Shown here: positions 1 through 64,000 of the stretch, one piece after another
Position numbering within the stretch: the stretch's first letter is position 1
How the letters are laid out: every line of letters starts with the position of its first letter
NCBI GenBank assembly: GCA_023898465.1
Contig: CP060223.1
Location: 128,001-192,000 of the forward strand
Direction: 5' to 3'
DNA from: Candidatus Nomurabacteria bacterium
GTDB taxonomy: Bacteria > Patescibacteriota > Patescibacteriia > HK-STAS-PATE-3
Length of the DNA: 64,000 nt
The notes under the pieces: generated by a model
Database searches by the model: none
What the model saw: the letters and a program-made list of their open reading frames with translations, nothing else
Told to the model about the DNA's origin: nothing
Made by a program: the position numbers and the translations under genes

Positions 1-446
1 AGTTTTTTGTTCTTTGCATTTCAGAGTAACAGGAGGTTGGGGATGCATATATGTGGGGTACGTCCGGCAGCTCAAGTTGTGAGAGAGGCTCCTGGAGCAC
101 GAGTGCCTGTTGGTCGGAGCGTTTACTACTATTCTCAGCTGAAAGTAGCGGCGCTTTCCTTGGATCCAGGTGCTATGGTCAAGGTTGGTGATGTGATCGA
201 ATTCGAGGCGAGCAGGAGACGAAGGTTGTGTATTGTGGTTGGAGAAATGGAGGTCAACGGAAGACGTGTCGAGGAAGTTTCAGGCCCTTGCGAGGTCGGT
301 GTCCAGGTCGGAAGGTGGATTCGCTGGGGTCAGCATCCGATTTACCGTATCGATGCTCCCTCCGCATGAAGCGCGTACGAGCCGTCAGCATTTTGTTGGC
401 GGCTTTTTCATTGACTAAGCTTAGGGAAAACTGCTAGCGTGCACAT

Positions 447-2192
447 ATGGAAATTTTCTTTCGTGCCCTCAAACAATACAAAAAGATTGCTATTAGCGCG
501 CTTGTGCTTGCAGCTATTAATCAGGTTTTTTCCTTACTTGATCCCCAGATATTCAGAATCCTAGTTGATCGCTATGCCAGTCGACCAGAGGAATATAGTT
601 CACCTGACTTTTTCCGAGGAGCTTTCCTGTGGGCGCTCGGCATTATCGGCGTTGCGTTTATTTCTCTAGTCGCGAGAAGCTTCCAGGATTATTACGTCAA
701 TGTTATTAGTCAGAGAGTAAGTACCAATCTTTACGCACAGAGTGTAGGATATGCCTTTGCATTGCCTTTTGCCGTGTTTGAGGACCAGCGTTCCGGTGAG
801 CTGCTTCAAAAGATGCAGAAGGCAAAGACCGACATTGAAAAGGTGATTCGTAGTTTTGTAAATGTGGTTTTCTTGTCAGTCATCGGAATGCTCTTTGTAC
901 TTGTCTATGCCTTTTTTGTGCATTGGCTGGTTGGTTTGGTCTATACGCTCATTATTCCGACGATTGCTTTCTCTGTGTTAACGCTTAGTCGTCGTATTAA
1001 GAAGGCGCAGTCAGCTATTGTGACAGAGACCGCCGCATTATCTGGGTCCACCACGGAAACATTGCGCAATGTTGAGTTAGTAAAGAGCTTGGGATTGGAA
1101 GAGCAAGAAGTGAGTCGATTGAATCAAGTGAATGATCGCATTCTTGATTTGGAGCTTAAAAAAGTGCGCCTCGTCCGAGCGCTGAGTTTTGTGCAAGGCA
1201 CTTTATTGAATGCTTTACGATCCGGACTCATCCTGCTTATGCTTTGGCTTATCTACCAAGGCAACATTTCCATTGGCGAATTTCTAAGTTTATTTATTTA
1301 TTCCTTCTTTGTATTTCAACCGTTGACTGAGCTTGGCACTGTTATAACTGATTTCCAAGAAGCTCGGGCCAGCAGTGAAAAGCTGCAGGAGATTCTAGCC
1401 ATGCCCGAGGCGCCTAAGCCCGAGCAGCCGGTTTCACTGAATGCGCTGCAGTCAATTATTTTTGACAATGTAGTATTTCAATATCAATCTAATAGCGTGA
1501 GTTCAGTCGAGCATATTCACGCGGAGGTTCACTCGGGTGAAACCATTGCTTTTGTCGGTCCGTCTGGCTCGGGTAAGACGACGCTCATGAAATTAGTCTT
1601 GGGTTTATACCAACCAAGCCAAGGACAACTTCGTTATAATGATATACCCGGATCGGCTATTCAGATTGATGAGCTGCGGAAGAAAATTGGTTTTGTCGGG
1701 CAGGAGACGCAACTTTTTGCCGGGACCATCCGTGAGAATTTGCAGTTTGTCCAGCCCGAGGCTGATGAGGTTACGTGTTTGGAGGCGCTTAAAAAAGCCG
1801 CGGCCATGAATATTATTGAGCGAGGCAAGCAAGGGCTAGACACAAAGATCGGCGAAGGTGGTTTGAAACTTTCCGGTGGCGAGCGTCAACGTCTAGCCAT
1901 TGCACGGGCACTGTTGCGTAATCCAGAGCTCCTCATTTTTGATGAAGCTACCAGCAGCCTTGATTCCCTGACTGAAAAAGAAATCACCCAGACTATCCAG
2001 GAGCTCGGAAAAGAAAATAATCAGCGCATGACTTTATTGATTGCGCATCGACTCTCAACAGTTGCTCACGCTGATCGCATTTATGTTTTAGAGAAGGGGA
2101 AGATTGTTGAGCAGGGTAAGCATGAGGAATTGGTCCAAGCTGGCGGATTGTATGCAGCGTTGTGGCGTCAGCAAAGCGGCGCGACTGAATAA
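447..2192 (+). CDS. ABC transporter, fused permease/ATP-binding protein (MsbA-like type I exporter)
   Basis: 581 aa. The N-terminal half has six hydrophobic TM segments. The C-terminal half has Walker A GPSGSGKTT, ABC signature LSGGERQRLAIARALL, Walker B LLIFDEAT and an H-loop (AHRLST). ATG start at 447. Confidence 0.9.
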   Translation: MEIFFRALKQYKKIAISALVLAAINQVFSLLDPQIFRILVDRYASRPEEYSSPDFFRGAFLWALGIIGVAFISLVARSFQDYYVNVISQRVSTNLYAQSVGYAFALPFAVFEDQRSGELLQKMQKAKTDIEKVIRSFVNVVFLSVIGMLFVLVYAFFVHWLVGLVYTLIIPTIAFSVLTLSRRIKKAQSAIVTETAALSGSTTETLRNVELVKSLGLEEQEVSRLNQVNDRILDLELKKVRLVRALSFVQGTLLNALRSGLILLMLWLIYQGNISIGEFLSLFIYSFFVFQPLTELGTVITDFQEARASSEKLQEILAMPEAPKPEQPVSLNALQSIIFDNVVFQYQSNSVSSVEHIHAEVHSGETIAFVGPSGSGKTTLMKLVLGLYQPSQGQLRYNDIPGSAIQIDELRKKIGFVGQETQLFAGTIRENLQFVQPEADEVTCLEALKKAAAMNIIERGKQGLDTKIGEGGLKLSGGERQRLAIARALLRNPELLIFDEATSSLDSLTEKEITQTIQELGKENNQRMTLLIAHRLSTVAHADRIYVLEKGKIVEQGKHEELVQAGGLYAALWRQQSGATE

Positions 2193-2314
2193 GCTTGCCT
2201 CACTATAGGTATCTTGCTAGGCTCTAGATACCGTTCTTTCGTATTGAGTGATGATCAGCTCAGATTCTGGCTTTCTTCCCCGAGCCGTTCAGAGTCAGCT
2301 TATCATTACTCATA

Positions 2315-2387
2315 CCGCGCAGTCTCAACTTGCACCTCCTCATGCGGCTCCCGCCCATGTCGCAAGAACCAGACTGCGCGGTTTTTT
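2315..2387 (+). repeat. GC-rich long hairpin element A (CCGCGCAGTCT ... AGACTGCGCGG + T6)
   Basis: Perfect 11 nt inverted repeat flanking a roughly 45 nt partly self-complementary interior, followed by TTTTTT. Confidence 0.5.
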
Positions 2388-2627
2388 CATACACCAAAGA
2401 AGAAGAGGCGGCTGAATCTAGGAGATCCAGCCGCCGAGAGAAGCTCGCACAGATCTGCGCGAGCGCCATTGTTCCCCGTACGTAGGGGAGTTAGGCGCTA
2501 TTGCAGAACCGACGAGCCAGTTTCGGGATCTTCATCGTGCGTCTCCTTGTGGATTGCATCGAGTCTTGTCCCTCGCTTTTGTTCAGAGAACGCAAGCGGT
2601 AGTGCCTAAGGTACACTGCATAAAAGT

Positions 2628-2670
2628 AGGTGTCAAGTGTGGGTGTGTTTCTTGACTACACCTCTTTTTT
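2628..2670 (+). terminator. Rho-independent terminator-like hairpin
   Basis: AGGTGTCAAG-(13 nt loop)-CTTGACTACACCT followed by CTTTTTT. It lies in the GC-rich spacer downstream of the ABC transporter. Confidence 0.45.
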
Positions 2671-2702
2671 CAACTAGAGTAGCACAGCACATTAATCAAC
2701 GT

Positions 2703-2771
2703 GGGACTGCGTCATGGTGGAACGGGTGTTGAGTCCACTGCCGCCAGCTCAGCGCCTTGTTACGCAGTCCC
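2703..2771 (+). repeat. GC-rich long hairpin element (GGGACTGCGT ... ACGCAGTCCC)
   Basis: 10 nt perfect inverted repeat enclosing about 49 nt. It shares the GACTGCG/CGCAGTC core with elements A and B, in the opposite arm order. Confidence 0.5.
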
Positions 2772-2783
2772 ACCCCTTTCCCG

Positions 2784-2850
2784 CCGCGCAGCTTGTTGTG
2801 AGTCTACCTACCGACACGCTCCTTAGACTCATGACACTGCGCGGCTTTTT
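2784..2850 (+). repeat. GC-rich long hairpin element B (CCGCGCAG ... CTGCGCGG + T5)
   Basis: 8 nt perfect inverted repeat with the same arm sequence as element A, flanking about 45 nt that includes the inner palindrome GAGTCTA/TAGACTC, followed by CTTTTT. Confidence 0.5.
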
Positions 2851-2907
2851 CTTTTCCACTTGAATTATTGCGTCGGAGTGCTATACCAAAAGAGTTAGGA
2901 AAACATT

Positions 2908-3975
2908 ATGCGCCAAGTACTACTTCTCCTCACTTTGATTTTATTATGTACAGGAGGATTGTATCTAGCGAATACTGCGCAAGCCCAGGAAAAGCCCGAG
3001 CTGTTGTTTTTTTACGGCCAAGGTTGTCCGCACTGCGCTGTAGTTGAGCAATATATTGAGGATGAAAATCTTGACGAGCGTTTTCGTATTATAGCGAAAG
3101 AGGTGTATGGAGACCCGGAAAATGCTCGCGACCTTACCCAGCAGTTTCAAGTTTTTCACGTGCCAGAGTCAAAGCAAGGAGTTCCCTTTATGGTGCTTGG
3201 GGCTAAATATTATGTTGGGGACGTGTATATTATTGAGGCAATAGAAAACTATGCGGATTCGGAAATTATTCATACCGAAGCGCCGAATGTTGCTGAAGAG
3301 CAAGGAGACGATCAGCTTCATTTTTTTCCGGTAGTTGGCGCCGCCTTGGTTGATGCTATCAATCCATGCGCTTTTGCTGTTCTGATTATTCTTATGGCTA
3401 CAGTGATTGCCTCGCAAGACAGGCGACGAGCCTTGCTGGCTGGCTTAAGTTTTTCTTTCGCTATATTCCTTTCATATTTGGCAATGGGCTTTGGTCTGTA
3501 TTCAGCAATTGCCGCAGCCAGTGCGACGACTTGGGTCACAAAGCTGGCCGCCGGGATGGCAATCTTGCTCGGGTTATTCAATCTCAAAGATGCGCTTTGG
3601 TATGGAAAAGGTGTGTTGATGGAAGTGCCAATGTCATGGCGACCTCGGATGAAAAAATTAATTCGCTCAGTCACGCATCCGCTGAGCGCCTTTGGAGCAG
3701 GCATTTTGGTAAGCTTATTTCTCTTACCCTGCACCTCTGGTCCCTACATTGTTATTATTGGTATGTTGAGCTCTACGGAATCAATAAACGCGGCAGTCCT
3801 TTGGTTGATACTCTACAATGTTATTTTTATCTTACCGATGTTGGGATTAACCTTAGCAGTATATTTCGGATTACAACCGAGTCGGCTTGAAGAAATACGG
3901 CAAAGTCGCCTGCGCCTACTTCATGCCATTGCCGGAATCATTTTACTAAGCTTAGGTTTGTATTTGTTGTTGTAG
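2908..3975 (+). CDS. thiol:disulfide interchange membrane protein (DsbD/CcdA-like) with N-terminal thioredoxin-like domain
   Basis: 355 aa. A signal/TM segment is followed by the CxxC motif GQGCPHCAV (thioredoxin-like). A multi-TM domain follows with the CcdA/DsbD-type conserved cysteines (INPCAF ... LPCTSGP). Confidence 0.7.
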   Translation: MRQVLLLLTLILLCTGGLYLANTAQAQEKPELLFFYGQGCPHCAVVEQYIEDENLDERFRIIAKEVYGDPENARDLTQQFQVFHVPESKQGVPFMVLGAKYYVGDVYIIEAIENYADSEIIHTEAPNVAEEQGDDQLHFFPVVGAALVDAINPCAFAVLIILMATVIASQDRRRALLAGLSFSFAIFLSYLAMGFGLYSAIAAASATTWVTKLAAGMAILLGLFNLKDALWYGKGVLMEVPMSWRPRMKKLIRSVTHPLSAFGAGILVSLFLLPCTSGPYIVIIGMLSSTESINAAVLWLILYNVIFILPMLGLTLAVYFGLQPSRLEEIRQSRLRLLHAIAGIILLSLGLYLLL

Positions 3976-4023
3976 ATAAACCAAAACCGACCTGAGCGGC
4001 CGGCTTTAGTTTTGACGCGAGAC

Positions 4024-4212
4024 TTAGTAGAGCCCAGCCAAATGGAGCAGGAGGATGAAGACTCCGATAGAGATCAGAAAGAGTCCGAGCCCCGTGGCTG
4101 ATCCCCAACTGTACCAGGAGCCCCAGGCGCGCCAGGGGAGTTGCGGGTAAGCCTCTCGGTAGCGCTTCCAGTCCTCGAGTTGCTCTTCTTGTTTTTTATC
4201 CATAGTTGCCAA
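4024..4212 (-). CDS. small hypothetical membrane protein (62 aa)
   Basis: Minus-strand ORF in an otherwise empty 420 nt gap. It has a charged N-terminus (MDKKQEEQLEDWKRYRE), a Trp-rich segment and a C-terminal TM helix (LGLFLISIGVFILLLHLAGLY). There is no homology evidence. Confidence 0.3.
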   Translation of the reverse strand: MATMDKKQEEQLEDWKRYREAYPQLPWRAWGSWYSWGSATGLGLFLISIGVFILLLHLAGLY

Positions 4213-4393
4213 TGTTTGCTTGATAAGTCGACCTTTGGCAACCCATCTGTGCGGAATGATGTGCCCGTCTGTATGTTCAGGGTTGGAGAACGCGGGCGTG
4301 GTGTCAGTTCGCGCATTCGGAGTATAGCGGATGGCAATATTCTGTCAAAAAAGGATAGTAGCGCAGAAGGGGAAATAAGGCTATGCTTCAATC

Positions 4394-5086
4394 ATGAGCT
4401 ACTATGCTGAGCAAAAAAAGGCTTTTGAAAGGGTAGAAAATGCTGTAAAAAAAGGAAAGGCAGAAGGATCGGTAGTTGACCCGGTACAAGACTATGTTCA
4501 GGATAAGCGCTTATCGCTTACGAGCTTGAGTTTTTTGCCTCCGGCAGTGCAGCAAAAAATCTATCATACACTCATTATTCCGCTTCAGGTGGTAGACTCG
4601 CAGCAGGCGTATTTTGAAGCACGTAGTCTCCATGTCACGGTGCAAAATATTCGGACAGTCGCTGATCCGCCTCTGTATACTTCAGCTGACATAGAAAAAG
4701 CACGCGAGATATTTCATAACATAGTTCCTAAATACCCATTGCTAAAATGTCGACTTGAAGGTTTAAATATCTTTCCTGCAAGCGTTGCGATCCGTGCATT
4801 CGTGAGCGAGGAGTTTCGGGATCTGGTGCTTGAGCTGCGCGAAGCTCTACGACGTAATGGTGTGCCAGATAATAAAGTGTATGCTTCTGGAAATGTTATT
4901 TTTGGTAATGTTACTTTTGTTCGTTTTACGACTACTCCTAACAAGGATTTTTTTGCCAAAGTCGAGGAGTTAAAAGAGTGTTCATTTGGCGAAGTGCATT
5001 TAGAAAAAGTTTCCCTCATGGAGGTCAATGCGCTGTGTCATCCGAGCAGTATGCGGGTCATTGATACTTATTCTTTCCAGAAATAA
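4394..5086 (+). CDS. hypothetical protein, possibly 2H phosphoesterase (LigT/ThpR)-like
   Basis: 230 aa ORF with ATG start. It contains one H-x-T-x motif (SLHVTVQN). A possible degenerate second motif is NVTF, with Asn in place of His. The family assignment is tentative. Confidence 0.45.
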   Translation: MSYYAEQKKAFERVENAVKKGKAEGSVVDPVQDYVQDKRLSLTSLSFLPPAVQQKIYHTLIIPLQVVDSQQAYFEARSLHVTVQNIRTVADPPLYTSADIEKAREIFHNIVPKYPLLKCRLEGLNIFPASVAIRAFVSEEFRDLVLELREALRRNGVPDNKVYASGNVIFGNVTFVRFTTTPNKDFFAKVEELKECSFGEVHLEKVSLMEVNALCHPSSMRVIDTYSFQK

Positions 5087-5090
5087 ATAC

Positions 5091-5624
5091 ATGCTATATA
5101 TCACATACTTTGTTCATGGCACCACAACTGACAATGAGCATGATCTTTGTATGGGTTGGGCGCCGGGTCAACTGTCTGAATTAGGGAAGCGGCAAGCAAA
5201 AGATCTTGGAGAGCAGGTTGACGCGTCACAGTTTGCAGTCATGTTTTGTTCTGATTTGCAACGGGCAGTTGATTCAGCTGAGCTAGGTTTTGGAGGGATG
5301 TTGAAGATAATTCAAGATCAGCGTTTGCGTGAATGCAACTATGGTGACTTAACACAGAGGTCTGAGGATCTTGTGGACTACGCCAAGCATATTGCAGAAC
5401 CATTTCCAAATGGTGAGAGCTTACATGACGTTGAGCAGCGGATGCGGGAATTTTTAGAAATGCTTAACACTGGCTATGCAGATAAACATGTGGCCCTTAT
5501 GGCCCACAAGGCACCTCAACTTGCGCTCGAAGTGCTCCTGAATGGAAAAACGTGGGAGCAAGCGATTACGGAAGACTGGCGTAAAAAGAAAGCTTGGCAA
5601 CCGGGGTGGAGCTATTTGTTTTAG
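5091..5624 (+). CDS. histidine phosphatase family protein (phosphoglycerate mutase-like)
   Basis: N-terminus MLYITYFVHGTTTDNE matches the RHG-type catalytic motif of the PGAM/histidine phosphatase superfamily. The start was moved from the 5028 ORF start to the ATG at 5091 because 5028..5086 overlaps the upstream gene. Length about 177 aa. Confidence 0.65.
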   Translation: MLYITYFVHGTTTDNEHDLCMGWAPGQLSELGKRQAKDLGEQVDASQFAVMFCSDLQRAVDSAELGFGGMLKIIQDQRLRECNYGDLTQRSEDLVDYAKHIAEPFPNGESLHDVEQRMREFLEMLNTGYADKHVALMAHKAPQLALEVLLNGKTWEQAITEDWRKKKAWQPGWSYLF

Positions 5625-5672
5625 TTGCTATTTTTTTCATAGAGCGCATAATAACATAAGGAGGAAAATTAT

Positions 5673-6026
5673 ATGGAAAAAATATTTGGGGTCGACCCGA
5701 AAAGTAAGTTCACAGCAGAAGATGTTCGAGACGCTATTGTGGAGTGTTTCTATCAAGCCCATAAAGAGGTGGCTGAGAAGCAATTCCAATTTGCAGGCGA
5801 GGATTTTGGTGAAGAAGCATTGAAGAAGATGACCTCTAATTTCACTGAAGGCATAGTACGCCGCGCGTTTACAGAAACAAGTGGTGACTTTTCCCAGCCT
5901 ACTAAGGCATCTCTACAGAAGGCCATAGATTATATGAAGGAGTTTGCTATGGAATTTCGCACTAAGGAAATTATTGACGCGAATTATCAACAGATTAAAA
6001 GCTTGATAGACGGGTTGTCGGAGTAG
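5673..6026 (+). CDS. hypothetical small acidic protein (117 aa)
   Basis: A strong Shine-Dalgarno AGGAGGA lies 7 nt upstream of the ATG. The frame is clean, and it is the only long ORF in this interval. No recognisable motif. Confidence 0.6.
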   Translation: MEKIFGVDPKSKFTAEDVRDAIVECFYQAHKEVAEKQFQFAGEDFGEEALKKMTSNFTEGIVRRAFTETSGDFSQPTKASLQKAIDYMKEFAMEFRTKEIIDANYQQIKSLIDGLSE

Positions 6027-6091
6027 CCTTGGGAGCTTGCGAAAAAAGGAAAAACAAGTATACTTCGCATACGTAGTGTTCTGATTTTGCT

Positions 6092-7075
6092 ATGCCATAT
6101 TTTTTCCGTGGACCATTTCTCATAATGATTGCGGCTATGCTGTGGGCCTTAGACGGTTTACTGCGCTCACAGCTTACTGCGTCAATTCCCTCCACCGCCA
6201 TTGTTTTTTATGAGCACCTGGTAGGCTTTGTCCTTCTTCTCCCTTTTTTCTGGAGAGCTCTACCTAAAGTAAAAACATTGCATCGAGCTGATTGGTTTCG
6301 ACTCATTTTACTTACCATAGTGAGTAGTGTGCTTGGCACTATTCTTTTTACCGAGGCATTTGCCCGGAGCGCTGTTTCTTATGACTTCATCACTCCAACC
6401 TTACTGCAAAAACTCCAACCAGTTTTTGTGGTGCTACTCTCAGCTATTCTCTTACGCGAGCGAGTGACATGGCGTTTCATTGGTTTAGCCATACTCGCTT
6501 TAGTAGGTAGCTATATGGTTACTTTTGGATCCGAATCTGTTTCGCTAAGCTGGAGCGGTAAAGAGATAGTGTTTCTCTTATCTATCGGCGCTGCCTTAGC
6601 CTGGGGATCGGGTACTATTTTGAGCAAGAAGATTTTAGAGAAGCTTTCATTTAGCGAGGCGACTTCCTTGCGTTTCTTATTAGCCATTCCTATTAGTGCT
6701 ATCGCGATGCTAACACTTAATCATGGCTATAGTCCGGTGGAAATTTCCGGGGCTTCTTGGCTCCGCTTCGTCGCTATTGGTTTGACTACTGGAGCAGCGG
6801 CGATTCTTATCTACTACCGTGGCTTGCGAATTACACCAGCGAAAGTCTCCACTTTTGCTGAGTTGATGTTTCCCGTCACAAGTATTCTCATAGCCGTGAC
6901 AGCGCTTAATCCCTTTGGCGCGCCGCAGCCCATTAGCTTTGGCCAGGGCCTAGGTATTCTTATCCTCATCGTTTCCATTTTACTTATTGGAACGAGTGAG
7001 CTACCCGCGCCTAAAGTAAAAGAGAGTGAAGCATATGAAGGAGCTACCCAGTCCGAGCCAGTATCTACAACATAA
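6092..7075 (+). CDS. EamA/DMT family transporter
   Basis: 327 aa with about 10 predicted TM helices arranged as two EamA-like halves. The C-terminal tail is hydrophilic. Confidence 0.75.
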   Translation: MPYFFRGPFLIMIAAMLWALDGLLRSQLTASIPSTAIVFYEHLVGFVLLLPFFWRALPKVKTLHRADWFRLILLTIVSSVLGTILFTEAFARSAVSYDFITPTLLQKLQPVFVVLLSAILLRERVTWRFIGLAILALVGSYMVTFGSESVSLSWSGKEIVFLLSIGAALAWGSGTILSKKILEKLSFSEATSLRFLLAIPISAIAMLTLNHGYSPVEISGASWLRFVAIGLTTGAAAILIYYRGLRITPAKVSTFAELMFPVTSILIAVTALNPFGAPQPISFGQGLGILILIVSILLIGTSELPAPKVKESEAYEGATQSEPVSTT

Positions 7076-8078
7076 ACTTGAAACCTGCGGTCAGTATACA
7101 TTGACCGAGTCTGATCACGCTCTTCTCAAAGAAAAAGGCATGGAGGAGTTTTTGTACGCAAAACTTACTTCCAAGAAATTTCGGAAGTGGAGAATAACTC
7201 AAAAAGCAGAAGACCGCATCCGTAATGCACTTTCTGTCACGGTGCCAAAGAATAAGCCACTACAGTTACGTTTTCCCTTTGGGGCATATAAACTTTGGCG
7301 CTTGCCATCAAGTCCAGAAGTGGACTGGGCTGAGTTTTTTACCTTGGCGTATTTCTCAGAGTTCCTCGCACCAATTTTAGCCGCATATCAACCGGGGGTG
7401 GAGTTGTATTTTTCTTCAGATGAGGTAATTGTCGAACCTATGAACAATGTATCTCGAGAAGAAACAGATGCATACCAAGAATCATTCAGGCGTTTGTTGG
7501 CAGAATTTAAAAAGTATTGGCCAAATAATTTCATTGTTGATATTCGACCTGTGCGCAATCTCTATAACAATGCAGAAGAAATTTTCAATGAAGCTCAGCA
7601 AATGATTCCGATAATTGAAGAAAGATATGCGGCCATGTCAAAAGAGGAAGTCGCTTCTGCTGAAAAAACCTCAGCCATGAATATTCGCTGGGATGGAGTT
7701 CAGGATTGGCAGAAGCTTACTGAGGATGAAAAGAAGGAAAAAATTCACTACGGCACAATATTACACGATGCCTATTGCGCGATTAGCAAACGACAACAAT
7801 TCATGCGTAGTGACGATACGATTTTACTTTTTGTAAATAGACAAGTTTCTGATGGTATTCCACTAGGTAGCACTAAGAATTCAATTGCGAAGTTTTGGCC
7901 GGGCTACGGAGTGTTGGAACAAAAAGAAGCAGGCTATATAGAGAGAGTGCTGACCCCGCAACAACTTACTTCATTGCAGCATGAGAAAGCTCAAATTGAA
8001 GCAATCGATTGGCTGCCAATGAAAAACTTTCACGAGATCCAAGTGTATCCTGAGCTGAATTTTACGCTTACTAAATAG
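7035..8078 (+). CDS. hypothetical protein, paralog A of tandem pair (unknown function)
   Basis: About 347 aa. The N-terminus SPSQYLQHKLETCG...GMEEFLYAKLTSKKFRKWRI and the C-terminus IEAIDWLPMKNFHEIQVYPELNF are shared with the downstream paralog. The ORF track starts at GTG 7026. The ATG at 7035 is preferred because it has a purine-rich upstream and aligns with the paralog N-terminus. Confidence 0.7.
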   Translation: MKELPSPSQYLQHKLETCGQYTLTESDHALLKEKGMEEFLYAKLTSKKFRKWRITQKAEDRIRNALSVTVPKNKPLQLRFPFGAYKLWRLPSSPEVDWAEFFTLAYFSEFLAPILAAYQPGVELYFSSDEVIVEPMNNVSREETDAYQESFRRLLAEFKKYWPNNFIVDIRPVRNLYNNAEEIFNEAQQMIPIIEERYAAMSKEEVASAEKTSAMNIRWDGVQDWQKLTEDEKKEKIHYGTILHDAYCAISKRQQFMRSDDTILLFVNRQVSDGIPLGSTKNSIAKFWPGYGVLEQKEAGYIERVLTPQQLTSLQHEKAQIEAIDWLPMKNFHEIQVYPELNFTLTK

Positions 8079-8140
8079 TTCTAGACAGGATCCATCAGAA
8101 CACTTAGTATGCACTAGGAGAACTTTCTTATTGCAGTCGT

Positions 8141-9181
8141 ATGTCACATTTTAGTCCGAGTCAGTATTTACAACATAGACTCGAAAGTTGTGGTCACTAC
8201 GAGTTGACCGCGTCAGACCATGTTCTACTCAAAGAAAAAGGCATGGAAGAGTTCTTGTACGCCAAGCTTACTTCCAAGAAATTTCGGAAGTGGAGAATTC
8301 AAGAAAGTTACCAAAAAGAGATTCGTGAACAGATTCGCTATTGTGTAGAAAAAAATATTCCAATAGAGCCAACTTGGTTTTTTGGTGGATATAAATTATG
8401 GAGCTTACCCGGCTCGCCTGAACCAAACTGGGCTGAGTTTTTTACTATCGCATATTTTCTACAATTTATTTCTCCAATCGCGGCGGCTTATTCTCCCGGT
8501 GTGACTTTCAAATTTTGGGTTGCTCATGCTTCAATTATGCTGCAGCAAAGCAATATACCCATTAAAGAGTGTATAAAATATAGAGAGGAATTTAATCGAT
8601 TGCTTTCCTTTTTTAGAAAGTACCTTCCCTCAAATATTGTTGTAGAGCTTCATGACTATTCTGAACTTTATCCAGATCAAAACGAATACGAGCAAGAATT
8701 AGAGCAATGTATCCTAAATACAGAAAGAAAATATCACGAAGAATGGACTGAGGATAGAAAAAGAATTAAGAGAACAACTTCAGAATTAAATATACAGTGG
8801 TCTGGAGCAGAGGATTGGACCAAGTTGGGTGAAAGTGAAAGAGAAGAAAAGATTTTTCGTGGACCATTGGTTCATGATGGGTATTGTGCTTTATCAAGAG
8901 TGAACGAAGCATTACGCGGGTCAGGTAAACTTGACTTGAGTGCTACGCCTTTGCCTTCAGGATCAATTCCAGTTGGCACAAGTGCAAGTTCCGTGACTAA
9001 ATTCTGGACCGGAGTTGGTGTGCTTGAAAAACATGATAGTCGCTATGTGGAGCGAATTTTATCCCCTCAGCAATGGAATGCTGTTCAGGGTCTATCTGTT
9101 CAAATTGAAGCAATCGATTGGCTGCCAATGAAAAACTTTCACGAGATCCAAGTGTATCCTGAGCTGAATTTTTCTCGCTAG
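8141..9181 (+). CDS. hypothetical protein, paralog B of tandem pair (unknown function)
   Basis: 346 aa. It is homologous along its whole length to 7035..8078, at roughly 45% aa identity by eye. Two tracts (about 32 nt and about 69 nt) are 100% nucleotide-identical to the paralog. Confidence 0.7.
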   Translation: MSHFSPSQYLQHRLESCGHYELTASDHVLLKEKGMEEFLYAKLTSKKFRKWRIQESYQKEIREQIRYCVEKNIPIEPTWFFGGYKLWSLPGSPEPNWAEFFTIAYFLQFISPIAAAYSPGVTFKFWVAHASIMLQQSNIPIKECIKYREEFNRLLSFFRKYLPSNIVVELHDYSELYPDQNEYEQELEQCILNTERKYHEEWTEDRKRIKRTTSELNIQWSGAEDWTKLGESEREEKIFRGPLVHDGYCALSRVNEALRGSGKLDLSATPLPSGSIPVGTSASSVTKFWTGVGVLEKHDSRYVERILSPQQWNAVQGLSVQIEAIDWLPMKNFHEIQVYPELNFSR

Positions 9182-9237
9182 ATAAGACTGGACAATTTTA
9201 TCCTCTCTACGTACTATGCAAGTAGTCCGTCTTCAGA

Positions 9238-9966
9238 ATGGCTGTACACAATATTAAGGGGCATAGCATGTTTTCTCGTAATATCTTGATCGCCCTTTCT
9301 CAACCTGAGGATGGGGACATGCGGGCGCAAGCGTCCGATGGAAACGGCCTAGAACGCCGTAGGATTTTTTTGGAGTCCGAGGGCTTTAGGTCTGATCAGG
9401 CTGTCTACGCTGGACTTGATCATGGCACGAATGTGATTGCAGTCCGCGGGACAGACGCTGGTCAAACTGTTCCAGACGTGGACGGTTTAGTAACGAACGA
9501 AGCAGGTCTAGTCCTGGGTCTGACCGTAGCTGATTGTTTGCCAGTTTATTTGTATGACCCAAGGACCGAGGCGATTGGACTCCTCCATGCCGGGTGGCGC
9601 GGCTTGGAGCAAGGTGTGCTGAGGCAGGGGATTGAACGAATGCAGCAAAGCTTCCGAGTGCACCCAGAGGATGTATTCGCAGCAATTGGTCCGAGTATCC
9701 GATCCTGCCACTATCAAGTAGGCGAGGAAGTGGCGAGACGATTTCGGGCACGCTATTCACTAGCTTTGGAACAGCGGGGACTCGAAACAAGACTGGATCT
9801 TACCAGGGTTGCTCGTATGCAGCTCGGTGAGGTAGGAGTCATTGCGCGTCACATCGAGGTTCATCCTCATTGCACCTACTGTCGGCCGGGTTTGTACTTT
9901 TCTCGTCGGAGGCAGGGCACAGGCTTTGGTCTGATGCTTGCTACAATCGCACGCTTACCAAGTTAG
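9238..9966 (+). CDS. pgeF: peptidoglycan editing factor PgeF / YfiH (Cu-oxidase_4, DUF152) family protein
   Basis: Motifs HGTNV...TNEAGLVLGLTVADCLPVYLYD...GLLHAGWRG are characteristic of YfiH/PgeF. The true start may be the internal Met at 9268 (MFSRNI...). Confidence 0.85.
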   Translation: MAVHNIKGHSMFSRNILIALSQPEDGDMRAQASDGNGLERRRIFLESEGFRSDQAVYAGLDHGTNVIAVRGTDAGQTVPDVDGLVTNEAGLVLGLTVADCLPVYLYDPRTEAIGLLHAGWRGLEQGVLRQGIERMQQSFRVHPEDVFAAIGPSIRSCHYQVGEEVARRFRARYSLALEQRGLETRLDLTRVARMQLGEVGVIARHIEVHPHCTYCRPGLYFSRRRQGTGFGLMLATIARLPS

Positions 9967-9980
9967 TCCACCTCAGGTAA

Positions 9981-10005
9981 AAGCAATCCTTCGGGATTGC
10001 TTTTC
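9981..10005 (+). terminator. Rho-independent terminator after pgeF
   Basis: Hairpin AGCAATCC-TTCG-GGATTGCT followed by TTTT. Confidence 0.6.
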
Positions 10006-10188
10006 GCTAATCCTAGCAGAATTTTTTTGGCGTCTTTTCCATTTTGCTCTTTTATTTTTGCACTCTCTTGACAAAGTTTCGTACCGTAGAGGGGCTGTGG
10101 ATGATTTTACCCCTATAAACATTGGCGGAAATTAACTTTTCGGTTATACTATCTCAAGAACTTTCGATAATTAATTTAAGGAGATGCT

Positions 10189-10470
10189 ATGGCAAAAATG
10201 ACCAAATCTCAACTCCTCACCATGTTGGCTGAAAAGAGCAACATGTCAAAGAAGGATGTTGGCGAGTTTCTCGACATGCTGGCCCAGATGGCCTATGACG
10301 AGACCAAGCGAAATGGCGAGTTTACCCTCCCAGGTCTTGGTAAGCTGGTGAAGAAGCACCGTGCTGCTCGTTCCGGTCGTAACCCTGCTACTGGCGAAAC
10401 GATCCAGATCCCGGCCAAGACCGTGGTGAAGTTCCGTGTTGCCAAGGCAGCCAAAGAAGCAATTCTGTAA
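10189..10470 (+). CDS. hup: DNA-binding protein HU
   Basis: 93 aa. Typical HU/IHF fold signature (GEFTLPGLGKL...RNPATGETIQIPAKTVVKFRVAKAAKE). AGGAG ribosome-binding site upstream. Confidence 0.9.
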   Translation: MAKMTKSQLLTMLAEKSNMSKKDVGEFLDMLAQMAYDETKRNGEFTLPGLGKLVKKHRAARSGRNPATGETIQIPAKTVVKFRVAKAAKEAIL

Positions 10471-10494
10471 TTTCAACAAGATAGTTTCTGATCA

Positions 10495-10520
10495 AGATCC
10501 CCGCGAGGGGATTTTGGTTA
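10495..10520 (+). terminator. Rho-independent terminator after hup
   Basis: GATCCCC-GCGA-GGGGATT followed by TTGGTT. Confidence 0.6.
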
Positions 10521-10532
10521 TGTAGAATAAAC

Positions 10533-10561
10533 TTGATACAAAGGAATTTTTGTGGTATACT
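10533..10561 (+). promoter_or_regulatory. sigma70-like promoter (TTGATA-17-TATACT) upstream of 10660 gene
   Basis: -35 TTGATA (10533..10538), 17 nt spacer, -10 TATACT (10556..10561). It lies about 100 nt upstream of the start codon. Confidence 0.5.
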
Positions 10562-10659
10562 TTATGTGAAATAAAAATATGCGGGGGATTTGCAGCTAAC
10601 AATCAAAACTTCCGAACTCACCAAATGGTGGGGTTTTCGTTCTGTGATAGTAATTTTTT

Positions 10660-12894
10660 ATGCCAAATAAATCATTAAAAAAATCTATGCCAAGTACAAA
10701 AGGATCACGCACGGAGGAGGTTGGAGTAAAGACTCGCACTCGAGTTGATACCGCATTTGGTTTGTTGTTGATAGGTGGAGCACTTAGCGTTGGTATGTTT
10801 GCCTTTTTCTTCTTTAGCCAGGGATTCTCAAAGGAAGCTACTTCATTTGGCAATAAGGTGAACGAGCAACATCGCGCATCAAGCCTTTGGCCACATGTGA
10901 GAACGGCGATTCACTTCAATCATCGGCCTGTAAATAGCACAACAGAGGCAAATTTCTTAGCCACGCACTTTGACTATTATGTTGGTCAAGTCGGTACTTA
11001 TGCAAATTATTTACGTCAGGTTAATCCAAACATCAATCTGGCCTTTATGCGCAGCGTACGAGCTATTAACAGCGTGCCGGAATTAGAAACTTGGCTGGCA
11101 GATCATCCTGAATATGATGAGGAAGAATTTTTCTTGCACTACACCCAAGATACCTTGGTTGGACCTAGTGGAAATCAGATTCTCGTAAAGGGTTGGCGAG
11201 AGGAGTGCTCACCAAATTGTGAGCCAGCCGCAACGGCAACTACACGTGAAGAGAGTCGAGTGCCAGATTCTGGTGAGTTTGCCCGGGGTTGGTATGTGCC
11301 AAATCCAAACTATGAAGGTCTGCCTGTTTTTCAAGCTGACATGCTTGCTTTGCGACAAAGTTGGTACGGAATTGATGGCACTTTCTTTGATTGGTGTGCT
11401 GGAGCATCTGTACAAAGCGAGAATCACCTGAGTCGCACTGCTGAGTATGCCGACATAGATGATTCAGATAATTTTCGCCATCCTTTTGTAGGTGATTCAA
11501 TCGCTATCATGGATAAGGTTTTGGATCGCTATAACGAGGAATATGCCGATCAGTATGGATCAATTGATTGGATTCCTTGTAACACGGTAGCTGGATATTG
11601 GACCTATGATCACGGCAACATTGAAAACAATGACTACCGAGACGCTTTACTTGCCAGCGAGTCAAACAGCGAGTTTTTCTGGGAAGTGTGGATGCAATAT
11701 AATGATACTTATCCACTTACCTCAGGGCCAAGTCGAGATGTGCATTTGAAGTATCTCAAAGATACCATTGCGCTATCAAACCAGAAACAAACTGGACTCG
11801 AATTGGTTGCCCTGGGTGATCAGGCTAGCGATCGAACAAACACCTTCTTACTCGGCTTAGCGTATCTCGTCCAAACACCTGATCGCTCGGTAGTGTCATA
11901 TCGACTTGATGTGCCAGCTCATAATTCAGATGAGCATCTACAAAATTGGGCCTGGTTACCACAGTTAGCTTACGACATTGGCCAACCTGCTCAGAACCCA
12001 GCTGGTATTCGAGATGTCTTTGGCAATCAAAACACCAGTGAATTCTATGAATGGGCGACCGGAGCTGATCCGGGAAATTCAGGACATACCTATTCGATTT
12101 ATGCTCGACAATACGAGAATGCATTGGTGCTTACCAAAATGCGTCAGGCTCGTGAGGATGCTTGGGGAGATGCAACCGCGACCACGCATGAGCTTGATCA
12201 GCCATATCGAGTCTTACGGGCAGATGGAAGTGTAGGAGATGAAGTGAGTCAAGTTACTTTGCGTGATAACGAAGCAGTTATCCTCATTCGTACAGAAGCT
12301 CCATTAATCCAAAATGTGCAGACCGACCGTGTCTGGAGCACCCGAGCTTTAATTAGCGCTAAGGTGCAGGACGCACAATCAGTTGTTGTGCAGTACGGTA
12401 AGACCACCCAGTATGGCAATGAACTGGTTTTGAAGCGCTCACGGGTTGATGGTACTTACTCCGTCAATATTAATCGCCTCACTCAAGGCACGCTCTATCA
12501 CTATCGAATAAAGGCAACGGGTCAAAACGGCGCGACAGTGTATTCAAACGATTACAACTTCCGCACGCTGCAGAATTCCTTATCTTTGAAAGATGTTATT
12601 CATGTTTTACGAGATGATGGGACCATCGATGTCACCGTGGAATCGCCAAATGCGGATTTAGTCCAGCTGACGTATAACTCAAAGAAAACACCAAACGTTA
12701 CTGTTACCCTTGAGGAAGCGAGTGAGGGCGTCTTCACCACAACACTTTCTGGATTATTGCCTAATGAGCAATATACCTACAAGGTGCTCACACAACAGGG
12801 AAAAACAAAAGCGTATGCCTCGGGCAGTTTTACCCCTCGGAAGATAGATGAAGATATGTTCCCCAGCATCACACGCACGACAGTAGAAGAATAA
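10660..12894 (+). CDS. secreted/anchored hypothetical protein with C-terminal fibronectin type III-like repeats
   Basis: 744 aa. The N-terminal hydrophobic segment is LLLIGGALSVGMFAFFFF. The central domain is unassigned and could be glycosidase-like (speculative). The C-terminus has beta-sandwich Fn3-like repeats (GTLYHYRIKATGQNGATVYSNDYNFRT; NEQYTYKVLTQQGKT). Confidence 0.75.
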   Translation: MPNKSLKKSMPSTKGSRTEEVGVKTRTRVDTAFGLLLIGGALSVGMFAFFFFSQGFSKEATSFGNKVNEQHRASSLWPHVRTAIHFNHRPVNSTTEANFLATHFDYYVGQVGTYANYLRQVNPNINLAFMRSVRAINSVPELETWLADHPEYDEEEFFLHYTQDTLVGPSGNQILVKGWREECSPNCEPAATATTREESRVPDSGEFARGWYVPNPNYEGLPVFQADMLALRQSWYGIDGTFFDWCAGASVQSENHLSRTAEYADIDDSDNFRHPFVGDSIAIMDKVLDRYNEEYADQYGSIDWIPCNTVAGYWTYDHGNIENNDYRDALLASESNSEFFWEVWMQYNDTYPLTSGPSRDVHLKYLKDTIALSNQKQTGLELVALGDQASDRTNTFLLGLAYLVQTPDRSVVSYRLDVPAHNSDEHLQNWAWLPQLAYDIGQPAQNPAGIRDVFGNQNTSEFYEWATGADPGNSGHTYSIYARQYENALVLTKMRQAREDAWGDATATTHELDQPYRVLRADGSVGDEVSQVTLRDNEAVILIRTEAPLIQNVQTDRVWSTRALISAKVQDAQSVVVQYGKTTQYGNELVLKRSRVDGTYSVNINRLTQGTLYHYRIKATGQNGATVYSNDYNFRTLQNSLSLKDVIHVLRDDGTIDVTVESPNADLVQLTYNSKKTPNVTVTLEEASEGVFTTTLSGLLPNEQYTYKVLTQQGKTKAYASGSFTPRKIDEDMFPSITRTTVEE

Positions 12895-12905
12895 GCTAAT
12901 CAAAA

Positions 12906-12935
12906 AAACGCCTCGGTCATCCGGGGCGTTTTTCG
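12906..12935. terminator. bidirectional Rho-independent terminator between convergent genes
   Basis: AAAAAAACGCCTCGG-TCAT-CCGGGGCGTTTTT, with an A-run on one side and a T-run on the other. Confidence 0.6.
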
Positions 12936-12937
12936 TA

Positions 12938-13465
12938 TCAAACTTTGGGAAGAATGCGTAGAGCGAGTAATACTAAACCTAGACTCAGACTTACAAAAAG
13001 CAATTGATCAATGAACCCACCAGTACGAATCCGCAGCATTTTTGGTGGACGCACCCGTAACTTCCATGGATAAAAAAGTGGAATGCCTGATGGCGTAACT
13101 CCATCAAGAAGTAGGTGGCTTGCATATCCTATGGCAACCGCAATGATGATAGCAATGGGTGGCTGCCAGAGGCTTGTCAGCGCGATAACTATGCCGAGGG
13201 CGAGAAGTGAATGCAGTAGGCCACGATGACCAAAAAGCGCATGGAGGAGCATTCCAAGAGGTCGCAAAAGTGGCAGACGTGGTCCTCGTCGACCAAGCTG
13301 AATACTGCTTTGTTGGAGCATTGAATTCGAGGCATCGAGATCAGGCAGGAGTGCGGCCACCCCTCCTATCAGCGTAATGAGAGCGACCTCCTGGCCAGGA
13401 AGGCTTGCAGCAAAAGTCCAGGCCGCTGCATTCGCGCCAGCTAAGAAGTGCGTTTTACCGGTCAT
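12938..13465 (-). CDS. membrane-bound metal-dependent hydrolase-like protein (DUF457/YdjM-like)
   Basis: 175 aa polytopic membrane protein. The N-terminus MTGKTHFLAGANAAAW and LPDLDA resemble the LexA-regulated YdjM family. Confidence 0.55.
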   Translation of the reverse strand: MTGKTHFLAGANAAAWTFAASLPGQEVALITLIGGVAALLPDLDASNSMLQQSSIQLGRRGPRLPLLRPLGMLLHALFGHRGLLHSLLALGIVIALTSLWQPPIAIIIAVAIGYASHLLLDGVTPSGIPLFYPWKLRVRPPKMLRIRTGGFIDQLLFVSLSLGLVLLALRILPKV

Positions 13466-13467
13466 AC

Positions 13468-14412
13468 TTATTCGTGAGAAAGATTGTTGAGGTAACTCAC
13501 GGCTGAGAGGGCGGCGGCAACTCCTTGACCAACTGCCACGCCGATTTGCTTGTACGGAGTATTTGTTACATCACCAGCAGCAAAAATGCCAGGCACGCTT
13601 GTTTTCGCAGCCATGTCGGTGATAATCTCTCCGGCCTTATTTTTCTCAATATCCTGGATAAAGTCAGCATTAGGAATAGTGCCGATGTGAATAAAGACGC
13701 CATCAGCCTCAACGGTTTTTTCCTCACCACTTGCACTGTCTGTATAGCGTACACTTTTTACCTGAGCGTCACCTTCAATTGCCTGAGTAAGTGCGTTATA
13801 GCGAATATCTACATTTTGACATTTACTAAGCTTATCAATGAGGACTTGCTCACCTTTAAAGTGGTCGTTCTTATTAATAACAGTAACCTGACTGGCTAGT
13901 TCGCTCATCATCAGTCCTGACTCAAGGGCTGAGTTGCCGCCGCCAATAGTTACGACGCGCTTACCTTTAAACAGTGGGCCATCGCAGGTGGTGCAATAGG
14001 TTACCCCTTTGCCGCGCAGTTCAGTTTCACCTGCCACACCGAGATGCCGTGGATGAGCTCCTGTGGCAATAATAATTGCTTTGACTTGCCACTGAGCTGG
14101 GCCCTGTAGAGTGTCTGCTTCAACTAGGAATCCTTTATCCTGTTTTTGGATGGATTTCACTGTCACGCCTTCTTGTACAGGAATATTGTTATGCTGCAGC
14201 TGTTTACGAAATTGTTCAGTCAGAGTGAATCCGTCTGTCGAAGGGAATCCGGTATAGTTTTCAATCTCGCCACTAGTAAAAACCTCACCGCCAATATCCA
14301 AACTGACATGAGTGAATTTTAGAGAACGTCGAGCAGCATAGACTGCCGCGGTCACGCCGGCGGCTGATCCGCCAATAATCAAAAGGTCGCTTTGGGTTGG
14401 GGTTGAGCTCAT
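13468..14412 (-). CDS. trxB: thioredoxin-disulfide reductase
   Basis: FAD-binding motif DLLIIGGSAAGVTAAVYAARR. Redox-active CTTCDG (CxxC). NAD(P)-binding motif VVTIGGGNSALE. Length 314 aa. Confidence 0.9.
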   Translation of the reverse strand: MSSTPTQSDLLIIGGSAAGVTAAVYAARRSLKFTHVSLDIGGEVFTSGEIENYTGFPSTDGFTLTEQFRKQLQHNNIPVQEGVTVKSIQKQDKGFLVEADTLQGPAQWQVKAIIIATGAHPRHLGVAGETELRGKGVTYCTTCDGPLFKGKRVVTIGGGNSALESGLMMSELASQVTVINKNDHFKGEQVLIDKLSKCQNVDIRYNALTQAIEGDAQVKSVRYTDSASGEEKTVEADGVFIHIGTIPNADFIQDIEKNKAGEIITDMAAKTSVPGIFAAGDVTNTPYKQIGVAVGQGVAAALSAVSYLNNLSHE

Positions 14413-14558
14413 ACAGGGTAAAACTAAGGAATGAAGCAGTAGGAGTATAGCAGATACTTCCCACCTAATCGAGCGAAAGCAGCACTTTCACTAGTAAAGT
14501 AAGGCTTTTTCTGCTATACTACTTATATCAATCATTGATTTTAAAGGTAAGGAACGAT

Positions 14559-14918
14559 ATGGACAGCGCAACTCTTGAACAAATCAAAGCCAAATTATTG
14601 CAACAAAAGGAGCAGCTACAATCTGAGTTACAGCGAGAATCTTCGCCAACTCCGGATGAGGTAGATGGTCGCACCGCATCTTTCCCTGACTATGGCGATC
14701 ATGATGATGAAAACGCCTCTGAGGTAGCAGATTATGCGACCAATATGCAGGTGGAGGAAAACCGGGAGGAATTGCTTGCTTCGATAGAAAAAAGCTTGAC
14801 CGAAATTGAGCAGGGTAGCTATGGGAAGTGTCAGAGCTGCGGCAAAGAAATTGCAGCTGAACGGCTCTTAGCAAATCCAACCGCGCAAACGTGTCTGAGC
14901 TGCGCCAATCAAGCTTAA
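14559..14918 (+). CDS. DksA/TraR family C4-type zinc finger protein
   Basis: C-terminal CQSCGKEI...AQTCLSCA four-cysteine motif typical of DksA/TraR. Start moved to the ATG at 14559, which has an AAGGTAAGGA ribosome-binding site. Confidence 0.7.
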   Translation: MDSATLEQIKAKLLQQKEQLQSELQRESSPTPDEVDGRTASFPDYGDHDDENASEVADYATNMQVEENREELLASIEKSLTEIEQGSYGKCQSCGKEIAAERLLANPTAQTCLSCANQA

Positions 14919-15376
14919 GTCTCTTTAGCAGCACACATCGGTTTAGCATAGTACTAGGCCTTTGCCTTTTGGTGCTTGATCGTTTTTTTAAAGCCCTAGT
15001 GCTGCATGGGTTTACTTGGCCAAACCCTGATGCTTGGTTAAGTATTGGATATTATCCAAATCCAAATTTTTTTGCAGATACTAATTTAGCTTACCCGCTC
15101 ATCATTGGTATTACCACAGTTGTTCTCTTGTTCGTCATTGGACTATTTGTGTATGGCATACGCTATCGTTATCCAGGGATTGTGGCAGCTGGTGTGTGGA
15201 TTATTCTGGGAGGAATGAGCAATTTTTGGGATCGACTCAAGTATCAGCACGTGCTTGATTATGTTGGTGTCGCACATTGGCCGGTATTTAACATTGCCGA
15301 TATCCTTATTTTTATCGGCGTGATTTGGTATGGTGTGATTATCCTACGTAGTTGGAAAAGTCAGGGGATGCGTTGA
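14891..15376 (+). CDS. lspA: lipoprotein signal peptidase II
   Basis: 161 aa with four TM segments and the conserved NxWD and FNxAD motifs (SNFWDRL; VFNIADILIF). Apparent GTG start. Overlaps the upstream gene by 28 nt. Confidence 0.85.
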   Translation: MSELRQSSLSLFSSTHRFSIVLGLCLLVLDRFFKALVLHGFTWPNPDAWLSIGYYPNPNFFADTNLAYPLIIGITTVVLLFVIGLFVYGIRYRYPGIVAAGVWIILGGMSNFWDRLKYQHVLDYVGVAHWPVFNIADILIFIGVIWYGVIILRSWKSQGMR

Positions 15377-15442
15377 CATCCTCGCCAAGTTAAGGTTAAT
15401 GTATAGACAGACAAGACGGTGGCGCAAAAAGGCCATCGTATT

Positions 15443-16957
15443 ATGTTTCAGAGGATTCGTAGCGCCGCGGTCTATGGTTTAGACGCAGAGTTGGTTGAGG
15501 TAGAAGCGTATATTGCGGCAGGGTTGCCGAAATTTTTAGTTGTGGGCTTGCCTGATGCCGCGGTGCAGGAAGCTCGTGAGCGAGTCCGATCAGCAATACT
15601 GAGCTCGGGTTTTGATTTTCCCAATCATCATGTGATTGTGAATTTGGCGCCGGCTGATATGCGTAAGGCAGGACCGGCCTATGATTTACCGATTGCTCTG
15701 GCTATTCTCTTAGCCTCAGGTCAGATTCCAGCACCTGAGGGTGAGTTGTGCTTTATAGGTGAGCTTGCGCTGGATGGTAGTCTCCGCTCAGTACGAGGCG
15801 CTTTACCGATTGCTGAACATATATCTCGCTCAGGTATTCGTGAATTGTTTTTACCAGCTTGTAATGCCCGAGAGGCATCAATCATCTCCGGTTTTGCTAT
15901 CCGGCCGGTTACAACACTTCAAGACATTGTCGCACATATTCGTGGACAAAAAGAGCTTCCGGTACTACGCGAGCATCTCGACTTTGCTCAGATTCGGAGT
16001 GAAGAAAGTTTCCCAGTTGACTTTAGTGAAATACGCGGTCAGCAATTTGGTAAACGAGCCCTAGAGGTCGCGGCAGCCGGCGGCCACAATGTGCTCTTCA
16101 CCGGTCCACCAGGGTCTGGAAAAACTATGTTGGCCCGCGCTTTACCGAGCATCCTCCCGCCCTTAGAATTTACCGAAGCACTGGAAGTAACCAAGCTCTA
16201 TAGCGTTGCCGGATTACTCGACGAAAAAGAGCCGCTCAAAATTACCCGGCCATTTCGCCAACCGCATCATACGGCTTCCTCAGCAGCAATTGTAGGTGGA
16301 GGGAGGATTCCTAAGCCCGGTGAGATTTCCTTAGCGCATCGGGGAGTGTTATTTCTTGACGAGTTGCCTGAATTTCCTCGACCCGTTTTAGAAACTTTGC
16401 GACAGCCCCTAGAAGAAGGTCGAGTTACTATTGCACGTGTTTCAGCGACCTTACAATATCCAGCTGCACATATCTTCTTAGCAGCTCGTAATCCTTGTCC
16501 CTGCGGTTTTGCCGGTGATCCTGAGCGTGCGTGTACTTGTCATCCTAGTGCTCGTGTACGATATGCCAAGAGAATTTCCGGCCCATTACTCGATAGGATA
16601 GATTTGCACGTGACTATTCCCCGCTTACCAGTTGAGGAGCTTCTCCACACTGAAAAAGGTGAGTCATCGTCAATTATTCGTTCGAGGGTAATAAATGCCC
16701 GGAAACGGCAGCTTCATCGGGCTGCGCGCACGCAGGTACAAACAAACAGTGAGCTTCGAAACCGACAGCTAGAAAAGCTCGTGCAGGTAGATGCAGATGC
16801 TCGCGCTTTACTTGAAACGGCGGTACAGCGTTTCCAACTATCAGCTCGGGCTTATTACCGCCTCTTAAAAGTAGCACTCACCATTGCAGATTTAGCCAGC
16901 AGTGATGAAATAAAAAGTGAACACGTAGCAGAAGCGGTGCAATATAGAGGAAATTAA
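15443..16957 (+). CDS. comM: YifB/ComM family Mg-chelatase-like AAA+ ATPase
   Basis: N-terminal Lon-protease-like ChlI domain (MFQRIRSAAVYGLDAELVEVEAYIAAGLPKFLVVGLPDAAVQEARERV). Walker A GPPGSGKTMLA. Walker B/arginine finger VLFLDELPEF. ATG at 15443 matches the family N-terminus. Confidence 0.9.
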   Translation: MFQRIRSAAVYGLDAELVEVEAYIAAGLPKFLVVGLPDAAVQEARERVRSAILSSGFDFPNHHVIVNLAPADMRKAGPAYDLPIALAILLASGQIPAPEGELCFIGELALDGSLRSVRGALPIAEHISRSGIRELFLPACNAREASIISGFAIRPVTTLQDIVAHIRGQKELPVLREHLDFAQIRSEESFPVDFSEIRGQQFGKRALEVAAAGGHNVLFTGPPGSGKTMLARALPSILPPLEFTEALEVTKLYSVAGLLDEKEPLKITRPFRQPHHTASSAAIVGGGRIPKPGEISLAHRGVLFLDELPEFPRPVLETLRQPLEEGRVTIARVSATLQYPAAHIFLAARNPCPCGFAGDPERACTCHPSARVRYAKRISGPLLDRIDLHVTIPRLPVEELLHTEKGESSSIIRSRVINARKRQLHRAARTQVQTNSELRNRQLEKLVQVDADARALLETAVQRFQLSARAYYRLLKVALTIADLASSDEIKSEHVAEAVQYRGN

Positions 16958-17058
16958 ATGAGAAATAAGAATTTACAAATGCGAAACAAGCACTAATGAC
17001 ACAATCACTAAATTCAAAACTCCTATTTGTTTAGGAATTCGATTTTCTTATTTAGAGC

Positions 17059-18402
17059 TTAGAAGTAGTTGAACGGATTGGTGCGTCGGCCGTTTACCCA
17101 GACTTCGAAGTGCAGGTGGTCGCCAGTACACCAGCCAGTACAACCGGAAATGCCGATAGTTTCGCCCTTGCTCACTGTTTGGCCTACGCTGACATAGGAC
17201 TTGCTTAGGTGAGCATAGAGGGTTTGCAGACCATTACCGTGGTCGATGATGATGTTATTGCCGTAGCCAGTTCCCCAGTTTGTGCGGACAACTCGTCCTC
17301 CATCTGATGCATAAATAGGTGAGGTGCGAGTATGAATATCAATACCGGTGTGACGTGCGCTATAACCCTGGTTAATTTTGTGACTGACCGTAGGCCAGAA
17401 CATTCCAGCACCAACGTTGGTGGCGGAGGCTGGTCGAGGACCACTGCTGACGCTGCTGGCAACTTGAGTGGAACTAACAGTTGTTTTAGGCGCTGGAGGA
17501 GGTTCAATTTTACCGCCCGGAATGATGAGTTGCTGCCCAACTTCAATAGCACTTGCATCAGCCAATTGGTTAAACTCTAGGATATCATCAGCGTTTGCTT
17601 CGTACTTCTTTGCGAGCGATGCAATGGTATCGCCGCTTTGTACTGAGTGGACAACACCGCTGACCGGAGGGATTTTTAATGTTTGACCAGGCTTAATGAC
17701 TGAGGAGTCGTTAAGGTTATTTGCCCAGAGGAGCGTGTTGGTGCTGACAGAAAATTGTGAGGCAATGATACTGATAGTATCGCCACCCTCAACGACATAT
17801 TCACGGACCTGGTCGCGGGGCACTCCTAATTCGCTGGTGCTTGGGATATTTGCCTTGGCTAGCGCTTCACCACTTCCTTCATTTCGGGCGATAGCTAAGA
17901 GCTGACGCTGCTGTTCAGATTCCTCGGTATTTCGATGATAGCGGTCAATTGCTCCGTCGCGGGTGATTGAGCTCAGTGCAGAATTCGGCGCCACCACCGC
18001 GTACTCGACATATTCTTCGTCAGTTTCTTGATTATGCAGAATAGTATTTACTAAAGTGCCACTGGCAAAGTCTTCAATAGCGGCTTCTCGAGCTAATACA
18101 TTATTAGTAAGTACTCCGAAGATTACGACAATAACGACCACGTGAAGCAAATAGCGCGTGGTGATTGGATACCACCATGAGGACTTACTTCCGGCAAGAG
18201 ATTTCTCAAGCCGTTGGGTTACACGTAAATATTGTCGATAGATTGGAACTGCCAATACCATAAAGGTGGCATTCCAAAACCACGCCAGAGGTTTAAAAAT
18301 TCCGTAGATAACAATAAGCACGACCAACTTCCAAAGATAGCGGACGAGATGGTAGACGCCAAAAGCTAATTTGAGTACCTGCGATTTGAGCTGTAAACTC
18401 AC
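17059..18402 (-). CDS. membrane-anchored LysM-domain M23 family metallopeptidase
   Basis: N-terminal TM segments. Two LysM repeats (YVVEGGDTISIIASQF...; HSVQSGDTIASLAKKY...). The C-terminal M23 domain has HTGIDI and the GDHLHFEV zinc-binding motifs. Confidence 0.85.
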   Translation of the reverse strand: MSLQLKSQVLKLAFGVYHLVRYLWKLVVLIVIYGIFKPLAWFWNATFMVLAVPIYRQYLRVTQRLEKSLAGSKSSWWYPITTRYLLHVVVIVVIFGVLTNNVLAREAAIEDFASGTLVNTILHNQETDEEYVEYAVVAPNSALSSITRDGAIDRYHRNTEESEQQRQLLAIARNEGSGEALAKANIPSTSELGVPRDQVREYVVEGGDTISIIASQFSVSTNTLLWANNLNDSSVIKPGQTLKIPPVSGVVHSVQSGDTIASLAKKYEANADDILEFNQLADASAIEVGQQLIIPGGKIEPPPAPKTTVSSTQVASSVSSGPRPASATNVGAGMFWPTVSHKINQGYSARHTGIDIHTRTSPIYASDGGRVVRTNWGTGYGNNIIIDHGNGLQTLYAHLSKSYVSVGQTVSKGETIGISGCTGWCTGDHLHFEVWVNGRRTNPFNYF

Positions 18403-18613
18403 GCGGGGCCTATGTGCCGATCCAGTGTCGACTTGCTTGCAACCGTTTTTTTTCTGCGCAAGGATTAAGGGAACAGCTTACGGGAAAACGCAAAGAACTA
18501 TACCAGTCTAGGCAATAACTGTCAATCGTATATCGTATGACCTTTTTCCTAAGTTTAGCAGCCGTACTATATAGTTGCGAAAACAGGGGATTTTCAGGTA
18601 GACTGAGCCTAGT

Positions 18614-21600
18614 ATGAGTATGAAAAACGTTGTACCGGAAGGGGAATACAACCCAGCAAGTATTGAAGCAAAATGGCAGGAGCACTGGAACAAAAAACCA
18701 GATCAGGCTAAGGATTTTGCGCATGATCCAAAGCGCTATCTTCTCATTGAATTTCCTTACCCCTCAGGTGATGGACTGCATGTGGGGCATGTGCGAAGCT
18801 ATGCCGCTCTCGATGTGTTGGCGCGTTATTCTCGCTTAAAGGGTTTTAATGTGCTTTACCCCATCGGCTGGGATGCTTTTGGTTTACCCACCGAGAATTA
18901 TGCGATTAAGACTGGCGTACACCCACGTGTTGCGACTGATAAGAATATTGCCACCTTTCGCCGCCAGCTTAAGGCGCTAGGCCTTTCATTTGATTGGTCT
19001 CGAGAAGTGGATACAACAGATCCAAAATACTATCGATGGACACAGTGGATTTTTTTGCAGTTCTATAAGGCAGGCTTAGCCTATCAGGCAGAGATTCCTA
19101 TTAACTGGTGTCCAAAAGATAAAATCGGTTTGGCCAATGAAGAAGTGGTTGATGGCAAATGCGAACGCTGCGGCACTGAAGTAACGCGTAAAATGCAAAA
19201 GCAGTGGATGTTAAAAATCACCGCCTATGCAGATCGCTTACTACGTGATCTCGATACAGTTGAGTACGTTGAAAAAATTAAAACACAGCAGAAAAACTGG
19301 ATAGGTAAGAGCGAGGGTGCTGAAATATCTTTTCAAATAGCTAGTAAGGAGTCGCAAAAACCTCGCTTCGTACTTCTCCATGGTTTTCAGGGCTCAGCTA
19401 AAGGTAACTTTTTCCCATGGCTAAAAGATGAGTTGGTCGCAAAGGGCTATGAGGTGGAAGTACCTGAATTACCAAACAGCGCTCATCCGACTGAAGAGGA
19501 ACAGGTAAGTTATGTACTTGAACATTGTCGCTTTGATGAAAACACCATCGTGTTTGGTCATTCGCTTGGTACAGTCGTGGCCATGAAGGTTATAGAAAAG
19601 CTTCCCACAAAAGTAGCTGGCTTGGTTATGGCCGGTGGATTTACCCAGGCTGATTTTTCTGATCACGATCGACCATTCCGCGATACCTTTACATGGAATT
19701 TTGATTTCCAGGCGATTCGAGATAAAGCAGGTTTTATAAAAGTGCTACATGACGTGCATGATGATGCCGTGCCCGAGGGAGCTGGAGAGGCTTTAGCAAA
19801 AGCGCTCGAAGTGCCGTGCTACAAGGTGACCGCAAATGAAGAGCATTTCTGCGCAAAGCAAGAGCCTTATCTATTAGCGCATCTCATGCCAAACACACTT
19901 TTGGTTGGTACGCAAAATCAGGCAAAGGTGGAAATGCTTCGACGAGCATTGGCCCCTTACCCAAATATTCACCTCATCAGTTTAAGTGATATTGGTAAGG
20001 TCGATGATCAGGCTTTAGTAGAGGGCGATGACTTTCGTGCTAATGCAAAAATGAAAGCAGATTTTTATCACCGAGCCACAGGTTTACCAACCATATCGAC
20101 GGATCATATTCTTTGGATAGAGAAATGGCCTGAGGATAATGGCTTCATTACGCATATTCGCAAATTAGCAAATCCGAAATCTGGACGAGCAACAGATGAA
20201 GAACTAGCAGAATGGATAAAAAAATTTATCGATAAAAATGGTGAGTCGCGTACAGCCTTTCATTATGCTATTGGTTATGCCGATGAGAAGGGAGTGCAGG
20301 GCTTTGTGAGTATTCAGCGCGAATACATGTTGAAGGCTAATCCGGCTAAAGCACGATGGGAAGGCTATGCGGTCGGTGCATTTTTGCGTGACCCCGTGAC
20401 TGATGCGTATCGAGAAGAGATGCCCGCAGAGATCGCTTTTGATCGCTTCTTCGCCACAGTGCGCAATGAAATTGTGCCGCAGGTTTTCGATATGAGCACC
20501 TTGACGGTCTTTACCACACGACCCGATACCATCTTCGGTGTCACGTATATGGTTGTAGCCCCTGAACATGAACTCCTTGCCAAGTATCAATCACACATTA
20601 CAAATTGGGATGAAGTTCAAAAGTATGTGCGAGAGGCCGCCAAGAAATCCGATATGGAGCGGACCGAGTTGGCCAAAGAAAAAAGTGGCGTTGAGCTCAA
20701 AGGTATTCAGGCAGTAAATCCGGCAAATGGTGAAGTAATCCCGATTTGGGTAGCTGACTATGTGCTGAGTTCTTATGGCACCGGAGCGATAATGGCTGTG
20801 CCGGCGCATGATCAGCGAGACAATGAGTTTGCAAAAAAGTACTCCCTGCAAATAAGAGAAGTAGTAAGAGGTTTTAATCGTGTAGGAGAGAAAAAAGATA
20901 TTGTATATTCTGGCGAGGGGGTCCTAGTAAATTCTCAGGACTTTGATGGAGAAAAAAGCGAAGACGCAAAAAAGAACATTGTAAGGTGGTTAGAAGAAAA
21001 AGGACTCGGTCATTCAGCAGTCAATTTTAAACTTCGCGACTGGGTATTTTCACGTCAGCACTACTGGGGCGAGCCGATTCCGATTATTCATTGTCCTAAG
21101 TGCGGAGCTGTTCCAGTGCCGGAGAAAGACCTACCAGTGGAATTGCCTCATGTAGAAAAATACCAACCCACTAATACTGGGGCTTCACCATTAGCTGCGA
21201 TCGAGGATTGGGTGCAGGTGAAATGTCCGAAGTGTAAGGGCGAAGCGAGTCGAGAAACCGACACCATGCCGAATTGGGCCGGGAGCTCGTGGTATTTCCT
21301 GCGCTATTCGGATCCGCACAATAGTAAAGCCTTTGCTGATAAGAAAAAGCTAGAGTATTGGCTGCCGGTGGATATTTACAATGGTGGCAATGAGCACACC
21401 ACCCTCCATTTACTCTACTCGCGTTTCTGGCATAAGTTTTTATTTGATCAGGGCTTGGTACCAACTCCAGAACCATACCAGCATCGTCATTCGCATGGGA
21501 TTGTGTTAGCTGAGGATAATCGCAAGATGTCAAAGAGTTGGGGGAACGTGGTCAATCCGGATGATTATGTGCAGGAGTACGGTGCAGATAGCGTGCGCAT

Positions 21601-22198
21601 GTACGAGTTATTTATGGGACCATTTGAGGATATGATTCCGTGGTCAACCAAGGGTATCGTGGGTGTGCATCGCTTCTTAAATCGTGTGTGGGAACTTTAT
21701 CGTAAAGTTACAGAAGAGACGGCCCAAGTAACAGAAGAGAGGGACATTCACAAAGCTGTGAAAAAGGTTGGGGAAGACCTCGAGGCTTTTCGTTTCAACA
21801 CCGCGGTGAGCACTTTGATGGAATATTTTAATCACTTCCGTGATGAAGTGCAGCAGGGTAGGCTCGATAAAGAAGCAGCAGAAAAGTTTCTCGTGATCCT
21901 TTTCCCATTTGCGCCGCACCTTGCCTCAGAGCTCTGGGAGCAGTTAGGAAAGAAGAGCGATATTCGCGAACAATCATGGCCAAACTTTGATCCAAACGCT
22001 TTACAAGCGGAGACCGTCACGATCGGTGTGCAGATTAATGGCAAAGTGCGCGCCTCCATAAGCCTTTCACCAGAAGCAAGCGAAGCAGAAGCGCTGGAGC
22101 TAGCCTTAGCCGAAGAAAATATTCAACGCTATCTTCAAAAGGGACAGCCCAAGAAGGTTATTTATCGTGCAGGAAAAATTCTCAATCTGATCGCCTGA
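18614..22198 (+). CDS. leuS: leucine--tRNA ligase with large inserted hydrolase/Ham1-like module
   Basis: HIGH motif (HVGHVRSY) and KMSKS motif present. The Zn-binding CxxC..CxxC insertion, the CP1 editing-domain core (FTTRPDT...AVPAHDQRD) and an anticodon-binding C-terminus are all recognisable. At 1194 aa it is about 330 aa longer than typical bacterial LeuRS because of an insertion between EISFQ and TVFTTRPDT. Confidence 0.9.
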   Translation: MSMKNVVPEGEYNPASIEAKWQEHWNKKPDQAKDFAHDPKRYLLIEFPYPSGDGLHVGHVRSYAALDVLARYSRLKGFNVLYPIGWDAFGLPTENYAIKTGVHPRVATDKNIATFRRQLKALGLSFDWSREVDTTDPKYYRWTQWIFLQFYKAGLAYQAEIPINWCPKDKIGLANEEVVDGKCERCGTEVTRKMQKQWMLKITAYADRLLRDLDTVEYVEKIKTQQKNWIGKSEGAEISFQIASKESQKPRFVLLHGFQGSAKGNFFPWLKDELVAKGYEVEVPELPNSAHPTEEEQVSYVLEHCRFDENTIVFGHSLGTVVAMKVIEKLPTKVAGLVMAGGFTQADFSDHDRPFRDTFTWNFDFQAIRDKAGFIKVLHDVHDDAVPEGAGEALAKALEVPCYKVTANEEHFCAKQEPYLLAHLMPNTLLVGTQNQAKVEMLRRALAPYPNIHLISLSDIGKVDDQALVEGDDFRANAKMKADFYHRATGLPTISTDHILWIEKWPEDNGFITHIRKLANPKSGRATDEELAEWIKKFIDKNGESRTAFHYAIGYADEKGVQGFVSIQREYMLKANPAKARWEGYAVGAFLRDPVTDAYREEMPAEIAFDRFFATVRNEIVPQVFDMSTLTVFTTRPDTIFGVTYMVVAPEHELLAKYQSHITNWDEVQKYVREAAKKSDMERTELAKEKSGVELKGIQAVNPANGEVIPIWVADYVLSSYGTGAIMAVPAHDQRDNEFAKKYSLQIREVVRGFNRVGEKKDIVYSGEGVLVNSQDFDGEKSEDAKKNIVRWLEEKGLGHSAVNFKLRDWVFSRQHYWGEPIPIIHCPKCGAVPVPEKDLPVELPHVEKYQPTNTGASPLAAIEDWVQVKCPKCKGEASRETDTMPNWAGSSWYFLRYSDPHNSKAFADKKKLEYWLPVDIYNGGNEHTTLHLLYSRFWHKFLFDQGLVPTPEPYQHRHSHGIVLAEDNRKMSKSWGNVVNPDDYVQEYGADSVRMYELFMGPFEDMIPWSTKGIVGVHRFLNRVWELYRKVTEETAQVTEERDIHKAVKKVGEDLEAFRFNTAVSTLMEYFNHFRDEVQQGRLDKEAAEKFLVILFPFAPHLASELWEQLGKKSDIREQSWPNFDPNALQAETVTIGVQINGKVRASISLSPEASEAEALELALAEENIQRYLQKGQPKKVIYRAGKILNLIA

Positions 22199-23385
22199 TG
22201 TCACATCATTTTCCACATACGCAAAGTTTAGAGTATTCGCTTCGACGAGAAGTGACCGAAATTTATCTCAGCGTGACAATCAAGCACTTTGGCTTGGCGC
22301 TTTTGTCAGTCTTCGAGGTCATTTATCTTTTCGAGTGGTTTGGATCTTCTCTAGCTTTATTGCTCTTATTCTACGGCATGAATTATGTGCTGCACGCGCT
22401 TTTTACTCCTTTTGCTGCCATGCTCGTAAATCGGATTGGCGTGAAAAAGAGTATCCTCCTGGCCAATCCATTTATTATACTGTTTTTCGTTTCATTACTT
22501 TTTCTACCTAGCTGGCCCTGGTTAATTATTCCTGCATTACTCAGTATCGCGATTTATCACGCGATTTTTTGGTTGGCCTTTCACATTGATTTTTCGCGAT
22601 TTGCCAATCCAGAGCACCGAGGTCGGCAGACGAGCATGCTCCTTGCTATACCAATGATTGCGCACGCCATTGGGCCTTTGCTCGGGGGCTTTCTTATTAC
22701 AGAGTTCGGCTTCTCAGTGCTTTTTCTCGTTGTCATTATTTGTTTAGGAGTTTCCGTTCTTCCGCTTTTCTTTTCTCGAGAGGTACATGAGCCATTTCAC
22801 TTACACTGGCGACAGACTTTTCACTACGCTTTTTCTTTTCGTCATTGGCGCCGGAATCTTGTTTTTATAGGCGATGGCATTAGCGGAAAGATTAGCGTTG
22901 TTGTGTGGCCGGTTTTTCTTTTTCTCGCCATTACAAATTTTGTTGACTTAGGTGTTATTAATTCCGTAGCCTTTTTACTCACGCTATTGATGGGTTTATA
23001 TATTGGACATTTGACTGATTCGCCACGTCGCCGAGTGGTTTTGACTCTTGGGGCAATTTTTACTTCCTTTGGCTGGCTTGCCCGAATTTTACTCAAAACA
23101 CCTTGGCAACTTTTTGCCTTTGACGCATATGGTCGGGTTTCTCGCCGGATCATTGATGTACCCTATAATGCACTTTTTTATAAAAGCGCCTATGAACATG
23201 GCGAAAATAAAGCAGCTTTTATTGCTTCCTACGAAATAGTAACAAATCTTTTCGGTGGATTTTTCCTTATTCTCCTCGCGGCATTAGCAAATATGGTGGA
23301 TCCCTTTATTGCCGCTTTTGTTACCGCTGGTATTTTTACGGCCTTTTTCCCAATTATGCCTGACAGTAATAAGAAGGAAAAATAA
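22198..23385 (+). CDS. MFS-like multi-pass membrane transporter
   Basis: 395 aa with about 12 TM helices. The ATG overlaps the leuS stop (ATGA). Confidence 0.6.
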   Translation: MSHHFPHTQSLEYSLRREVTEIYLSVTIKHFGLALLSVFEVIYLFEWFGSSLALLLLFYGMNYVLHALFTPFAAMLVNRIGVKKSILLANPFIILFFVSLLFLPSWPWLIIPALLSIAIYHAIFWLAFHIDFSRFANPEHRGRQTSMLLAIPMIAHAIGPLLGGFLITEFGFSVLFLVVIICLGVSVLPLFFSREVHEPFHLHWRQTFHYAFSFRHWRRNLVFIGDGISGKISVVVWPVFLFLAITNFVDLGVINSVAFLLTLLMGLYIGHLTDSPRRRVVLTLGAIFTSFGWLARILLKTPWQLFAFDAYGRVSRRIIDVPYNALFYKSAYEHGENKAAFIASYEIVTNLFGGFFLILLAALANMVDPFIAAFVTAGIFTAFFPIMPDSNKKEK

Positions 23386-23999
23386 TGCGACGCTTGCTAA
23401 TCCATGACCCAGAAGCATTATCTACTGCTGTTCGTGCGCTCAAAAACGGACAACTTATTATCTATCCTACTGACACTGCCTATGCTATTGGCGCAGATGC
23501 GACAAATGCGGCGGCTGTCCGGGCAGTCCAACAAGTGAAACAGCGTAGCGAGGCAAAACCACTTCCATTAATTGCTGCTGATAGTGCCCAAGTTGCTCAG
23601 GTGGCTATTTTACACCCTGATGAAGAGCTGCTGGCGAAGAAACATTGGCCCGGTCCGCTCAGCCTCTTACTTGACCGGAAAGGTGGATTACCAGAAGAAG
23701 TCACGTTAGGCCTGCCAAAAGTAGCCATTCGAGTACCACATATGCCGTTTGCTCGTGAGTTAGCCTTGCGACTCGGTCATCCAGTTGTGGCAACTTCAGC
23801 AAATATGGCTGGCATGGGCCCAAAGTATGATCCTGATGAGGTGCTGCATGAGCTAGTAAATAATAACCACAGCCCGGTCGTACTGATAGACGGAGGAGTA
23901 TTAGCAGAAGTACCGCCCTCAACCATTGCGGAGTGCCATAACGGAGAAGTGAAGATACATCGTCAGGGGCCAATTGTGATCCCGGGCGCCACAATATGA
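23385..23999 (+). CDS. tsaC: L-threonylcarbamoyladenylate synthase (YrdC/Sua5 family)
   Basis: YrdC-domain motifs IYPTDTAYAIGADATNAAAV ... KPLPLIAA ... VATSANMAG. Length 204 aa. Confidence 0.85.
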   Translation: MRRLLIHDPEALSTAVRALKNGQLIIYPTDTAYAIGADATNAAAVRAVQQVKQRSEAKPLPLIAADSAQVAQVAILHPDEELLAKKHWPGPLSLLLDRKGGLPEEVTLGLPKVAIRVPHMPFARELALRLGHPVVATSANMAGMGPKYDPDEVLHELVNNNHSPVVLIDGGVLAEVPPSTIAECHNGEVKIHRQGPIVIPGATI

Positions 24000-24823
24000 G
24001 CGTGTATTCGCCAACTCAGTTGCAAGCCCTTTGCCGTCAATTTGGCATACGGCCTCAGCGACGTCGCGGGCAAAACTTTGTTATTGATCAACATTTGATT
24101 GATCGTATGCTGCAAGCGGCTGAAATAGACTCCGAGCATCCGATATTAGAAATTGGGCCGGGTTTTGGCGTTTTAACAGAAGCATTAGTGCAAAAAGCGT
24201 CTCAGGTAATAGCAATTGAACTAGAAAAAAAGCTAGCTGAACATTTGCAAAAGCGTTTTTCTTCCCAAAAAAATTTGACCATAGTGCAGAATGATTTTCG
24301 TTTTACTGATCTTGCTGCGCTGGGTCTCCAAGAGGCGGCATATGATGTAGTGGCTAATTTGCCGTATCAAATAACCTCCTTAGTTATTCGGCGTTTATGT
24401 AGCACGCATCCTCGTCCACGTCGTATCACCCTGCTCGTGCAAAAAGAAGTAGCTGAAAGGATTATTGCGCCATCAGGAGAGGCAAGCACGTTAAGTATTG
24501 CGGTGGCTTTTTATGCTCAGGCAAAGCTGGTCAGAACCGTTTCTCCGGCAGCTTTTTGGCCGCGGCCTCAGGTGAAATCAGCTATTCTGCGTCTTGATTT
24601 GCATAGTACCATTCCAAATGTTGACGAAAAACGCTTTTTCTCCATTGTGCGTTCGGCCTTTCAAGGTAAGCGCAAAAAATTGCGCAATTCACTTGCTTCA
24701 GTACTCGGAGTTGAACCAATAAAAGTCGAGGAAATATTGAGAAAACAGGGTATAAATCCAGAAGTACGAGCTCAAGATCTCTCACTTGAGAACTGGTTGA
24801 CAATCGCACAAGAAAAGCTTTGA
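23996..24823 (+). CDS. rsmA: 16S rRNA (adenine1518/1519-N6)-dimethyltransferase
   Basis: KsgA N-terminus RRRGQNFVID...ILEIGPGFGVLTEAL (SAM-binding motif) and NLPYQITS motif. Overlaps tsaC by 4 nt. Confidence 0.9.
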   Translation: MSVYSPTQLQALCRQFGIRPQRRRGQNFVIDQHLIDRMLQAAEIDSEHPILEIGPGFGVLTEALVQKASQVIAIELEKKLAEHLQKRFSSQKNLTIVQNDFRFTDLAALGLQEAAYDVVANLPYQITSLVIRRLCSTHPRPRRITLLVQKEVAERIIAPSGEASTLSIAVAFYAQAKLVRTVSPAAFWPRPQVKSAILRLDLHSTIPNVDEKRFFSIVRSAFQGKRKKLRNSLASVLGVEPIKVEEILRKQGINPEVRAQDLSLENWLTIAQEKL

Positions 24824-24848
24824 CGTAGCGGGACGAAAGTGCTATAAT
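24820..24848 (+). promoter_or_regulatory. near-consensus sigma70-like promoter (TTGACG-17-TATAAT) for the giant-protein operon
   Basis: -35 TTGACG at 24820..24825, 17 nt spacer, -10 TATAAT at 24843..24848. It sits immediately after the rsmA stop and about 40 nt upstream of the first ORF of the operon. Confidence 0.6.
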
Positions 24849-24886
24849 GATGGGGATTTCAAAAGGATTTTTTTCACTACACGATT

Positions 24887-25759
24887 TTGGCTTTTCAGGG
24901 GGAACAACCAGGGGAGAATGACAATACAAAGCTTTTCAATAATGCCCCAGAGCAAGGTAATCAGGTTCCGCCTGAGCAAAGTGGCTCGCGGGGCTTTTTT
25001 ATTGCGTTAATTTCCTTTGGCGCAGTTGGGCTTTTGCTCGGAATTGTGAGCTTGGCAAAGAATATTCAGTCACCTTTTGTACCAAATGCCAACCTCATTG
25101 CGGTGCAGCAGGACACCAATCAAGAAAACATCTCTGATTTGCAGCAAAGAGACACGGATGGAGATGGGTTAAGTGATTACGAAGAACTTTATCAATACAA
25201 CACTAGCCCGTATTTAGCTGATTCTGACTCGGATACCATTGATGATAAGAAAGAAATCGAGAGTGGAAACGATCCGAATTGTCCAAGTGGCCAGGATTGT
25301 ACCGGATTAGGCGTAAATACAAACACGAGTACAGTTGACGATGCATTGGGGCTTACTAATAGCTCCACCAATACATCCGCGACAAATACCAGTACGAGCA
25401 CGAGTGCGGTTGATATGGCACAGTTGCGTGAAGTGTTAAAGGCCTCGGGTGCTCCTGCCTACGTCGTGGATTCAACCGATGATGCTACTTTGCTTGAGCT
25501 TTACAACGAATTAGTAGCTGAGCAGGGTGGTGACTCGCTTGATACCAACTCGACAGATACAAATGCGAGTAACACGTCGACTGTTGATGACGCTACCACC
25601 TTACAACTTCTGCAAAGCTTATCAGCCAGCGAGATACGCGCACTTCTCATTCAAAGTGGCGTTGATCAATCATTAATCGATCAAGTAGACGATTCTGAGC
25701 TGCAGCAAATATTCCTTGATGCAGTGCAATCCGAGTTTTCCTCTGACTCCTCATCATGA
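24887..25759 (+). CDS. secreted acidic low-complexity protein with thrombospondin-type-3-like Ca-binding motifs
   Basis: 290 aa. The ORF begins at a TTG, with no in-frame ATG before the TM segment FFIALISFGAVGLLLGIV. Asp-rich DTDGDGLSDYEE / DSDSDTIDDKKE motifs. Thr/Ser/Asn-rich linker. Confidence 0.55.
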   Translation: MAFQGEQPGENDNTKLFNNAPEQGNQVPPEQSGSRGFFIALISFGAVGLLLGIVSLAKNIQSPFVPNANLIAVQQDTNQENISDLQQRDTDGDGLSDYEELYQYNTSPYLADSDSDTIDDKKEIESGNDPNCPSGQDCTGLGVNTNTSTVDDALGLTNSSTNTSATNTSTSTSAVDMAQLREVLKASGAPAYVVDSTDDATLLELYNELVAEQGGDSLDTNSTDTNASNTSTVDDATTLQLLQSLSASEIRALLIQSGVDQSLIDQVDDSELQQIFLDAVQSEFSSDSSS

Positions 25760-28700
25760 TTCTGCCTTCTGAGCAATCAAAGAAGAAAAAGAGCGTGCGA
25801 GCAATCGCTAGTTTTCTGTTGCCAATGGTTTTACTGGTGACAGTGTTGGGAGTTGCCTTACCACGAGAAAGCAAAGCTCAAATTGGCGCAGTTGGCAGTT
25901 TGGCGGGATTTATTTGGAAGGAAGTAAAAGATTCAGCCCGTTATATTGCCACGCAGGCAAAAGCTGCTTTTGAAAAAGCTCAGGATACCAGTTACGCCAT
26001 TGCGTTTAAGAATAGCTTACGAGTTTTCTTAGGTAAGGTGGCAGAAGATACCGCCGTGTGGGTTTCCAGTGCCGGGACGGGCCAAAAGCCGCTCTTCATC
26101 ACTGATCCGCATTATTGGCGAAATTTGACCGATGCGGCTGGCGGCGACTTTTTGGATTCTATTTCCAAAGATGTTTTTGGAGTAAGTCTGTGTGAGCCGC
26201 TCGATGTGCAAAAGAAGGTTCAACTAGAAATTGCCACCCGCAATCTTATCAATCCTTTAAACGTGTGTGAGAACAGTTGTAACACGACATACAACAATAC
26301 AGCCGAGCAGCTAGGGAACATGAAATCGTATCTTGATCTTCAAGAACGTAAATCACAAGCAAGTCCGAATGCGCTTACCTATTGTCCTGATGAAGAGTTT
26401 CTGCTTGGCATTAGCACTCCAGACAATCCGAATGATCCCTCAACCTATGGCACACAGATGTCAGAGCTTGAGTGTTTTCAACTCATCTCAAACAACTACA
26501 ATCGTCGAAGGCAGCAGGCGACTTCAGAATTGACCTCATGTTTGCAAGATTGTAATCGCGGATCTCGTAAGTCATCCTGTACCGCAACCGCAGTATGGGG
26601 AAACATTCGAGACATTCAGGATTTCTCAGTAGAATTTCAAACTTACTTTAAGCCTGAGCAAAATGATATTGGTCAGATTCTTACCCTTTTCGGCTTGACT
26701 CAGCAAGCAGAAGAAGAGGCGAAGATTGCCGAAGAGACAATTCAGAATAGTAAGTTAGGCGCGGTAACTTCAACGCTTCGTACAGACATCCTTACCCCGG
26801 CCAGCTTGGTAGAAGAAAAAGCAGCCCAGCCTATTCGAGAGTCTTCAACAATTGATACTACGCAAACCGGATCCTTACTCGCTGATGTGGGTAATATTTT
26901 TGCGAACACCTTAACGCAGCGTTTAATGGAGAGATTCTTCCGCAGTAAGTGTGGATTAAATCCAAGCGCATGCGAGGGCCCAGGCCAAACAGACTCCAAA
27001 CTCGGCTCCTTACTCTTTAGCACACGGACTCCAAGCGGTCTGGCAGCTGCGCGACTCCAGTTCGCCAGCTTAGCTCGAATCGATTACACAACAGGAGATC
27101 CAGGTCGTTCACAAATAGCAGTATCAAATCAATTAGAAGCGCAAGGTATAATTAATTCCGGTTTCCGACAGGCTATTGATGAGCACATGACAGTGCGAGA
27201 AGCGTTGAACGCCGGCTTGCTAAATGCCAGCGCAACCTTTGGCTACGACGAAACAGACAATGAAGCGGAAAATGGAATTCCATACCGCTCCATCCTTTAT
27301 CTGCGTAAATATCGAGTCGTCCCTGTTGGCTGGGAGTTGGCCGCTGTGTATATCGGTTCAGATGCAGATAGACAGTCACATGGCTTAGGCGAACTCGTCG
27401 ACCTCTATGATTGGTGTGGACAGGACGCTGCACATGGTTTACCAAATCCAGATGATCCAGAGACACCATTGCCTTCACCATTCTGCGGATTGGTTGACCC
27501 GAGTTGGGTATTAAAAGCTCCTGACACGTACTGTCGACGTCAGGGCGCTGGTGATGAAATTATCCAACGTCGCTATGTGTGTGACACTGATACCAATGGC
27601 GATGGTCGAATTAATTGTAGCCTGAGCGATTTGGGTGGAGGGGATATTGGCTCCTGGATTATTTCACGAAATCAAGATACCTGCGTTGATGAGCCTAGCT
27701 GTGTGGCCGAAGATAGTGATGGGAATTGTCTCGCCTATGGATATTGCTATGAAGAAAAGCCGATTTGGCGTTTCGGCGGTGAAACCTGTAACGGGTACTA
27801 TGCTTCTTGTCGATCTTATACAAATTCAAGTGGCATTCAACTCGCTTACTTAAAAGATACCCTTGATGAGGGCGATTGTAATCCAGAGAATGCCGGTTGT
27901 CGCGCGTACTGCAGCGATGGCGAATACAATGCCGTAAATCAGACCTGGAGTTGTCGCTCTGATTCAGGTGATACTATATACTTTGATCGGGACGCGAGCT
28001 CATGTCCAGATGGTGCGGTTGGATGTACTGAATTAATTCGCACCGAAGCTGGATCAAACGTTTTAGCAAACGCTGGATTTGAATACTATACAGGTACCAG
28101 CGATGACGGCACTCGAGATACTTTTGGCTTCTGCAGTAATAATGGCGCTGCCTGTCAAACCAATGGAGACTGTGGACTCGGGGCAAGTTGTGAAGGTTGG
28201 AAAACTGATAACGGTGCCGTCCAACTACAAGCAGTCAGCGATGATGTGAGTGGCGTTGGTTCACCAGACACCATTGCAGTGCAAATGAGCGCCGGGGTTG
28301 GCAAGCTCATTCACGAAGCTGATGCCTATCAAGATTTGAGCGGCATGCAGATGACTTTCTCATACTACGCAAAAGCGCTTGGAGCAAGTTGTAGCGGCAC
28401 CTTTGGCGTACAAAGCGCTGATGCAATTTATGTGCCAGCCGCTGATGAAGAGGGTAGCGCTGAGTACACCGATCTCTGGCAGCAATATGCTGGAGTCTTC
28501 ACCTTCCCAGAATCAGCTTATACTAAGAGTAAGGTGCAGGCGTACATAAATAATCCGGGCTGCGGTATTTTGGTTGACTCAGCTAAATTAGAATTTAGTG
28601 CTGCGCAAACAGTGTACTCGGATTATCAGACGGTGAATGAAATTTCCATGCAAGTTCCACAGACCACTCTGCTGTCCAACGGAGACTTCAGCTTAGATGA

Positions 28701-31700
28701 TGGAACTGACTTCTTTAGCTACCCAGCCCCAGTTGATGGAGATAACTCTACCGCAGATGACAATATTCCAGACGGCTGGACACCACGAGCAGTAGGAAGT
28801 ATCGCAATTGATCGCACGCAAGGCCACTTTGATGATGAATCACTTCGGATTGACGCTAGTGGAGTGCGTAGCTATGCGGGCCAGCTTGTTCCAGTTGAAC
28901 AAGGTAAAACCTATGAAGTGAGCGGTTGGGTAAAGAGTCAATTGACTCCAAGTGGTGGTGATACTCCATTTGGCGCACTCATGACCGAATGTGTGTACAG
29001 TGCCAGCCATCCAAATGCTTACGAAACATTTAATCCTTCGGCTGATGAGCCAAGCGAGTGTCTCTTGTCTAACTTCGAAACCTACATTCGTCCTTCAGTT
29101 GAAGACGGTAACAATTATTATGTAACAACTGGGACGAGCGACTGGACTTATCTCCGCTATACCGTGACCGCAAATAATCCTGATATCGGCTTTATGCGAG
29201 TTGCTTGTACAAATGTGTCTCAGGATACAGGAGGCATTCAAGCTGATGGTTCTGGTACGGTTTGGTGTGATGATGTGAAGGTGGTGGAAACTCCACTAAG
29301 TTGTGACCGCGAAGAAGTTGGTTGTCAAAAATATCGACCAGTTGGGGCTGGTGATGCCGTAAATGGCGTAGTGCGTTCCAGCGACATTTGTCCGCTTGAT
29401 CAGGTTGGTTGCCGCCAATTCCGTGAAATGCCGATTGAACATGTGCCTCAGCGTGATGGCATTGATCCAGTCTACATTATTGAAAGTTCGGGAAACCAAT
29501 GTACAGCTGCCAGTGTGGGTTGTGAGGAATACACTAACCTTGACCTGGGTGAGTCAGGCGGAGAAGCCTTAGCGTACTTCTCACAAATTAAACAGTGTGT
29601 GAAGCCGACAGATCCAAACGCAGGTAACTTCTATACTTGGGAAGGTAGCGAACAAGCTGGTTATAACCTTCGTGCATACAAACTTCTCACGAGTAATGTT
29701 GATCAAGGTCCATGTACAAATCTTTCGGTCGGTACAACTACCAGCGATCCAATCTGTGAAGACGATAGCAATCCAATCGCTGAGTGTAGTGTGGATGACC
29801 TAGGCGTGAACCCTGATTGTACTGAATACTTTAACGATTCCGGCGAAGTCTTTTATCGCTTGAAGAGTCGAACAGTCACCGTCTCCAATGATTGTCACCC
29901 ATTCCGTAATTCAATTGACGCAGCTGCAGGTGAGGATAGTGTGTATCACGTGATTCCGAGCGAAGCAGTCACTTGTTCCGCCGCTGCAGCTGGTTGTCGT
30001 CAGTACAAGGGAACAACTGCAGATAGTAGCCGTACCGTCTACAATGAGAATTTTGAAAACGGCTCGGTGAACGGTTGGAGTGGGGGCGTGACCTATTCAA
30101 ATGAGTCAGTTAACTTAGGCGGTCACTCCATGCGCACGAGCGACGACACTCTTTTCTCAATCGATCTCTCAAACACCATTACTAACGGCCGAACCTACAG
30201 TATTCAGTTCTCCTATAAGGCTCGGCAGACCGGTGACCTAGCCTTTCAAATTCGCGATGAGCTAGGCGAGAGCTTTGGCAGCACGGTAGCTATTCGGCCG
30301 GGTGAAGAATGGGCGCAGTATGAGCTCGGACCAGTCTTTGTGAATTCAACCGGCGACCCGACCGAGTTTATCTTAGAATTTACCACTCCTTCAAGCCTAC
30401 CAGGCGGGTGGATCGATAATATTAAATTACGCGAATCAGTTGACAGTATTTATCGTATCAAGGGTACGACCTCGTCCTGTGATCCAGCAAATGCCGGATG
30501 TCGCCTCTATGTTGATAGCGCAAATAGCCCGGTGGCAGTTACCTCATTTAGTCATCTCTGCTCTGATCGGGCAGTCGGCTGTGAGGCAATGACAGTGACG
30601 CAAAATTCAGATTATCCTTTTGTGCAGGATGTACAAGATAATCCTGATAAGTTTATTCAAGGTGATCTGACTCTCGCGTATGTAAACTCCTCAAGCGCTT
30701 ATTGTCGGGCAGAGTACCAGGGCTGTACTGAGTATGGCGTTGCTTCCTATGATCAAAATAATGAAGTACTTGCATGGTCAAGCACGAATTTGATTAATGA
30801 TCCAGACACTTATCCGGTAGCACTTTGTCATCCGAGTCAGAATCGCTGTGAAGAGTACACCGAGAGTATTAGTGGCAGTAAGGCCTATTTCCGCGATCCA
30901 GGCAATCAAACCTGTGAATATCGTGAATCAGCTGCCTATGCTGGATTATTAGTAGACGGTTGGTTTATCACGGGCACAAATGAGCCATGTCCATCACAGT
31001 CGTTGACTTGCTTCGGCGGCACTCTGGCTGGTGAACCGTGTATGACGTCGGATCAGCAGCAAGCTTGTCTAAACAATAATGGCTACTGTATCGCCTATCC
31101 ATTAGACGGAGAAGTGAAAGAGGTAAATCTTATCTGTGGTTCAACCTGTTCAACTGGTGGATCAGTTGGTCAGGCTTGTGTGAATAATGGTCAATGCTCG
31201 AATGTGTGTGTAGGCGGCACGAATGCTGGTGCATCTTGTCTACGCAATGATGATTGTGGTGGAGGTGGTACCTGTGAGATAGGGCAGTGCGGTGATGGTG
31301 GTGTGCGGCCTTTCTGTGATGGTCGTCAAACCGGATCAACTCGACAAGATCAGGAAAATTGTTTGGCTGATGATGGGCTCTGTACGGCCATTCCTCAGGT
31401 AGGTCAGCCAGGGCGAACCTGTCAGGGTGGTCCAAACGACGGCCTGTCTTGTGCCAATGATGCATACTGTTCCAGTGTTTGTGCTGGTGGTACAAATGCT
31501 GATAACGCTTGCTTTAACGATAGCGATTGTCCAGGGAGTACCTGTGGCGTGGAAGCGAGTTGTGCAAATTACTGGGTTGGCACCTGCGAGCCGGCCGCTG
31601 CGGGATGTACGGAATTCCGTGACCCTCTTGATCCGCCGCAACAAGGAGCCTATCCAAATGGTTGTCAGGTGAATTGTACGCTGGCCACTGACCGTAATGA

Positions 31701-31896
31701 TAATCTCATTGAGGTAGATGCTGAGTGTCGACCTGGCTCAACAGCAGCGTCACAACCTGGCTGTCAGCCTTACTACATCTTGCGGCAAAGTATTACTTCG
31801 CAAGTTTCCGAATGTAATTCAACTATTGATTTCACTACCGGGTGTCAGCCATTCTATGACACCGCTAATCCAAATGCTAATTTTATAGGGGGTTAA
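25756..31896 (+). CDS. giant secreted Cys-rich surface protein (2046 aa)
   Basis: N-terminal signal/TM segment (IASFLLPMVLLVTVLGVAL). Long uninterrupted ORF with a 4 nt overlap with the upstream gene. Many Cys-containing modules. The C-terminus has tandem CxxxxC/GG-rich modules. Confidence 0.8.
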   Translation: MILPSEQSKKKKSVRAIASFLLPMVLLVTVLGVALPRESKAQIGAVGSLAGFIWKEVKDSARYIATQAKAAFEKAQDTSYAIAFKNSLRVFLGKVAEDTAVWVSSAGTGQKPLFITDPHYWRNLTDAAGGDFLDSISKDVFGVSLCEPLDVQKKVQLEIATRNLINPLNVCENSCNTTYNNTAEQLGNMKSYLDLQERKSQASPNALTYCPDEEFLLGISTPDNPNDPSTYGTQMSELECFQLISNNYNRRRQQATSELTSCLQDCNRGSRKSSCTATAVWGNIRDIQDFSVEFQTYFKPEQNDIGQILTLFGLTQQAEEEAKIAEETIQNSKLGAVTSTLRTDILTPASLVEEKAAQPIRESSTIDTTQTGSLLADVGNIFANTLTQRLMERFFRSKCGLNPSACEGPGQTDSKLGSLLFSTRTPSGLAAARLQFASLARIDYTTGDPGRSQIAVSNQLEAQGIINSGFRQAIDEHMTVREALNAGLLNASATFGYDETDNEAENGIPYRSILYLRKYRVVPVGWELAAVYIGSDADRQSHGLGELVDLYDWCGQDAAHGLPNPDDPETPLPSPFCGLVDPSWVLKAPDTYCRRQGAGDEIIQRRYVCDTDTNGDGRINCSLSDLGGGDIGSWIISRNQDTCVDEPSCVAEDSDGNCLAYGYCYEEKPIWRFGGETCNGYYASCRSYTNSSGIQLAYLKDTLDEGDCNPENAGCRAYCSDGEYNAVNQTWSCRSDSGDTIYFDRDASSCPDGAVGCTELIRTEAGSNVLANAGFEYYTGTSDDGTRDTFGFCSNNGAACQTNGDCGLGASCEGWKTDNGAVQLQAVSDDVSGVGSPDTIAVQMSAGVGKLIHEADAYQDLSGMQMTFSYYAKALGASCSGTFGVQSADAIYVPAADEEGSAEYTDLWQQYAGVFTFPESAYTKSKVQAYINNPGCGILVDSAKLEFSAAQTVYSDYQTVNEISMQVPQTTLLSNGDFSLDDGTDFFSYPAPVDGDNSTADDNIPDGWTPRAVGSIAIDRTQGHFDDESLRIDASGVRSYAGQLVPVEQGKTYEVSGWVKSQLTPSGGDTPFGALMTECVYSASHPNAYETFNPSADEPSECLLSNFETYIRPSVEDGNNYYVTTGTSDWTYLRYTVTANNPDIGFMRVACTNVSQDTGGIQADGSGTVWCDDVKVVETPLSCDREEVGCQKYRPVGAGDAVNGVVRSSDICPLDQVGCRQFREMPIEHVPQRDGIDPVYIIESSGNQCTAASVGCEEYTNLDLGESGGEALAYFSQIKQCVKPTDPNAGNFYTWEGSEQAGYNLRAYKLLTSNVDQGPCTNLSVGTTTSDPICEDDSNPIAECSVDDLGVNPDCTEYFNDSGEVFYRLKSRTVTVSNDCHPFRNSIDAAAGEDSVYHVIPSEAVTCSAAAAGCRQYKGTTADSSRTVYNENFENGSVNGWSGGVTYSNESVNLGGHSMRTSDDTLFSIDLSNTITNGRTYSIQFSYKARQTGDLAFQIRDELGESFGSTVAIRPGEEWAQYELGPVFVNSTGDPTEFILEFTTPSSLPGGWIDNIKLRESVDSIYRIKGTTSSCDPANAGCRLYVDSANSPVAVTSFSHLCSDRAVGCEAMTVTQNSDYPFVQDVQDNPDKFIQGDLTLAYVNSSSAYCRAEYQGCTEYGVASYDQNNEVLAWSSTNLINDPDTYPVALCHPSQNRCEEYTESISGSKAYFRDPGNQTCEYRESAAYAGLLVDGWFITGTNEPCPSQSLTCFGGTLAGEPCMTSDQQQACLNNNGYCIAYPLDGEVKEVNLICGSTCSTGGSVGQACVNNGQCSNVCVGGTNAGASCLRNDDCGGGGTCEIGQCGDGGVRPFCDGRQTGSTRQDQENCLADDGLCTAIPQVGQPGRTCQGGPNDGLSCANDAYCSSVCAGGTNADNACFNDSDCPGSTCGVEASCANYWVGTCEPAAAGCTEFRDPLDPPQQGAYPNGCQVNCTLATDRNDNLIEVDAECRPGSTAASQPGCQPYYILRQSITSQVSECNSTIDFTTGCQPFYDTANPNANFIGG
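31130..31550 (+). repeat. tandem Cys/Gly-rich modules within the C-terminus of the 2046 aa protein
   Basis: Two similar modules: CGSTCSTGGSVGQACVNNGQCSNVCVGGTNAGASCLRNDDCGGGGTC and CQGGPNDGLSCANDAYCSSVCAGGTNADNACFNDSDCPGSTCG. Confidence 0.5.
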
Positions 31897-31897
31897 T

Positions 31898-34800
31898 ATG
31901 CATAATGCGCAGAAAGGAATTTTTACTCGATTCTCGATAAGCTTGGTTGCGGTTGCTACCCTCGCATTATTTGGAATTATAGGGTGGAGTGCGCCTACGC
32001 ATGCGTACACTGTCACCGATTATAATATTGGAATGAGAAATGCTTTCGTTACATACGATGGCACTAACCTTTGGTTTGCTAGTAGTGACGACGATGTGGT
32101 GAAGCGCGTGAATCCAGCTAATGGACAAGTTACTTCCACCTATCCAGTTGCTGAATACTTCACACCGAGTGGTATACATTGGGATGGACAATATGTTTGG
32201 GTAAAAAATAAAGTTGACACCTCCGAATATCAGCTCATGCGAATTGATGGGTCAAGTAATATTTATTTACCAGGCCCTCTCGGCGGTTTTTTCCCAATTG
32301 CTGAAAATTATCCAGATCCTTTTGCTCGATATCAAAGCGATAGATTCTTTGCGCGAAATGGCACAAACACATATCACGATAGTATTTATCGAGTTGACGC
32401 AAGCGGAAACATCCTTGTTGAGGATTCACTTTATAGTGGGGGAAATAGCGAATACCGTCATGATGGGCTTCATGTTATTGACGGTTCCACGGTACTTGAT
32501 TTCTATACCCGCTTTATACCGGGAACCACTACCTCCCCAGTAGATTTCGGTTTTGTGAAACGCAATAGGACAACCCTTGATGAAGTTGGGTCCAGATGTG
32601 TTTTTCATTCACCTAGCTCGATGCAGCTCCGGGCTGGGGTAAGTATTTGGGATGGTACATACGCCTGGTTTTTCGTTAACGATACAAACTTAGGAAAATT
32701 TGTAAAAAAGTTTGATCCAAATAACTGTACGCCGGTATTTTCAACTACAGGCGTAGGTTCTTATGGTTATATTGATGCGACCTACGATGGTGGGCAAAAC
32801 ATTTATGCCATGAAGGAGGCAAATCGCATTATCATCGAGCGTTGGGATAAAGACACCAATACGTATTCAGAGATTGTAAATAGAGATTGTAGCGTTTGCC
32901 GCCCGCTAAAGATTCAGAAGGTGGGAGATAGTTTGTGGGTTACTTATCAAGATGAAGATGGCGGTAAAGTAACCAAGTTCGATTTTTCTGAAGATGCAAG
33001 CCTGACTATTACCTCAGGTCCAAATGCTTCTCCGGTCAATTCTCGCGACGCTACCGTTACTTGGGCAACAAATCTTAATGCCGATTCCCGGGTTGATTTT
33101 GGCACCACAACCGCATACGGGAGTTACCGTACAGACTTTACCGACACAACGAGTCACAGTATTTTTATTAACGGCTTACAACCAAACACGGTATACCATT
33201 ATAAGGTAACTTCTTGTAATGATTACATTTGTGTTTCATCAAGTGATAGGCAATTCACCACAACTGCCTTGCAAGCTCCGGTGGTAACTATTACCGACCC
33301 GACTGATGGGCAAGAAATTCCCACCTCGACATATACCATGATCGGTAATGCGCACGATAACGACGGACTCATTACCAATGCCGCCTATCGAGTATGTTTG
33401 AATAACTGTACTAGTGAGTCATATTCAACCATTGCGAATCCAAACCAAGCTAACTATAACATTAGCAAGTCAATAAGCTTTTCTGGCTATGGTACTTTCC
33501 ATATTCAGGTGCGGGCTCGTGATAATGACAACCTCGAATCAGTAGCTTCAATACATGTACATCGAGGTGCGACACCTGTGGTGAATATTACCAGCCACAC
33601 CAATGGTCAATTGGTTGATACTACTACTATTGATATTTCCGGTAGCGCAACTGACGCCGATGATGCTATTACAACCCCGATGCGGGTTAGTGTGAACGGG
33701 GGAGCTTTCCAAAATATCCCCATTACTTCGAGCCAGAACGTAAGCTGGGGACCTAAAACCATCACTCTTGACTTGGGTGGTAATACCATTCGAGTTGAGG
33801 CTACAGATGCAAGTGGAAATGTTGGCTTCAAGCAAATTGTGGTAAATCGTGGCACGCCGCCAACTGTTGATATTACTTCCCATAATGATGGTGATGAAGT
33901 ACATAGTAGCTCAGTGGCACTATCCGGTACGGCATCTGATAGCGACGGCACAGTGAATCAGGTGCAGGTTCGCGTCAATGGCGGTGCGTGGAGTAATGCC
34001 TCTGGCACGAGTAGTTGGTCAAAATCAATTACCGTGAGTGCTGGGTCAAACTTGGTTGAGGTGCGGGCTCGTGATAATGACAGTCTCTATGGCTATGATC
34101 AGGTAACGCTAATCTATACGATCCCTGATTATACCTTTGAGTTAATCTCCGATAGCCCGCTCACGAAACAACGAGGAGAAAACGCAGAATATACCTTCCG
34201 ATTAAGCGGTATAAATGGATGGAGCACGGCGGTGAATTTAACCGTTGATCAGCGAGATGGCGTTCCAGTGGGTAATTTCACCTGGAGTCGAACAAGTGTG
34301 ACTCCTGATGCAGATGGTGAAGAAGTTACTTTGACCGTTACCACCTCAAACTTAAATCCATCAAGCAGTCCCTTTAATATGCGCGCTAAGGCTGATAAAC
34401 AAGGTGGCGGTAATATTAAGTACGCAAACTTTGATCTGATTTTGACTGATGGACCTGACTTTACCCTGAGCTCTCCAGACACCAGCGAAACTATTCAACC
34501 AGGACAACAAGCACATTATGTCTTGAATTTGGTTGAATCAGTGCCGAGTTATACTTTCCCGGTTGCCTTAACGACTGATTCAATTACCAAGCCGACCGGC
34601 GGCGATCCAGCTGACCTCACTATAAATTACGCCCCTGCTTCAACAACACCAACACCGCATGGCGCTGGGACGTCAGCAGTAACCATTTCAACCGCCAGCG
34701 ATATTCAGGTTGGCACATGGGTGGTAAAAGTGAAGGCAAGTGGAAGCGACCCGCTCTCCCGCATTAAATATCTTGACCTCACGATTATCATTGGTGACGC

Positions 34801-36469
34801 GCCTGACTTCGAGATTACTGCAACACCTTTGACGCAAATAGGTGAGTTCGGTGGCACAGTAACCTACACCTTAAACTTGCGTGAAACTATTCCTGAATAC
34901 ACCTGGCCAGTCGCGGTAACCTTAGATCAGGTATGGGGAAATGATGAAGGCGATCAAAGTAGCAAAATTACCACGACAAGCTTGCCACAAAATGTGACTC
35001 CCGGTGATTCTGCCGGACCTGGTACAAATCAAAATGTAGTAATTAACATTGCAGCAGACGCGCCGGCGGATACCTACACCTTAACCTTTAAAGGTGCTGG
35101 GACAGATCCACTAAATAAGACACATTTTGTGACTGTCGAGCTTGTGTTGCAAGATGTCGACTTTGACATTTATCACACTCAAGGCAGTACCTACCTTCAA
35201 ATTCAAAAAGGCACTTACCGTATATGGGACATAAAAGTAAAATCAATTAACGGTTTTACTGAGCCAGTGCGGACGACCTTAGAGGATGAATGGCCAAATG
35301 ATCCAGAAGCCTGGGATCATATTGCTGCTGAGTTTGTGAACAGCGGCACAAAAGAAATTATTGTCATACCTCCAGCTGACGGTGAAGTAGACGCTTCAGT
35401 TATCATTCGACCTGGTGGAAATACCCCGTGTGGCTTTTATCACATTACTGCGCGCGGTCGGGACGATCAAGTAGTTGGCCCACCTGATACCGCACATAGT
35501 GTCTTGGTAAAATTTGAAGTTGTTGGTTGTGAAGAAGAGGATACTGAGCCGCCAGTCATTGATCCAGCGCAGATTTCTTGCAGCCCGGATGTTGATAGAA
35601 TTACGGTCAACTGGACAACTGACGAGCCGGCCAATGGTACGCTCTTCTATGGCACAAATAATCCGCCAACTGGATCGAAAGCAGAAAATAATGGTCTGGT
35701 TACCAGCCACAGCGTTACGGCAACAGGCTTAAATCAAAATACGACCTACTATTATCAGGTGCAGTCGTGTGATGAGGCAGGCAACTGCAGTGAAAAGATC
35801 CCAGTTCCACCGGGCACATGTCAAACAACAGAATTTATTGACAATGAAGCGCCAGTTGTCAGCTGGGTCGAGCCAAGTGATGGTCAGACCGTCAGCGGTA
35901 CTATTGCTATGAAAGTGAGCGCGACGGATAATATTGGTATTCAGGATGTTCGCTTCCTGGTAGATGGCGCACTCATCAGCACAGATACAAACCCGCCAGG
36001 CTGCGATCCATATTATTGCTATACTACCTGGGATACCACCTTATACTCAGATGGTAATCATTCATTAACCGCAACCGCTCGCGACACTGCAGGTAATCCA
36101 AGCTCTCGAACCATTGTCGTTACAGTTATTAACGACACGACAGGGCCAATGTGTAGCAACTTAAGCTATGAGGTGGGCGCTACATGGGCAAATATTAGCT
36201 GGAGCACGAGCGAAAATTCTGATTCTCGCGTATACTATTGTCGAGAGGGCTATCCTGGAGAACCAGAAACCTGTGGCAATTGCGGCAGTGATGGATATTG
36301 CGCAAATGATCAGCGCGGACCTGACTGCTATTATTGTCAGGCTCAGATTCGTAACGAAAGCGTCATAAGTCACTTAGTTACCTTGAGCGACCTTAACCCT
36401 GGATCCCCGTATCATTTCATGGCTGAGTCATGTGATGATGCTGGAAATTGCGGCCAATGCGGCGGCTAG
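31898..36469 (+). CDS. giant secreted protein with Ig-like/Fn3-like tandem domains (1523 aa)
   Basis: Signal peptide (ISLVAVATLALFGIIGWSAPTHA). GGGGG ribosome-binding site 7 nt upstream. Repeated beta-sandwich modules and Fn3-like segments (NTVYHYKVTSCND; NTTYYYQVQSCDEAGN). The C-terminus is Cys-rich. Confidence 0.8.
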   Translation: MHNAQKGIFTRFSISLVAVATLALFGIIGWSAPTHAYTVTDYNIGMRNAFVTYDGTNLWFASSDDDVVKRVNPANGQVTSTYPVAEYFTPSGIHWDGQYVWVKNKVDTSEYQLMRIDGSSNIYLPGPLGGFFPIAENYPDPFARYQSDRFFARNGTNTYHDSIYRVDASGNILVEDSLYSGGNSEYRHDGLHVIDGSTVLDFYTRFIPGTTTSPVDFGFVKRNRTTLDEVGSRCVFHSPSSMQLRAGVSIWDGTYAWFFVNDTNLGKFVKKFDPNNCTPVFSTTGVGSYGYIDATYDGGQNIYAMKEANRIIIERWDKDTNTYSEIVNRDCSVCRPLKIQKVGDSLWVTYQDEDGGKVTKFDFSEDASLTITSGPNASPVNSRDATVTWATNLNADSRVDFGTTTAYGSYRTDFTDTTSHSIFINGLQPNTVYHYKVTSCNDYICVSSSDRQFTTTALQAPVVTITDPTDGQEIPTSTYTMIGNAHDNDGLITNAAYRVCLNNCTSESYSTIANPNQANYNISKSISFSGYGTFHIQVRARDNDNLESVASIHVHRGATPVVNITSHTNGQLVDTTTIDISGSATDADDAITTPMRVSVNGGAFQNIPITSSQNVSWGPKTITLDLGGNTIRVEATDASGNVGFKQIVVNRGTPPTVDITSHNDGDEVHSSSVALSGTASDSDGTVNQVQVRVNGGAWSNASGTSSWSKSITVSAGSNLVEVRARDNDSLYGYDQVTLIYTIPDYTFELISDSPLTKQRGENAEYTFRLSGINGWSTAVNLTVDQRDGVPVGNFTWSRTSVTPDADGEEVTLTVTTSNLNPSSSPFNMRAKADKQGGGNIKYANFDLILTDGPDFTLSSPDTSETIQPGQQAHYVLNLVESVPSYTFPVALTTDSITKPTGGDPADLTINYAPASTTPTPHGAGTSAVTISTASDIQVGTWVVKVKASGSDPLSRIKYLDLTIIIGDAPDFEITATPLTQIGEFGGTVTYTLNLRETIPEYTWPVAVTLDQVWGNDEGDQSSKITTTSLPQNVTPGDSAGPGTNQNVVINIAADAPADTYTLTFKGAGTDPLNKTHFVTVELVLQDVDFDIYHTQGSTYLQIQKGTYRIWDIKVKSINGFTEPVRTTLEDEWPNDPEAWDHIAAEFVNSGTKEIIVIPPADGEVDASVIIRPGGNTPCGFYHITARGRDDQVVGPPDTAHSVLVKFEVVGCEEEDTEPPVIDPAQISCSPDVDRITVNWTTDEPANGTLFYGTNNPPTGSKAENNGLVTSHSVTATGLNQNTTYYYQVQSCDEAGNCSEKIPVPPGTCQTTEFIDNEAPVVSWVEPSDGQTVSGTIAMKVSATDNIGIQDVRFLVDGALISTDTNPPGCDPYYCYTTWDTTLYSDGNHSLTATARDTAGNPSSRTIVVTVINDTTGPMCSNLSYEVGATWANISWSTSENSDSRVYYCREGYPGEPETCGNCGSDGYCANDQRGPDCYYCQAQIRNESVISHLVTLSDLNPGSPYHFMAESCDDAGNCGQCGG
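33270..34120 (+). repeat. three tandem ~95 aa Ig-like domain repeats (coding)
   Basis: Repeats begin PVVTITDPTDGQEI / TPVVNITSHTNGQLV / TPPTVDITSHNDGDEV. Each ends with an ...VRARDNDxL motif. Confidence 0.55.
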
Positions 36470-36476
36470 ATATATC

Positions 36477-39400
36477 ATGAACTTTATGCGGTATTCCTTC
36501 CTCCAAGTCGATGCAAAAAAACTGATGCGGATCAGCTTGTTTCTGCTATTGCTTGGAGTTAGCGTATTAAGCAGCAGCAATGGAGCTGGGGCAGCTGGTA
36601 GCGTGGTCATCTCCAATGTCCGTATTAATGATTTAACAACGGGGTATGCTGACATTGGATGGAATACTAACCTCCCTTCAGATTCCATTATTGAGTGGGG
36701 TGTGATTGGCGGAGGCTTGCCAAATCAAGTTGCTGCTAGTGATTTAGTAACGACACATCAACTTCGTTTAGAGCCTTTAGCAGCTGATACGGTCTACGAA
36801 TATCGGGTTGGTTCAAAGCTGGACAGTGAGGCAGAATCTGACCGAGCCTGGTTTCCGGACTCAGGAACAATTACCTTTTCCACACCATCAGGCGGTGGCG
36901 GTGGTAGTGACGAGGGTCCGCGCCTCACCAACATTCAAGTAAATGCAAACTGCTGCAGCGGCACCTTTACTTTCTCAACAAATGAGCCTTCGGCGTATAA
37001 AATTACCATTACCGATGGTCCAAACGCCGTAGGAAATTCAAGTACTTCTGCTCCAGGAAACTTCTTAAACGATTGGTCAGTAGCCTATCCAGCGGACTTT
37101 GTGAATAATATTCCTTTACTGGCCTCAAGTAGCTACGAATATAGAATTGAGTTGACTGATCCAGAGGGCAACTATCGTAGCTACGGACCCTTACCATTCA
37201 GGACTGGGTTGAATCAGTTTGATTATGTGTTTACACCTGGAGTTTGTGCGGAAGATAATACACCTCTTGGTCAATGTAATGAAGATGGCTTCTACTGTGG
37301 ACCAGGCGGCTTGGTTATCAACTGTGAAGTTTGTGGATTCCAATGTCAGGTGGGGGAGACGTGCCGTAATGGTGGAGCCTGTACGACTGATCCGGGCTTA
37401 GGGAATGATTCGTATCAGTGTAATCCTCCATCGTGCTATGGTCGGGCCTGTGTGAATAGCGGCAGCGCTTGTAGTACTGATGCGGATTGTCCTGGCAGCT
37501 CTTGTCAGGAGGGTGTTTTCTTGAGTCCAGCTGGGCCAGGGTGTTACGCATCCTGGAATCAATGTAATGCTAACACTGTAGTGCAGGTTGATCGTGATCG
37601 CGTGTGTAATAAGTGGATGACTTGCCGAACCCAAACGCAGGTAACTAATCCTACAACACAGACAACAGAGAACCTTTGCTATGACTTAGCAGCTTGTGCA
37701 GCCATCGGGCCAAATGGTGAGTGCGCGAAGCCACTCTTTGGTAAATATTGTGTAGGCGATGCATTGCGCTTCTGCTCTACTGGTAATGATTGTGAGTCAG
37801 GACTTTGTAAGCCTGCCTCGGGCACTTATTGTGCTGTTCCACGTCGCCCCAGTCCGACTGAGCCCTATGAATATGTGCCCTGTGATGTGAATGAAGGCGG
37901 TACAAATAATCCAACTTGTTTACCTTTTGACTCTAATGGAAAGTGCACTGAATTTCAGCCGGAAAATGTTACTTATGTAAGTCCAATAGATGTGCAAAAG
38001 ATTAAGTATTTGAGCGGATCAGTCAAAGCAGGTCTTCGCTGGAATACTGGGGTTTCTTTTACTTATGATGGACAGTTTCCTTGGTATTTCATGCCACAAG
38101 ACGGCTCGGTTGTGTCGCTAGGTAACGAGGCATTTGAAAATCAAGAATCAACAACTATTACTAGTAGCAACGGGACTCAGCAAACTGTTATTGATTATAC
38201 AACAAGCCCTTGGTCAGCTTACGGACGTCGCGGCAGTGATAATAGTGAAGCGACTATTACAGTTGTTCCAGAGGATGGAACTGGGCAAAGCAATCCAAAT
38301 CATATATTAAAGATAGACCCCACTGACGCGGGTAGCTATTGTCGCGGTGGAGTAAATGACGGAAACGCATGTTCGGGTGATGTTGACTGCGGCGGTGTTG
38401 CTGATTCTTGTGTTGAGGAGTTTTCCGGAGCGCAAGCCCCATCAAGCCCCTTTTCAACTCTTAATGGTGCAAAATATATTATTTCATTTAAGATACGCTC
38501 CTCTGTCCCTGAGGGTCAAACTATTCAAGCGAGAATTATGTCTCCTAATGGTAGTGTAAGTGAGCTGTGGAGAGGGGAGGTAACGACAAGCTGGCAAGGA
38601 ATAGTTGCTAATCCTGTCCCAGTAAAGGGAGGTAGTGGCTGGTTGCAGTTTGTGCGTTTGTCCGATAATAGTGATCCGTTCTACATTGATGATGTGTCTT
38701 TAAATGTAGCTCTCGGGGTTTCAAAGACTAACAATGCTGAACAACTTAATTATGTTCCCCGATCTTGTCGTTTATATCCAAGCGAAGACTCACTACTATG
38801 TCAGTATCGCGATGACTCCGGAGTCCGATACAAGGGGTGGTATGGCTATTGTCTAGAAAAAGATCCTAAATTTGCTGATCGATGCATTTCTTGGTGGCCA
38901 GTGGATATTATTGGCGGAGAAACCGATGTATATGGGACCTTTGGGTCAGAAATTCAGGCAGGTTATTCCGATCGGAGTCCACTCTATTATTGCGTAGAGG
39001 CTGAAGGGGTTACCGGTGGTGACGAGCTAGATCATGACGGAGATGAAAATGATGTTCCAGTTTCGGAAGTATCCGATGGCTGGAGATTATTACGATCGAC
39101 CATGCAGGGCTATGAAAGTGAGAATGGAAAGTGTAATACTATGCGTTTGTGGTATGGAATTGCTTCGAAAGGATTGCTTGGGGGTTGTGATGATAAAGAC
39201 TTTTTCGGTGACACTGATGGAGATTGTGAATGGAGCGGATGTGATGGAAAAGCTGATTACTCGGTATTTCATTTTGACGATAGTAATAATGACCCTGCTC
39301 ATTTTCAGTGGGATCCAGCTGATGAATATTATAAGAATGAAATTATACAAATATGTATAGATGAAAAAGCTACGACACACAGTGATTGGCATATTGGTAG

Positions 39401-41123
39401 GTTTTGTTTAAATGACGATAATAACTGGAAAGCCCGAAGGGAGCCCGGAGGAGGTAATTTCTTTGAGATCGAAGTAGTTTTTAATACTACTACCGGTAGG
39501 TTAGACGCTTTTAAACTATGGGGTAATGATAAAAGTGGAGATTACGGTGGTTTTGAGGCAAATGTTTCAGTCCAACTGCGTGAAACCTGTAATAAAATTG
39601 TGAAGGTGGTAGATGAAAATGGTCAAAATAAAGCTTGGGCAAGCCGATTATCAATTGGAAGTGGCTATACTATTCGCGACATTAATTATGTACTTACGCA
39701 GGATTTGGCACCTTATGGTGGTGCAGTAACAAGCGCTGGTGATCCATCCACCTGGACTGAAAAATTATACGTTGAACAACCGAGGACAAATGAAAATTTC
39801 ACCTTCCCATATCAATCTCGAGCAGGTTCACCGTTTGCTTGCAAAGGTGATTGTTCAAGTAGGGTTTGTATAGGTGGGGGCTCAACTGAGGGCGCAATCT
39901 GTCATACTGCTGACGATTGTCGAGATAATTCAGGAAACCAGGGCGTTTGTGCTGGTGTAGGAGTGTGTTCTATTTCTCAGAAAGCCTGTCAAGGTAATTT
40001 TAGTGAATCGGGTACTTGCTTAGCGCCTGATGGAACAACGTTAACTGCAGATAAATGTTGTTCCCTAGATAATGCAAGTGATATTTGTATAGGGGGTGCA
40101 GCCAGTATTCGAACTAGTCAGGTATACAATACTGACGATGAATACCAGTGTGAAAAATCCGGCGCTTGGTGTGGCTGTAATAGTCCGACAGATTGTAGTA
40201 ATGTCAATGGTGATACTCTTTGCGAGAGCTATCAAGACGGTGATACATGTAAGGCGATCGCACCCGCAAGTATTTTTAAACGCGCTTTTGCAATTAATAA
40301 CTTGCAGCGTATCTTTTCCGAAAGCTATGGATTCTGGACCTGGAGTCAAAAACAAGGAAAATATATAGCTCAAGAAGGGGCAGAGGATTGGTCGCCACCA
40401 ACTAAGCAATGCCTTGTTTGTAATACTTCACCACAAAAGGCCTGCGACCAGCTTGGAACAACATCTCAATGTGGAGGTGCAACTTGTAATCTTATTAGTG
40501 TTCGAGGAACATATAATACGACTGTTCCCGCGGCAGATTACTGTGGAGTGCGCCCACGGACGTATAATTTTTCGGTAAATGATCAGCAGTCAGCGGATGT
40601 TTCCGATGGATCCTGGGTAAACTTTAAATTTAATTCGACAGCTGATAGTGAGCAGTTGCCGTTAGACTCCCTCTTAATTGATTGGAGCGATGGTCAGCAG
40701 CAATCAGTTTACTTCCCTTATGCGCCAAAATCTGATGCAGGAAATCCACATAACTTGAGTCATCGCTATTTTTGCAGCCCGACGACTCTTGAGAATCTCC
40801 CTACGTGTAACAGTGATCCAAAATTACGAACTTATCCTTGTGCTGGTCCGACTGGAGGGGAGAAACAATATTGTGTATATCAACCTCGCGTGGTTGTTAA
40901 AGATAATTGGGGTTGGTGTAATGGCGTGCCAGCTGATTTTCAAGAAGGCTCAGCATGCCCTTGTGCCGACGGGCAATTCTGTCATCCTCAATATAATATA
41001 TGTGTAGATAATGATTATCTTAACCTCTCATGTGAATCAAGTGATATAAACTTCCCACCGAGCTGGCAAGATTACGCGCCAAACAAAACTATTGAGGTGC
41101 ACGTGCAGCCAATTGGAACTTAG
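36477..41123 (+). CDS. giant secreted Cys-rich surface protein (~1550 aa) with N-terminal Fn3-like domain
   Basis: The ORF runs from 36432 and overlaps the upstream gene. Candidate starts are ATG 36477 and ATG 36525. The latter gives the classic signal peptide MRISLFLLLLGVSVLSSSNGAGAAG. An Fn3-like N-terminal domain (DTVYEYRVGSK) is followed by many Cys-rich modules (CVNSGSACSTDADCPGSSC ...). Confidence 0.8.
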   Translation: MNFMRYSFLQVDAKKLMRISLFLLLLGVSVLSSSNGAGAAGSVVISNVRINDLTTGYADIGWNTNLPSDSIIEWGVIGGGLPNQVAASDLVTTHQLRLEPLAADTVYEYRVGSKLDSEAESDRAWFPDSGTITFSTPSGGGGGSDEGPRLTNIQVNANCCSGTFTFSTNEPSAYKITITDGPNAVGNSSTSAPGNFLNDWSVAYPADFVNNIPLLASSSYEYRIELTDPEGNYRSYGPLPFRTGLNQFDYVFTPGVCAEDNTPLGQCNEDGFYCGPGGLVINCEVCGFQCQVGETCRNGGACTTDPGLGNDSYQCNPPSCYGRACVNSGSACSTDADCPGSSCQEGVFLSPAGPGCYASWNQCNANTVVQVDRDRVCNKWMTCRTQTQVTNPTTQTTENLCYDLAACAAIGPNGECAKPLFGKYCVGDALRFCSTGNDCESGLCKPASGTYCAVPRRPSPTEPYEYVPCDVNEGGTNNPTCLPFDSNGKCTEFQPENVTYVSPIDVQKIKYLSGSVKAGLRWNTGVSFTYDGQFPWYFMPQDGSVVSLGNEAFENQESTTITSSNGTQQTVIDYTTSPWSAYGRRGSDNSEATITVVPEDGTGQSNPNHILKIDPTDAGSYCRGGVNDGNACSGDVDCGGVADSCVEEFSGAQAPSSPFSTLNGAKYIISFKIRSSVPEGQTIQARIMSPNGSVSELWRGEVTTSWQGIVANPVPVKGGSGWLQFVRLSDNSDPFYIDDVSLNVALGVSKTNNAEQLNYVPRSCRLYPSEDSLLCQYRDDSGVRYKGWYGYCLEKDPKFADRCISWWPVDIIGGETDVYGTFGSEIQAGYSDRSPLYYCVEAEGVTGGDELDHDGDENDVPVSEVSDGWRLLRSTMQGYESENGKCNTMRLWYGIASKGLLGGCDDKDFFGDTDGDCEWSGCDGKADYSVFHFDDSNNDPAHFQWDPADEYYKNEIIQICIDEKATTHSDWHIGRFCLNDDNNWKARREPGGGNFFEIEVVFNTTTGRLDAFKLWGNDKSGDYGGFEANVSVQLRETCNKIVKVVDENGQNKAWASRLSIGSGYTIRDINYVLTQDLAPYGGAVTSAGDPSTWTEKLYVEQPRTNENFTFPYQSRAGSPFACKGDCSSRVCIGGGSTEGAICHTADDCRDNSGNQGVCAGVGVCSISQKACQGNFSESGTCLAPDGTTLTADKCCSLDNASDICIGGAASIRTSQVYNTDDEYQCEKSGAWCGCNSPTDCSNVNGDTLCESYQDGDTCKAIAPASIFKRAFAINNLQRIFSESYGFWTWSQKQGKYIAQEGAEDWSPPTKQCLVCNTSPQKACDQLGTTSQCGGATCNLISVRGTYNTTVPAADYCGVRPRTYNFSVNDQQSADVSDGSWVNFKFNSTADSEQLPLDSLLIDWSDGQQQSVYFPYAPKSDAGNPHNLSHRYFCSPTTLENLPTCNSDPKLRTYPCAGPTGGEKQYCVYQPRVVVKDNWGWCNGVPADFQEGSACPCADGQFCHPQYNICVDNDYLNLSCESSDINFPPSWQDYAPNKTIEVHVQPIGT

Positions 41124-41126
41124 CAC

Positions 41127-44100
41127 ATGAAATTCTTTTTGAGACTTACAGGTCGGATGCGAGAAAAAAGGGGACTAGGTCCGACTGTGCTTGTGAGTGT
41201 CTTTATTGTTGCCGCACTGGTACTTTTCTTTCCTGAGAGTCGCGCCTATGCCGCAAGCACGGGAGATAAGGTAGCACTCTTCTTTATTGAGAATTTCATG
41301 TACCCGGTGGTGCAGTTTTTGGCGAACGTATTGATTGTGGTAATAAATATCCTCGTCGCCGTTGCGCAGTACAATGGATTTATCAATGCTCCGGCAGTAG
41401 AAAAAGGTTGGGTGATTGTACGCGATCTCTCCAACATGTTTTTCATTGTCTTTTTGCTTATTATTGCGTTTGGTACCATATTTAAAATCGAAGCGTATCG
41501 TTACAATCGCATTCTTGGTAAGCTAGTTATTTTTGCTTTCTTGATTAACTTTTCAAAGTTTGTTGCTGGATTTTGGATAGACATCGGACAGGTGATCATG
41601 TTGACCTTTGTGAACGGGTTTAAGGACGCAGCAGCTGGTAATTTAGCCTCCGGTCTGGGATTAGACAAAACGCTAGAACTTTCAAACAGTCCACTTCAGA
41701 ACATTGACATCACGAGCAAAGCGCTTTATGGCGCTATTATTCTTGCCTTAATCCTCCTAGGGATTGCCGTTGTAGTGACGCTCATTATTACGGTGTTGTT
41801 GCTTTATCGTATTGTGATGTTATGGATATTGATTGTTTTTTCGCCTTTGGCTTTCCTTACCCGTATTTTTCCAAATACGACCAAATACTCTGATCAGTGG
41901 TGGGGTGAGTTTAATAAGAACATCATTGTTGGACCGGTGCTCGCCTTTTTTCTCTGGCTTTCATTAACTGTTATTGCAACAAGCAATGGAAATCTTGCCA
42001 CAGACTTTCAGTCAGTAAGTACGCAAGAGACTACCGGATTATTAGGCACGGCAAATGAGGCTGGTGAAGGCACTGGTCAGACGATTTCCGCCGCCATCAC
42101 TACGATAGGTGAGTCTGATCGTCTACTTTCCTACATGATTACCATTGGTCTCTTGTTAGGCTCTTTGCAAGCTGCACAACAACTCGGTGCTGCTGGGGGT
42201 CGCTGGGCCGGTTCAATGTCAGAGAAACTGAAGACCGGTGGTTTAAGTGCGGCCGGTGTTCTGAGCGGAGTAGCTGCGGCTCGACTTGCCTTACGAGGAG
42301 GAAAGGCTGGTGCAGAGCGTGTCGGGAGTACCGCATGGCGAACTGCGGTTACGAAATCAAAGGTAGGCAATCGACAGATACTGGCACCTTTAACCAGGAA
42401 ATACTGGGAAGGGTATGCACAGCGTGGGGCTGAGCAGCAGCAAGTCCTTGATCGTCGCATGATGGCCCGTGGGCGCACCATGGCTGATATTGTCCGTGAA
42501 ACCAAGCTCTATGGTGGTGGCGGTGACTTAGCCGTGGGCACCTACATTGAAGACACTGAACGCGCCTTGATTAACGAGGGCTATAATGAAAAACAAAAAA
42601 GTTTAGGAAAAAATCCTAGCTCGGAAAAGGTTGTTCAAGAAATGTGGAGCGCCAAAGCACAAAAAGGTGAACAAGGTATTACTTCAAAAAACAGTGGAGC
42701 GCTTCTGGGTGCTAGAAATGGAAATTGGGACGATCTTAACCAAATGATGTTTTTTAATAAGGAGCTTAAATCAAACATTGAAAAATACGGGCCTGACCCT
42801 GATCAAATCCCTGCAGACGTAAAAAGTAAGCTACTTGAAGAATGGGGCTTTAGTACTGATAGTGCCATTGATGAATGGGAAGATGTGGTGAATGAAAGTT
42901 CGAAACACATGCGTGTCATTATGATGAATTATCTAGGCCTGTCACGTAAGTATGATCCAGAATATCTAGCGGCTCAGGAAGCACAAAAGAGAGGGAAGAA
43001 CATCCATATCATGCGTCGTGAAGGCGAGGCTGGTGACGCAGGTGCTGCAAAAGAATATAAAGAAATTATGCAAAAATCCCAGCAACAAGCTATGAACGAA
43101 GCTAAAAACGCTGGAATTGATGATCGCAATCGACTCATAGCCTTACAGTGGGCCGGTGATGAAGCACTTAGTGTGGGTCAGCACGTTGAACAGCGACATG
43201 GACTCTTTAATGAAGAAGAGGGGTATAGCTATATTGGCACCCTAGAAAAAATGGCAGATGATTCTTACGGTCTGCTGAACAAAACAGAATCATCCAAAGT
43301 TATGGAGCGCATGTCGCCTCATGCCATTACTCCGCGCTATTTTGATACGGAAACAGGTGAGATAGACTATAATACTGACGCATCTGAATGGAGCGAGATT
43401 GGGAAACGGATGTTTAAATTCTTTGGTAAGTTTACCAACCGTGAAATTGGACGAATGTCGGGCCGTGTCGGTGAACAAATTATTGGACTTGATGGTGTTG
43501 TAGGAAAGAAAAATGTAATCTTTGATGCAAAAGGTCAATTTTACGAAGGCGAAGGAACAGATGAAGAAAAGAAAGCGCGTCGAGCTGAATCACAACGTCG
43601 GTGGGAGGCTATGTATAGTCAAGACTCACTTTCCGCGAAGAAATTATATATGAAGGTGTTTACCGGAAGTGCTGACGGATTTAAGGATTGGGATAAAGGT
43701 GGACAAACAATAAAAGGATGGACTCCTCCAGCACCGACAGAGGCGGAAAAAGCAGCTGTAAAAAAAGCTGAGGCTGAGGAAAATACAGAGACGGCTAATA
43801 AGGCAACAGGTGAAGAAAAAACATCTACGTCCGATACCGCGCAAAAAGATGAAACTAAATCGCCCGGAGGAGTGGTTTTGACTCCAGGTGCTCAGTTTAA
43901 GGCAGAACAAGAGGGGGAGGTAAAAACATCAGATAGAAGTAGTCAAACTCCTTCAGTAGAGCCTAGTGCTGATGAAAAAGCGCCTTATAATCGAGAACAT
44001 ATGCAAGCCTCTGATAGTTATGGCAGATTGGCGAATTCTTTGACCGCCTATCATGATGAATTGCCAAAATCGGCTGATGAGTTACGTACAACTATTAGCG

Positions 44101-44345
44101 AGCTTGGTCGTAACGTAACAGATGCGGTTGATCGTTTGAATAATATTCAGAGCAATGTAAAAGCTCCAGACTTAAAAAATGAAATAGGCGGTCTGGTAGA
44201 TAAATTGAAGACCCATCAGGAAAACGGAGAATCAATTCGCTTTAATCGAACCCCGGCTGATGAGCAGCGAGAATTCTTTAAGCGCAGTACAGAATTACTT
44301 GGTGAGGTGGGTAAGGTAATAAAAAAGTCAGTTAAAGAAAAGTAG
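41127..44345 (+). CDS. polytopic membrane protein, VirB6/TrbL-like (putative), with ~750 aa charged C-terminal extension
   Basis: 1072 aa. The N-terminal ~330 aa contain about 6 TM helices, a topology typical of VirB6/TrbL. The remainder is Lys/Glu-rich, coiled-coil-like and soluble. The family assignment rests on topology and context only. Confidence 0.6.
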   Translation: MKFFLRLTGRMREKRGLGPTVLVSVFIVAALVLFFPESRAYAASTGDKVALFFIENFMYPVVQFLANVLIVVINILVAVAQYNGFINAPAVEKGWVIVRDLSNMFFIVFLLIIAFGTIFKIEAYRYNRILGKLVIFAFLINFSKFVAGFWIDIGQVIMLTFVNGFKDAAAGNLASGLGLDKTLELSNSPLQNIDITSKALYGAIILALILLGIAVVVTLIITVLLLYRIVMLWILIVFSPLAFLTRIFPNTTKYSDQWWGEFNKNIIVGPVLAFFLWLSLTVIATSNGNLATDFQSVSTQETTGLLGTANEAGEGTGQTISAAITTIGESDRLLSYMITIGLLLGSLQAAQQLGAAGGRWAGSMSEKLKTGGLSAAGVLSGVAAARLALRGGKAGAERVGSTAWRTAVTKSKVGNRQILAPLTRKYWEGYAQRGAEQQQVLDRRMMARGRTMADIVRETKLYGGGGDLAVGTYIEDTERALINEGYNEKQKSLGKNPSSEKVVQEMWSAKAQKGEQGITSKNSGALLGARNGNWDDLNQMMFFNKELKSNIEKYGPDPDQIPADVKSKLLEEWGFSTDSAIDEWEDVVNESSKHMRVIMMNYLGLSRKYDPEYLAAQEAQKRGKNIHIMRREGEAGDAGAAKEYKEIMQKSQQQAMNEAKNAGIDDRNRLIALQWAGDEALSVGQHVEQRHGLFNEEEGYSYIGTLEKMADDSYGLLNKTESSKVMERMSPHAITPRYFDTETGEIDYNTDASEWSEIGKRMFKFFGKFTNREIGRMSGRVGEQIIGLDGVVGKKNVIFDAKGQFYEGEGTDEEKKARRAESQRRWEAMYSQDSLSAKKLYMKVFTGSADGFKDWDKGGQTIKGWTPPAPTEAEKAAVKKAEAEENTETANKATGEEKTSTSDTAQKDETKSPGGVVLTPGAQFKAEQEGEVKTSDRSSQTPSVEPSADEKAPYNREHMQASDSYGRLANSLTAYHDELPKSADELRTTISELGRNVTDAVDRLNNIQSNVKAPDLKNEIGGLVDKLKTHQENGESIRFNRTPADEQREFFKRSTELLGEVGKVIKKSVKEK

Positions 44346-44351
44346 TTTTTT

Positions 44352-45755
44352 ATGGTTACCTTTGAAGATTTTTACGAATATCACGACGTAGAGCGTCTAT
44401 CAGTCGAGGAAGTACAAAAGGCTGAGGTGTTAGCGGCTATTCGTGACGCATTAACACATGCCTGGTATCAAACCCAGCCTGGTAAGGCTCATTCGGTCCT
44501 TAGTTTTATCGACCAAAAATTTTCTACAATACCAAAGAGTACACTTCCTGAAGAGATAAAAACGCTCCTTTTTCAAATACAATGTATTGTCGAATTTTCT
44601 TCTCTCCCTTCCACCAGTCCGGAAGAAGTTCAAGAATACATGCAAAAGAAATCTCGGGTACCTCTTTTCATTGAAGAGCTTGAATTACAGGACATCATGC
44701 CGAGACTCATCCAGGTGCATTTAGGCTTCCCTGATTTGTTCTTACGTTGGTTTGGATCGGCAGTACAAGGCTTGCGAGCAGGTGAGCAAGAGATCGGCAA
44801 TTCTCGCATCCAATTGTTTAATGGTAAGGTGAGTAGTCCAACAATAGGCTCGTGGACGCAGGACTATGAACGATTTGCCGAAAATCATCCGGCTGATGGT
44901 GACGTAGTTATTGCTGAGTACATGACCAAGAGTCCGAATATTCGTTCCTTGGAAGATTCGGATAAAGCAGCCATTCGTAAGCTCTTTACTTGGTTTAACC
45001 TTTTATCAATCGATCAAAGTCCAATTTTGAGGGTGTCAGAGGCCAGTCGCCCGCGAGTAAGTCCTTCTAGTGTGTCAAAAATACCAGATACTCTTACACA
45101 AGAGCCAGATAATGATGTACTTGCACCAGTTGCCCCACAAAAGAGTATGGGTAAAATAAAACCTGTTCAAAGTGCAGCACAAGAGAAGCCGGAGCGAGAC
45201 GTGAGTCCACAAGAGTTATTACTCACTAATCTGCATAATTCAAGCAACCTAGTTGAGCGCTTTGAACGTTTAGAAAAAGATTTGCCCCCGGCTGGACCAA
45301 AGAGCATTATGCAACTTACTGCATTGGCGGAAAAAGCCTTAGCAGGGCAGGAGAAGTCAGGTCGTGTAATCGCTGGAATATTTCAAATAGTGCGAGCAAG
45401 GGGATTACAAGCCTTACTGAGCGACGCTTCATTTGTGAACCTTATGCGTAAGACAATGGCGCCGGAATTAGAGCAGCGTCTGCGCCTTACGCATGACCAG
45501 GCCGTGCAGGTAAGCGATTCACCGGCCAATCGCATGGTGATCTTAAAAGAGTTTTTTAAGGCTCTCTTTAATACTGCCACCGGATCTGAGGCTGATGCGG
45601 CACGCTTAATGGTGCATGTGGCAAGTATTGTGCCAGAAACAATGGCTGGTCCAGAAGCAGGTTTTGCCTATTTTGATATGAGCGACCAGCATTTCCACTG
45701 GTCTTTGACTGAAGTGCGCTCAGCCGATGGTGTGCTTCGTAACAGAATTCCGTAG
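44352..45755 (+). CDS. hypothetical cytoplasmic protein (467 aa)
   Basis: Clean ORF 7 nt after the upstream gene. No TM segment and no recognisable motif. It is the last gene of operon 1. Confidence 0.65.
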   Translation: MVTFEDFYEYHDVERLSVEEVQKAEVLAAIRDALTHAWYQTQPGKAHSVLSFIDQKFSTIPKSTLPEEIKTLLFQIQCIVEFSSLPSTSPEEVQEYMQKKSRVPLFIEELELQDIMPRLIQVHLGFPDLFLRWFGSAVQGLRAGEQEIGNSRIQLFNGKVSSPTIGSWTQDYERFAENHPADGDVVIAEYMTKSPNIRSLEDSDKAAIRKLFTWFNLLSIDQSPILRVSEASRPRVSPSSVSKIPDTLTQEPDNDVLAPVAPQKSMGKIKPVQSAAQEKPERDVSPQELLLTNLHNSSNLVERFERLEKDLPPAGPKSIMQLTALAEKALAGQEKSGRVIAGIFQIVRARGLQALLSDASFVNLMRKTMAPELEQRLRLTHDQAVQVSDSPANRMVILKEFFKALFNTATGSEADAARLMVHVASIVPETMAGPEAGFAYFDMSDQHFHWSLTEVRSADGVLRNRIP

Positions 45756-45772
45756 CCACAAAGCCCTCTTCC

Positions 45773-46102
45773 ATGCGGTTGACTTTTGCATTTCCGAGAA
45801 ACATGAATACATGGAGCCTTATGCGGCGTTTAGGGTATAGTCCAGATCGCCGGACAGGCTTCCCAGCCCAGCGTTCCGCAGCTCAGGAATCTAGCTATCA
45901 ACGACGATTGGGTCGATTGGTATACCCCCGATTTCATGTGTACGTAAACCAGGACAGCTCCGATCTTCTTGTGCTCAATATTCACGTAGATATGAAGAAA
46001 ACAAGCTATGAGGGTAGTCACGCTCATTCAGGTGAGTATGATGGACCTTTATTAGAAGAGGAAGCAGCTCGAATTCAGCAATATATCAGCGCAAGCCGCT
46101 AG
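45773..46102 (+). CDS. hypothetical protein (109 aa)
   Basis: ATG ORF lying in the gap between the two operons. No recognisable motif. Its GC content is slightly higher than that of neighbouring genes. Confidence 0.3.
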   Translation: MRLTFAFPRNMNTWSLMRRLGYSPDRRTGFPAQRSAAQESSYQRRLGRLVYPRFHVYVNQDSSDLLVLNIHVDMKKTSYEGSHAHSGEYDGPLLEEEAARIQQYISASR

Positions 46103-46158
46103 TTTTTGAAGCTAAAGACAGCTTGAGATAAATAGGCGATGTTTTTTATTTCTATTAC

Positions 46159-46187
46159 TTGGAATTTTCATAGCATTGTGGTATATT
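46159..46187 (+). promoter_or_regulatory. sigma70-like promoter (TTGGAA-17-TATATT) for the T4SS-like operon
   Basis: -35 TTGGAA at 46159..46164, 17 nt spacer, -10 TATATT at 46182..46187. It is about 80 nt upstream of the 46269 start, in an AT-rich 165 nt intergenic region. Confidence 0.45.
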
Positions 46188-46268
46188 ATCCCTAGTTATT
46201 CTCATACCAAAAACCTGTTTTTACGAGGAATTTGGATCAACTAAGGGGCGAACCGCAAAAAAGAAAAG

Positions 46269-47606
46269 ATGATAGATCTCGCAACGATTAATGCCAGTAC
46301 GATTGCTCAGCCGAAAACGCTGGAAGCAGTACGTGCAGAAGTCGATGATGTTGTCTCGCTAGGTGATGTATCGCGGGCAGGGGTTTTGTTATCGTATTTA
46401 CAGCGACAACTTCCCCAATCTCCAAATGATCCAATACGTAACAATTATCAAGAAATACTTCAATCGCTTGAACGGCTTGTTGGAGAGGCAAATCCCGCGG
46501 ATGATGCGCTCATTTCAGAAGAACGTACTCGTGTAGCAGTAAGAGATTCTTCGGGCAAGGTACAGCTCTTTAGTCATGGTCGCTTCCAGAGTCCAGAAGA
46601 GCAAAAACAGCAATTGCGCGAGCGTCCTTCCACTCCTCCGAGCTTCCGGAAGAGCATTGGAAATGTACAAAATAGTACTGAATCGCGAGCCGCGCAAAAG
46701 TCAGTCCCTGTTTCCTTTGATGTTCCGGAGGATGAAGAAGAGATTCGAGAGCATACCAATCGACTTTCCGGACTGCGTTTAAATGATCAGCATAATTATG
46801 AGGCAATGGTGGAGAGTATTATCTCCCATCATCATTTAGAGTTCCCAGATGAGCAGCTAGCGAAACGTTTCAGCACTATTGCAATCTCACGTTTGAAGGG
46901 TATTCGTGATGACAAAGAGGCAAAAGAAATCTTTACTCGTTCGCCAAAGGTCGGTGGCATGGGATTGGCGCCGGAATTAGCCGATGCGGTGCTGCAGTCT
47001 TTGGAGTCAGGCGCTGAAGTGCTTGATGAAAGCTTGCCTGAGGTGCATCCTCAACAGAAAGCGCACGTTCCGACGCCTACACCTCCAGCACCTTCGCGAG
47101 TGCTGCCACATCTAGCAAATCAGCCTACCAAGGTGATGGCGCATCAGGCTATCCCTACGCCGCCTCGTACGCAAACACCAGCAGCAACATCATCTGAGTC
47201 ACGCAAAGTACTTCCTAAGCGTCAAACAGTGCAGGCGAGCGGTCGTCCAACTTTAGACGATATTAAATCTCCTTCGCGTCGACTGGTTGGTCCGGTTGAG
47301 GAGTTGCAGCACCTAAGTCTAGAGGATTTTCGTAATTGGGGATCTACTCCAGCGGATAGTGTACGAAAAGTGTATGAGAAAATTGCCGTGCTTGGACAAG
47401 AATCATTTGGCAAACGCATTGAGGGTGTACAAGCCTGGCGTCAGAGTCCGGTGCATCAACTTTACTTATCCATTAGTCGTGAGAGTTTAGAAAAGGGGAC
47501 GGATGTGAGTAAAGTGATTAGTGAGCGGACGCAGCAAAATAAAGCCTCCTTGAGTGAGGCAGAGTTTCATGCGGTAGTTGATTTAAATACTAAGCTTCGT
47601 TTCTAA
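46269..47606 (+). CDS. hypothetical Pro-rich protein (445 aa), first gene of T4SS-like operon
   Basis: No TM segments. Central Pro/Thr-rich low-complexity region (PTPTPPAPSRVLP...PTPPRTQTPAATS). Its stop overlaps the next start (TAATG). Confidence 0.6.
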   Translation: MIDLATINASTIAQPKTLEAVRAEVDDVVSLGDVSRAGVLLSYLQRQLPQSPNDPIRNNYQEILQSLERLVGEANPADDALISEERTRVAVRDSSGKVQLFSHGRFQSPEEQKQQLRERPSTPPSFRKSIGNVQNSTESRAAQKSVPVSFDVPEDEEEIREHTNRLSGLRLNDQHNYEAMVESIISHHHLEFPDEQLAKRFSTIAISRLKGIRDDKEAKEIFTRSPKVGGMGLAPELADAVLQSLESGAEVLDESLPEVHPQQKAHVPTPTPPAPSRVLPHLANQPTKVMAHQAIPTPPRTQTPAATSSESRKVLPKRQTVQASGRPTLDDIKSPSRRLVGPVEELQHLSLEDFRNWGSTPADSVRKVYEKIAVLGQESFGKRIEGVQAWRQSPVHQLYLSISRESLEKGTDVSKVISERTQQNKASLSEAEFHAVVDLNTKLRF

Positions 47607-48118
47607 TGCAGTTTGTTGTACCTCAATTCATCGACGTAGAGGATAAAGTCATCGGGCCAATATCAGTGCGGCAGTTTATTCTGCTACTCGTTGGCGCTGG
47701 CATGATTTTCTTAGAGTACGAATTAATTTACCAGTTAAATAACAACATTTGGGTCTTTCTCTTTAGCGCAATTATTACTGGTTTGTTGGACATCGTTTTT
47801 GCCTTTGTGAAGGTGAACGGACGACCTTTTCATTTTTTTCTCCTCAACTTCTTAGTGACCATGCGTGATCCACGTTTACGTATCTGGAGTAAAGAAGTGA
47901 GCCTAAAGGATTTAAAGCGTGAACAGGCAAATGCAAATCCAGTTCAGACGGTAGTGGAGCCAACCAAAAAGTCGCTCACACCCTCAAAGTTGGCAATGCT
48001 TTCTTTGGTTGTTGATACTGGAGGAGCCTTTAAAGCTCCACAGAAGATTCGCGAGGGAAGTGTGAGCGTGAAGCGCGATGAGGCCCCCTCGTTAAGTGAT
48101 GATGAGTTTCGCAGTTAA
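47606..48118 (+). CDS. small membrane protein, VirB3/PrgI-like (putative)
   Basis: 170 aa. N-terminal TM hairpin (FILLLVGAGMIFLEY ... IWVFLFSAIITGLLDIVFAFV). It sits immediately upstream of the VirB4 ORFs, as VirB3-like proteins do in other T4SS operons. Confidence 0.5.
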   Translation: MQFVVPQFIDVEDKVIGPISVRQFILLLVGAGMIFLEYELIYQLNNNIWVFLFSAIITGLLDIVFAFVKVNGRPFHFFLLNFLVTMRDPRLRIWSKEVSLKDLKREQANANPVQTVVEPTKKSLTPSKLAMLSLVVDTGGAFKAPQKIREGSVSVKRDEAPSLSDDEFRS

Positions 48119-48127
48119 TATATTGTT

Positions 48128-48829
48128 ATGGCAGCAAAAAAAATTCAGGACAACAAAAAGAAGCGATCAGTAACGCCAACCCAGCGTTATATCGATATTC
48201 TTGAAGTGAAGGATGATATTGTCGTTCTAAAAGATGGCACGATTCGAGCTGTCCTTTTAGTATCCTCAATTAACTTTGCCCTGAAGTCAGAAGAAGAACA
48301 GAATGCGGTGATCGCCAGCTATACCCAGTTCTTAAACTCTTTAGACTTCTCTATTCAAATCGTTATCCAGTCTCGCCGTTTAAATATTGATGACTACCTC
48401 GAGCGATTAAAGCAGAGTGAGCGAGCGCAACGTAACGAGCTCCTCCGCATGCAGACAAGAGAGTATCGAGAGTATATTGCCGAGCTGATAGATATTGCCG
48501 ACTTAATGGCGAAGCGTTTCTACGTTGTTGTGCCATTTATGCCGCACTCTGATAAACCAAAACGTTTCTTCTCGCGCATACTTGAGGCAGTATCGCCATC
48601 GACAGTTATTCACCTTAAACAGCAGCAGTTTCTCACTTATCGCAGCGAACTTATGAAGCGGGTTGATTATGTTATTGATGGCTTGAGCGCAGCTGGCTTA
48701 AAGGCGGTTATGCTTGATACGCAGAGTTTAATTGAATTGTATTACAATACCTACAATCCAGAATCAGTTGGCCAGCAAAAGTTTGCTGATCTCTCAAAGG
48801 TAAATGTAGAAGGAGGCGGCAATGCCTGA
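48128..48829 (+). CDS. VirB4/TraC-like ATPase, N-terminal domain encoded as separate ORF
   Basis: 233 aa. The pattern IDILEVKDDIVVLKDGTIRAVLLVSSINFALKSEEEQNAVIASYTQFLNSLDFSIQIVIQS matches, by recollection, the conserved N-terminal region of Gram-positive-type VirB4 (TraE/PrgJ). It ends in ATGCCTGA, overlapping the downstream start by 8 nt. Confidence 0.65.
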   Translation: MAAKKIQDNKKKRSVTPTQRYIDILEVKDDIVVLKDGTIRAVLLVSSINFALKSEEEQNAVIASYTQFLNSLDFSIQIVIQSRRLNIDDYLERLKQSERAQRNELLRMQTREYREYIAELIDIADLMAKRFYVVVPFMPHSDKPKRFFSRILEAVSPSTVIHLKQQQFLTYRSELMKRVDYVIDGLSAAGLKAVMLDTQSLIELYYNTYNPESVGQQKFADLSKVNVEGGGNA

Positions 48830-50801
48830 TATTGATTTTTCCAAAGCAGCTGGCCAGACGCCTTCACCCTCGCCTTTACCAAAGTCAGAGCGGCAACGTC
48901 AGCAAGATGAGCGACTAGAGGCCGAGCAGGAGCGCGAACTACTTGAGGCTGAGCGGGTCTATCGAGCTGGAGTAGTTACTGTTCGCGATTTAATTGCTCC
49001 GGCGGCCATGAAAGTAGAGGCAGACTTCCTGCGATTGGGAAGTCAGTATGTCCGTACTCTCTTTGTTGTTTCATACCCGCGCTATATTACTGTTGGCTGG
49101 TTTGCGCCGATTATTAATTTCAATATCCCGCTAGATATCAGCATGTTCTTCTATCCGATTGAGTCAGCGGTTATTTTGAAGCAGTTGCGAAATAAGGTGG
49201 GTGTACTTGAAGCACAAATTATTTCCGATGCTGAGAAGGGCGCCCCGCGTGATCCAGTACGAGAGACAGCGCTTCGTGATATTGAAAAATTGCGAGATGA
49301 CTTAACGCAAGGTACAGAAAAGTTTTTTCAATTTGCGCTTTACGTAACCATTTACTCTTCGCGTAAAGACCACCTTGATTTACTGACAGAAAAGATCGAA
49401 TCAATTTTAGGAGGTCGATTAATTTACTCTAAGCGTGCCTTCTTCCAGGCTGAGCAAGGTTTCCACTCGACGCTTCCCCTAGGGAGTGATCAACTGCAGG
49501 TGACCTATAACATGAGTTCATCGCCGATTGCGTCGTCTTTCCCCTTCATTTCCTCTGATCTCACCTCAGATAATGGTATTCTCTACGGCATTAATCGCCA
49601 CAACAACAGCTTGATTCTCTTTGATCGTTTCAGCTTGCAGAACGCAAACTTTGTTGTCTTCGCCACGGCTGGAGCTGGTAAGAGCTACGCCATCAAGCTA
49701 GAGATTTTGCGTAGCTTAATGTTGGGCGCCGATGTCATCGTGGTAGATCCAGAAATGGAATATCGTCACTTATCTGATGCCGTTGGAGGGACCTACATTA
49801 ATATATCCCTGAATTCGGATTCAAAGATTAACCCCTTTGACCTACCGCGCCCGTCTCGCGAAGATGAAAAACCGGCTGATATTATTCGTTCCGCCGTTAT
49901 TACCTTAAAGTCTCTCATTCGTCTGATGTTGGGCGAGTTAAATCACGAAGAAGATTCTTTGATTGACCGGGCATTATTAGAGACGTACGCGAAGAAGGAT
50001 ATTACCCCAGATTCAGATTTGCAGAATATAGACCCGCCACTTATGAAGGATTTTGAAGAGGTCTTAGGCGATATGGTGGGAACAGAAGATCTCGTGCAGC
50101 GTTTGAAAAAATACACTGAAGGTACTTTTGCCGGCCTCTTTAACAGCGCTACAAATATTGAATTAAATAATCAGCTCGTAGTGTTCTCGGTACGTGATCT
50201 CGAGGATGAATTACGACCAATCGGAATTTCCACAATTGTCTCTTATATTTGGAATATTGTACGTTCTCAACTGAAGCGTCGCATCCTCGTGATTGATGAG
50301 GCGTGGTGGCTCATGCAACATGAGGACTCAGCTAAGTTTATTTATGCTTTAGTGAAGCGATGTCGTAAATATTATCTTGGAGTAACGACTATTACGCAGG
50401 ATGTGAATGACTTCTTGCGATCACCCTATGGCCAAGCGATTGTAAACAACTCCGCTTTACAGTTACTTATGAAGCAATCGCCAGCCGGTATTGATATCGT
50501 GCAGAAGACTTTCTTGCTCACTCAAGGTGAAAAGTATCTCTTACTTGAGTGTAATGTAGGTGAGGGTATTTTCTTCGCTGGAGCAAAACACGCGGCTATT
50601 AAAGTTGTAGCGAGTTATACCGAGGACCAAATTATTACCTCTGATCCACGCCAGCTCCTAGAGATCGAACAAGCTAAGGAAGAATTCGATGAAGCTTATG
50701 CGGCCGGTCAAACTGATTTGCCGCAAGATCAATTCGGCACAGCAAAAAATGAGCCACTCGAAGCAAAGCGTTCGCTAAGTGATACGGAGGGCTTAGGTTA
50801 G
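48822..50801 (+). CDS. VirB4/TrbE/CagE-like type IV secretion ATPase (C-terminal ATPase portion)
   Basis: 659 aa. Walker A FATAGAGKSY, Walker B ILVIDEAWWLM, and the conserved GVTTITQD motif. No TM segment, consistent with a VirB4 ATPase domain. Confidence 0.85.
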   Translation: MPDIDFSKAAGQTPSPSPLPKSERQRQQDERLEAEQERELLEAERVYRAGVVTVRDLIAPAAMKVEADFLRLGSQYVRTLFVVSYPRYITVGWFAPIINFNIPLDISMFFYPIESAVILKQLRNKVGVLEAQIISDAEKGAPRDPVRETALRDIEKLRDDLTQGTEKFFQFALYVTIYSSRKDHLDLLTEKIESILGGRLIYSKRAFFQAEQGFHSTLPLGSDQLQVTYNMSSSPIASSFPFISSDLTSDNGILYGINRHNNSLILFDRFSLQNANFVVFATAGAGKSYAIKLEILRSLMLGADVIVVDPEMEYRHLSDAVGGTYINISLNSDSKINPFDLPRPSREDEKPADIIRSAVITLKSLIRLMLGELNHEEDSLIDRALLETYAKKDITPDSDLQNIDPPLMKDFEEVLGDMVGTEDLVQRLKKYTEGTFAGLFNSATNIELNNQLVVFSVRDLEDELRPIGISTIVSYIWNIVRSQLKRRILVIDEAWWLMQHEDSAKFIYALVKRCRKYYLGVTTITQDVNDFLRSPYGQAIVNNSALQLLMKQSPAGIDIVQKTFLLTQGEKYLLLECNVGEGIFFAGAKHAAIKVVASYTEDQIITSDPRQLLEIEQAKEEFDEAYAAGQTDLPQDQFGTAKNEPLEAKRSLSDTEGLG

Positions 50802-50817
50802 CATTAACCTCAAATTT

Positions 50818-51396
50818 ATGCGTAGAATTTTTATCATCATCATCGCGCTTGTACTCTTGATTACCATTGCTGCCCTCATTCTCATCTGGATTGGTGGGGG
50901 AGACGCTTTTAATACCAACGAAAACACCAACACCACAACAAATACTAGCTTGCCGCTTGCAAATACAAATACCACAGTAAACAATAACGTGAATTCGAGT
51001 GTAGATGTTTCCCCTCAGAGCACCTTAATCGGTCAAGGGCGAAGTTTTGCCGAGCGATATGCCAGCTGGTCTCGAGCCGACTTTGATGAGTATATTAGTA
51101 GTCTCAGCGCCTGGATTACTCCTTCCTTCGCAACCGTGCTACAAACAGATAATGAAGCTCTTGATGCGGCAAAAACCGTTCAGTCGGTATCAAGTCGTGT
51201 ATTAACTAGCTCCTATAAGTCCTGGGAAGAGGATAGCTCAGCAAGTATTTCATTTGTGATGGATCGCACAGAACGACGCGACAATGAGCCAGATGCTCAC
51301 TATTATGAAACCTTGGTACTTGACTATACTTTCCTAAATGGAGAGTGGATGGTAAATGGAGCAAGTTGGCAGCCATCACGAGTCCAGCCTGAATAA
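50818..51396 (+). CDS. membrane-anchored hypothetical protein with Asn/Thr-rich linker
   Basis: N-terminal TM segment (IFIIIIALVLLITIAALILIWIG). An NTNENTNTTTNTS low-complexity linker is followed by a ~120 aa globular domain. Confidence 0.55.
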   Translation: MRRIFIIIIALVLLITIAALILIWIGGGDAFNTNENTNTTTNTSLPLANTNTTVNNNVNSSVDVSPQSTLIGQGRSFAERYASWSRADFDEYISSLSAWITPSFATVLQTDNEALDAAKTVQSVSSRVLTSSYKSWEEDSSASISFVMDRTERRDNEPDAHYYETLVLDYTFLNGEWMVNGASWQPSRVQPE

Positions 51397-51418
51397 TCAG
51401 AATCTTTGCAGTATTTTC

Positions 51419-52552
51419 ATGAGCTTTCGCTATAAAAAATTCGTTGTAGGAATGCTCACCGTTTTTCTCGGGTTTGGGGCGAGCTTTGTAGTCTCACCAG
51501 CTTCGGCACAGACAAGTTTACCCACCTGCTCATCAAGCGAGGTTTTAAATCAAATCGCTGATCACATGCAGCTCAATGTAGCGCTTCCAGGGATTACTAA
51601 CACAGTACAGTGCCTTTCGGAAACAGGTGACCAAGTAAAAACTATCCACGTTTTACAAGCAGAGTCAGGTCAGGAGCTTTCTACGTTTGTGAGAGGCTTC
51701 TATGTGTACTTTGTCTGGATTGTTGGTATTTTAGCAGTCGTGATGACTATGTACGCTGGCATTCAATGGTTAACTGCTGCTGGCAATACTTCACGGATTG
51801 AGAATGCTAAATCTACGATGAATGGTGCGCTTATCGGACTTGTATTGACGCTTACTTCATATGTTATTTTACAGGCAATTAATCCTGATTTAGTGACATT
51901 ACGAGTGCCTTTTGTTGAGCCGGTTGAAACAAGTGTTATTTCTGGGACATTTTGTCCACCAGCCCAGCAGACACAAGCTGAAAATTCAGGTCTGGTGTGC
52001 GGCGAACAACTCAAGTACTCGGATGCAAATGGTGCTGAGCACTTTTGTTTAAGTAGCGCCTGTCGAGCTGCTGATGGGGGAACTGATTGTCTGCCTTGCA
52101 CAGGGGACGGTGTTCCGTACGTGTTTTGTAAGGATCGTGGATACACCTGCGGTTACTACGACTCATTTATTTCAGTGGGGGCTACCATTACTAACTTAGT
52201 GCCAGATAAAGAACTAAAGTCGTTGAAGTTATATCGTACTAACCCAAATGCGCTTGAGGATGATAATGAATTACCATGGAAGCTTGTCAAAGAGTTTAAT
52301 GCAGATCAATTAACCGAAGGCGCGGTGCTGGAATTTACGAGCGATGATTCAGTCCCCCTTATCCAGTTTAAGTTTTCTGCGACATTCCGTGAAAGTTTTT
52401 GGAGTAATCGAGATTGTGACGCAGTAAATCCCGATGGATCAGTAAAACAACTATGGTTTGAATTACCCTATGCGCCTGGGTCAGTTGTTCACCAAGATTT
52501 TACTTTTGATATTCAAGGCATTTACAATAACAGCGAAGGCTGTATTGGTTAA
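51419..52552 (+). CDS. secreted protein with VirB2/TrbC-like pilin hairpin and Cys-rich C-terminal domain (putative T4SS pilin-like)
   Basis: Start moved to the ATG at 51419 (MSFRYKKFVVGMLTVFLGFGASFVVSPASA signal peptide). The conserved segment FYVYFVWIVGILAVVMTMYAGIQWLTAAGNTSRIENAKSTMNGALIGLVLTLTSYVILQAINP forms two TM helices with a loop, a VirB2-like topology. It is about 90% identical to the corresponding segment of 54446..55636. Confidence 0.6.
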   Translation: MSFRYKKFVVGMLTVFLGFGASFVVSPASAQTSLPTCSSSEVLNQIADHMQLNVALPGITNTVQCLSETGDQVKTIHVLQAESGQELSTFVRGFYVYFVWIVGILAVVMTMYAGIQWLTAAGNTSRIENAKSTMNGALIGLVLTLTSYVILQAINPDLVTLRVPFVEPVETSVISGTFCPPAQQTQAENSGLVCGEQLKYSDANGAEHFCLSSACRAADGGTDCLPCTGDGVPYVFCKDRGYTCGYYDSFISVGATITNLVPDKELKSLKLYRTNPNALEDDNELPWKLVKEFNADQLTEGAVLEFTSDDSVPLIQFKFSATFRESFWSNRDCDAVNPDGSVKQLWFELPYAPGSVVHQDFTFDIQGIYNNSEGCIG

Positions 52553-52563
52553 TCACTATTCAT

Positions 52564-53814
52564 ATGGAATTACCCTCACTTTCACGAAATCGAGTACTAG
52601 CTATTTTTGGCTTCTTGGTCGTACTCTTCATTCTTGGCTTCTTGCTTTTCTGGGCTTTTTTCCGCACCGATACCGCCGTAAATGGTAATACCAACACTAC
52701 CTCAAATGGTCGTTTACCAAACACCAATGATGGAGTGAATCGATCAACTACAAATACAAATAGCGTGAGTGTTTTACCGATCACTAATACACAGATAGAG
52801 GTGCCAAGCGCCACTGCCGATGGCGGGAAAACCATTGCGCAATCTTTAGTTGACACCCCTTCGGCAAATATTGCCTTAGCCGGAAATGGTGTTGATCTGA
52901 TTTATTACGAGGAGCTGAGTGGGAAATTCTATCAGCTTGATAGAAATGGCGTGGAGCGAAAAGTATTGAACGACACTACTTTTAAAGGAGTCTCGGATGT
53001 AGCCTGGTCACCAAACCGACAACGTGCCGTGCTTACTTTCAAAGACGGTGCAAATATTGTGTATGATTTTTCCAAGCAGCAGCAGATATCACTACCAACC
53101 GAGCTGCAAGAATTTTCCTTTTCACCTGATTCCGCGCAAATTGCCGCAAAGTTTATTGGTCCGACAAAGGATGATAATTGGCTGGCCGTCGTAGATGTAA
53201 ATGGGGGAAACGTGCAGGTTGTTGAGCCTTTGCGGGATAAGGAAAATCAAGTGCAGGTAAACTGGTCTCCAAACTCGCAAATTGTCGCCACCTATCAGCA
53301 GTCAATTGATAGTGAACGTCAAGAAATTGTTCCTCTAGGTATCCAAGGCGAGAATTTTAAATCCTTCGAAGTTGAGGGGAGGGGTTTTGAAGGAAAGTGG
53401 GACCAAAGTGGAAATAGGCTTCTTTATAGCGTTTACAGTTCATCATCCTCAATGAATCCAGAGTTGTATATTGTGCAGGCGAGGGGCGATGCAATTGGTG
53501 AAAGTAATACACGACTAAATCTGCAAACCTGGCCAGATAAGTGTGCCTTTACCTCGAGTGCTACTAAGGTATATTGTGCGGTTCCGCAGGGTCTAGAAAG
53601 TGGTAGTGGTCTCTATCCAGAGCTAGCAAATAGCGTGCCATATCAATTTTATGAGATTAATCTCAGCACGGGTGTACAGCAGCTGATCGCGACGCCTACT
53701 AATACAACAGGTGAAACAAGGTACTCGGTGGGTAATGTATATTTGTCAGGCGCTGAGGATCAAATCTATTTCACTGATCAGGATGGTAAGATTCGTACAA
53801 TTAAGTTGCGATGA
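52564..53814 (+). CDS. membrane-anchored beta-propeller (TolB/PD40-like) protein
   Basis: TM anchor, then an Asn/Thr-rich linker, then repeated WSPN motifs (VAWSPNRQRAVLTF; VNWSPNSQIVATY) typical of PD40/TolB-like beta-propeller blades. Confidence 0.6.
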   Translation: MELPSLSRNRVLAIFGFLVVLFILGFLLFWAFFRTDTAVNGNTNTTSNGRLPNTNDGVNRSTTNTNSVSVLPITNTQIEVPSATADGGKTIAQSLVDTPSANIALAGNGVDLIYYEELSGKFYQLDRNGVERKVLNDTTFKGVSDVAWSPNRQRAVLTFKDGANIVYDFSKQQQISLPTELQEFSFSPDSAQIAAKFIGPTKDDNWLAVVDVNGGNVQVVEPLRDKENQVQVNWSPNSQIVATYQQSIDSERQEIVPLGIQGENFKSFEVEGRGFEGKWDQSGNRLLYSVYSSSSSMNPELYIVQARGDAIGESNTRLNLQTWPDKCAFTSSATKVYCAVPQGLESGSGLYPELANSVPYQFYEINLSTGVQQLIATPTNTTGETRYSVGNVYLSGAEDQIYFTDQDGKIRTIKLR

Positions 53815-54449
53815 TGGAGAATAAGAAGCATAATTGGCTCTTACCTTTATTAGTAGCGCTTGCTGCCATAGTCCTGATTGGGTTTACCTGGTGGACTATT
53901 AGCATCCCAACTACGCCGAATCTTTCCACGCGTTTCCCAACTGTACATTTAACTGATCCGGTTCGCGGCGGACAAGATGCGCAGGTGACTATTGTTGAGT
54001 ATAGCGACTTCCAATGTGAATTTTGTCAGACTTGGCATACGGTTGCTCAGCAGATACTAGATAAATATGGCGACAAGGTAAGATTGGTATGGAAAGACTT
54101 TCCCTTAACCGATCTACACCCAGAGGCAAAAGCAGCCGCAGAAGCAGCGCGTTGTGCTCAGCAGCAATTTGCTTTTTGGGAATACCACGATCAACTTTTT
54201 GCACGTCAGAGCGAGTTAGGCACAGCGCTTTATACTGATATTGCCCAAGACCTTGGCCTAGATGCACAAGCCTTTACTCGTTGCCGAGGTTCAGGTGATG
54301 CAGACACTTTCATTACGCAGAGTCAGCAGGAAGGCGTGACCCTTGGGGTAAGTGGCACGCCAACCATCTACGTTGGTCAATACATTTTCAAAGAAGCGCC
54401 AAGTTTTTCTACGGTTGATTCACTTGTTTCTTCATTACTGTCTGAATGA
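53811..54449 (+). CDS. DsbA-family thiol:disulfide oxidoreductase
   Basis: TM anchor and a CxxC active site (FQCEFCQTWH) in a thioredoxin fold. Overlaps the upstream gene by 4 nt. Confidence 0.8.
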   Translation: MMENKKHNWLLPLLVALAAIVLIGFTWWTISIPTTPNLSTRFPTVHLTDPVRGGQDAQVTIVEYSDFQCEFCQTWHTVAQQILDKYGDKVRLVWKDFPLTDLHPEAKAAAEAARCAQQQFAFWEYHDQLFARQSELGTALYTDIAQDLGLDAQAFTRCRGSGDADTFITQSQQEGVTLGVSGTPTIYVGQYIFKEAPSFSTVDSLVSSLLSE

Positions 54450-55636
54450 AGCGAAGGGATCTTTTCTTTATCTTACTCGTGGGAATTGTTGGGGGAGCTT
54501 TTTTCTCTTTGCAGACGCCGACAGCCCAGGCTTCAGAATGTTGTTGTGTAGAAATTGAAGTAGTGGGAGGAGCACCGATACAGGACTGTAAGGTGTTGGA
54601 TGAATGTGCCTTACCTTATTTACCAACAGATCTTGACCCACTCCAATGTGCAGGTGTAAACACAGATATTGAGTCAAGCACTACAAGTGATCCGATTTAT
54701 TTTACGCCTAACGCACCTATCCCAGGAGTTTTTGAAGGACCACAAGAAGTAGACGGCACACTACTGAGTCGCTACATTCGCTCTTTCTATATTTATTTTG
54801 TTTGGATTGTTGGTATCTTAGCAGTAGTGATGACAATGTACGCTGGCATCCAATGGTTAACCGCGGCCGGTAATACTTCGCAAATAGAGAATGCTAAATC
54901 CACCATGAACGGAGCCCTGGTTGGTTTAGTGTTAACGCTGACCTCGTATATTATTTTACAGGCGATTAATCCAGCACTTGTGACGCTTCAAGACCTCTCT
55001 ATCTTTTCAGTTCCAAGTCAGTTGATAGGAGAAAAAGGAGAATCAAGTGCGCGGGGTGATACCGCCGCAGGTTTACCAGAATCAATACAGGATTTAAGTG
55101 GAGTGAGTAATGTCACCAAGTGGGACGACCTGATTCGAACGATAAGTAATGAGAATAACGTCAATCCATATTATGTGAAAGCAATCATGATGATTGAGTC
55201 GCGCGGAAATGCAAACGCGATTTCACCCGTTGGCGCATGCGGATTGATGCAGGTAATGCCGGCAAATGCGAATGGCGTATGCCTGGTCGGTGAAGCACGA
55301 GCAGAGGAGAATATTCGAGCTGGTGTAAATCTCATTGCTCGACTCATTCGAAATACCTGTCCGAGCTCAGCTAGTCTAAAAAGTGGTAAAACTGTGGAGT
55401 GTAATCCACAACAGACAAATTGCTATAACGGCAGCTGGCATTATGTGATTGCGGCATATAATGGAGGAGTGGGGGCTAATTGCTCCTCACAGACTTGTGC
55501 GCCGGCTGGACCAGGCTTAAAAGGTCAGACGTGGTGGGAATGCACAGATAATGGTGGCTTTGCGGAAACTAGAAATTATGTAAAATCGGTAGAAAAGATG
55601 TATACTATTGTGCAAGGTTGGGGGGGTCTGAACTAA
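54446..55636 (+). CDS. fusion protein: VirB2-like pilin hairpin + lytic transglycosylase (SLT/VirB1-like) domain
   Basis: Signal peptide. The conserved hairpin FYIYFVWIVGILAVVMTMYAGIQWLTAAGNTSQIENAKSTMNGALVGLVLTLTSYIILQAINP is shared with the paralog at 51419..52552. The C-terminal SLT motif is VKAIMMIESRGNANAISPVGACGLMQVMP. Confidence 0.8.
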   Translation: MKRRDLFFILLVGIVGGAFFSLQTPTAQASECCCVEIEVVGGAPIQDCKVLDECALPYLPTDLDPLQCAGVNTDIESSTTSDPIYFTPNAPIPGVFEGPQEVDGTLLSRYIRSFYIYFVWIVGILAVVMTMYAGIQWLTAAGNTSQIENAKSTMNGALVGLVLTLTSYIILQAINPALVTLQDLSIFSVPSQLIGEKGESSARGDTAAGLPESIQDLSGVSNVTKWDDLIRTISNENNVNPYYVKAIMMIESRGNANAISPVGACGLMQVMPANANGVCLVGEARAEENIRAGVNLIARLIRNTCPSSASLKSGKTVECNPQQTNCYNGSWHYVIAAYNGGVGANCSSQTCAPAGPGLKGQTWWECTDNGGFAETRNYVKSVEKMYTIVQGWGGLN

Positions 55637-55646
55637 GAATTTTTGC

Positions 55647-56990
55647 ATGCGTAACAGCACCCTATTTGTTTGCTCAAAATGTGATGCGCAGTATAGTAGC
55701 TGGCAGGGCCGATGTGCCGAGTGTCAGGCTTGGGGTACTCTAGAGCCAGCCAATGCCAGCGCTAGCGATCAAATGGTTAGCGCAACAAAGCCGGCTGCAG
55801 CTACACCCTTGCATGAATTACGCGGCTCAAATGTTGAGCGATTTAGTACGGGCATAGCAGAATGTGATCGCGTATTAGGTGGCGGGATAGTTCCCGGAGC
55901 AATGTTATTACTGGCTGGCGCGCCGGGTATTGGAAAATCAACTTTAGTGTTGCAACTTGCTTCCCATATTGCGAAGGGCGGCAAAGTGCTCTATGTCTCG
56001 GGTGAGGAATCCGGGGAGCAAGTAAAATTACGTCTTGATCGGCTTGGTTTATCAGCGGAAAATATTGACTTCATCAGTAGCACCGTAATTGAGCCATGCT
56101 TGGCAGCAGCTGATAAACTGAAGCCTCGCCTCATTATTTTTGATTCAGTGCAGACACTCGCTTCGTCCAGTATTCCCTCCGAGGCTGGCACTGTTGGACA
56201 AGTGCGCACGGTTACGAACCTGGCGATGCACTATGCAAAAAATCATACCGTGGCCACTTTACTCATTGGTCACGTGACAAAAGAGGGGGTAACCGCTGGT
56301 CCAAAAACACTGGAGCACTTAGTAGATACTGTACTTTCCTTAGAAGGCGATAATAAGCATCAGTTTCGCTTATTGCGTAGCAGTAAAAATCGCTTTGGCA
56401 CAACCAATGAAGTTGGAGTATTCACGCTCGAGGAAAAAGGATTACGCGAAGTTGCTAATCCATCCGAGCGCTTCTTAGAAGAACGACAGCAGGGTAGTGG
56501 ATCAGTTGTCACAGCAACGATGGAGGGCACTCGAGCTTGGTTAGCAGAGATTCAGGCTCTAGTAAATCCCTCTGTCTTTGGCATGCCGCGACGCTCAGCA
56601 ACTGGAGTTGATGGACAACGTTTGCAGCTTATTCTAGCAGTTTTAACGAGACGAGCAGGTCTGCAATTGGGGACTCAAGATGTATTTGTGAATGTGGTTG
56701 GAGGTATTAGCGTGCGTGAGCCAGCCGCCGATCTCGCTATCGCACTCGCAGTAGCTTCTGCTTTTCGAAATGTTTCGTTTGATTCACACACGGCCATGCT
56801 GGGAGAGATAGGCTTAGGCGGTGAGGTGCGAAGTGTGGGACAAATCGAGCAGCGTGTAAGAGAGCTTGAGCGTATGGATTTTAAGAGAGTGCTGGTGAGT
56901 GCAAAGACCAAGATGAAAAAAAGTGGGATTGAAATTATCCCGGTTGCCACAGTAAAGGACGCCATTACTGCTCTTTTACCAAAAGCTTAG
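55647..56990 (+). CDS. radA: DNA repair protein RadA/Sms
   Basis: N-terminal C4 zinc finger (CSKCDAQYSSWQGRCAEC). RecA-like Walker A GAPGIGKSTL. KNRFG motif. C-terminal Lon-like domain. Confidence 0.9.
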   Translation: MRNSTLFVCSKCDAQYSSWQGRCAECQAWGTLEPANASASDQMVSATKPAAATPLHELRGSNVERFSTGIAECDRVLGGGIVPGAMLLLAGAPGIGKSTLVLQLASHIAKGGKVLYVSGEESGEQVKLRLDRLGLSAENIDFISSTVIEPCLAAADKLKPRLIIFDSVQTLASSSIPSEAGTVGQVRTVTNLAMHYAKNHTVATLLIGHVTKEGVTAGPKTLEHLVDTVLSLEGDNKHQFRLLRSSKNRFGTTNEVGVFTLEEKGLREVANPSERFLEERQQGSGSVVTATMEGTRAWLAEIQALVNPSVFGMPRRSATGVDGQRLQLILAVLTRRAGLQLGTQDVFVNVVGGISVREPAADLAIALAVASAFRNVSFDSHTAMLGEIGLGGEVRSVGQIEQRVRELERMDFKRVLVSAKTKMKKSGIEIIPVATVKDAITALLPKA

Positions 56991-57586
56991 GCTTCTTTTT
57001 TCCAGTCGCCCTCACTGAAACGATTCACGCCCTTATCATGCCAGTCATGTGGGTTCGCTTTTTGGATTGCGTCCCAGATTTTCTTAGCTGATGCAGTGGA
57101 GAGCTTTTCGCGCAACATCGATTGGCGTTTTGGTCCAAAAGTTTCGTTTATCTTATTACCCTTGCTTGATTGTTCGCTTATTTCAAATTCTTGGTCAAGG
57201 ATATCAGCATCCTTCACAATCTTTGCTTCGATAGATTCCTTTGCCTGATACTCACGAAATAGCTCTACATATTCACTTCCTAGCGAAGTGTCATGGAAAA
57301 TGTCCTGGGCTGCTTTTTCTTCATTTCGGCTAGTATAGAGGCGTGATACATAGTGCACATCACCCGTTCGAGTTTCCGGTAAATCATGCACGAGGGCCAT
57401 TTTAGCAATCTTGCCCGCATCGCCCTGGTTTTCGTGTCTGGCAAGAGTAAGGGCAATCCAGATAACCCGGATAGTATGTTCGCTGTCATTGGCAAAATCA
57501 GCGTTCAGAAACTGTCGCCAAGTACGTGGAATAAAGCGAAAAGTGCCTACTTCATACAGGAATTGAATATCGCGCTCGAGGCTCAT
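56987..57586 (-). CDS. HD-domain phosphohydrolase (YfbR-like 5'-deoxynucleotidase family)
   Basis: H...HDLPETRTGD metal-binding motifs. Length 199 aa. Convergent with radA, overlapping it by 4 nt. Confidence 0.65.
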   Translation of the reverse strand: MSLERDIQFLYEVGTFRFIPRTWRQFLNADFANDSEHTIRVIWIALTLARHENQGDAGKIAKMALVHDLPETRTGDVHYVSRLYTSRNEEKAAQDIFHDTSLGSEYVELFREYQAKESIEAKIVKDADILDQEFEISEQSSKGNKINETFGPKRQSMLREKLSTASAKKIWDAIQKANPHDWHDKGVNRFSEGDWKKEA

Positions 57587-57625
57587 AGGGGTAGTGTAAT
57601 AAGGGAAGGGGAAAAAGTAAATGCG

Positions 57626-59683
57626 TTACTCCCAGTGCACTGCATCATGCCGAATTGTTTCAAGTAACCCTGGCCACTTCTCCAGGTTGACGTCTTGTTG
57701 CAATAGCTCTTTCGCAATATCGCGAGTATGAGCAATAAGCTCAATATCTTGGAGTGACGCCATGCGAAAATCAGGTAAACCGGATTGTCGGCCTCCGCGT
57801 AATTCACCGGGCCCGCGGCGCTTCAGGTCTTCTTCAGCTACGGCAAAACCGCTCCTGGTTGCCGCGAATTTTTTCAGACGACCACTTGTTTCTGATTGAC
57901 TTAAGAGGAAGCAATACGATTGGGCGTCACCTCGGCCGACTCGTCCACGAAATTGATGCAGTTGCGCTAGACCAAAACGTTCAGCATTTTCAATCACCAT
58001 CACGCTTGCATTTGGCACATCTATGCCTACCTCGATGACTGCAGTTGCTACTAGGATGTCATAGTGATGATCAGCAAAGTCACGCATAATCTTTTCTTTT
58101 TCCTTGCTCCCAAGTTTGCCGTGCAGGAGTGCTACACGGAGTTTAGGGAAGACATGCTTTTGTAATTCTTCCGCCATATGCGTGGCAGCTTTGACGCCCA
58201 GCAAGTCGGATTCATCTATGAGCGCGGTAATGACAAAAGCTTGTCGACCTTGCGCAATTTGTTGTGCAATAAAGCCGTACATTTCCTTTCGCTTTGCCTC
58301 GGGAATGAGATGCGTTCTTATAGGCTTACGATTTTTTGGCATTTCGGTGATCGTGCTGATATCCAAATCGCTATAGAGAGTAAGCGCTAGGGTGCGGGGG
58401 ATCGGCGTTGCGGTCATGGAGAGAAAGTGTGGCTCTGTACTTAATGCTGTGCCAGTTTTTTCTTTAAGGAGTTTACGCTGAGCCACCCCGAAGCGATGCT
58501 GCTCGTCAATGATGATAAGTCCGAGACTTTGGAATTGAACATCTTCAACTAACAGGGCGTGAGTGCCAATCACCAACTGGATGCTTCCCTGGCCAATTTC
58601 TTTTTTGAGCTGCGATTTTTTAATAGCATCATTTCTATTTGCCTTTGCTTGGGATCCAGTTAAAAGAGCGATAGTTATTGACGTGTCCTGCAGGGTTTTT
58701 TGTATACTTTGGAAATGCTGCTCAGCCAGTACTTCAGTTGGTGCCATGATGGCAACTTGATGTTTGCTCCACATAGTGTTAAGAGCAGCCAAGATGGCTA
58801 CTAGGGTTTTTCCTGATCCGACATCACCCTGCAGTAAGCGATTCATTGGGTGGGCCTCGTTCATGCTCTGAATAATTTCCCAGGCTGCATTACGCTGTCC
58901 ATTGGTTAAGGTGAAGGGGAGCGTCGCTACAAAGTCTTTTGTTGCTTTTTCATGAAACTCAATCTTGGGTGCTGCAGCATGATGCAGTTGTGCGCGGTGC
59001 ATTTGATTATGTAACTGGAAACGCAGCAACTCATCAAAGGCAAGTCGAGCTCGCGCGGCCCTTAGTGCAGCATAGGTTTTTGGGAAGTGAATATCCCGTA
59101 CGGCAGTCTCGAGCTTTGGTAGCTTTTCGCTTTGACGGATTTTTGTTGGTAGAGGATCTTTAATCTCTTCCACGCAGGGTAGTGCCTGTTGCACCAAGTA
59201 GCGGAGGTACTTTGGCGTCAAACCATCAGTAACTGGATAGATAGGCACAATGCGTCCGGTATGCGTTTGTTCATCCTTCACTGGCTCGAAACTTGGATTG
59301 GTCATTTGCAGGCTGCCATCCTTTGCCAGGCTTGGTGTGCCGCTGACAATTATTTCCTCGTTATTCTCTAAACTCTTGGCGATATAGGCTTGATTAAACC
59401 AGACAAGCTTCAGATAACCACTCTCATCTTTCACAGCCGCTTCAGTAATACTCATCCGGCGACGGAAGCTACGACGGGCTCCAAGCAGCTCAACATGCAC
59501 ACGCACACTCGCTGCTATCCCAGCCTGCAAGCGAGAAATAGGGATGACTTGCGAAAAATCCTCATAGCGAAAAGGGTAATGCTGCAGCAGTTGGCGTACG
59601 TTTTGGATACCGAGACGTTGAAGCGCTTGAGCGATTTTTGGTCCTACTCCACGCAGTTGGGTAAGCGGTGTTTTGAGGTCCAT
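57626..59683 (-). CDS. recG: ATP-dependent DNA helicase RecG
   Basis: 685 aa. N-terminal wedge/OB region. Helicase motif I GDVGSGKT, motif II IIDEQHRFG, and QxxGRxGR motif (HQFRGRVGRG). Confidence 0.9.
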   Translation of the reverse strand: MDLKTPLTQLRGVGPKIAQALQRLGIQNVRQLLQHYPFRYEDFSQVIPISRLQAGIAASVRVHVELLGARRSFRRRMSITEAAVKDESGYLKLVWFNQAYIAKSLENNEEIIVSGTPSLAKDGSLQMTNPSFEPVKDEQTHTGRIVPIYPVTDGLTPKYLRYLVQQALPCVEEIKDPLPTKIRQSEKLPKLETAVRDIHFPKTYAALRAARARLAFDELLRFQLHNQMHRAQLHHAAAPKIEFHEKATKDFVATLPFTLTNGQRNAAWEIIQSMNEAHPMNRLLQGDVGSGKTLVAILAALNTMWSKHQVAIMAPTEVLAEQHFQSIQKTLQDTSITIALLTGSQAKANRNDAIKKSQLKKEIGQGSIQLVIGTHALLVEDVQFQSLGLIIIDEQHRFGVAQRKLLKEKTGTALSTEPHFLSMTATPIPRTLALTLYSDLDISTITEMPKNRKPIRTHLIPEAKRKEMYGFIAQQIAQGRQAFVITALIDESDLLGVKAATHMAEELQKHVFPKLRVALLHGKLGSKEKEKIMRDFADHHYDILVATAVIEVGIDVPNASVMVIENAERFGLAQLHQFRGRVGRGDAQSYCFLLSQSETSGRLKKFAATRSGFAVAEEDLKRRGPGELRGGRQSGLPDFRMASLQDIELIAHTRDIAKELLQQDVNLEKWPGLLETIRHDAVHWE

Positions 59684-59734
59684 GACCCTAAGTGTAGCAG
59701 GGCTGGTCGGAAAAGCGAATGGAGAAAATAGCCG

Positions 59735-60604
59735 CTATTGTGCTAGATTTTTGTAGGAAATTGTCCTCTGCGGAAAAGGAATTTCAATACTTGCTTTGTC
59801 AAATTCCGACTTGACCCGCTTACGATATTCCCGCATGACATCCCATTGTCGGAGAGGTTTGGTATCACCTAATACTTTTAAGATAATTGCCGAGTCGGCA
59901 AACTGCTCAACCCCCAAGACTTTTGGCGCTTCAATAAGATCATTTTTCCAAGTCCCATCATTCATCATGTCTTGTCCAATTTGATTGAGGACTTGAATAG
60001 CGTAATCAAGATTTGTTTCATAGGCCACTCCAATATCAAGATTGAGGCGTGACCAGTACTTGGACATATTTGAAGAGGTTTTAATTTCTCCATTAGGGAT
60101 ATAATGTTGCACGCCGTCTAAATCACGTAACACGGTTCGCCGTAAATTAATGTCTTCTACCAAGCCGCCTATGCCGGCAATTTTCACTACGTCGCCTTTG
60201 CGATAGTGATTTTCGATGATGATAAACAGACCGGAGATAAGATCGCGGATAAGGTATTGACCACCAAAGCCAAATGCTAAACCAGCGACGCCGGCCGTGG
60301 CAATGAGTGGTCCAATGTTAATGCCTATCTCCGAAAGTATCATGAGTATGGCAGTGAGCCATAATACTACTCGAAGGCTGGAGATGGCGATGCTATTAAG
60401 CGTATCTTCTCGCTTACCCAGCGCGGCTTCTCGTACACCTTCTTGCGCTTCCTCATGCTGGATGCGGCGTACAATGTGATGCATACCTCGTTTAATGAGT
60501 CGTTCAATGACCACCTGCGCAATGCTCACGCCAACTAAGACAATGAGTATTTGAATACCGTGTCCGCTTAGCCAATCAAATATGGGTGTATACCATTGTT
60601 CCAT
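59735..60604 (-). CDS. mechanosensitive ion channel (MscS family)
   Basis: 289 aa. N-terminal TM helices. Conserved MscS pore/beta-domain region (ISGLFIIIENHYRKGDVVKIAGIGGLVEDINLRRTVLRDLDGVQHYIPNGEI). Confidence 0.8.
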   Translation of the reverse strand: MEQWYTPIFDWLSGHGIQILIVLVGVSIAQVVIERLIKRGMHHIVRRIQHEEAQEGVREAALGKREDTLNSIAISSLRVVLWLTAILMILSEIGINIGPLIATAGVAGLAFGFGGQYLIRDLISGLFIIIENHYRKGDVVKIAGIGGLVEDINLRRTVLRDLDGVQHYIPNGEIKTSSNMSKYWSRLNLDIGVAYETNLDYAIQVLNQIGQDMMNDGTWKNDLIEAPKVLGVEQFADSAIILKVLGDTKPLRQWDVMREYRKRVKSEFDKASIEIPFPQRTISYKNLAQ

Positions 60605-60666
60605 AGTTTTTTTGGTAAATAAAAAATAGCTCGCCTTTCATTAGTAACAAGGATGAGCGGATATGT

Positions 60667-61647
60667 CTACCCTCGATAGACGAGGTAGCTGATATAGAGG
60701 ACGTAGAGCAATAGGAAAGTGGTACCCTCCCAGCGCGTGAGCTGGTTTTTCTTCCCCACAAACATAGCCAAGAAAAGCAGAATAGTTACGCCAGCAGCAA
60801 AGATAGCATCAAAGGTAATTGTGCCACTAAAGGGAATTTGTAAGATAACTGCCGTTAGGCCCAGTACCCAGAAGACATTGAAAATGTTTGATCCGACAAT
60901 GTTGCCGATAGCAATATCATTATGTCCACGTGCAGCTGCCACAACTGAGGTAGCAAGCTCGGGAAGGGAAGTGCCAACGGCCACAACGGTGAGTCCAATA
61001 ATCGCTTCTGATAGACCGGCCAATCTCGCTAGAGTGACTGCATTATCAACAAGTAGCTGCCCACCAAAGTAGAGGCCAATAAGACCGCCTAGAATGAGTA
61101 AGGCCGAGGTTCCTGAGGGGTAGGTTTTTACATCCTCGCCTTGATCACCCTCGACACGGCTGACGGAAAAAGCATAAAACATAAAAATGAAGAATACCGC
61201 CATGAGGGTGAAACCGTCAGTTCGAGTGATTGCGTTTATCGCGCTTCCATCAAAGAAAATATCGTTTCCCATGATAACAATAAGCACTGCGGCAAGAATG
61301 GCAAAAGGGATTTCTCGCCAGACAGTTTGCCGCTTTACTTCCATTGGCCGAATAAAGGAACTGATGCCAAGAATAAGAAGAATATTGGCAATATTACTCC
61401 CGAGAATATTTCCTACCGCAATGTCAGCTGTTCCTTTAGCCGCAGAAACAATGTTTACAATAAGCTCTGGCGAGGAGGTGCCAAAAGCCACAATGGTAAG
61501 TCCAATAACTAGTGTGGAAACGCCCCAACGCTTCGCAAGTGAGGCAGCGCCTCGTACAAGTGATTCAGCGCCTACGATGAGTAGCGCGAGGCCCAACAGT
61601 AAGAGAAAAATGGCAGTAATCATGTCGTCAATAAAAGGGAAAAACAA
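60667..61647 (-). CDS. Ca2+:cation antiporter (CaCA/YrbG family)
   Basis: Two alpha-repeat signature motifs, GTSSPEL and GTSLPEL, within about 10 TM helices. Length 326 aa. Confidence 0.85.
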   Translation of the reverse strand: MFFPFIDDMITAIFLLLLGLALLIVGAESLVRGAASLAKRWGVSTLVIGLTIVAFGTSSPELIVNIVSAAKGTADIAVGNILGSNIANILLILGISSFIRPMEVKRQTVWREIPFAILAAVLIVIMGNDIFFDGSAINAITRTDGFTLMAVFFIFMFYAFSVSRVEGDQGEDVKTYPSGTSALLILGGLIGLYFGGQLLVDNAVTLARLAGLSEAIIGLTVVAVGTSLPELATSVVAAARGHNDIAIGNIVGSNIFNVFWVLGLTAVILQIPFSGTITFDAIFAAGVTILLFLAMFVGKKNQLTRWEGTTFLLLYVLYISYLVYRG

Positions 61648-61680
61648 TAAAAGTATAGCAAAAAAGAATAAAAAAAGACA

Positions 61681-61953
61681 TTAGCGAAAAGGATATCGGA
61701 CAGTGCTATAAGTGGCTTGTAACTGTGTTCGGAGATCTTGACGACCTTTTCCTCCTTTCAAATAACGATCTCTTCGTAGTGCATCAATACTTGAAATATA
61801 GATTTCTACGTAAATTAGTTTTAATGGTCTACGATACTTTGTTGATAGTACAAATCCGTTTTGATGTTTTTTAATACGATTATTAAGGTTATTCGTTGAG
61901 CCAATATAGAGCTTCTTGTCATATAAGCTTAAAAGAATATAAACGTAATACAT
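61681..61953 (-). CDS. GIY-YIG nuclease family protein (UPF0213/YhbQ-like)
   Basis: 90 aa. N-terminus YYVYILLSLYDKKLYIGSTNNLNNRIKKH contains the GIY...YIG motif. Confidence 0.8.
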   Translation of the reverse strand: MYYVYILLSLYDKKLYIGSTNNLNNRIKKHQNGFVLSTKYRRPLKLIYVEIYISSIDALRRDRYLKGGKGRQDLRTQLQATYSTVRYPFR

Positions 61954-62043
61954 AACAGAAGTGACGACATTTCGCCACGAATGTATGTATATAATGATAG
62001 TGATTGGTGTCGCGCTAAGCGCGACTTCGCACCACGCTTAGCG

Positions 62044-62120
62044 TGGTGCGCCCGGCAGGGATCGAACCTACGACCTCAGGCTCCGCAAGCCTGCGCTCTA
62101 TCCAACTGAGCTACGGGCGC
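62044..62120 (-). tRNA. tRNA-Arg (anticodon reads GCG)
   Basis: Reverse complement: GCGCCCGTAGCTCAGTTGGATAGAGCGCAGGCTTGCGGAGCCTGAGGTCGTAGGTTCGATCCCTGCCGGGCGCACCA. It folds as a cloverleaf: 7 bp acceptor stem, D-loop with A20, anticodon stem CAGGC/GCCTG with loop TTGCGGA, T-arm GTAGG-TTCGATC-CCTGC, and an encoded CCA. It is close to E. coli tRNA-Arg(ACG) apart from G34. Confidence 0.85.
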
Positions 62121-62297
62121 ATATATAATGCGTTAGATTTTAATATTGTCATCGAGATGGCCGAGGGGCCAACTGCCCGCTCGCCATCGCTTGCGCTTAG
62201 GCGCATGCGGGCGAGAGCTACGGGCGCGTATTCACGCGTAGAGATGACTATATTGAGTCGTTGCGGTAACGACCCTCGGGACTTTAGCGTATCTGCA

Positions 62298-62783
62298 CTA
62301 GAGTTTCAAGAGGCGACTAAGTGCCTCCGAAGTAGTCTCATCTTCTCGTTCTAAATCTTCCTCTAAATGCTCGAGAAGTACCTTACGGACCTCAATAGGA
62401 TTTTCGTCCTCCAAAGGGATAACGAGCATAGGTCGGAAGGTGCTTTTAAAAGGCACGTAGAGCTTTTTTACCTCTGGTGGACGATAAGCAATCCAGAAGT
62501 TTTTTAACGCTTCATATTCAAAAAAGTCGTTTCCAATATGCAGACCATCCTCGGTAATATCGATGGTGACATCTTGTGGCCTACGTCGATTTTGCAGTAC
62601 AAGTATGACCGCAATGATAATGAGGATGATGGCGAAGAGGAAATTAAATGTCAGCATGGCAAACAAGAATGACAGCGCGCCAATCACGCCAACAATCATA
62701 TACCATCGTCGGCTACGGTTATGTTGGACGTAGTCAGGGAAGTGCCAAGTGGCTAGGACTTCACCGTATTCACTGTCGGCCAT
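62298..62783 (-). CDS. hypothetical membrane protein (162 aa)
   Basis: The ORF 62298..62882 overlaps tRNA-Ser at its 5' end. The start was moved to the internal ATG at 62781..62783 (MADSEYGEV...). One TM hairpin (YMIVGVIGALSFLFAMLTFNFLFAIILIIIAVILVL) and an acidic C-terminus. Confidence 0.5.
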   Translation of the reverse strand: MADSEYGEVLATWHFPDYVQHNRSRRWYMIVGVIGALSFLFAMLTFNFLFAIILIIIAVILVLQNRRRPQDVTIDITEDGLHIGNDFFEYEALKNFWIAYRPPEVKKLYVPFKSTFRPMLVIPLEDENPIEVRKVLLEHLEEDLEREDETTSEALSRLLKL

Positions 62784-62838
62784 AGGTGTGTTGATTAATA
62801 TTGATGCGTAATGCTGTGCGATTCGTCCTGCGCTAGGG

Positions 62839-62925
62839 CGGAAGGGGTGGGATTCGAACCCACGGAACCCTTTCAGGCCCAACGGTTTTCAAGACCGTCC
62901 CTTTCGACCACTCAGGCACCCTTCC
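62839..62925 (-). tRNA. tRNA-Ser (anticodon TGA)
   Basis: Reverse complement: GGAAGGGTGCCTGAGTGGTCGAAAGGGACGGTCTTGAAAACCGTTGGGCCTGAAAGGGTTCCGTGGGTTCGAATCCCACCCCTTCCG. Anticodon stem ACGGT/ACCGT with loop CTTGAAA. Long type-II variable arm. T-arm GTGGG-TTCGAAT-CCCAC. CCA is not encoded (CCC follows). Confidence 0.85.
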
Positions 62926-63090
62926 ACCTCAGTGCAGGATCTCAATCGCGACCATTCCACAGGTTCAATTCCGTGCGTCAGGTCTTAAAAAATGCACGGC
63001 ATGAGCACTGGAATTGTACGTAAAACACCAGTTTTTTTCAAGGGGCGAGAGTGATATACTTACTATATTCACGCATTAATATCAAGAGCT

Positions 63091-63624
63091 ATGGAATCAC
63101 ACCTTGGGACGAATATGATTACGTGGTGGGTAATTTTTCCCATCCTCATTTTAGCGGCGGTCGGTATTATTTGGATGATTGCAAAAATGAAGCTCAGTCC
63201 GATGAAGCGAGCAGGGATGATTGTTGGCGGTATTTTTACCTTTATTGGTTTTTCCGTTGTGGTGCTGGGTGTGTATTATCAATTGAGTATGCATTTCTCA
63301 GGAACTTTTCAGATTTATGCGTATTCAAACTTCGCTCCAAATAATGATCCTTTTAACGAGGTGGTTGGCAGCGACGGTCGTCTACTTACCATGCAAGGCG
63401 TTAAGCAGGAAGATGGAAAAGTATTTTTTGTAAAACATCCCGATCCTGATTATCCGACGGGACTATTTGTATTCACGCCAGGTAAAATGATAGTTGCTGA
63501 GGAAAAAGATAATCAAATTACCATCCCTGAAGACGTTCCAGGATCATTATCAAATGTCACTAAAACTTCACTTTGGTGGGCGCTGACCAAGGATATTTAT
63601 CTACTTGAGTCTAAGGCAAGCTAG
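63091..63624 (+). CDS. hypothetical membrane protein
   Basis: 177 aa with two N-terminal TM helices and a soluble C-terminal domain. The alternative start ATG at 63115 (MITWWVIF...) is plausible. Confidence 0.5.
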   Translation: MESHLGTNMITWWVIFPILILAAVGIIWMIAKMKLSPMKRAGMIVGGIFTFIGFSVVVLGVYYQLSMHFSGTFQIYAYSNFAPNNDPFNEVVGSDGRLLTMQGVKQEDGKVFFVKHPDPDYPTGLFVFTPGKMIVAEEKDNQITIPEDVPGSLSNVTKTSLWWALTKDIYLLESKAS

Positions 63625-63641
63625 AGCCTATGCAATTAGTA

Positions 63642-63839
63642 TCAACTCTTTGACGGCCTTGGAGCAAAATATCGCCAGCCGAAAAAGATTAGGACTATAG
63701 CCACTAATATCAAACTCAAATACAGCAGTAAGTTTTTTGTGCTTGATTCGGCCTCTTCTGTATCATAGTGAAATGCTTCACGTACAGTAATTTCAATTGC
63801 GTCGTTAGGAACGCGAAAAGTTTGAATTACTTCTTCCAT
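63642..63839 (-). CDS. small hypothetical protein (65 aa) with C-terminal TM helix
   Basis: The only ORF in the terminal segment. Supported by the TM helix LLLYLSLILVAIVLIFFGW. Weak. Confidence 0.25.
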   Translation of the reverse strand: MEEVIQTFRVPNDAIEITVREAFHYDTEEAESSTKNLLLYLSLILVAIVLIFFGWRYFAPRPSKS

Positions 63840-64000
63840 TTTCGATATATCCGAGTTTGTCGCTACATTGATGGTAATTTTATTCTTTAACTCATTTATC
63901 CCAGAACCCGTGATTCCGTCAACAGTATAAATTATGTTATAAATTTGTTGATACCAACTATTGATTTGATTAAAGCTATATTTTACCGTATCAATTACAT

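Follow-up and report, generated by a model that had tools for sequence, protein, structure and literature searches.

The window analysed here, the whole 64-kb stretch of a Candidatus Nomurabacteria contig, carries an ABC-transporter gene and a ccdA/dsbD-like gene separated by 715 nt. The transporter gene ends at 2192, the CcdA/DsbD-like gene starts at 2908, and the spacer between them is longer than any other gap in the 64 kb, in agreement with an earlier note on this DNA that had found it unusually long. That note also called the spacer GC rich; its G+C content is raised, but only moderately (51.6% versus 45.7% for the window). Three independent assemblies carry this spacer sequence as well, and the spacer is therefore not an assembly artefact. 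The possible ccdA promoter listed in Table 1 was read by eye and was not flagged (2860-2887) by our terminator and promoter scan.

Table 1. Features of the spacer and its flanks (window coordinates)
Feature	Position	Strand	Details
Non-coding spacer	2193..2907	.	ABC-transporter gene (447-2192) on one side, ccdA/dsbD-like gene (2908-3975) on the other
Hairpin P	2241..2315	+	75 nt, near-continuous, apical loop UCUUCCCC; z -7.2; abuts A
Hairpin A + T6	2314..2387	+	Arms 2314-2325 / 2371-2382, 12 bp perfect, 45-nt interior; z -7.2
13-bp hairpin, then TCTTCTTCTT	2407..2435	-	Converges on hairpin A
22-nt palindrome GCTCGCACAGATCTGCGCGAGC, hairpin	2443..2464	-	-16.0 kcal/mol (-) versus -12.5 (+)
Weakly structured middle segment	2465..2627	.	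Small hairpins 2472-2490, 2573-2599, 2603-2615; variable patch 2550-2593
Weak hairpin AGGTGT/ACACCT + CAAG/CTTG	2628..2670	+	T6 2665-2670 after, AAAAG before
Sigma-70-like promoter match	2652..2680	+	TTGACT, 17 nt, TAGAGT; 9/12 positions
Hairpin H	2701..2773	+	Arms 2701-2712 / 2762-2773, 12 bp perfect, 49-nt interior; z -3.9
C-rich unpaired linker CCCTTTCCC	2774..2782	+	Joins H to B; from sequence and fold
Hairpin B + T5	2783..2850	+	Arms 2783-2791 / 2837-2845, 9 bp perfect, 45-nt interior; z -7.6
Possible ccdA promoter	2860..2907	+	TTGAAT 2860-2865, 16-nt spacing, TATACC 2882-2887; read by eye
Putative ribosome-binding site AGGAA	2897-2901	+	Precedes ATG at 2908

No coding signal was found in the spacer by Pfam, by a search of 5.8 billion proteins or in a listing of small ORFs. 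The one sizeable ORF, of 131 aa at 2214-2609, belongs to no Pfam family, has no homologue among the 5.8 billion proteins and is not recorded there even as a predicted protein; gene callers left it uncalled in three independent assemblies, and a 1-nt indel in three assemblies alters its final 19 residues. The suggestion of the earlier note that this ORF is non-coding therefore stands.

The spacer is the most strongly folded stretch of the 64 kb. As RNA, the whole of it has fold z-scores of -7.8 (+ strand) and -9.5 (- strand), and when the + strand is scanned in sliding segments of 120 nt, the best 4 of 1065 scan positions all lie inside it (z -7.8 to -6.0), ahead of the best tRNA region (z -4.7). 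Hairpins A, H and B, which had been described from the sequence by eye, are all present where they had been placed, with interiors that match the 45 to 50 nt estimated for them. To these we add a fourth, P. The four share a similar geometry (about 70 nt each, with outer stems of 9-15 bp), and a stretch of about 310 nt breaks up the set. These 715 nt have 3 perfect inverted repeats with arms of 9 nt or more and a spacing of 30-70 nt, versus 10 in the other 63.3 kb, an excess beyond chance (Poisson P about 2e-4), and the two 12-nt pairs (those of A and H) are the only ones of their kind within the window. The middle segment is weakly structured (z -0.8 and -1.2).

Several features point to RNA of the + strand. 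G-U pairs occur in P, H and B, and all three are more stable as + strand RNA: P reaches -30.5 kcal/mol with three G-U pairs (-20.4 on the - strand), H -38.8 with four (-34.1) and B -35.7 (-34.4). T-runs directly follow A (T6, 2382-2387) and B (T5, 2846-2850) on the + strand only. The interior of A folds slightly better on the - strand, so that the strand call for this hairpin depends on its T-run. Internally, H has an outer stem GTGGGACTGCGT/ACGCAGTCCCAC and a 14-bp inner stem, B a 13-bp inner stem closed by a 17-nt loop with CUCCU, and A a set of inner helices with an unpaired ACCUCCU.

The hairpins had been proposed to share one core. A 6-nt core, ACTGCG, is indeed common to A, H and B, but nothing longer is: the exact 8-mer GACTGCGC is found, among these three, only in A, which shares GACTGCG (7 nt) with H and ACTGCGCGG (9 nt) with B. 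The opposite arm order described for H is borne out, in that the 7 nt it has in common with A lie in the other arm. A and B follow a common pattern, CCGCGCAG...ACTGCGCGG(Y)TTTTTC, confined to the stem base and T-run, and their similarity exceeds chance (z 2.8), its score being reached in 5 of 500 shuffles. Between the interiors there is no similarity. We also considered whether P-A and H-B might be paralogous units, and reject this; the two are not significantly alike (z 1.9). The hairpin "family" is thus thin. A and B resemble two copies of a single terminator stem, with interiors that would have drifted apart later.

The spacer matches no known RNA family. tmRNA, RNase P RNA and 6S RNA had been entertained as candidates; none of them, and no other curated family of Rfam 15 (including SRP RNA, group I introns and riboswitches), matched at the gathering threshold. 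At E <= 10, Rfam gave four noise matches only, of the C/D-box snoRNA type (12-17 bits versus thresholds of 36-61 bits; all E >= 1.6). ARAGORN at default settings, including its intron and tmRNA modes, reported no credible tRNA or tmRNA in the spacer, and at low thresholds it gave artefacts only, among them a "permuted tmRNA" (tag VGVKCGCVS) on the 2628 hairpin. Patescibacteria are known to have a group I intron within a tRNA (PMC13011429); we reject this candidate for the spacer, which contains no tRNA halves and no match to an intron model.

Like intrinsic terminators, A and B have perfect G+C-rich stems (12 and 9 bp, respectively) followed by T6 and T5 on the coding strand, and hairpin A lies 122 nt past the ABC-transporter stop codon. 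They differ in that they enclose structured 45-nt interiors, versus the 3-8-nt loops typical of terminators, and in that both share one stem sequence. The scan of the window, which flags conventional terminators with short loops (e.g., 379-405), flags neither. Given the long interiors and the silence of the scan, the terminator function of A and B is plausible but unproven. What the earlier note called a canonical terminator, at 2628-2670, does have a T6 after it; the hairpin itself is weak (z -0.7) and also unflagged. It is a marginal and possibly bidirectional terminator, and -35-like TTGAC boxes lie within its arms on both strands. On the - strand, the hairpin at 2435-2407 is the top-scoring terminator-like site of the first 20 kb (-23.9 kcal/mol versus -19.9 on the + strand). 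The sigma-70-like match at 2652-2680 would place a transcription start about 13 nt before hairpin H. However, such matches are about as frequent in 20 kb (34 found) as in shuffled sequence (28.7 expected), and the evidence for this promoter is therefore weak. C/U-rich pentamers (CCTCC, CTCCT and TCCCC) occur 6 times in the spacer versus about 1.1 expected from the window rate, and their complements occur twice versus about 1.9 expected.

We favor, at a probability of roughly 45%, the reading that the spacer is neither a gene nor a member of a known RNA family but a block of RNA-level structural elements specific to this lineage. Observed are the structure and how far it exceeds chance, the absence of coding, the T-runs and the failure to match a known family; that the spacer is transcribed, where its transcripts end and what they might regulate are inferred. 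P, A and T6 would make up the structured 3' end of the ABC-transporter transcript and act as its intrinsic terminator, and from this end an RNA of about 150-190 nt may be released. The weak promoter at 2652-2680 may direct a second RNA, of about 165 nt, consisting of H, the C-rich linker and terminator B with its T5; this could stand alone as a small RNA or be a terminated leader ahead of ccdA. Minus-strand transcription may cover the middle of the spacer, ending at the strong hairpin at 2435-2407. Presumably, the long G+C-rich stems would serve to halt RNA polymerase and to shield 3' ends. Shine-Dalgarno regions are possible pairing partners of the C/U-rich single strands, which are UCUUCCCC (P), ACCUCCU (A), CUCCU (B) and the linker CCCUUUCCC, by analogy with C-rich regulatory small RNAs. 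Counted against the reading are the atypical 45-nt interiors of the terminators, a promoter match at background level, the lack of conservation and the better folding of A on the minus strand.

RsaE/RoxS of the Firmicutes are C-rich trans-acting small RNAs. The predicted RNAs of the spacer resemble these in being short, terminated and built of several hairpins, with C/U-rich motifs complementary to Shine-Dalgarno sequences in loops and linkers, and differ in that there is no sequence or Rfam similarity and in that the spacer is conserved only within one species-level lineage. Of the features expected of a trans-acting small RNA, promoter-like and terminator-like sites are present, and conservation in relatives was not found. 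A sits beyond the end of a gene and is preceded by hairpin P, an arrangement also reminiscent of small RNAs that derive from 3' untranslated regions and share the terminator of the mRNA.

By sequence comparison, the spacer is confined to this lineage. Neither nhmmer nor blastn found a homologue at 85 Patescibacteria loci or in the rest of the window; the 80 orthologous ABC-transporter loci and 5 CcdA loci of other Patescibacteria have no equivalent spacer, and their gaps are mostly short. Searches further afield were likewise empty: blastn gave no match in phages and plasmids, pattern scans of viral contigs gave only unrelated matches at chance level, and a pattern scan of genome contigs gave 97 matches, among the 88 listed of which there were no Patescibacteria (the source genome was absent as well). 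An exact look-up of the ABC transporter for further strains returned no record.

This distribution bears on a somewhat unlikely alternative, namely, that the spacer is a pile of low-copy selfish or decaying palindromes (elements resembling REP/BIME units or MITEs, or what remains of a lost mobile element or gene) in a tolerant intergenic site, with termination being incidental. The absence of the spacer from orthologous loci implies insertion or expansion in this lineage, and the recurrence of the arms in alternating orientation within a single spacer also speaks for this alternative. Moreover, in other Patescibacteria the orthologous ABC gene is immediately followed by giant palindromes of unrelated sequence (e.g., loci L125, with 49-bp arms, L120, L170 and L162), so that lineage-specific palindromes are recurrent in this phylum. 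Like REP/BIME and MITE units, the spacer arms are short, alternating, clustered in one intergenic region and able to form hairpins; unlike them, they are undispersed in the 64 kb, are not themselves palindromic units and enclose unrelated interiors. The earlier note had raised local proliferation of REP/MITE-like elements, and this is not supported within the window. A search for further copies of the core returned none in the other 63 kb; GACTGCGC occurs 3 times in the window versus 1.6 expected, with 2 of these inside hairpin A. From the window counts, a high-copy family of at least 50 copies is excluded at about P < 0.05, whereas a low-copy family is compatible with them. No target-site duplication flanks the arms, and the 64 kb contain no gene for a transposase, a RAYT or an integrase. 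The G-U asymmetry, finally, argues for selection on one RNA strand rather than a DNA palindrome.

Variation among strains can be read either way. The available comparators are all strains about 99.7% identical. Over 7.2 kb, 13 of the 21 strain differences fall in the spacer. This hot spot is counted in favor of selfish or decaying DNA, and it also fits relaxed constraint in parts of a block of RNA elements. Seven of the 13 lie in the middle segment (A2468G and six within 2550-2593), and the loop of hairpin B varies by a 2-nt indel and two substitutions. Two substitutions in helices are G-C/G-U exchanges that keep pairing only as + strand RNA, C2309T in hairpin P (G-C to G-U) and T2573C in the middle segment (U-G to C-G). 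Overall, 6 of 10 substitutions are at paired positions, which is the chance share for a fold computed from the window alone and strains about 99.7% identical, and 3 of them break pairs. With strains so nearly identical and paired positions substituted at the chance rate, conservation of the structure is not demonstrated.

The arms might instead act at the level of DNA. The spacer has six ACTGCG-type sites forming three inverted pairs 51-58 bp apart, and the arms of A and B are mutually inverted across 402 nt (8 nt, 100%) and 504 nt (13 nt, 92%). Either an inverton (2382-2783 or 2328-2831) that switches ccdA or a set of operators for a regulator would be conceivable, and we regard both as improbable. 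The arrangement expected of an inverton, inverted repeats around a promoter-bearing segment, is present, as the enclosed segment includes the promoter-like site at 2652-2680 facing ccdA, and the arm sequence is kept while the interiors differ. However, an inverton would be expected to have longer repeats than these (8-13 nt), genes for a recombinase or invertase are absent from the whole window, and the window and three assemblies are collinear, with a single orientation in all four. Furthermore, complementarity runs on through the interiors with G-U pairs, as expected of RNA hairpins and not of protein-binding sites, and T-runs come after the arms. Integron attC sites do not account for the arms either: the A side reads TCTCAAC, which does not fit RYYYAAC, a GTTRRRY partner is missing, and no integrase is encoded nearby.

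TIGR-Tas systems occur in CPR bacteria and phages. Their stem-loop arrays and tigRNAs have been described in CPR bacteria (PMC12045711; bioRxiv 10.64898/2026.09.09.750476), and hairpins that are tandem, have palindromic stems and interiors of about 45 nt and reside in a CPR genome invite comparison with these. The proposal that the four hairpins are guide-RNA units of a TIGR-Tas-like array draws on their uniform size, on interiors of 45-49 nt, some of which have an inner hairpin as in published CPR tigRNAs, and on the weak Rfam noise matches to C/D-box snoRNAs. We consider it extremely improbable, and reject it as a TIGR-Tas array proper, as two defining features (the box motif and a Tas/Nop protein) are lacking. 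The published rule (bioRxiv 10.64898/2026.09.09.750476) sets the spacer between the boxes at about 9 nt. A relaxed form of it, which asks for box C (CNA), 8-12 nt and box D (YG), twice, within a stem of at least 6 bp, yields 0 units on either strand of the intergenic region versus a window background of 1.7 per 800 nt. There are only four hairpins, without the dual-spacer pattern of boxes C and D and broken by about 310 nt, and because the interiors are largely base paired, they offer no free guide spacers. No Nop-domain or Tas protein is found by Pfam in the 64 kb, and the neighboring proteins that Pfam leaves unassigned resemble none of the solved structures of Nop or Tas proteins.

One speculative variant, which we think very improbable, is that the hairpins are processed units of a lineage-specific RNA system (guides or decoys with an effector not yet recognized) whose protein binds the stem base, where ACUGCG is common to 3 of the 4 hairpins; they would then be more than mere terminators. 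Equally speculative is a pairing switch for ccdA, in which the shared arms would alternate between local hairpins and long-range A-B or A-H pairings, in RNA or DNA.

To our knowledge, the non-coding RNAs of Patescibacteria (CPR) are almost unexplored. The genomes of this group are under strong pressure toward small size. A retained block of 715 non-coding nucleotides that out-folds tRNA genes is therefore a good candidate in which to look for CPR regulatory RNAs or unusual terminators; should its elements turn out to be plain terminators or selfish palindromes, this would be an ordinary finding. The second gap, at 3976-4393, is unstructured (z -0.4 and -1.6) and probably contains a small minus-strand gene.

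The spacer between the ABC-exporter gene (447-2192) and the ccdA-like gene (2908-3975) is a genuine, unusually structured non-coding block with neither conservation nor family membership. We read it as a set of lineage-specific RNA-level elements, namely extended terminator hairpins together with one to three small RNAs or UTR modules; we put the probability of this mechanism at roughly 0.45, and we class the contents as new candidates of two known kinds, small RNAs and terminator hairpins. The source is a metagenome-assembled genome of Candidatus Nomurabacteria (Patescibacteria/CPR), and the CcdA/DsbD-like protein shows 100% identity to an NCBI protein that a 1.08-Mb contig encodes under locus tag H6760_00570. 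Genes in the window are tightly packed, with gaps mostly below 100 nt, and no gap in the 64 kb is longer than the spacer (715 nt, 2193-2907), which the earlier note had described as unusually long. The label "GC-rich" was right in direction but overstated (51.6% GC versus 45.7% for the window). An ORF of 131 aa with a TTG start (2214-2609), which had been taken as probably non-coding, indeed has no Pfam family and neither a homologue nor a record of its own among 5.8 billion predicted proteins, and the gene calls of three independent assemblies of this organism omit it; in those assemblies a 1-nt indel alters its C terminus. None of the small ORFs resembles a peptide gene; the spacer is non-coding.

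Hairpins A, H, and B all lie where the earlier note had placed them, and a fourth long hairpin, P, was missing from its list. When the + strand was scanned in sliding 120-nt windows, the top 4 of 1,065 by structure all fell inside the spacer (z, -7.8 to -6.0), compared with -4.7 for the best tRNA region; segment 2400-2470 has a fold z-score of -4.6. The spacer has 3 perfect inverted repeats with arms of 9 nt or more at a spacing of 30 to 70 nt, versus 10 in the other 63.3 kb (P of ~2e-4 for the excess). The supposed canonical terminator at 2628-2670 does have a T6 run behind it, but the hairpin itself is weak (z, -0.7).

Structured elements of the spacer (window positions) and near-perfect palindromes near orthologous ABC genes (positions in each comparison locus)
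Feature	Position or arms	Perfect stem	Interior	T-run behind	Fold z	Fold, +/- strand (kcal/mol)	Remark
Hairpin P	2241-2315				-7.2	-30.5/-20.4	Size as A, H, B; adjoins A
Hairpin A	2314-2325/2371-2382	12 bp	45 nt	T6, 2382-2387	-7.2		
Further 13-bp hairpin	2407-2435						
Palindrome	2443-2464						
Hairpin H	2701-2712/2762-2773	12 bp	49 nt	None	-3.9	-38.8/-34.1	
Hairpin B	2783-2791/2837-2845	9 bp	45 nt	T5, 2846-2850	-7.6	-35.7/-34.4	
L125 palindrome	5757-5921	49 bp					
L120 palindrome	~3180-3330						
L170 palindrome	2577-2741						
L162 palindrome	5854-5901						

Hairpins P, H, and B, all of which contain G-U pairs, fold more strongly on the + strand; hairpin A, the 2407 hairpin, and the 2443 palindrome do so on the - strand. 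The T-runs behind A and B are found on the + strand only. Read from 2435 to 2407 and followed by TCTTCTTCTT, the 2407 hairpin is the top - strand terminator-like site in the first 20 kb, and it converges on hairpin A. A sigma-70-like match (TTGACT, 17 nt, TAGAGT; 2652-2680) lies 13 nt upstream of H; matches of this quality are no commoner than background. Together, the fold asymmetry, the T-runs, the - strand terminator-like site, and the promoter-like match suggest a simplest layout, in which the ABC-transporter mRNA would end in P-A-T6, a possible - strand unit would end at about 2397, a + strand RNA of ~165 nt would comprise H-B-T5, and ccdA may have its own weak promoter-like site (2860-2887), as read from the sequence. 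The loops include the C/U-rich motifs UCUUCCCC, ACCUCCU, CUCCU, and CCCUUUCCC, which are enriched on the + strand (6 seen versus ~1.1 expected) and could base-pair to Shine-Dalgarno regions. Alternatively, the spacer may hold DNA-level sites or an inverton, given that the arms of A and B are inverted repeats of each other that flank a promoter-like site; with no recombinase encoded in the window and a single orientation in four assemblies, we regard this as improbable.

Compared with the window, the three assemblies (L001 to L003) show 21 differences in 7.2 kb, 13 of which lie in the spacer, with clusters at 2550-2593 and in the B loop; parts of the spacer are fast evolving. The strong stems are unchanged among strains except for C2309T, which turns a G-C into a G-U pair in P, and T2824A, which opens the top pair of the B inner stem. 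In a small hairpin, T2573C converts a U-G into a C-G pair, and both G-C/G-U exchanges fit + strand RNA pairing. However, 6 of 10 substitutions fall at paired positions where 66% of positions are paired (window-only fold), which is the chance rate, and three break pairs, so that conservation of the structure is not demonstrated. The eight differences outside the spacer (L001/L002 versus 447-2192) form two short patches in the ABC-transporter gene (634-676 and 1985-2037), and the 4.3 kb downstream of the spacer contains none. This patchiness points to recombination tracts, or to assembly or polishing differences confined to these sites, rather than to uniform divergence.

The hairpins had been described as built on one core, which was an overstatement: the exact 8-mer GACTGCGC occurs in A only, and the three hairpins have no more than ACTGCG in common. 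The core is not dispersed within the window. A and B have in common CCGCGCAG, CTTG, and ACTGCGCGG(Y)TTTTTC and nothing in their interiors; their alignment (z, 2.8) has a score reached by 5 of 500 shuffles, and both plausibly arose by duplication of a single terminator stem. Other pairings (P with H, A with H, unit P-A with H-B) were not significant. H has a 7-mer in common with A, in the opposite arm (chance of roughly 0.5 to 1%, a post hoc estimate), and its relation to A and B is weak. The proposed REP/MITE-like proliferation is unsupported, lacking dispersal within the window, alignable copies, target-site duplications, and cognate enzymes; an attC site was rejected, with neither core sites nor a cognate enzyme. 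We give less probability to a further reading, a low-copy cluster of selfish or decaying palindromes, than to RNA-level elements.

The spacer had no match in phage and plasmid collections or in 85 Patescibacteria loci (~620 kb in total), and viral scans gave unrelated chance matches only. A scan for the hairpin pattern in a collection with a single genome for each species returned 97 matches; the 88 listed included no Patescibacteria, nor was the source genome found there. The pattern CCGCGCAG..CTGCGCGG plus a T-run recurs at numerous loci (L017, L030, L033, L036, L040, L042, L045, and others) belonging to a few Acidobacteriota MAGs, as a ~72-nt palindromic element matching both strands; this repeat family belongs to an unrelated phylum. 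The closest CcdA and ABC-transporter orthologues (54 to 61% identity) are not syntenic with each other, and the gap behind the ABC gene is below 150 nt in most orthologous loci. In four of these, giant palindromes with no homology to the spacer lie within ~100 nt downstream of the ABC-gene stop; lineage-specific palindromes thus recur at this position in Patescibacteria. Arms in L143, L166, and L170 start with GTCAT(C/T)(C/T)C and may belong to a distinct repeat family that is widespread.

The tmRNA, RNase P RNA, and 6S RNA considered in the earlier note found no support: Rfam 15 gave no match in the spacer at gathering thresholds and only four noise matches (12 to 17 bits; three C/D-box snoRNAs and one plastid intron domain) at an E value of ≤10, and ARAGORN at default settings found no tRNA, intron-containing tRNA, or tmRNA. 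Group I introns hidden within tRNA genes are known for Patescibacteria (PMC13011429); the spacer has no tRNA halves and no intron signal, and this candidate was rejected. The most interesting lead was an array like those of the TIGR-Tas guide-RNA systems, because the interior size and tandem layout of its stem-loops are similar. However, the published motif rule with relaxed limits returned 0 units on either strand (background, 1.7 per 800 nt), the hairpin interiors are mostly paired, and no Nop or Tas protein is encoded within the 64 kb, which makes such an array very improbable.

Elsewhere in the window, a very stable G+C-rich segment (62121-62300, - strand; MFE of -59.4 kcal/mol and z of -4.7 for the 120 nt at 62161-62280) lies upstream of tRNA-Arg (62044-62120). 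It contains a second copy of the tRNA 5' end, GCGCCCGTAGCTC, ~100 nt upstream of the real gene, has no Rfam family, and may be a duplicated tRNA fragment or else a leader element. An otherwise unstructured 418-nt gap holds a 62-aa ORF (4024-4212, - strand) whose product has a hydrophobic helix at its C terminus, uncalled in public assemblies; no promoter match in 20 kb is better than the one that precedes it (TTGACA, 16 nt, TATACT; 4348-4321), a - strand terminator (4001-3985) follows, and it is probably a missed small membrane-protein gene. At 4394-5624, downstream of ccdA, the gene of a 230-aa protein and the start of a histidine-phosphatase gene overlap; the 230-aa protein weakly resembles PH0099 of the 2H/LigT family (1vdx, E = 0.018), and the two may be an RNA-end-processing pair. 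Leucyl-tRNA synthetase (18614-22198, 1,194 aa) carries an alpha/beta-hydrolase domain inserted at about residues 250 to 450. Four giant proteins (25756-56990; 1,072 to 2,046 aa) have Ig, fn3, and CBM domains, the last (1,072 aa) with a TrbL/VirB6-like match; behind them come a type IV secretion-like cluster (PrgI, a TraG/VirB4-like ATPase, two T4SS pilin proteins, and an SLT transglycosylase) and then a DsbA-like thioredoxin.

Follow-up and report, generated by a model that had tools for sequence, protein, structure and literature searches.

Diverged tandem genes of predicted PvcA/IsnA fold from a CPR bacterium, with ends probably homogenised by recurrent gene conversion

Two adjacent genes in the 64-kb window (the whole stretch of DNA analysed here, from a Candidatus Nomurabacteria genome), called A and B below, are probably long-diverged isoforms of a CPR enzyme family with the PvcA/IsnA fold, between which short tracts have recurrently been copied by gene conversion limited to the termini; we put the probability of this reading at roughly 0.7. 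The family is known from metagenomes only and is unstudied. The locus comprises the following features, all on the forward (+) strand.

6092..7075, +: EamA-family transporter gene (Pfam EamA, 1.2e-32), whose last 41 nt overlap gene A
7035..8078, +: gene A, 347 aa from ATG; A-type member of the CPR family of predicted PvcA/IsnA fold, with the motif F-SSDEVIVEPMNN; the extra copy here
7050..7195, +: N-terminal homogenised tract in A (partner, 8153-8298; 146 nt at 85%)
7196..7990, +: diverged core of A, an A-type Rossmann-like core with a helical insertion (predicted)
7991..8063, +: putatively converted C-terminal tract in A (73 nt, 100% identical to 9100-9172)
8079..8140, +: A-B spacer (62 nt), unlike the sequence upstream of A
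8141..9181, +: gene B, 346 aa; B-type member, with the motif FWVAHASIMLQQSN; ortholog of the single syntenic gene of a related MAG
8153..8298, +: N-terminal homogenised tract in B (partner, 7050-7195)
8299..9099, +: diverged core of B (B-type)
9100..9172, +: putatively converted C-terminal tract in B (partner, 7991-8063)
9238..9966, +: Cu-oxidase_4 (YfiH/PgeF-like) gene (Pfam PF02578, 8.8e-58), 56 nt downstream of B and syntenic in the related MAG (L004)

A and B lie on the same strand, both open reading frames are intact, and the proteins align end to end at 50% identity (172/341; BLASTP, E 6e-124); the end-to-end homology had been recognised in the original prediction, which put the identity lower, at ~45%. 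The listing of open reading frames also gives an alternative GTG start for A at 7026. The A/B repeats end where coding ends, with the spacer (8079-8140) outside them, and no third copy was found within the window (tblastn; next best E value, 0.5). The EamA gene is a probable operon partner of A. Current NCBI names are "L-tyrosine/L-tryptophan isonitrile synthase family protein" for A, which probably over-states what is known, and "hypothetical" for B, which probably under-states it.

The pair is a mosaic. A two-breakpoint scan of A versus B delimited a core (about 7196-7990 versus 8299-9099) with 50% nucleotide identity (33-51% in amino acids), flanked by ends at 85% (chi2 93). The 32-nt identical tract reported earlier was confirmed as exact (7164-7195 = 8267-8298), at the end of the 146-nt N-terminal region, and the identical C-terminal tract, previously given as ~69 nt, measured 73 nt at 100%; no identical run longer than 26 nt arose when the aligned sites were permuted 2,000 times. 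Conserved residues with degenerate codons shared the same codon in 22/22 cases within the C-terminal tract versus 47/100 in the core (P~6e-8), and in 9/10 cases within the 32-nt tract. At the protein level, A and B are 0.80 identical over the N-terminus (residues 1-55) and 0.92 over the C-terminus, where any other family member reaches at most 0.65, while the B core is nearer B-type orthologs (0.48-0.59) than A (0.33-0.51); phylogenetically, the regions are incongruent, with ends grouping by genome and cores by subfamily. The N-terminal tract carries 22 differences in 146 nt and the C-terminal tract none in 73 (Fisher p=1.6e-4), which suggests that the tracts stem from separate events and not from one duplication. 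Identity of this extent, synonymous sites included, exceeds chance, and recent gene conversion between the copies, as originally proposed, appears to explain the mosaic best, given the synonymous-site identity, the regional incongruence, and the recurrence of the pattern in an independent genome.

That recurrence was seen in a second MAG (L001), where a B-type and an A-type gene stand in tandem in the order B-A. They have in common an identical run of 91 nt and, between codons 271 and 330, the same codon in 49/52 cases, and their ends match at 88% around a core at 52%; the last 13 codons of this pair differ at synonymous sites, and the preceding ~60 are nearly identical. A single orthologous locus carries an A-core on one of two related metagenome contigs (L015) and a B-core on the other (L002); a C39 peptidase gene, 80% identical, lies downstream on both, and the ends are 77% and the cores 52% identical. 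Breakpoints are alike in all three cases (5' nt 93-156; 3' nt 804-954), and on these sequences the end-homogenised mosaic appears to recur independently beyond the window genome.

As to which copy is resident, the related MAG L004 has a single B-type gene in the order EamA (69%)-B (56%)-YfiH (44%)-HU (77%)-YdjM (49%), where the EamA gene (69% identical to that of the window by tblastn) overlaps the B-type gene by 4 nt. Synteny thus identifies B as the resident ortholog at the window locus and A as the extra copy. Gene A groups with a few other A-type genes, and the members of this clade either are paired with a B-type gene or occupy a B-type locus. Of the 17 loci examined, 15 carried one copy; the window carries two. 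The conservation of neighbourhood that had been suggested as a check held for the B locus in L004 but not generally, with no neighbour gene common to the 17 loci inspected. Recurring neighbours were transporters, HAD hydrolases (L001, L011), VanW-RuvB (L003, L008, L009, L014), and PurD-like ATP-grasp genes (L005, L011); a transporter gene lay directly upstream in the window, L004, and L019 (EamA), in L015 (ABC), and in L010 (Nramp); the window's EamA gene is not orthologous to those of L018 and L019. As clues to function, these recurring neighbours are no more than leads. No IsnB/PvcB-type Fe(II)/2-oxoglutarate dioxygenase was found among the called neighbours (L001-L005, L015-L020) or adjoining genes (window, L008-L014).

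Judged from alignments and a core-only tree, in which 17 B-types are monophyletic and A groups with P0136 and P0005 in a single clade, the A and B cores are two old subfamilies, each with a conserved ortholog group. The A-type motif F-SSDDxIIERMDN corresponds to FWAAHPSIMxxQSN in B-types, and the type-specific changes of B relative to A (P81F, an inserted Trp, S128A, D129H, M136Q, T144C, and A246G) cluster in segments aligning to the isonitrile synthase motifs FPxK and SDGH and the HDA region. In the B-type alignment, mean column identity is 66% and over 60 columns are invariant; among these are the family-wide FGGYK, WAE, N138, H245, and KFW-G-G. Residues 127-137, which set A apart from B, also vary across the wider family and may therefore be non-catalytic. 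The C-terminus is the least conserved region of the family (mean identity, 0.35).

AlphaFold2 models of A and B (pLDDT, 93 and 87) predict globular alpha/beta proteins with the PvcA/IsnA fold; in the AlphaFold/Foldseek comparison that the original prediction had called for, the predicted structures matched PIsnA/PvcA (Foldseek E~1e-9), yet the NCBIfam equivalog for "L-tyrosine isonitrile synthase" (NF045653) scored A at only 11.9 bits versus 600 needed, with no match for B. Pfam PF05141 matched A partially (profile positions 33-164 of 273) at 29.6 bits versus a cut-off of 26.4, whereas B had no Pfam match, PF05141 included; 40/52 family members matched PF05141 at E<=0.01 (best, 4e-7). The family profile matched 9DH4 at E=0.003, and hhalign against isonitrile synthases gave E=7e-5 (probability, 63%; 100 columns, mainly in the N-terminal half), pairing K86, E100, Y118-P120-G121, and S128-D129 with FPxK, DMAE, YPPG, and SD(GH), respectively. 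The Gly-His of SDGH is absent from A-types, and B-types have A-H-P-S in place of S-D-D-x; the C-terminal motifs RLSIHPQ, K-x-G-I, and W-x-TPWH (P0308/P0312) were left unaligned by hhalign and HMMER, the canonical sequences compared being fragments. The family thus appears detectably homologous to isonitrile synthases through a marginal sequence link, which qualifies the earlier description of a family with no recognisable catalytic motif; its description as uncharacterised stands, as a literature search returned no experimental work on the family and no paper linking isonitrile or isocyanide synthases with CPR. All named family matches were from CPR or unclassified MAGs.

The predicted globular PvcA-like fold, the hydrophilic N-termini of A and B, the few copies, and the conserved orthologs speak against a diversifying family of surface, immunity, or specificity determinants, as had been suggested. 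Membership of a defence system was likewise rejected (PADLOC returned only a 17.5-bit partial match for A and none for B), as was an RNA or regulatory element embedded in the identical tracts, after Rfam, folding, and promoter/terminator scans.

Under the preferred reading of recurrent conversion, CPR/Patescibacteria would have a family of cytoplasmic enzymes of which A and B are two isoforms. The direct tandem arrangement of the genes would let homologous recombination copy short tracts between them time and again. Converted sequence would last only within the first ~50 or the final ~25-75 codons, the parts in which A and B presumably have a common role; a conversion that reached the core would wipe out what sets A apart from B, and selection would remove it. 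Tentatively, and by analogy with IsnA/PvcA, the family enzyme may condense a carbonyl or ketose-phosphate substrate with an amine that is probably an amino acid. A and B may use different substrates or make different products, and export could perhaps proceed through the adjacent EamA transporter.

An alternative that we consider unlikely is that the lineage-specific termini are native and that an A or B core, from foreign or paralogous DNA, was swapped in as a cassette by terminus-anchored homologous recombination, a tandem pair then arising by duplication plus swap. Such replacement would fit the alternative cores held between homologous ends at the one orthologous locus of L015 and L002, the similar breakpoints in the three cases (5' nt 93-156; 3' nt 804-954), the opposite gene orders of the window (A-B) and L001 (B-A), and the G+C content of A and B (0.40-0.42), which is lower than that of their neighbours (0.46-0.53). 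However, L015/L002 can be explained just as well by unequal recombination that collapsed an ancestral A-B pair, and the patchwork of end-tract divergence, both in the window (22/146 versus 0/73) and in L001 (last 13 codons synonymously different, preceding ~60 nearly identical), is better fitted by repeated short conversions than by a single swap.

It is very improbable that B is a non-catalytic pseudoenzyme heterodimerising with A, the termini being kept identical as their common dimer interface. The replacement of S128/D129 (the SD of SDGH) by A/H, the loss of acidic residues 130, 134, and 137, and the homogenised ends of two independent tandem pairs would all agree with a pseudoenzyme, but the 127-137 segment also varies in the wider family, B-types are strongly conserved (66% mean column identity, with more than 60 invariant columns), and 9/11 B-type loci examined, including the syntenic locus, have no adjacent A-type. 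An origin of the identical tracts in a nucleotide-level element (RNA structure or regulatory site), codon bias, or a MAG assembly artefact is scarcely credible. An 8-bp hairpin (-7.9 kcal/mol, z=-1.9) is possible within the 32-nt tract, and MAG assemblies can be chimeric; nevertheless, shuffled versions of the 73-nt tract fold better than the tract itself (z = +2.2), Rfam gave no match for it, a scan for promoters and terminators found nothing distinctive, and the low conservation of the C-terminus family-wide (0.35) makes a conserved embedded element unlikely. The same pattern, in different sequences, is present in the independent MAG L001. In addition, the 73-nt repeat, which lies inside a contig of 1.08 Mb, does not reach the usual k-mer length of assemblers, and A and B are intact open reading frames.

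A more far-reaching reading, which we regard as a long shot, is that the family is a CPR branch of the isonitrile-synthase fold making an exported amino-acid-derived molecule without a dioxygenase, with interchangeable A and B cores and lineage-specific end modules that dock a partner. If so, the exported molecule would be of isonitrile, N-formyl, or imine type, the end modules would stay identical within a genome by docking a common, lineage-specific partner (each other, as a heterodimer, or the adjacent transporter), and the locus would be a two-cassette metabolic switch kept by recurrent recombination.

Among known systems, the bacterial duplicates tufA and tufB are under concerted evolution via RecA-dependent gene conversion. 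Concerted evolution of that type resembles the A/B case in that tracts of intragenomic paralogs are identical, synonymous sites included, while orthologs diverge. In A and B, unlike in tufA/tufB, conversion would be partial (termini only), between functionally diverged subfamilies with about 36-50% identity in the core, and recurrent with similar boundaries across lineages. The locus would accordingly be a clean natural case of partial gene conversion, with homogenised ends and protected diverged cores, and its recurrent boundaries would mark the protein parts common to both isoforms versus those distinguishing A from B.

IsnA/PvcA (PF05141 DIT1_PvcA; PDB 3E59, 9DH4/9DHM) appears to have its fold in common with A and B, but at 11-16% identity, and the A/B family has an extra conserved basic N-terminal motif, KLTSKKFRKW. 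The IsnA/PvcA enzymes are cofactor-independent and make the isonitrile from L-Tyr/L-Trp and ribulose-5-phosphate. The isonitrile synthases are also usually, though not strictly, paired with an IsnB/PvcB dioxygenase gene, a neighbour seen at none of the A/B loci inspected. To the cyclodipeptide synthases and the class Ic aminoacyl-tRNA synthetases (TyrRS/TrpRS), the similarity is far weaker than to PvcA; A and B are judged to belong to neither. Yeast Dit1, of the same Pfam family, yields an N-formyl-tyrosine precursor and not an isonitrile (PMC7345447), a related non-isonitrile amino-acid chemistry on this fold and thus the kind of divergence expected for A and B; Dit1 is, however, eukaryotic, belongs to sporulation, and works alongside the P450 Dit2, a kind of partner absent from the A/B locus. 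CPR/Patescibacteria have very small genomes and little known secondary or specialised metabolism, and the combination of a predicted isonitrile-synthase fold, two stable variants, and upstream transporters at several loci makes this family a candidate small-molecule source in these episymbionts.

Two tandem paralogs, genes A and B, lie on the same strand of the window, separated by a 62-nt spacer, and share tracts of excess nucleotide identity. The locus was laid out as follows:

6092-7075, EamA-family transporter gene, upstream of gene A and overlapping its start by 41 nt
7035-8078, gene A, 347-aa ORF, same strand as gene B
8141-9181, gene B, 346-aa ORF, same strand as gene A
9238-9966, Cu-oxidase_4/YfiH-like gene, downstream of gene B
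Downstream of gene B, HU gene

The gene A product is named by NCBI as an "L-tyrosine/L-tryptophan isonitrile synthase family protein" (1.08-Mb Candidatus Nomurabacteria MAG contig), and neighboring gene B (H6760_00600) is annotated as "hypothetical." G+C content was lower in A (0.415; GC3, 0.40) and B (0.395; GC3, 0.33) than in flanking genes (0.46 to 0.53; 6092-7075 and 9238-10470 compared) and was 0.457 for the window overall; the low values may reflect a composition peculiar to the family or a foreign origin. Two ORFs upstream of EamA (4394-5086, 230 aa; 5673-6026, 117 aa) were without significant Pfam matches. A 744-aa ORF (10660-12894, + strand) probably encodes a surface protein of unassigned function, with an N-terminal hydrophobic segment, a large central part without a Pfam match, and C-terminal fn3/CBM_48/purple-acid-phosphatase-N-like beta-sandwich repeats. 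Two tRNA genes, tRNA-Arg(GCG) (62044-62120, − strand) and tRNA-Ser(TGA) (62836-62926, − strand), were the sole RNA genes detected across the window, and the only short tandem repeat was at 4884-4919.

The A and B proteins were 50% identical over their full length (BLASTP E value, 6e-124). A repeat finder returned an exact 73-nt repeat (7991-8063 and 9100-9172) plus a longer one of 146 nt with 85% identity (7050-7195 and 8153-8298), and the predicted 32-nt tract was exact in the codon alignment (7164-7195 and 8267-8298). Where identical residues have degenerate codons, codon choice agreed in 47/100 cases in the core, 9/10 in the 32-nt tract, and 22/22 in the C-terminal tract (P~6e-8); the longest identical run in site permutation was ≤26 nt. 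The exact repeats, same-codon excess, and permutation together confirmed the original prediction of tandem paralogs with identical tracts, and A-B identity exceeds what protein conservation explains. A two-breakpoint scan placed boundaries at ~7195 and ~7991 (nucleotide identity, 50% inside and 85% outside). A was 0.80 identical to B over residues 1 to 55 and 0.92 over residues 321 to 345, with every other family member at ≤0.65 in both segments; in the core, B was 0.48 to 0.59 identical to other B-types (defined below) and 0.33 to 0.51 to A. Since the C terminus is the least conserved region across the family (0.35), its A-B identity goes beyond ordinary purifying selection. No third copy was present in the window.

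Two core subfamilies of old standing were distinguished by motif: most aligned members carried F-[SA]SDDxIIERMDN (A-type), and 17, including gene B, carried FW[AT]AH[PA]S[IV]MxxQSN instead (B-type; mean column identity, 66%). Columns fixed differently were P81F, a Trp inserted after F126, S128A, D129H, M136Q, T144C, and A246G. In a core-only tree (residues 60 to 315), the 17 B-types were monophyletic, and gene A grouped with proteins P0136 and P0005. The residue 127-137 segment had further variants in the wider family, in which the KxFRK motif, FGGYK, DWAE, N138, and KFW-G-G were invariant.

Related locus L004 (GCA_043800725.1) was syntenic with the window (EamA, single B-type, YfiH, HU, and YdjM; amino acid identity of EamA, 69%; identity of YfiH, HU, and YdjM, 44%, 77%, and 49%). 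Its lone B-type gene was 56% identical to B and 41% to A, so B is orthologous to the resident gene of the locus; A is either an ancestral partner kept here and lost from L004 or a later arrival. Among 11 B-type loci examined, 9 were without an adjacent A-type, which tentatively argues against an obligate A-B complex. A His_Phos_1 histidine-phosphatase gene lies 1.4 kb upstream of A (5028-5624), with homologs (50 to 52% identical) ~7 kb upstream of B-types in L008 (2-478, − strand) and L014 (632-1156, − strand), a faint trace of broader synteny.

Mosaics recurred at other loci. In L001, the same locus as L012 (JAHIZJ010000109, a Patescibacteria MAG contig), B-type P0134 directly precedes A-type P0136, the reverse of the window order; the pair shared a 91-nt identical run and 49/52 identical codons over codons 271 to 330 and was 88% identical at the ends and 52% in the core. 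L015/L016, which carry an A-core gene (P0005), and L002, which carries a B-core gene (P0108), are orthologous contigs (downstream C39 peptidase, 80% identical); nucleotide homology returned within the first ~50 and last ~70 codons of the gene, and the cores belonged to different subfamilies. Breakpoints were alike in the window, L001, and L015/L002 (5′, nt 93 to 156; 3′, nt 804 to 954). Also in L002, a heliorhodopsin gene (9442-10224; PF18761) lies 2.4 kb downstream of the B-type, beside a ferric-reductase-like gene, and the remaining genes look CPR-like (type IV pilus operon). Two unrelated loci, L001 (1-2107; 1,773 aa, PT-HINT domain) and L019 (1-2856; 1,789 aa), have very large alpha-2-macroglobulin-like genes no more than 5 to 6 kb from the enzyme gene.

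The best-supported reading is recurrent short-tract gene conversion between direct tandem paralogs: homologous recombination would repeatedly copy short tracts between A and B, and conversions would become fixed only where tolerated, in the terminal parts. Differences were unequal between the N-terminal (22/146) and C-terminal (0/73) tracts (Fisher P = 1.6e-4), and in L001 the last 13 codons differed at synonymous sites and the ~60 codons before them were nearly identical, a patchwork that points to several events, not one duplication. The main rival, replacement of a core cassette anchored at the termini or alternative collapse of an ancestral pair, fits L015/L002 and is a less probable but viable account. 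Retention of the tracts as a nucleotide-level functional element is unlikely, as Rfam gave no match and folding of the 73-nt tract was worse than that of its own shuffles; an assembly artifact is likewise unlikely because the mosaic pattern recurs independently. Gene conversion, as originally predicted, was upheld by synonymous-site identity, the regional mosaic, and recurrence; the accompanying idea of a diversifying surface, immunity, or specificity family was not supported. The locus exemplifies partial concerted evolution in an unstudied branch of isonitrile-synthase-fold proteins from CPR, one with two stable core types.

IsnA/PvcA enzymes act, cofactor independently, on an amino acid and a ketose-phosphate cosubstrate. 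By homology, and with low confidence, A and B probably use an amino acid or amine together with a carbonyl compound or ketose phosphate as cosubstrate, also cofactor free. Their fixed differences sit in segments aligned to isonitrile synthase motifs, which tentatively suggests distinct substrates or products for the two; Dit1 of this superfamily has a divergent product (PMC7345447). Genomic context offers leads only. In the window (6092-7075) and L004 (3057-4016), an EamA transporter gene immediately precedes and overlaps the enzyme gene; transporter genes also immediately precede it in L019 (TrmB-EamA), L015 (ABC exporter), and L010 (Nramp). L001 and L011 have a HAD hydrolase gene upstream, and none of the examined loci showed an IsnB/PvcB-like dioxygenase. 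EamA genes at or near very divergent family members in L018 (1631-7038) and L019 (6189-9044) are accompanied by a TrmB-type regulator; they are not orthologs of the window EamA, so the EamA-enzyme association is convergent or due to chance.

Sequence searches gave about 240 clusters at 90% identity, with all named hits from Patescibacteria/CPR (Saccharibacteria, Kerfeld-, Gottesman-, Levy-, Dojka-, and Parcubacteria) or unclassified "bacterium" MAGs, and profile searching across 1.84 billion representatives identified 517 relatives, every one metagenomic, of which 225 reached E≤1e-30. Contig L011 (CAZQLY010000001.1; 198,913 bp) has the record title "uncultured Gammaproteobacteria bacterium," but on it is a typical B-type gene of this family, whose other named members are from CPR, with HAD and PurD-like neighbors as in CPR loci L001 and L005; its taxonomic label may be wrong.

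The sequence tie to known families was weak but consistent: PF05141 (DIT1_PvcA) matched A (29.6 bits; cutoff, 26.4), not B, and 40/52 family members at E≤0.01; the family profile matched PIsnA (PDB 9DH4; E = 0.003); and comparison with a small set of aligned canonical isonitrile synthases in hhalign gave E = 7e-5 (probability, 63%; 100 columns). The NCBIfam isonitrile synthase equivalog scored far below its threshold (11.9 versus 600). In confident AF2 models of A (pLDDT, 93) and B (pLDDT, 87), the predicted structural tie was strong (Foldseek to PIsnA/PvcA, E~1e-9). The C-terminal isonitrile synthase motifs yielded no sequence alignment to the family, and the Gly-His of SDGH is absent from it; Ser-Asp is kept in A-types, as are, in the family, the FPxK Lys (FGGYK), the DMAE Glu (DWAE), and YxPG. 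Isonitrile synthase activity is not demonstrable from these data; the weak sequence link, strong structural link, and partial motifs together place the family in the PvcA/IsnA/Dit1 superfamily as a distant branch of its own.

Follow-up and report, generated by a model that had tools for sequence, protein, structure and literature searches.

The window, the whole 64-kb stretch of DNA that was analysed, contains a leuS gene at positions 18614–22198 of the + strand, the strand on which all features described here lie. The gene is a single uninterrupted ORF encoding a bacterial-type leucyl-tRNA synthetase (LeuRS) of 1194 aa, insertion included, and matched TIGR00396 (leuS_bact) with 1014.3 bits (equivalog cut-off 548.4). 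The LeuRS of T. thermophilus (1h3n) matched the product with 776 bits. An initial annotation had described this LeuRS as canonical outside an insertion, and its catalytic and editing motifs were found intact. The HIGH signature, here HVGH, is at aa 56–59 (18779–18790) with H56, G58 and H59 invariant in an alignment of 106 sequences, and the KMSKS signature, at aa 971–975 (21524–21538), is conserved in 106 relatives. The CP1 editing domain (20489–20995; PF13603, 205 bits) includes the T-rich motif TVFTTRPDT (aa 631–639, 20504–20530) and the conserved Asp733 (20810–20812), and T634, T635, R636, T639 and D733 do not vary among 106 LeuRS. Across the 106-sequence alignment, the synthetic and editing motifs were invariant whether inserts were present or absent. 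The flanking genes (MFS, Sua5, KsgA and an M23 peptidase) provided no functional clue.

The protein shares with the bacterial LeuRS of T. thermophilus (1H3N/2V0C) and E. coli (4AQ7/3ZGZ) the Rossmann core with HIGH and KMSKS, the Zn modules, CP1 in the bacterial position and the anticodon-binding and C-terminal domains, but differs in the N-terminal linker to CP1. The junction motif on the N side, WIGKSEGAEISFQ (aa 229–241, 19298–19336), forms the first beta-strand linker toward CP1 and overlaps a strand predicted at aa 232–244 in the AF2 model. As this motif ends at aa 241 and TVFTTRPDT starts at aa 631, the insertion comprises aa 242–630 (19337–20503), which have no counterpart in insert-free LeuRS. 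In insert-free LeuRS from CPR bacteria (P0122, P0113, P0105 and others) the same two motifs are only 10–16 residues apart, and solved LeuRS structures align with the protein in two stretches, the second restarting at query residue 628–630. The in-frame location between the two motifs was as first annotated, but the insertion is 389 aa long rather than about 330 aa.

An intein was rejected, in agreement with the initial annotation: the residue at the N-junction is Ile242, the C-junction (DMSTL/TVF) lacks His-Asn, and no Pfam match to a Hint domain was found in the protein or the insert. A mobile element was also rejected, as there were no repeats flanking the insert beyond chance and the GC content is unbroken across it. 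The possibility, raised earlier, of an assembly error merging neighbouring genes is contradicted by the independent assembly of leuS and its identical neighbours from two sequencing runs. More than 100 homologous architectures were found in sequences from independent sources.

The first module (SerH, aa ~245–428, 19346–19897) was correctly recognised from the outset as a serine hydrolase of the YdeN/RBBP9 family. PF06821 (Ser_hydrolase) matched the insert with 32.6 bits (cut-off 22, E = 9.5e-8) and the full protein with 31.5 bits, while comparison with YdeN (1uxo) and RBBP9 gave E = 8e-16 and E = 4e-7, respectively. In the full-length AF2 model, pLDDT exceeds 90 over aa 250–425. The putative nucleophile, Ser317 in GHSLG (codon 19562–19564), aligns with Ser75 of RBBP9, the triad acid Asp383 (19760–19762) with Asp138 of RBBP9, and His411 in EEHF (19844–19846) with the His of the YdeN GGHF motif. 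Among SerH modules embedded in aaRS, the Ser was retained in all 101, and 97 of these have Asp or Glu as the acid; the His was present in all 79 modules whose HMM envelope extends to that position. In one free-standing SerH (P0199), Asp occupies the position of the nucleophile.

SerH resembles YdeN of B. subtilis (1UXO) and human RBBP9 (2QS9, 7OEX) in being a small alpha/beta hydrolase of ~180 aa in which the GxSxG, Asp and His align, but it is embedded in an aaRS and belongs to a clade with motifs of its own (FFPWLK, LPN, TFDWxFDF and HF..EP). RBBP9 is an aminopeptidase that forms acyl-enzymes with Leu, Ile, Met and aromatic aminoacyl groups and requires a free alpha-amine. Its aminoacyl-pocket positions (Glu108, Tyr99, Leu103, Phe140 and Leu141) align with F343, F348, R353, A385 and V386, and the residues that contact the alpha-amine and side chain have no recognisable conservation in SerH, in a loop region where the alignment is uncertain.

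The second module (Ham1-like, aa 429–630, 19898–20503) had been described as resembling Ham1 over about 140 aa. The resemblance was confirmed, but it extends over a complete fold of about 200 aa. PF01725 (Ham1p_like) matched the insert scanned alone with 27.4 bits (cut-off 22.5, E = 3.6e-6) and was absent from the Pfam match list when the whole 1194-aa protein was scanned. A profile of Ham1-like modules matched RdgB/Ham1 structures with E = 1e-8. This part of the full-length AF2 model has a pLDDT of only 40–70 because the alignment is shallow there. Modelled separately with an alignment that included 43 free-standing homologues, the module gave a pLDDT of 92.5, and a Foldseek search with this model returned Ham1, RdgB and ITPA structures (4bnq, 2q16, 1vp2, 2j4e) with probability 1.0 and TM scores of 0.65–0.73.

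With RdgB, Ham1 and ITPA (PF01725; 1K7K, 2Q16, 4BNQ, 2J4E) module 2 shares the fold of the whole domain, the TxNxxK motif (T433, N435 and K438, 19910–19927) and a core (20021–20104) of E470, N477-A478-x-x-K481 and D497, the last matching the second Asp in canonical DDSGL. T433, N435, K438, E470, N477, K481 and D497 are invariant or nearly so in alignments of the Ham1-like family; the T, N and K of TxNxxK are invariant in 15 embedded modules, and the N and K in a set of 44 sequences, canonical Ham1 proteins among them. It differs from them in that Thr496 occupies the first Asp position of DDSGL, other sequence stands in place of the base-recognition motifs SHR (C-terminal) and GYDPIF, and a segment reading EKWPxDNG...ANPKS is altered. 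It also scored far below the equivalog cut-offs for RdgB/ITPA (20.7 bits for TIGR00042, cut-off 145.35; 31.2 bits for NF011397, cut-off 234). The low scores and the replaced motifs indicate a member of the fold and superfamily rather than an ITPase orthologue. Judged by sequence and predicted structure, module 2 belongs to a clade specific to Patescibacteria and is a divergent domain of the Ham1/ITPase fold that resembles nucleotide pyrophosphatases.

Pfam and NCBIfam searches with the insert gave only the alpha/beta-hydrolase and Ham1 matches, with no homology to CP1, YbaK/INS (PF04073), AlaX or DTD. The host is almost certainly a working bacterial-type LeuRS that carries, in tandem at the N-terminal CP1 hinge, two autonomous hydrolase domains predicted to be catalytically competent.

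Module labels were assigned across relatives of this LeuRS using iterated local HMMs with strict seeds and thresholds. Modules of the SerH, NUDIX and/or Ham1-like families occur in most of the closest LeuRS relatives (Patescibacteria), spread over at least five distinct positions, with conserved catalytic residues in the alignments. SerH was found at sites A, B, C and E, Ham1-like modules at A and D and NUDIX at B and D, all of them hinges and loops away from the motifs. The SerH modules at sites other than A form separate sequence lineages, indicating independent insertions. In scans seeded with LeuRS-embedded modules, which bias the counts toward LeuRS, 77 of 80 metagenome loci had SerH inside a LeuRS-like ORF, two directly upstream of LeuRS and one in a GlyRS, and 20 of 26 loci of GTDB species representatives had the Ham1-like domain inside LeuRS. 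Other inserted families were NUDIX, HAD, His-phosphatase and GNAT; a GNAT and a SerH are both inserted in one LeuRS (P0235). Besides LeuRS, the carriers included GlyRS, ValRS, TsaD and adenylate kinase, and nearly all of the fused carriers found are aaRS. SerH was also found fused to an S51 peptidase (P0277) and to ACT amino-acid-binding domains. The best matches of the NUDIX domains in sister proteins (Ap4A hydrolase, DIPP and RppH) were weak and driven by the NUDIX box, and a subfamily assignment was dropped.

The architecture had been called unusual, which holds with respect to the literature but not in nature. The tandem of SerH and Ham1-like modules is, in the sequences compared, a rare combination within a widespread CPR theme, and hydrolase additions possibly recur in DPANN lineages as well as in CPR.

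No free-standing SerH, Ham1 or NUDIX copy is present in the 64-kb window. Elsewhere, free-standing homologues of SerH and the Ham1-like module, about 50 % identical and with the same conserved residues, were found in operons with leuS, including positions directly upstream of insert-free leuS genes. In three cases (L036/37, L040 and L041/42) a SerH gene lies 6–36 nt upstream of a leuS whose product has no embedded SerH. In another locus (L043) the operon order is SerH-SerH-tRNA_edit (YbaK-like)-Ham1-like-LeuRS, and the LeuRS is of the archaeal type (TIGR00395, 784 bits). The order SerH-Ham1-like-X-LeuRS was found in L003, where the SerH and Ham1-like genes overlap by 4 nt and follow the order seen in the insert. 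In L004 and L005 the order is S66 (MccF-like)-Ham1-like-X-LeuRS, the S66 product scoring 104 bits to MccF-like proteins against 61 bits to LdcA. The genes between Ham1-like and leuS in L003–L005 had no Pfam match. Free-standing Ham1-like genes at L007–L009, L031 and L033 had no aaRS neighbour, and some lie inside generic housekeeping clusters. The context of the free-standing module in L038/39 was uninformative or negative.

The recurrence of these modules inside or beside leuS suggests that LeuRS has an accessory function not yet described, and the embedded hydrolases are probably accessory enzymes functionally linked to aaRS. A role in product clearance or proofreading, suggested earlier, gains support from the neighbourhoods of the free-standing homologues; the substrates named below are inferred. 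It is quite possible, if not quite probable, that the modules clear aminoacyl-adenosine species, namely mischarged tRNA 3' ends, aminoacyl-adenylates or mimics of these. SerH would attack the aminoacyl carbonyl, using the acyl-enzyme chemistry of RBBP9, with two candidate substrates, the 3'-end ester of mischarged tRNA-Leu or the aminoacyl moiety of aminoacyl-adenylates and their analogues. The Ham1-like domain, or NUDIX in the sister proteins, would split a nucleotide anhydride in a non-canonical NTP, aminoacyl-AMP or ApnA-type by-product. The species cleared would be products of the synthetase or compounds directed against it, and the modules would add a hydrolytic layer of quality control beside the intact CP1 editing site. 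The complete retention of the CP1 editing residues counts against clearance of aminoacyl-adenosine species, as it leaves no obvious unmet need for editing. The lack of recognisable RBBP9 pocket residues and the Ham1-like genes without an aaRS neighbour were also counted against it.

The diversity of inserted families and carriers means that a generic picture of "house-cleaning" fusions fits as well as leucine-specific editing. The modules would then be an esterase or aminopeptidase and a nucleotide-pool sanitiser, hitch-hiking in permissive surface loops without any role in leucylation or fidelity, and an essential, constitutive carrier would guarantee their co-expression and copy number in ultra-small cells with reduced genomes. 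The insertion of NUDIX, HAD, His_Phos and GNAT domains, the use of TsaD, adenylate kinase and GlyRS as carriers, the restriction of sites to hinges and loops that spare the motifs, the intact CP1 residues, free-standing homologues that retain the conserved residues and the Ham1-like genes in housekeeping clusters are all consistent with this. However, at least four lineages show translational coupling between leuS and the closest free SerH genes, one of these lineages having an archaeal-type LeuRS with a different CP1 topology, a YbaK-like deacylase shares an operon with SerH, Ham1-like and leuS, insertion into LeuRS has occurred independently and repeatedly, and very few of the fused carriers found are anything other than aaRS; we consider hitch-hiking improbable. 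Less probable again is that the modules are inert structural or regulatory inserts, or that neighbouring genes were merged by assembly or annotation. The missing SHR motif and first DDSGL Asp, the weak Ham1-like scores against RdgB equivalogs, well short of the cut-offs, and the Ser to Asp change in P0199 could be read in this way, but the Ser/Asp/His triad is conserved across about 100 sequences and the Ham1 phosphate and metal residues across 44, the ORF is uninterrupted, with an identical gene from two runs and no GC discontinuity, and independent sources supply over 100 homologous architectures. The dead insert envisaged by the initial annotation is disfavoured, and this explanation as a whole is already largely refuted, leaving it a very slight chance.

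MccG, an S51 peptidase, is an immunity enzyme for microcin C (PMC9239234), and MccE2, a GNAT, acetylates aminoacyl-nucleosides (PMC8323819). These enzymes and MccF (S66) inactivate aminoacyl-nucleotide inhibitors of aaRS, and all of the known McC immunity classes were found as module partners: S66 near leuS with its preference for MccF over LdcA, S51 fused to SerH in P0277 and GNAT with SerH in P0235. CPR bacteria take up peptides and nucleotides wholesale, and exposure to Trojan-horse compounds is hence expected. The modules could provide built-in immunity, in which SerH would cut the aminoacyl-N bond of Leu-AMP mimics (agrocin-84/TM84-like, McC-like or aminoacyl-sulfamoyl nucleosides) in the manner of MccF and MccG, and the breakdown of the nucleotide warhead, right at the target enzyme, would fall to Ham1-like, NUDIX or HAD domains. 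SerH belongs to neither S66 nor S51 and the link is guilt by association, with one or two loci behind each case; the S66 gene may simply encode a murein LD-carboxypeptidase. TM84, a Leu-AMP mimic that targets LeuRS, has no free alpha-amine, we know of no Leu-targeting peptide-nucleotide outside agrobacteria, and the fusions of SerH to GlyRS or TsaD would be left unexplained. Immunity is accordingly judged unlikely, more so than hitch-hiking. Slightly further down is a role in substrate supply, with SerH acting as a leucine or hydrophobic aminopeptidase that frees N-terminal Leu from imported peptides beside the synthetase in cells that do not make leucine. The aminopeptidase activity of RBBP9 and its range of acyl-enzymes, the fusions of SerH to an S51 dipeptidase and ACT domains, and its presence in operons with, or fused to, LeuRS and ValRS fit such a role, but the pairing with Ham1-like, NUDIX and YbaK-like deacylase and the fusions to GlyRS, TsaD and adenylate kinase do not, and the RBBP9 pocket residues are not conserved.

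The mechanisms of aaRS fidelity (CP1, INS/YbaK, AlaX, the ThrRS N2 domain and DTD) are held to be well catalogued. The modules resemble the editing and trans-editing hydrolases (CP1 of Leu/Ile/ValRS, YbaK/ProXp/INS, AlaX and DTD) in being attached to a synthetase physically or by operon, but have no homology to them, and CP1 is kept alongside. To our knowledge, the alpha/beta-hydrolase fold with a Ser-His-Asp triad has no prior description as an aminoacyl-tRNA editing domain. Synthetases with extra domains have precedents in IleRS with a GNAT domain (NCBIfam NF040702) and in the GST, WHEP and EMAPII domains of eukaryotic aaRS, whereas here small-molecule hydrolases are inserted internally and recur at several sites. 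The searchable literature, in which subscription journals are thinly covered, gave no account of LeuRS with hydrolase, NUDIX or Ham1 insertions.

A wider proposal, which we put forward only tentatively and consider rather doubtful, is that ultra-small symbiotic prokaryotes (CPR bacteria and an organism whose LeuRS is of the archaeal type) may have evolved a modular and hitherto unrecognised hydrolytic layer of aaRS quality control or self-protection. An RBBP9-like SerH, together with Ham1-like or NUDIX domains, in LeuRS (occasionally ValRS or GlyRS) or directly upstream, would hydrolyse aminoacyl-adenosine conjugates such as mischarged tRNA ends, mis-activated adenylates and adenylate-mimicking antibiotics. 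If true, an alpha/beta hydrolase would for the first time be recognised as an editing or immunity domain of an aaRS. The recurrence of the modules in or next to LeuRS, over much of the CPR radiation, may represent a class of editing or clearance domains not seen before, antibiotic immunity tethered to its target, or the capture of enzymes under extreme reduction of cell and genome. It also places two groups in a genomic context from which substrates can be chosen for testing: the little-understood YdeN/RBBP9 family and a Ham1 clade without ITP-recognition motifs.

The gene carrying the insertion, leuS (18614–22198, forward strand), is a single uninterrupted ORF of 1194 aa, which scored 1014 bits against the NCBIfam bacterial leucine-tRNA ligase model (cut-off 548) and had as its closest solved relative the LeuRS of T. 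thermophilus (776 bits). The HVGH and KMSKS signatures, the Zn cysteines, the T-rich editing motif and Asp733 of the editing domain (CP1) are all present, and the same signatures were invariant in 106 relatives with or without inserts. These sequence comparisons point clearly to a genuine LeuRS of the bacterial family in which both the synthetic site and the CP1 site are predicted to be intact. The two motifs that the initial annotation had taken as landmarks were both recovered, WIGKSEGAEISFQ at aa 229–241 and TVFTTRPDT at aa 631–639, and the stretch between them (nt 19337–20503, forward strand, aa 242–630) measured 389 residues, not the ~330 given originally. In insert-free LeuRS of the same radiation (P0122, which is 800 aa long, P0113, P0105 and others) these motifs are 10–16 residues apart, and solved LeuRS structures aligned with the window protein in two pieces, the second restarting at residue 628–630. 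Model strands 232–244 and 629–634 place the modules on the N-terminal beta-linker of CP1.

The GC content of the insert is continuous with its surroundings, repeats flanking it were at chance level only, and no intein residues were found at its junctions. Two separate sequencing runs assembled an identical gene with the same neighbours, and an artefact was excluded for practical purposes by the uninterrupted ORF, the continuous GC content and the independent assemblies. Upstream of leuS are genes for a ComM/Mg-chelatase-like ATPase (15419–16957, forward strand) and a LysM/M23 peptidase, a cell-wall hydrolase (17059–18402, reverse strand), and both recur as neighbours in independent assemblies (L001 and L002). 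Downstream (22198–24823), an MFS transporter gene begins at 22198, overlapping the stop of leuS, and genes for Sua5/YrdC (t6A synthesis) and then KsgA/RsmA follow without gaps in an apparent translation-related operon. Further along are four consecutive giant ORFs (25756–44345; 2046, 1523, 1563 and 1072 aa) with CBM, Big_7, FN3 and glucodextranase-B domains, the last ORF also having a TrbL/VirB6-like domain; they probably belong to a surface or secretion apparatus of the kind that is typical for episymbiotic CPR bacteria. Two tRNA genes (62047–62120 and 62839–62925, both reverse strand) matched Rfam RF00005 with 68.9 and 60.4 bits.

The first module (SerH, aa ~245–428) was proposed initially to be an RBBP9/YdeN-type serine hydrolase, and this was borne out. 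It matched PF06821 (Ser_hydrolase) in Pfam with 32.6 bits (threshold 22), as well as B. subtilis YdeN (E = 8e-16) and human RBBP9 (E = 4e-7), and Ser317, Asp383 and His411 are in register with the catalytic triad in the alignment. The pLDDT of this module exceeded 90 in the full-length AlphaFold model, and the module is a member of PF06821. Across the SerH modules the catalytic Ser was conserved in 101 of 101, the His in 79 of 79 and the acid in 97 of 101. One free-standing SerH (P0199) has GFDLG instead of GHSLG, with the nucleophile changed from Ser to Asp, and is perhaps an inactive paralogue or one with an altered mechanism.

The second module (Ham1-like, aa 429–630) matched Ham1p_like in Pfam with 27.4 bits (threshold 22.5) when the insert was scanned alone, and a profile of 15 Ham1-like modules matched RdgB/Ham1 structures (E = 1e-8). 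A model that took an alignment of 43 free-standing relatives as input (pLDDT 92.5) superposed over its entire length on Ham1, RdgB and ITPA (TM 0.65–0.73), and the module is therefore a complete Ham1 fold of ~200 aa. The resemblance to Ham1 first suggested thus holds by Pfam, profile and fold, and the accompanying size of ~140 aa does not. Invariant positions of the Ham1-like modules are TxNxxK (T433, N435, K438), E470, N477/K481 and D497, which corresponds to the second Asp of canonical DDSGL; other residues stand in place of the first Asp of that motif and of GYDPIF and SHR. The score of the module was far under the RdgB equivalog cut-offs, and the RdgB/ITPA equivalog tests failed. Its motifs and scores are those of a member of the Ham1 fold family that is not an orthodox ITPase. 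The alignments and models indicate that the insert comprises two independently folding domains whose catalytic machinery is predicted to be intact. The module 2 model (mb0cad62fc7e6, window 19898–20503) also matched, in addition to housekeeping ITPases, structures of KomBC from the dITP-linked Kongming anti-phage defence (9v0g, 9xvc and 8zsg, TM about 0.61–0.65).

Almost all of the best 120 relatives of the full window protein were Patescibacteria LeuRS of 950–1700 aa, and precomputed Pfam matches among them included Ser_hydrolase, NUDIX and Ham1, with HAD or a methyltransferase in occasional cases. When insertions were placed on an insert-free LeuRS reference, they fell at recurrent sites, namely A (reference ~238, the site used in the window LeuRS), B (~365, inside CP1), C (~437, after CP1), D (~210) and E (~272). 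SerH was located mainly at site A (89, with 4 at B, 7 at C and 1 at E), Ham1-like modules at A (20) and D (3), and NUDIX boxes at B (39) and D (6). SerH alone at site A (48) and SerH at A with NUDIX at B (21) were the commonest architectures. The SerH–Ham1-like tandem at site A was confined, among the relatives mapped, to the window protein (identical to P0011), P0019 and P0177. SerH modules at sites other than A formed separate sequence lineages, implying several independent insertions. Two overlapping ORFs at L025:9015–12715, together with P0177, P0195 and P0285, which start with 'MQKNWIGRSEG...' or at the SerH module, are possibly split LeuRS broken at or just before site A, although frameshifts or errors of gene calling would explain them equally well.

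Among GTDB species representatives the Ham1-like type was inside LeuRS ORFs at 20 of 26 loci, and of 80 SerH loci from a metagenome scan 77 were inside LeuRS-like ORFs, two were directly upstream of LeuRS and one was in a GlyRS that also bears a histidine phosphatase, proportions that are biased upward for LeuRS because modules embedded in LeuRS served as seeds for the scans. When 1.84 billion representatives were searched exhaustively with HMMER, 422 relatives of SerH were recovered at E ≤ 1e-10; the long matches sampled were LeuRS, including P0235 (GNAT and SerH) and P0186 (HAD insert), plus one ValRS (P0204). By these comparisons the window insert is part of a widespread modular system.

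The most informative result came from the gene contexts of free-standing homologues, which are ~50% identical to the modules (P0178, P0187, P0189, P0200 and P0205 for SerH and P0131 for Ham1-like). P0178 precedes an insert-free 809-aa LeuRS by 6 nt (L036/37), P0187 precedes an 801-aa LeuRS by 36 nt (L040), and P0200 precedes a 957-aa LeuRS with a NUDIX insert and no SerH by 24 nt (L041/42). Where a free-standing SerH sits upstream the LeuRS is without an embedded one, which is what equivalence of the fused and operonic forms would predict. P0205 heads a tight operon (L043:8001–12882, GCA_020049755.1) in the order SerH-SerH-tRNA_edit (a YbaK-like deacylase)-Ham1-like-LeuRS, in which the LeuRS is archaeal-type (TIGR00395, 784 bits); an AlaRS gene is found at the end of this locus on the opposite strand. 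P0131, the closest free Ham1-like protein, overlaps an upstream PF06821 gene by 4 nt, with a LeuRS N-terminus one gene downstream (L003), and this SerH-Ham1-like order is that of the window insert. In two other genomes (L004 and L005) an S66 peptidase gene, scoring 104 bits as MccF-like versus 61 as LdcA, precedes the Ham1-like gene, and leuS follows the latter within two genes. No aaRS neighbours were found beside the other free Ham1-like genes examined. The association of the hydrolases with LeuRS, physical or operonic, is recurrent in both bacterial-type and archaeal-type contexts, and the link to LeuRS is independent of fusion.

SerH was also found in other carriers. A class II GlyRS (L085:5794–8670; NF003211, 521 bits) has an N-terminal SerH (aa 73–225) and a histidine-phosphatase domain (aa 272–409), so the association is not confined to class Ia enzymes. 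In the ValRS P0204, SerH occupies aa 653–829, and further examples are a TsaD with an internal SerH (P0236), adenylate kinase-SerH (P0288), SerH-Peptidase_S51 (P0277) and ACT-SerH (P0272).

In aminoacyl-tRNA the amino acid is joined to adenosine as a carboxylic ester and in aminoacyl-adenylate to AMP as a mixed anhydride, and Ham1 enzymes attack the alpha-phosphate of nucleotide anhydrides. The Ham1 clade to which the second module belongs has lost the hypoxanthine/xanthine-recognition motifs and kept the phosphate/metal residues. RBBP9, the one characterised PF06821 enzyme, is acylated by single Leu/Ile, Met, Phe, Tyr or Trp residues, requires a free alpha-amine, and may according to the authors cleave an amide, ester or thioester bond (PMC8866121). 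The modules would then have products or ligands of LeuRS as their substrates, and because of these chemical features, the RBBP9 acyl-enzymes and the pattern of motif loss and retention we tentatively favour, at somewhat below even chances, a role in clearance or quality control in which the tethered modules act on aminoacyl-adenosine species.

The diversity of the inserted families and the existence of non-LeuRS carriers would fit independent house-cleaning enzymes that an essential protein has captured, but the operons with leuS speak against this and we consider it unlikely. Immunity tethered to its target, directed against aminoacyl-nucleotide antibiotics, is quite unlikely; it is supported by the recurrence of S66, S51 and GNAT partners, links that, like those to YbaK-like proteins, each involve one or two loci, and by the fact that TM84 is a Leu-AMP mimic. 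S66, S51 and GNAT are precisely the families known to confer immunity to microcin C (PMC8323819, PMC9239234). That the modules supply leucine through aminopeptidase activity is improbable, and that they are dead inserts or an artefact is barely credible.

In a family comparison of the Pfam/NCBIfam type, neither module was homologous to a known aaRS editing or trans-editing domain, and no description of LeuRS architectures with such inserts was found in the full-text literature searched. Public annotation names are 'leucine--tRNA ligase', 'class I tRNA ligase family protein' and 'alpha/beta fold hydrolase'. Synthetases with accessory domains are a known kind, into which the window LeuRS falls, and the genomic signal of the LeuRS inserts is unusually strong and testable.
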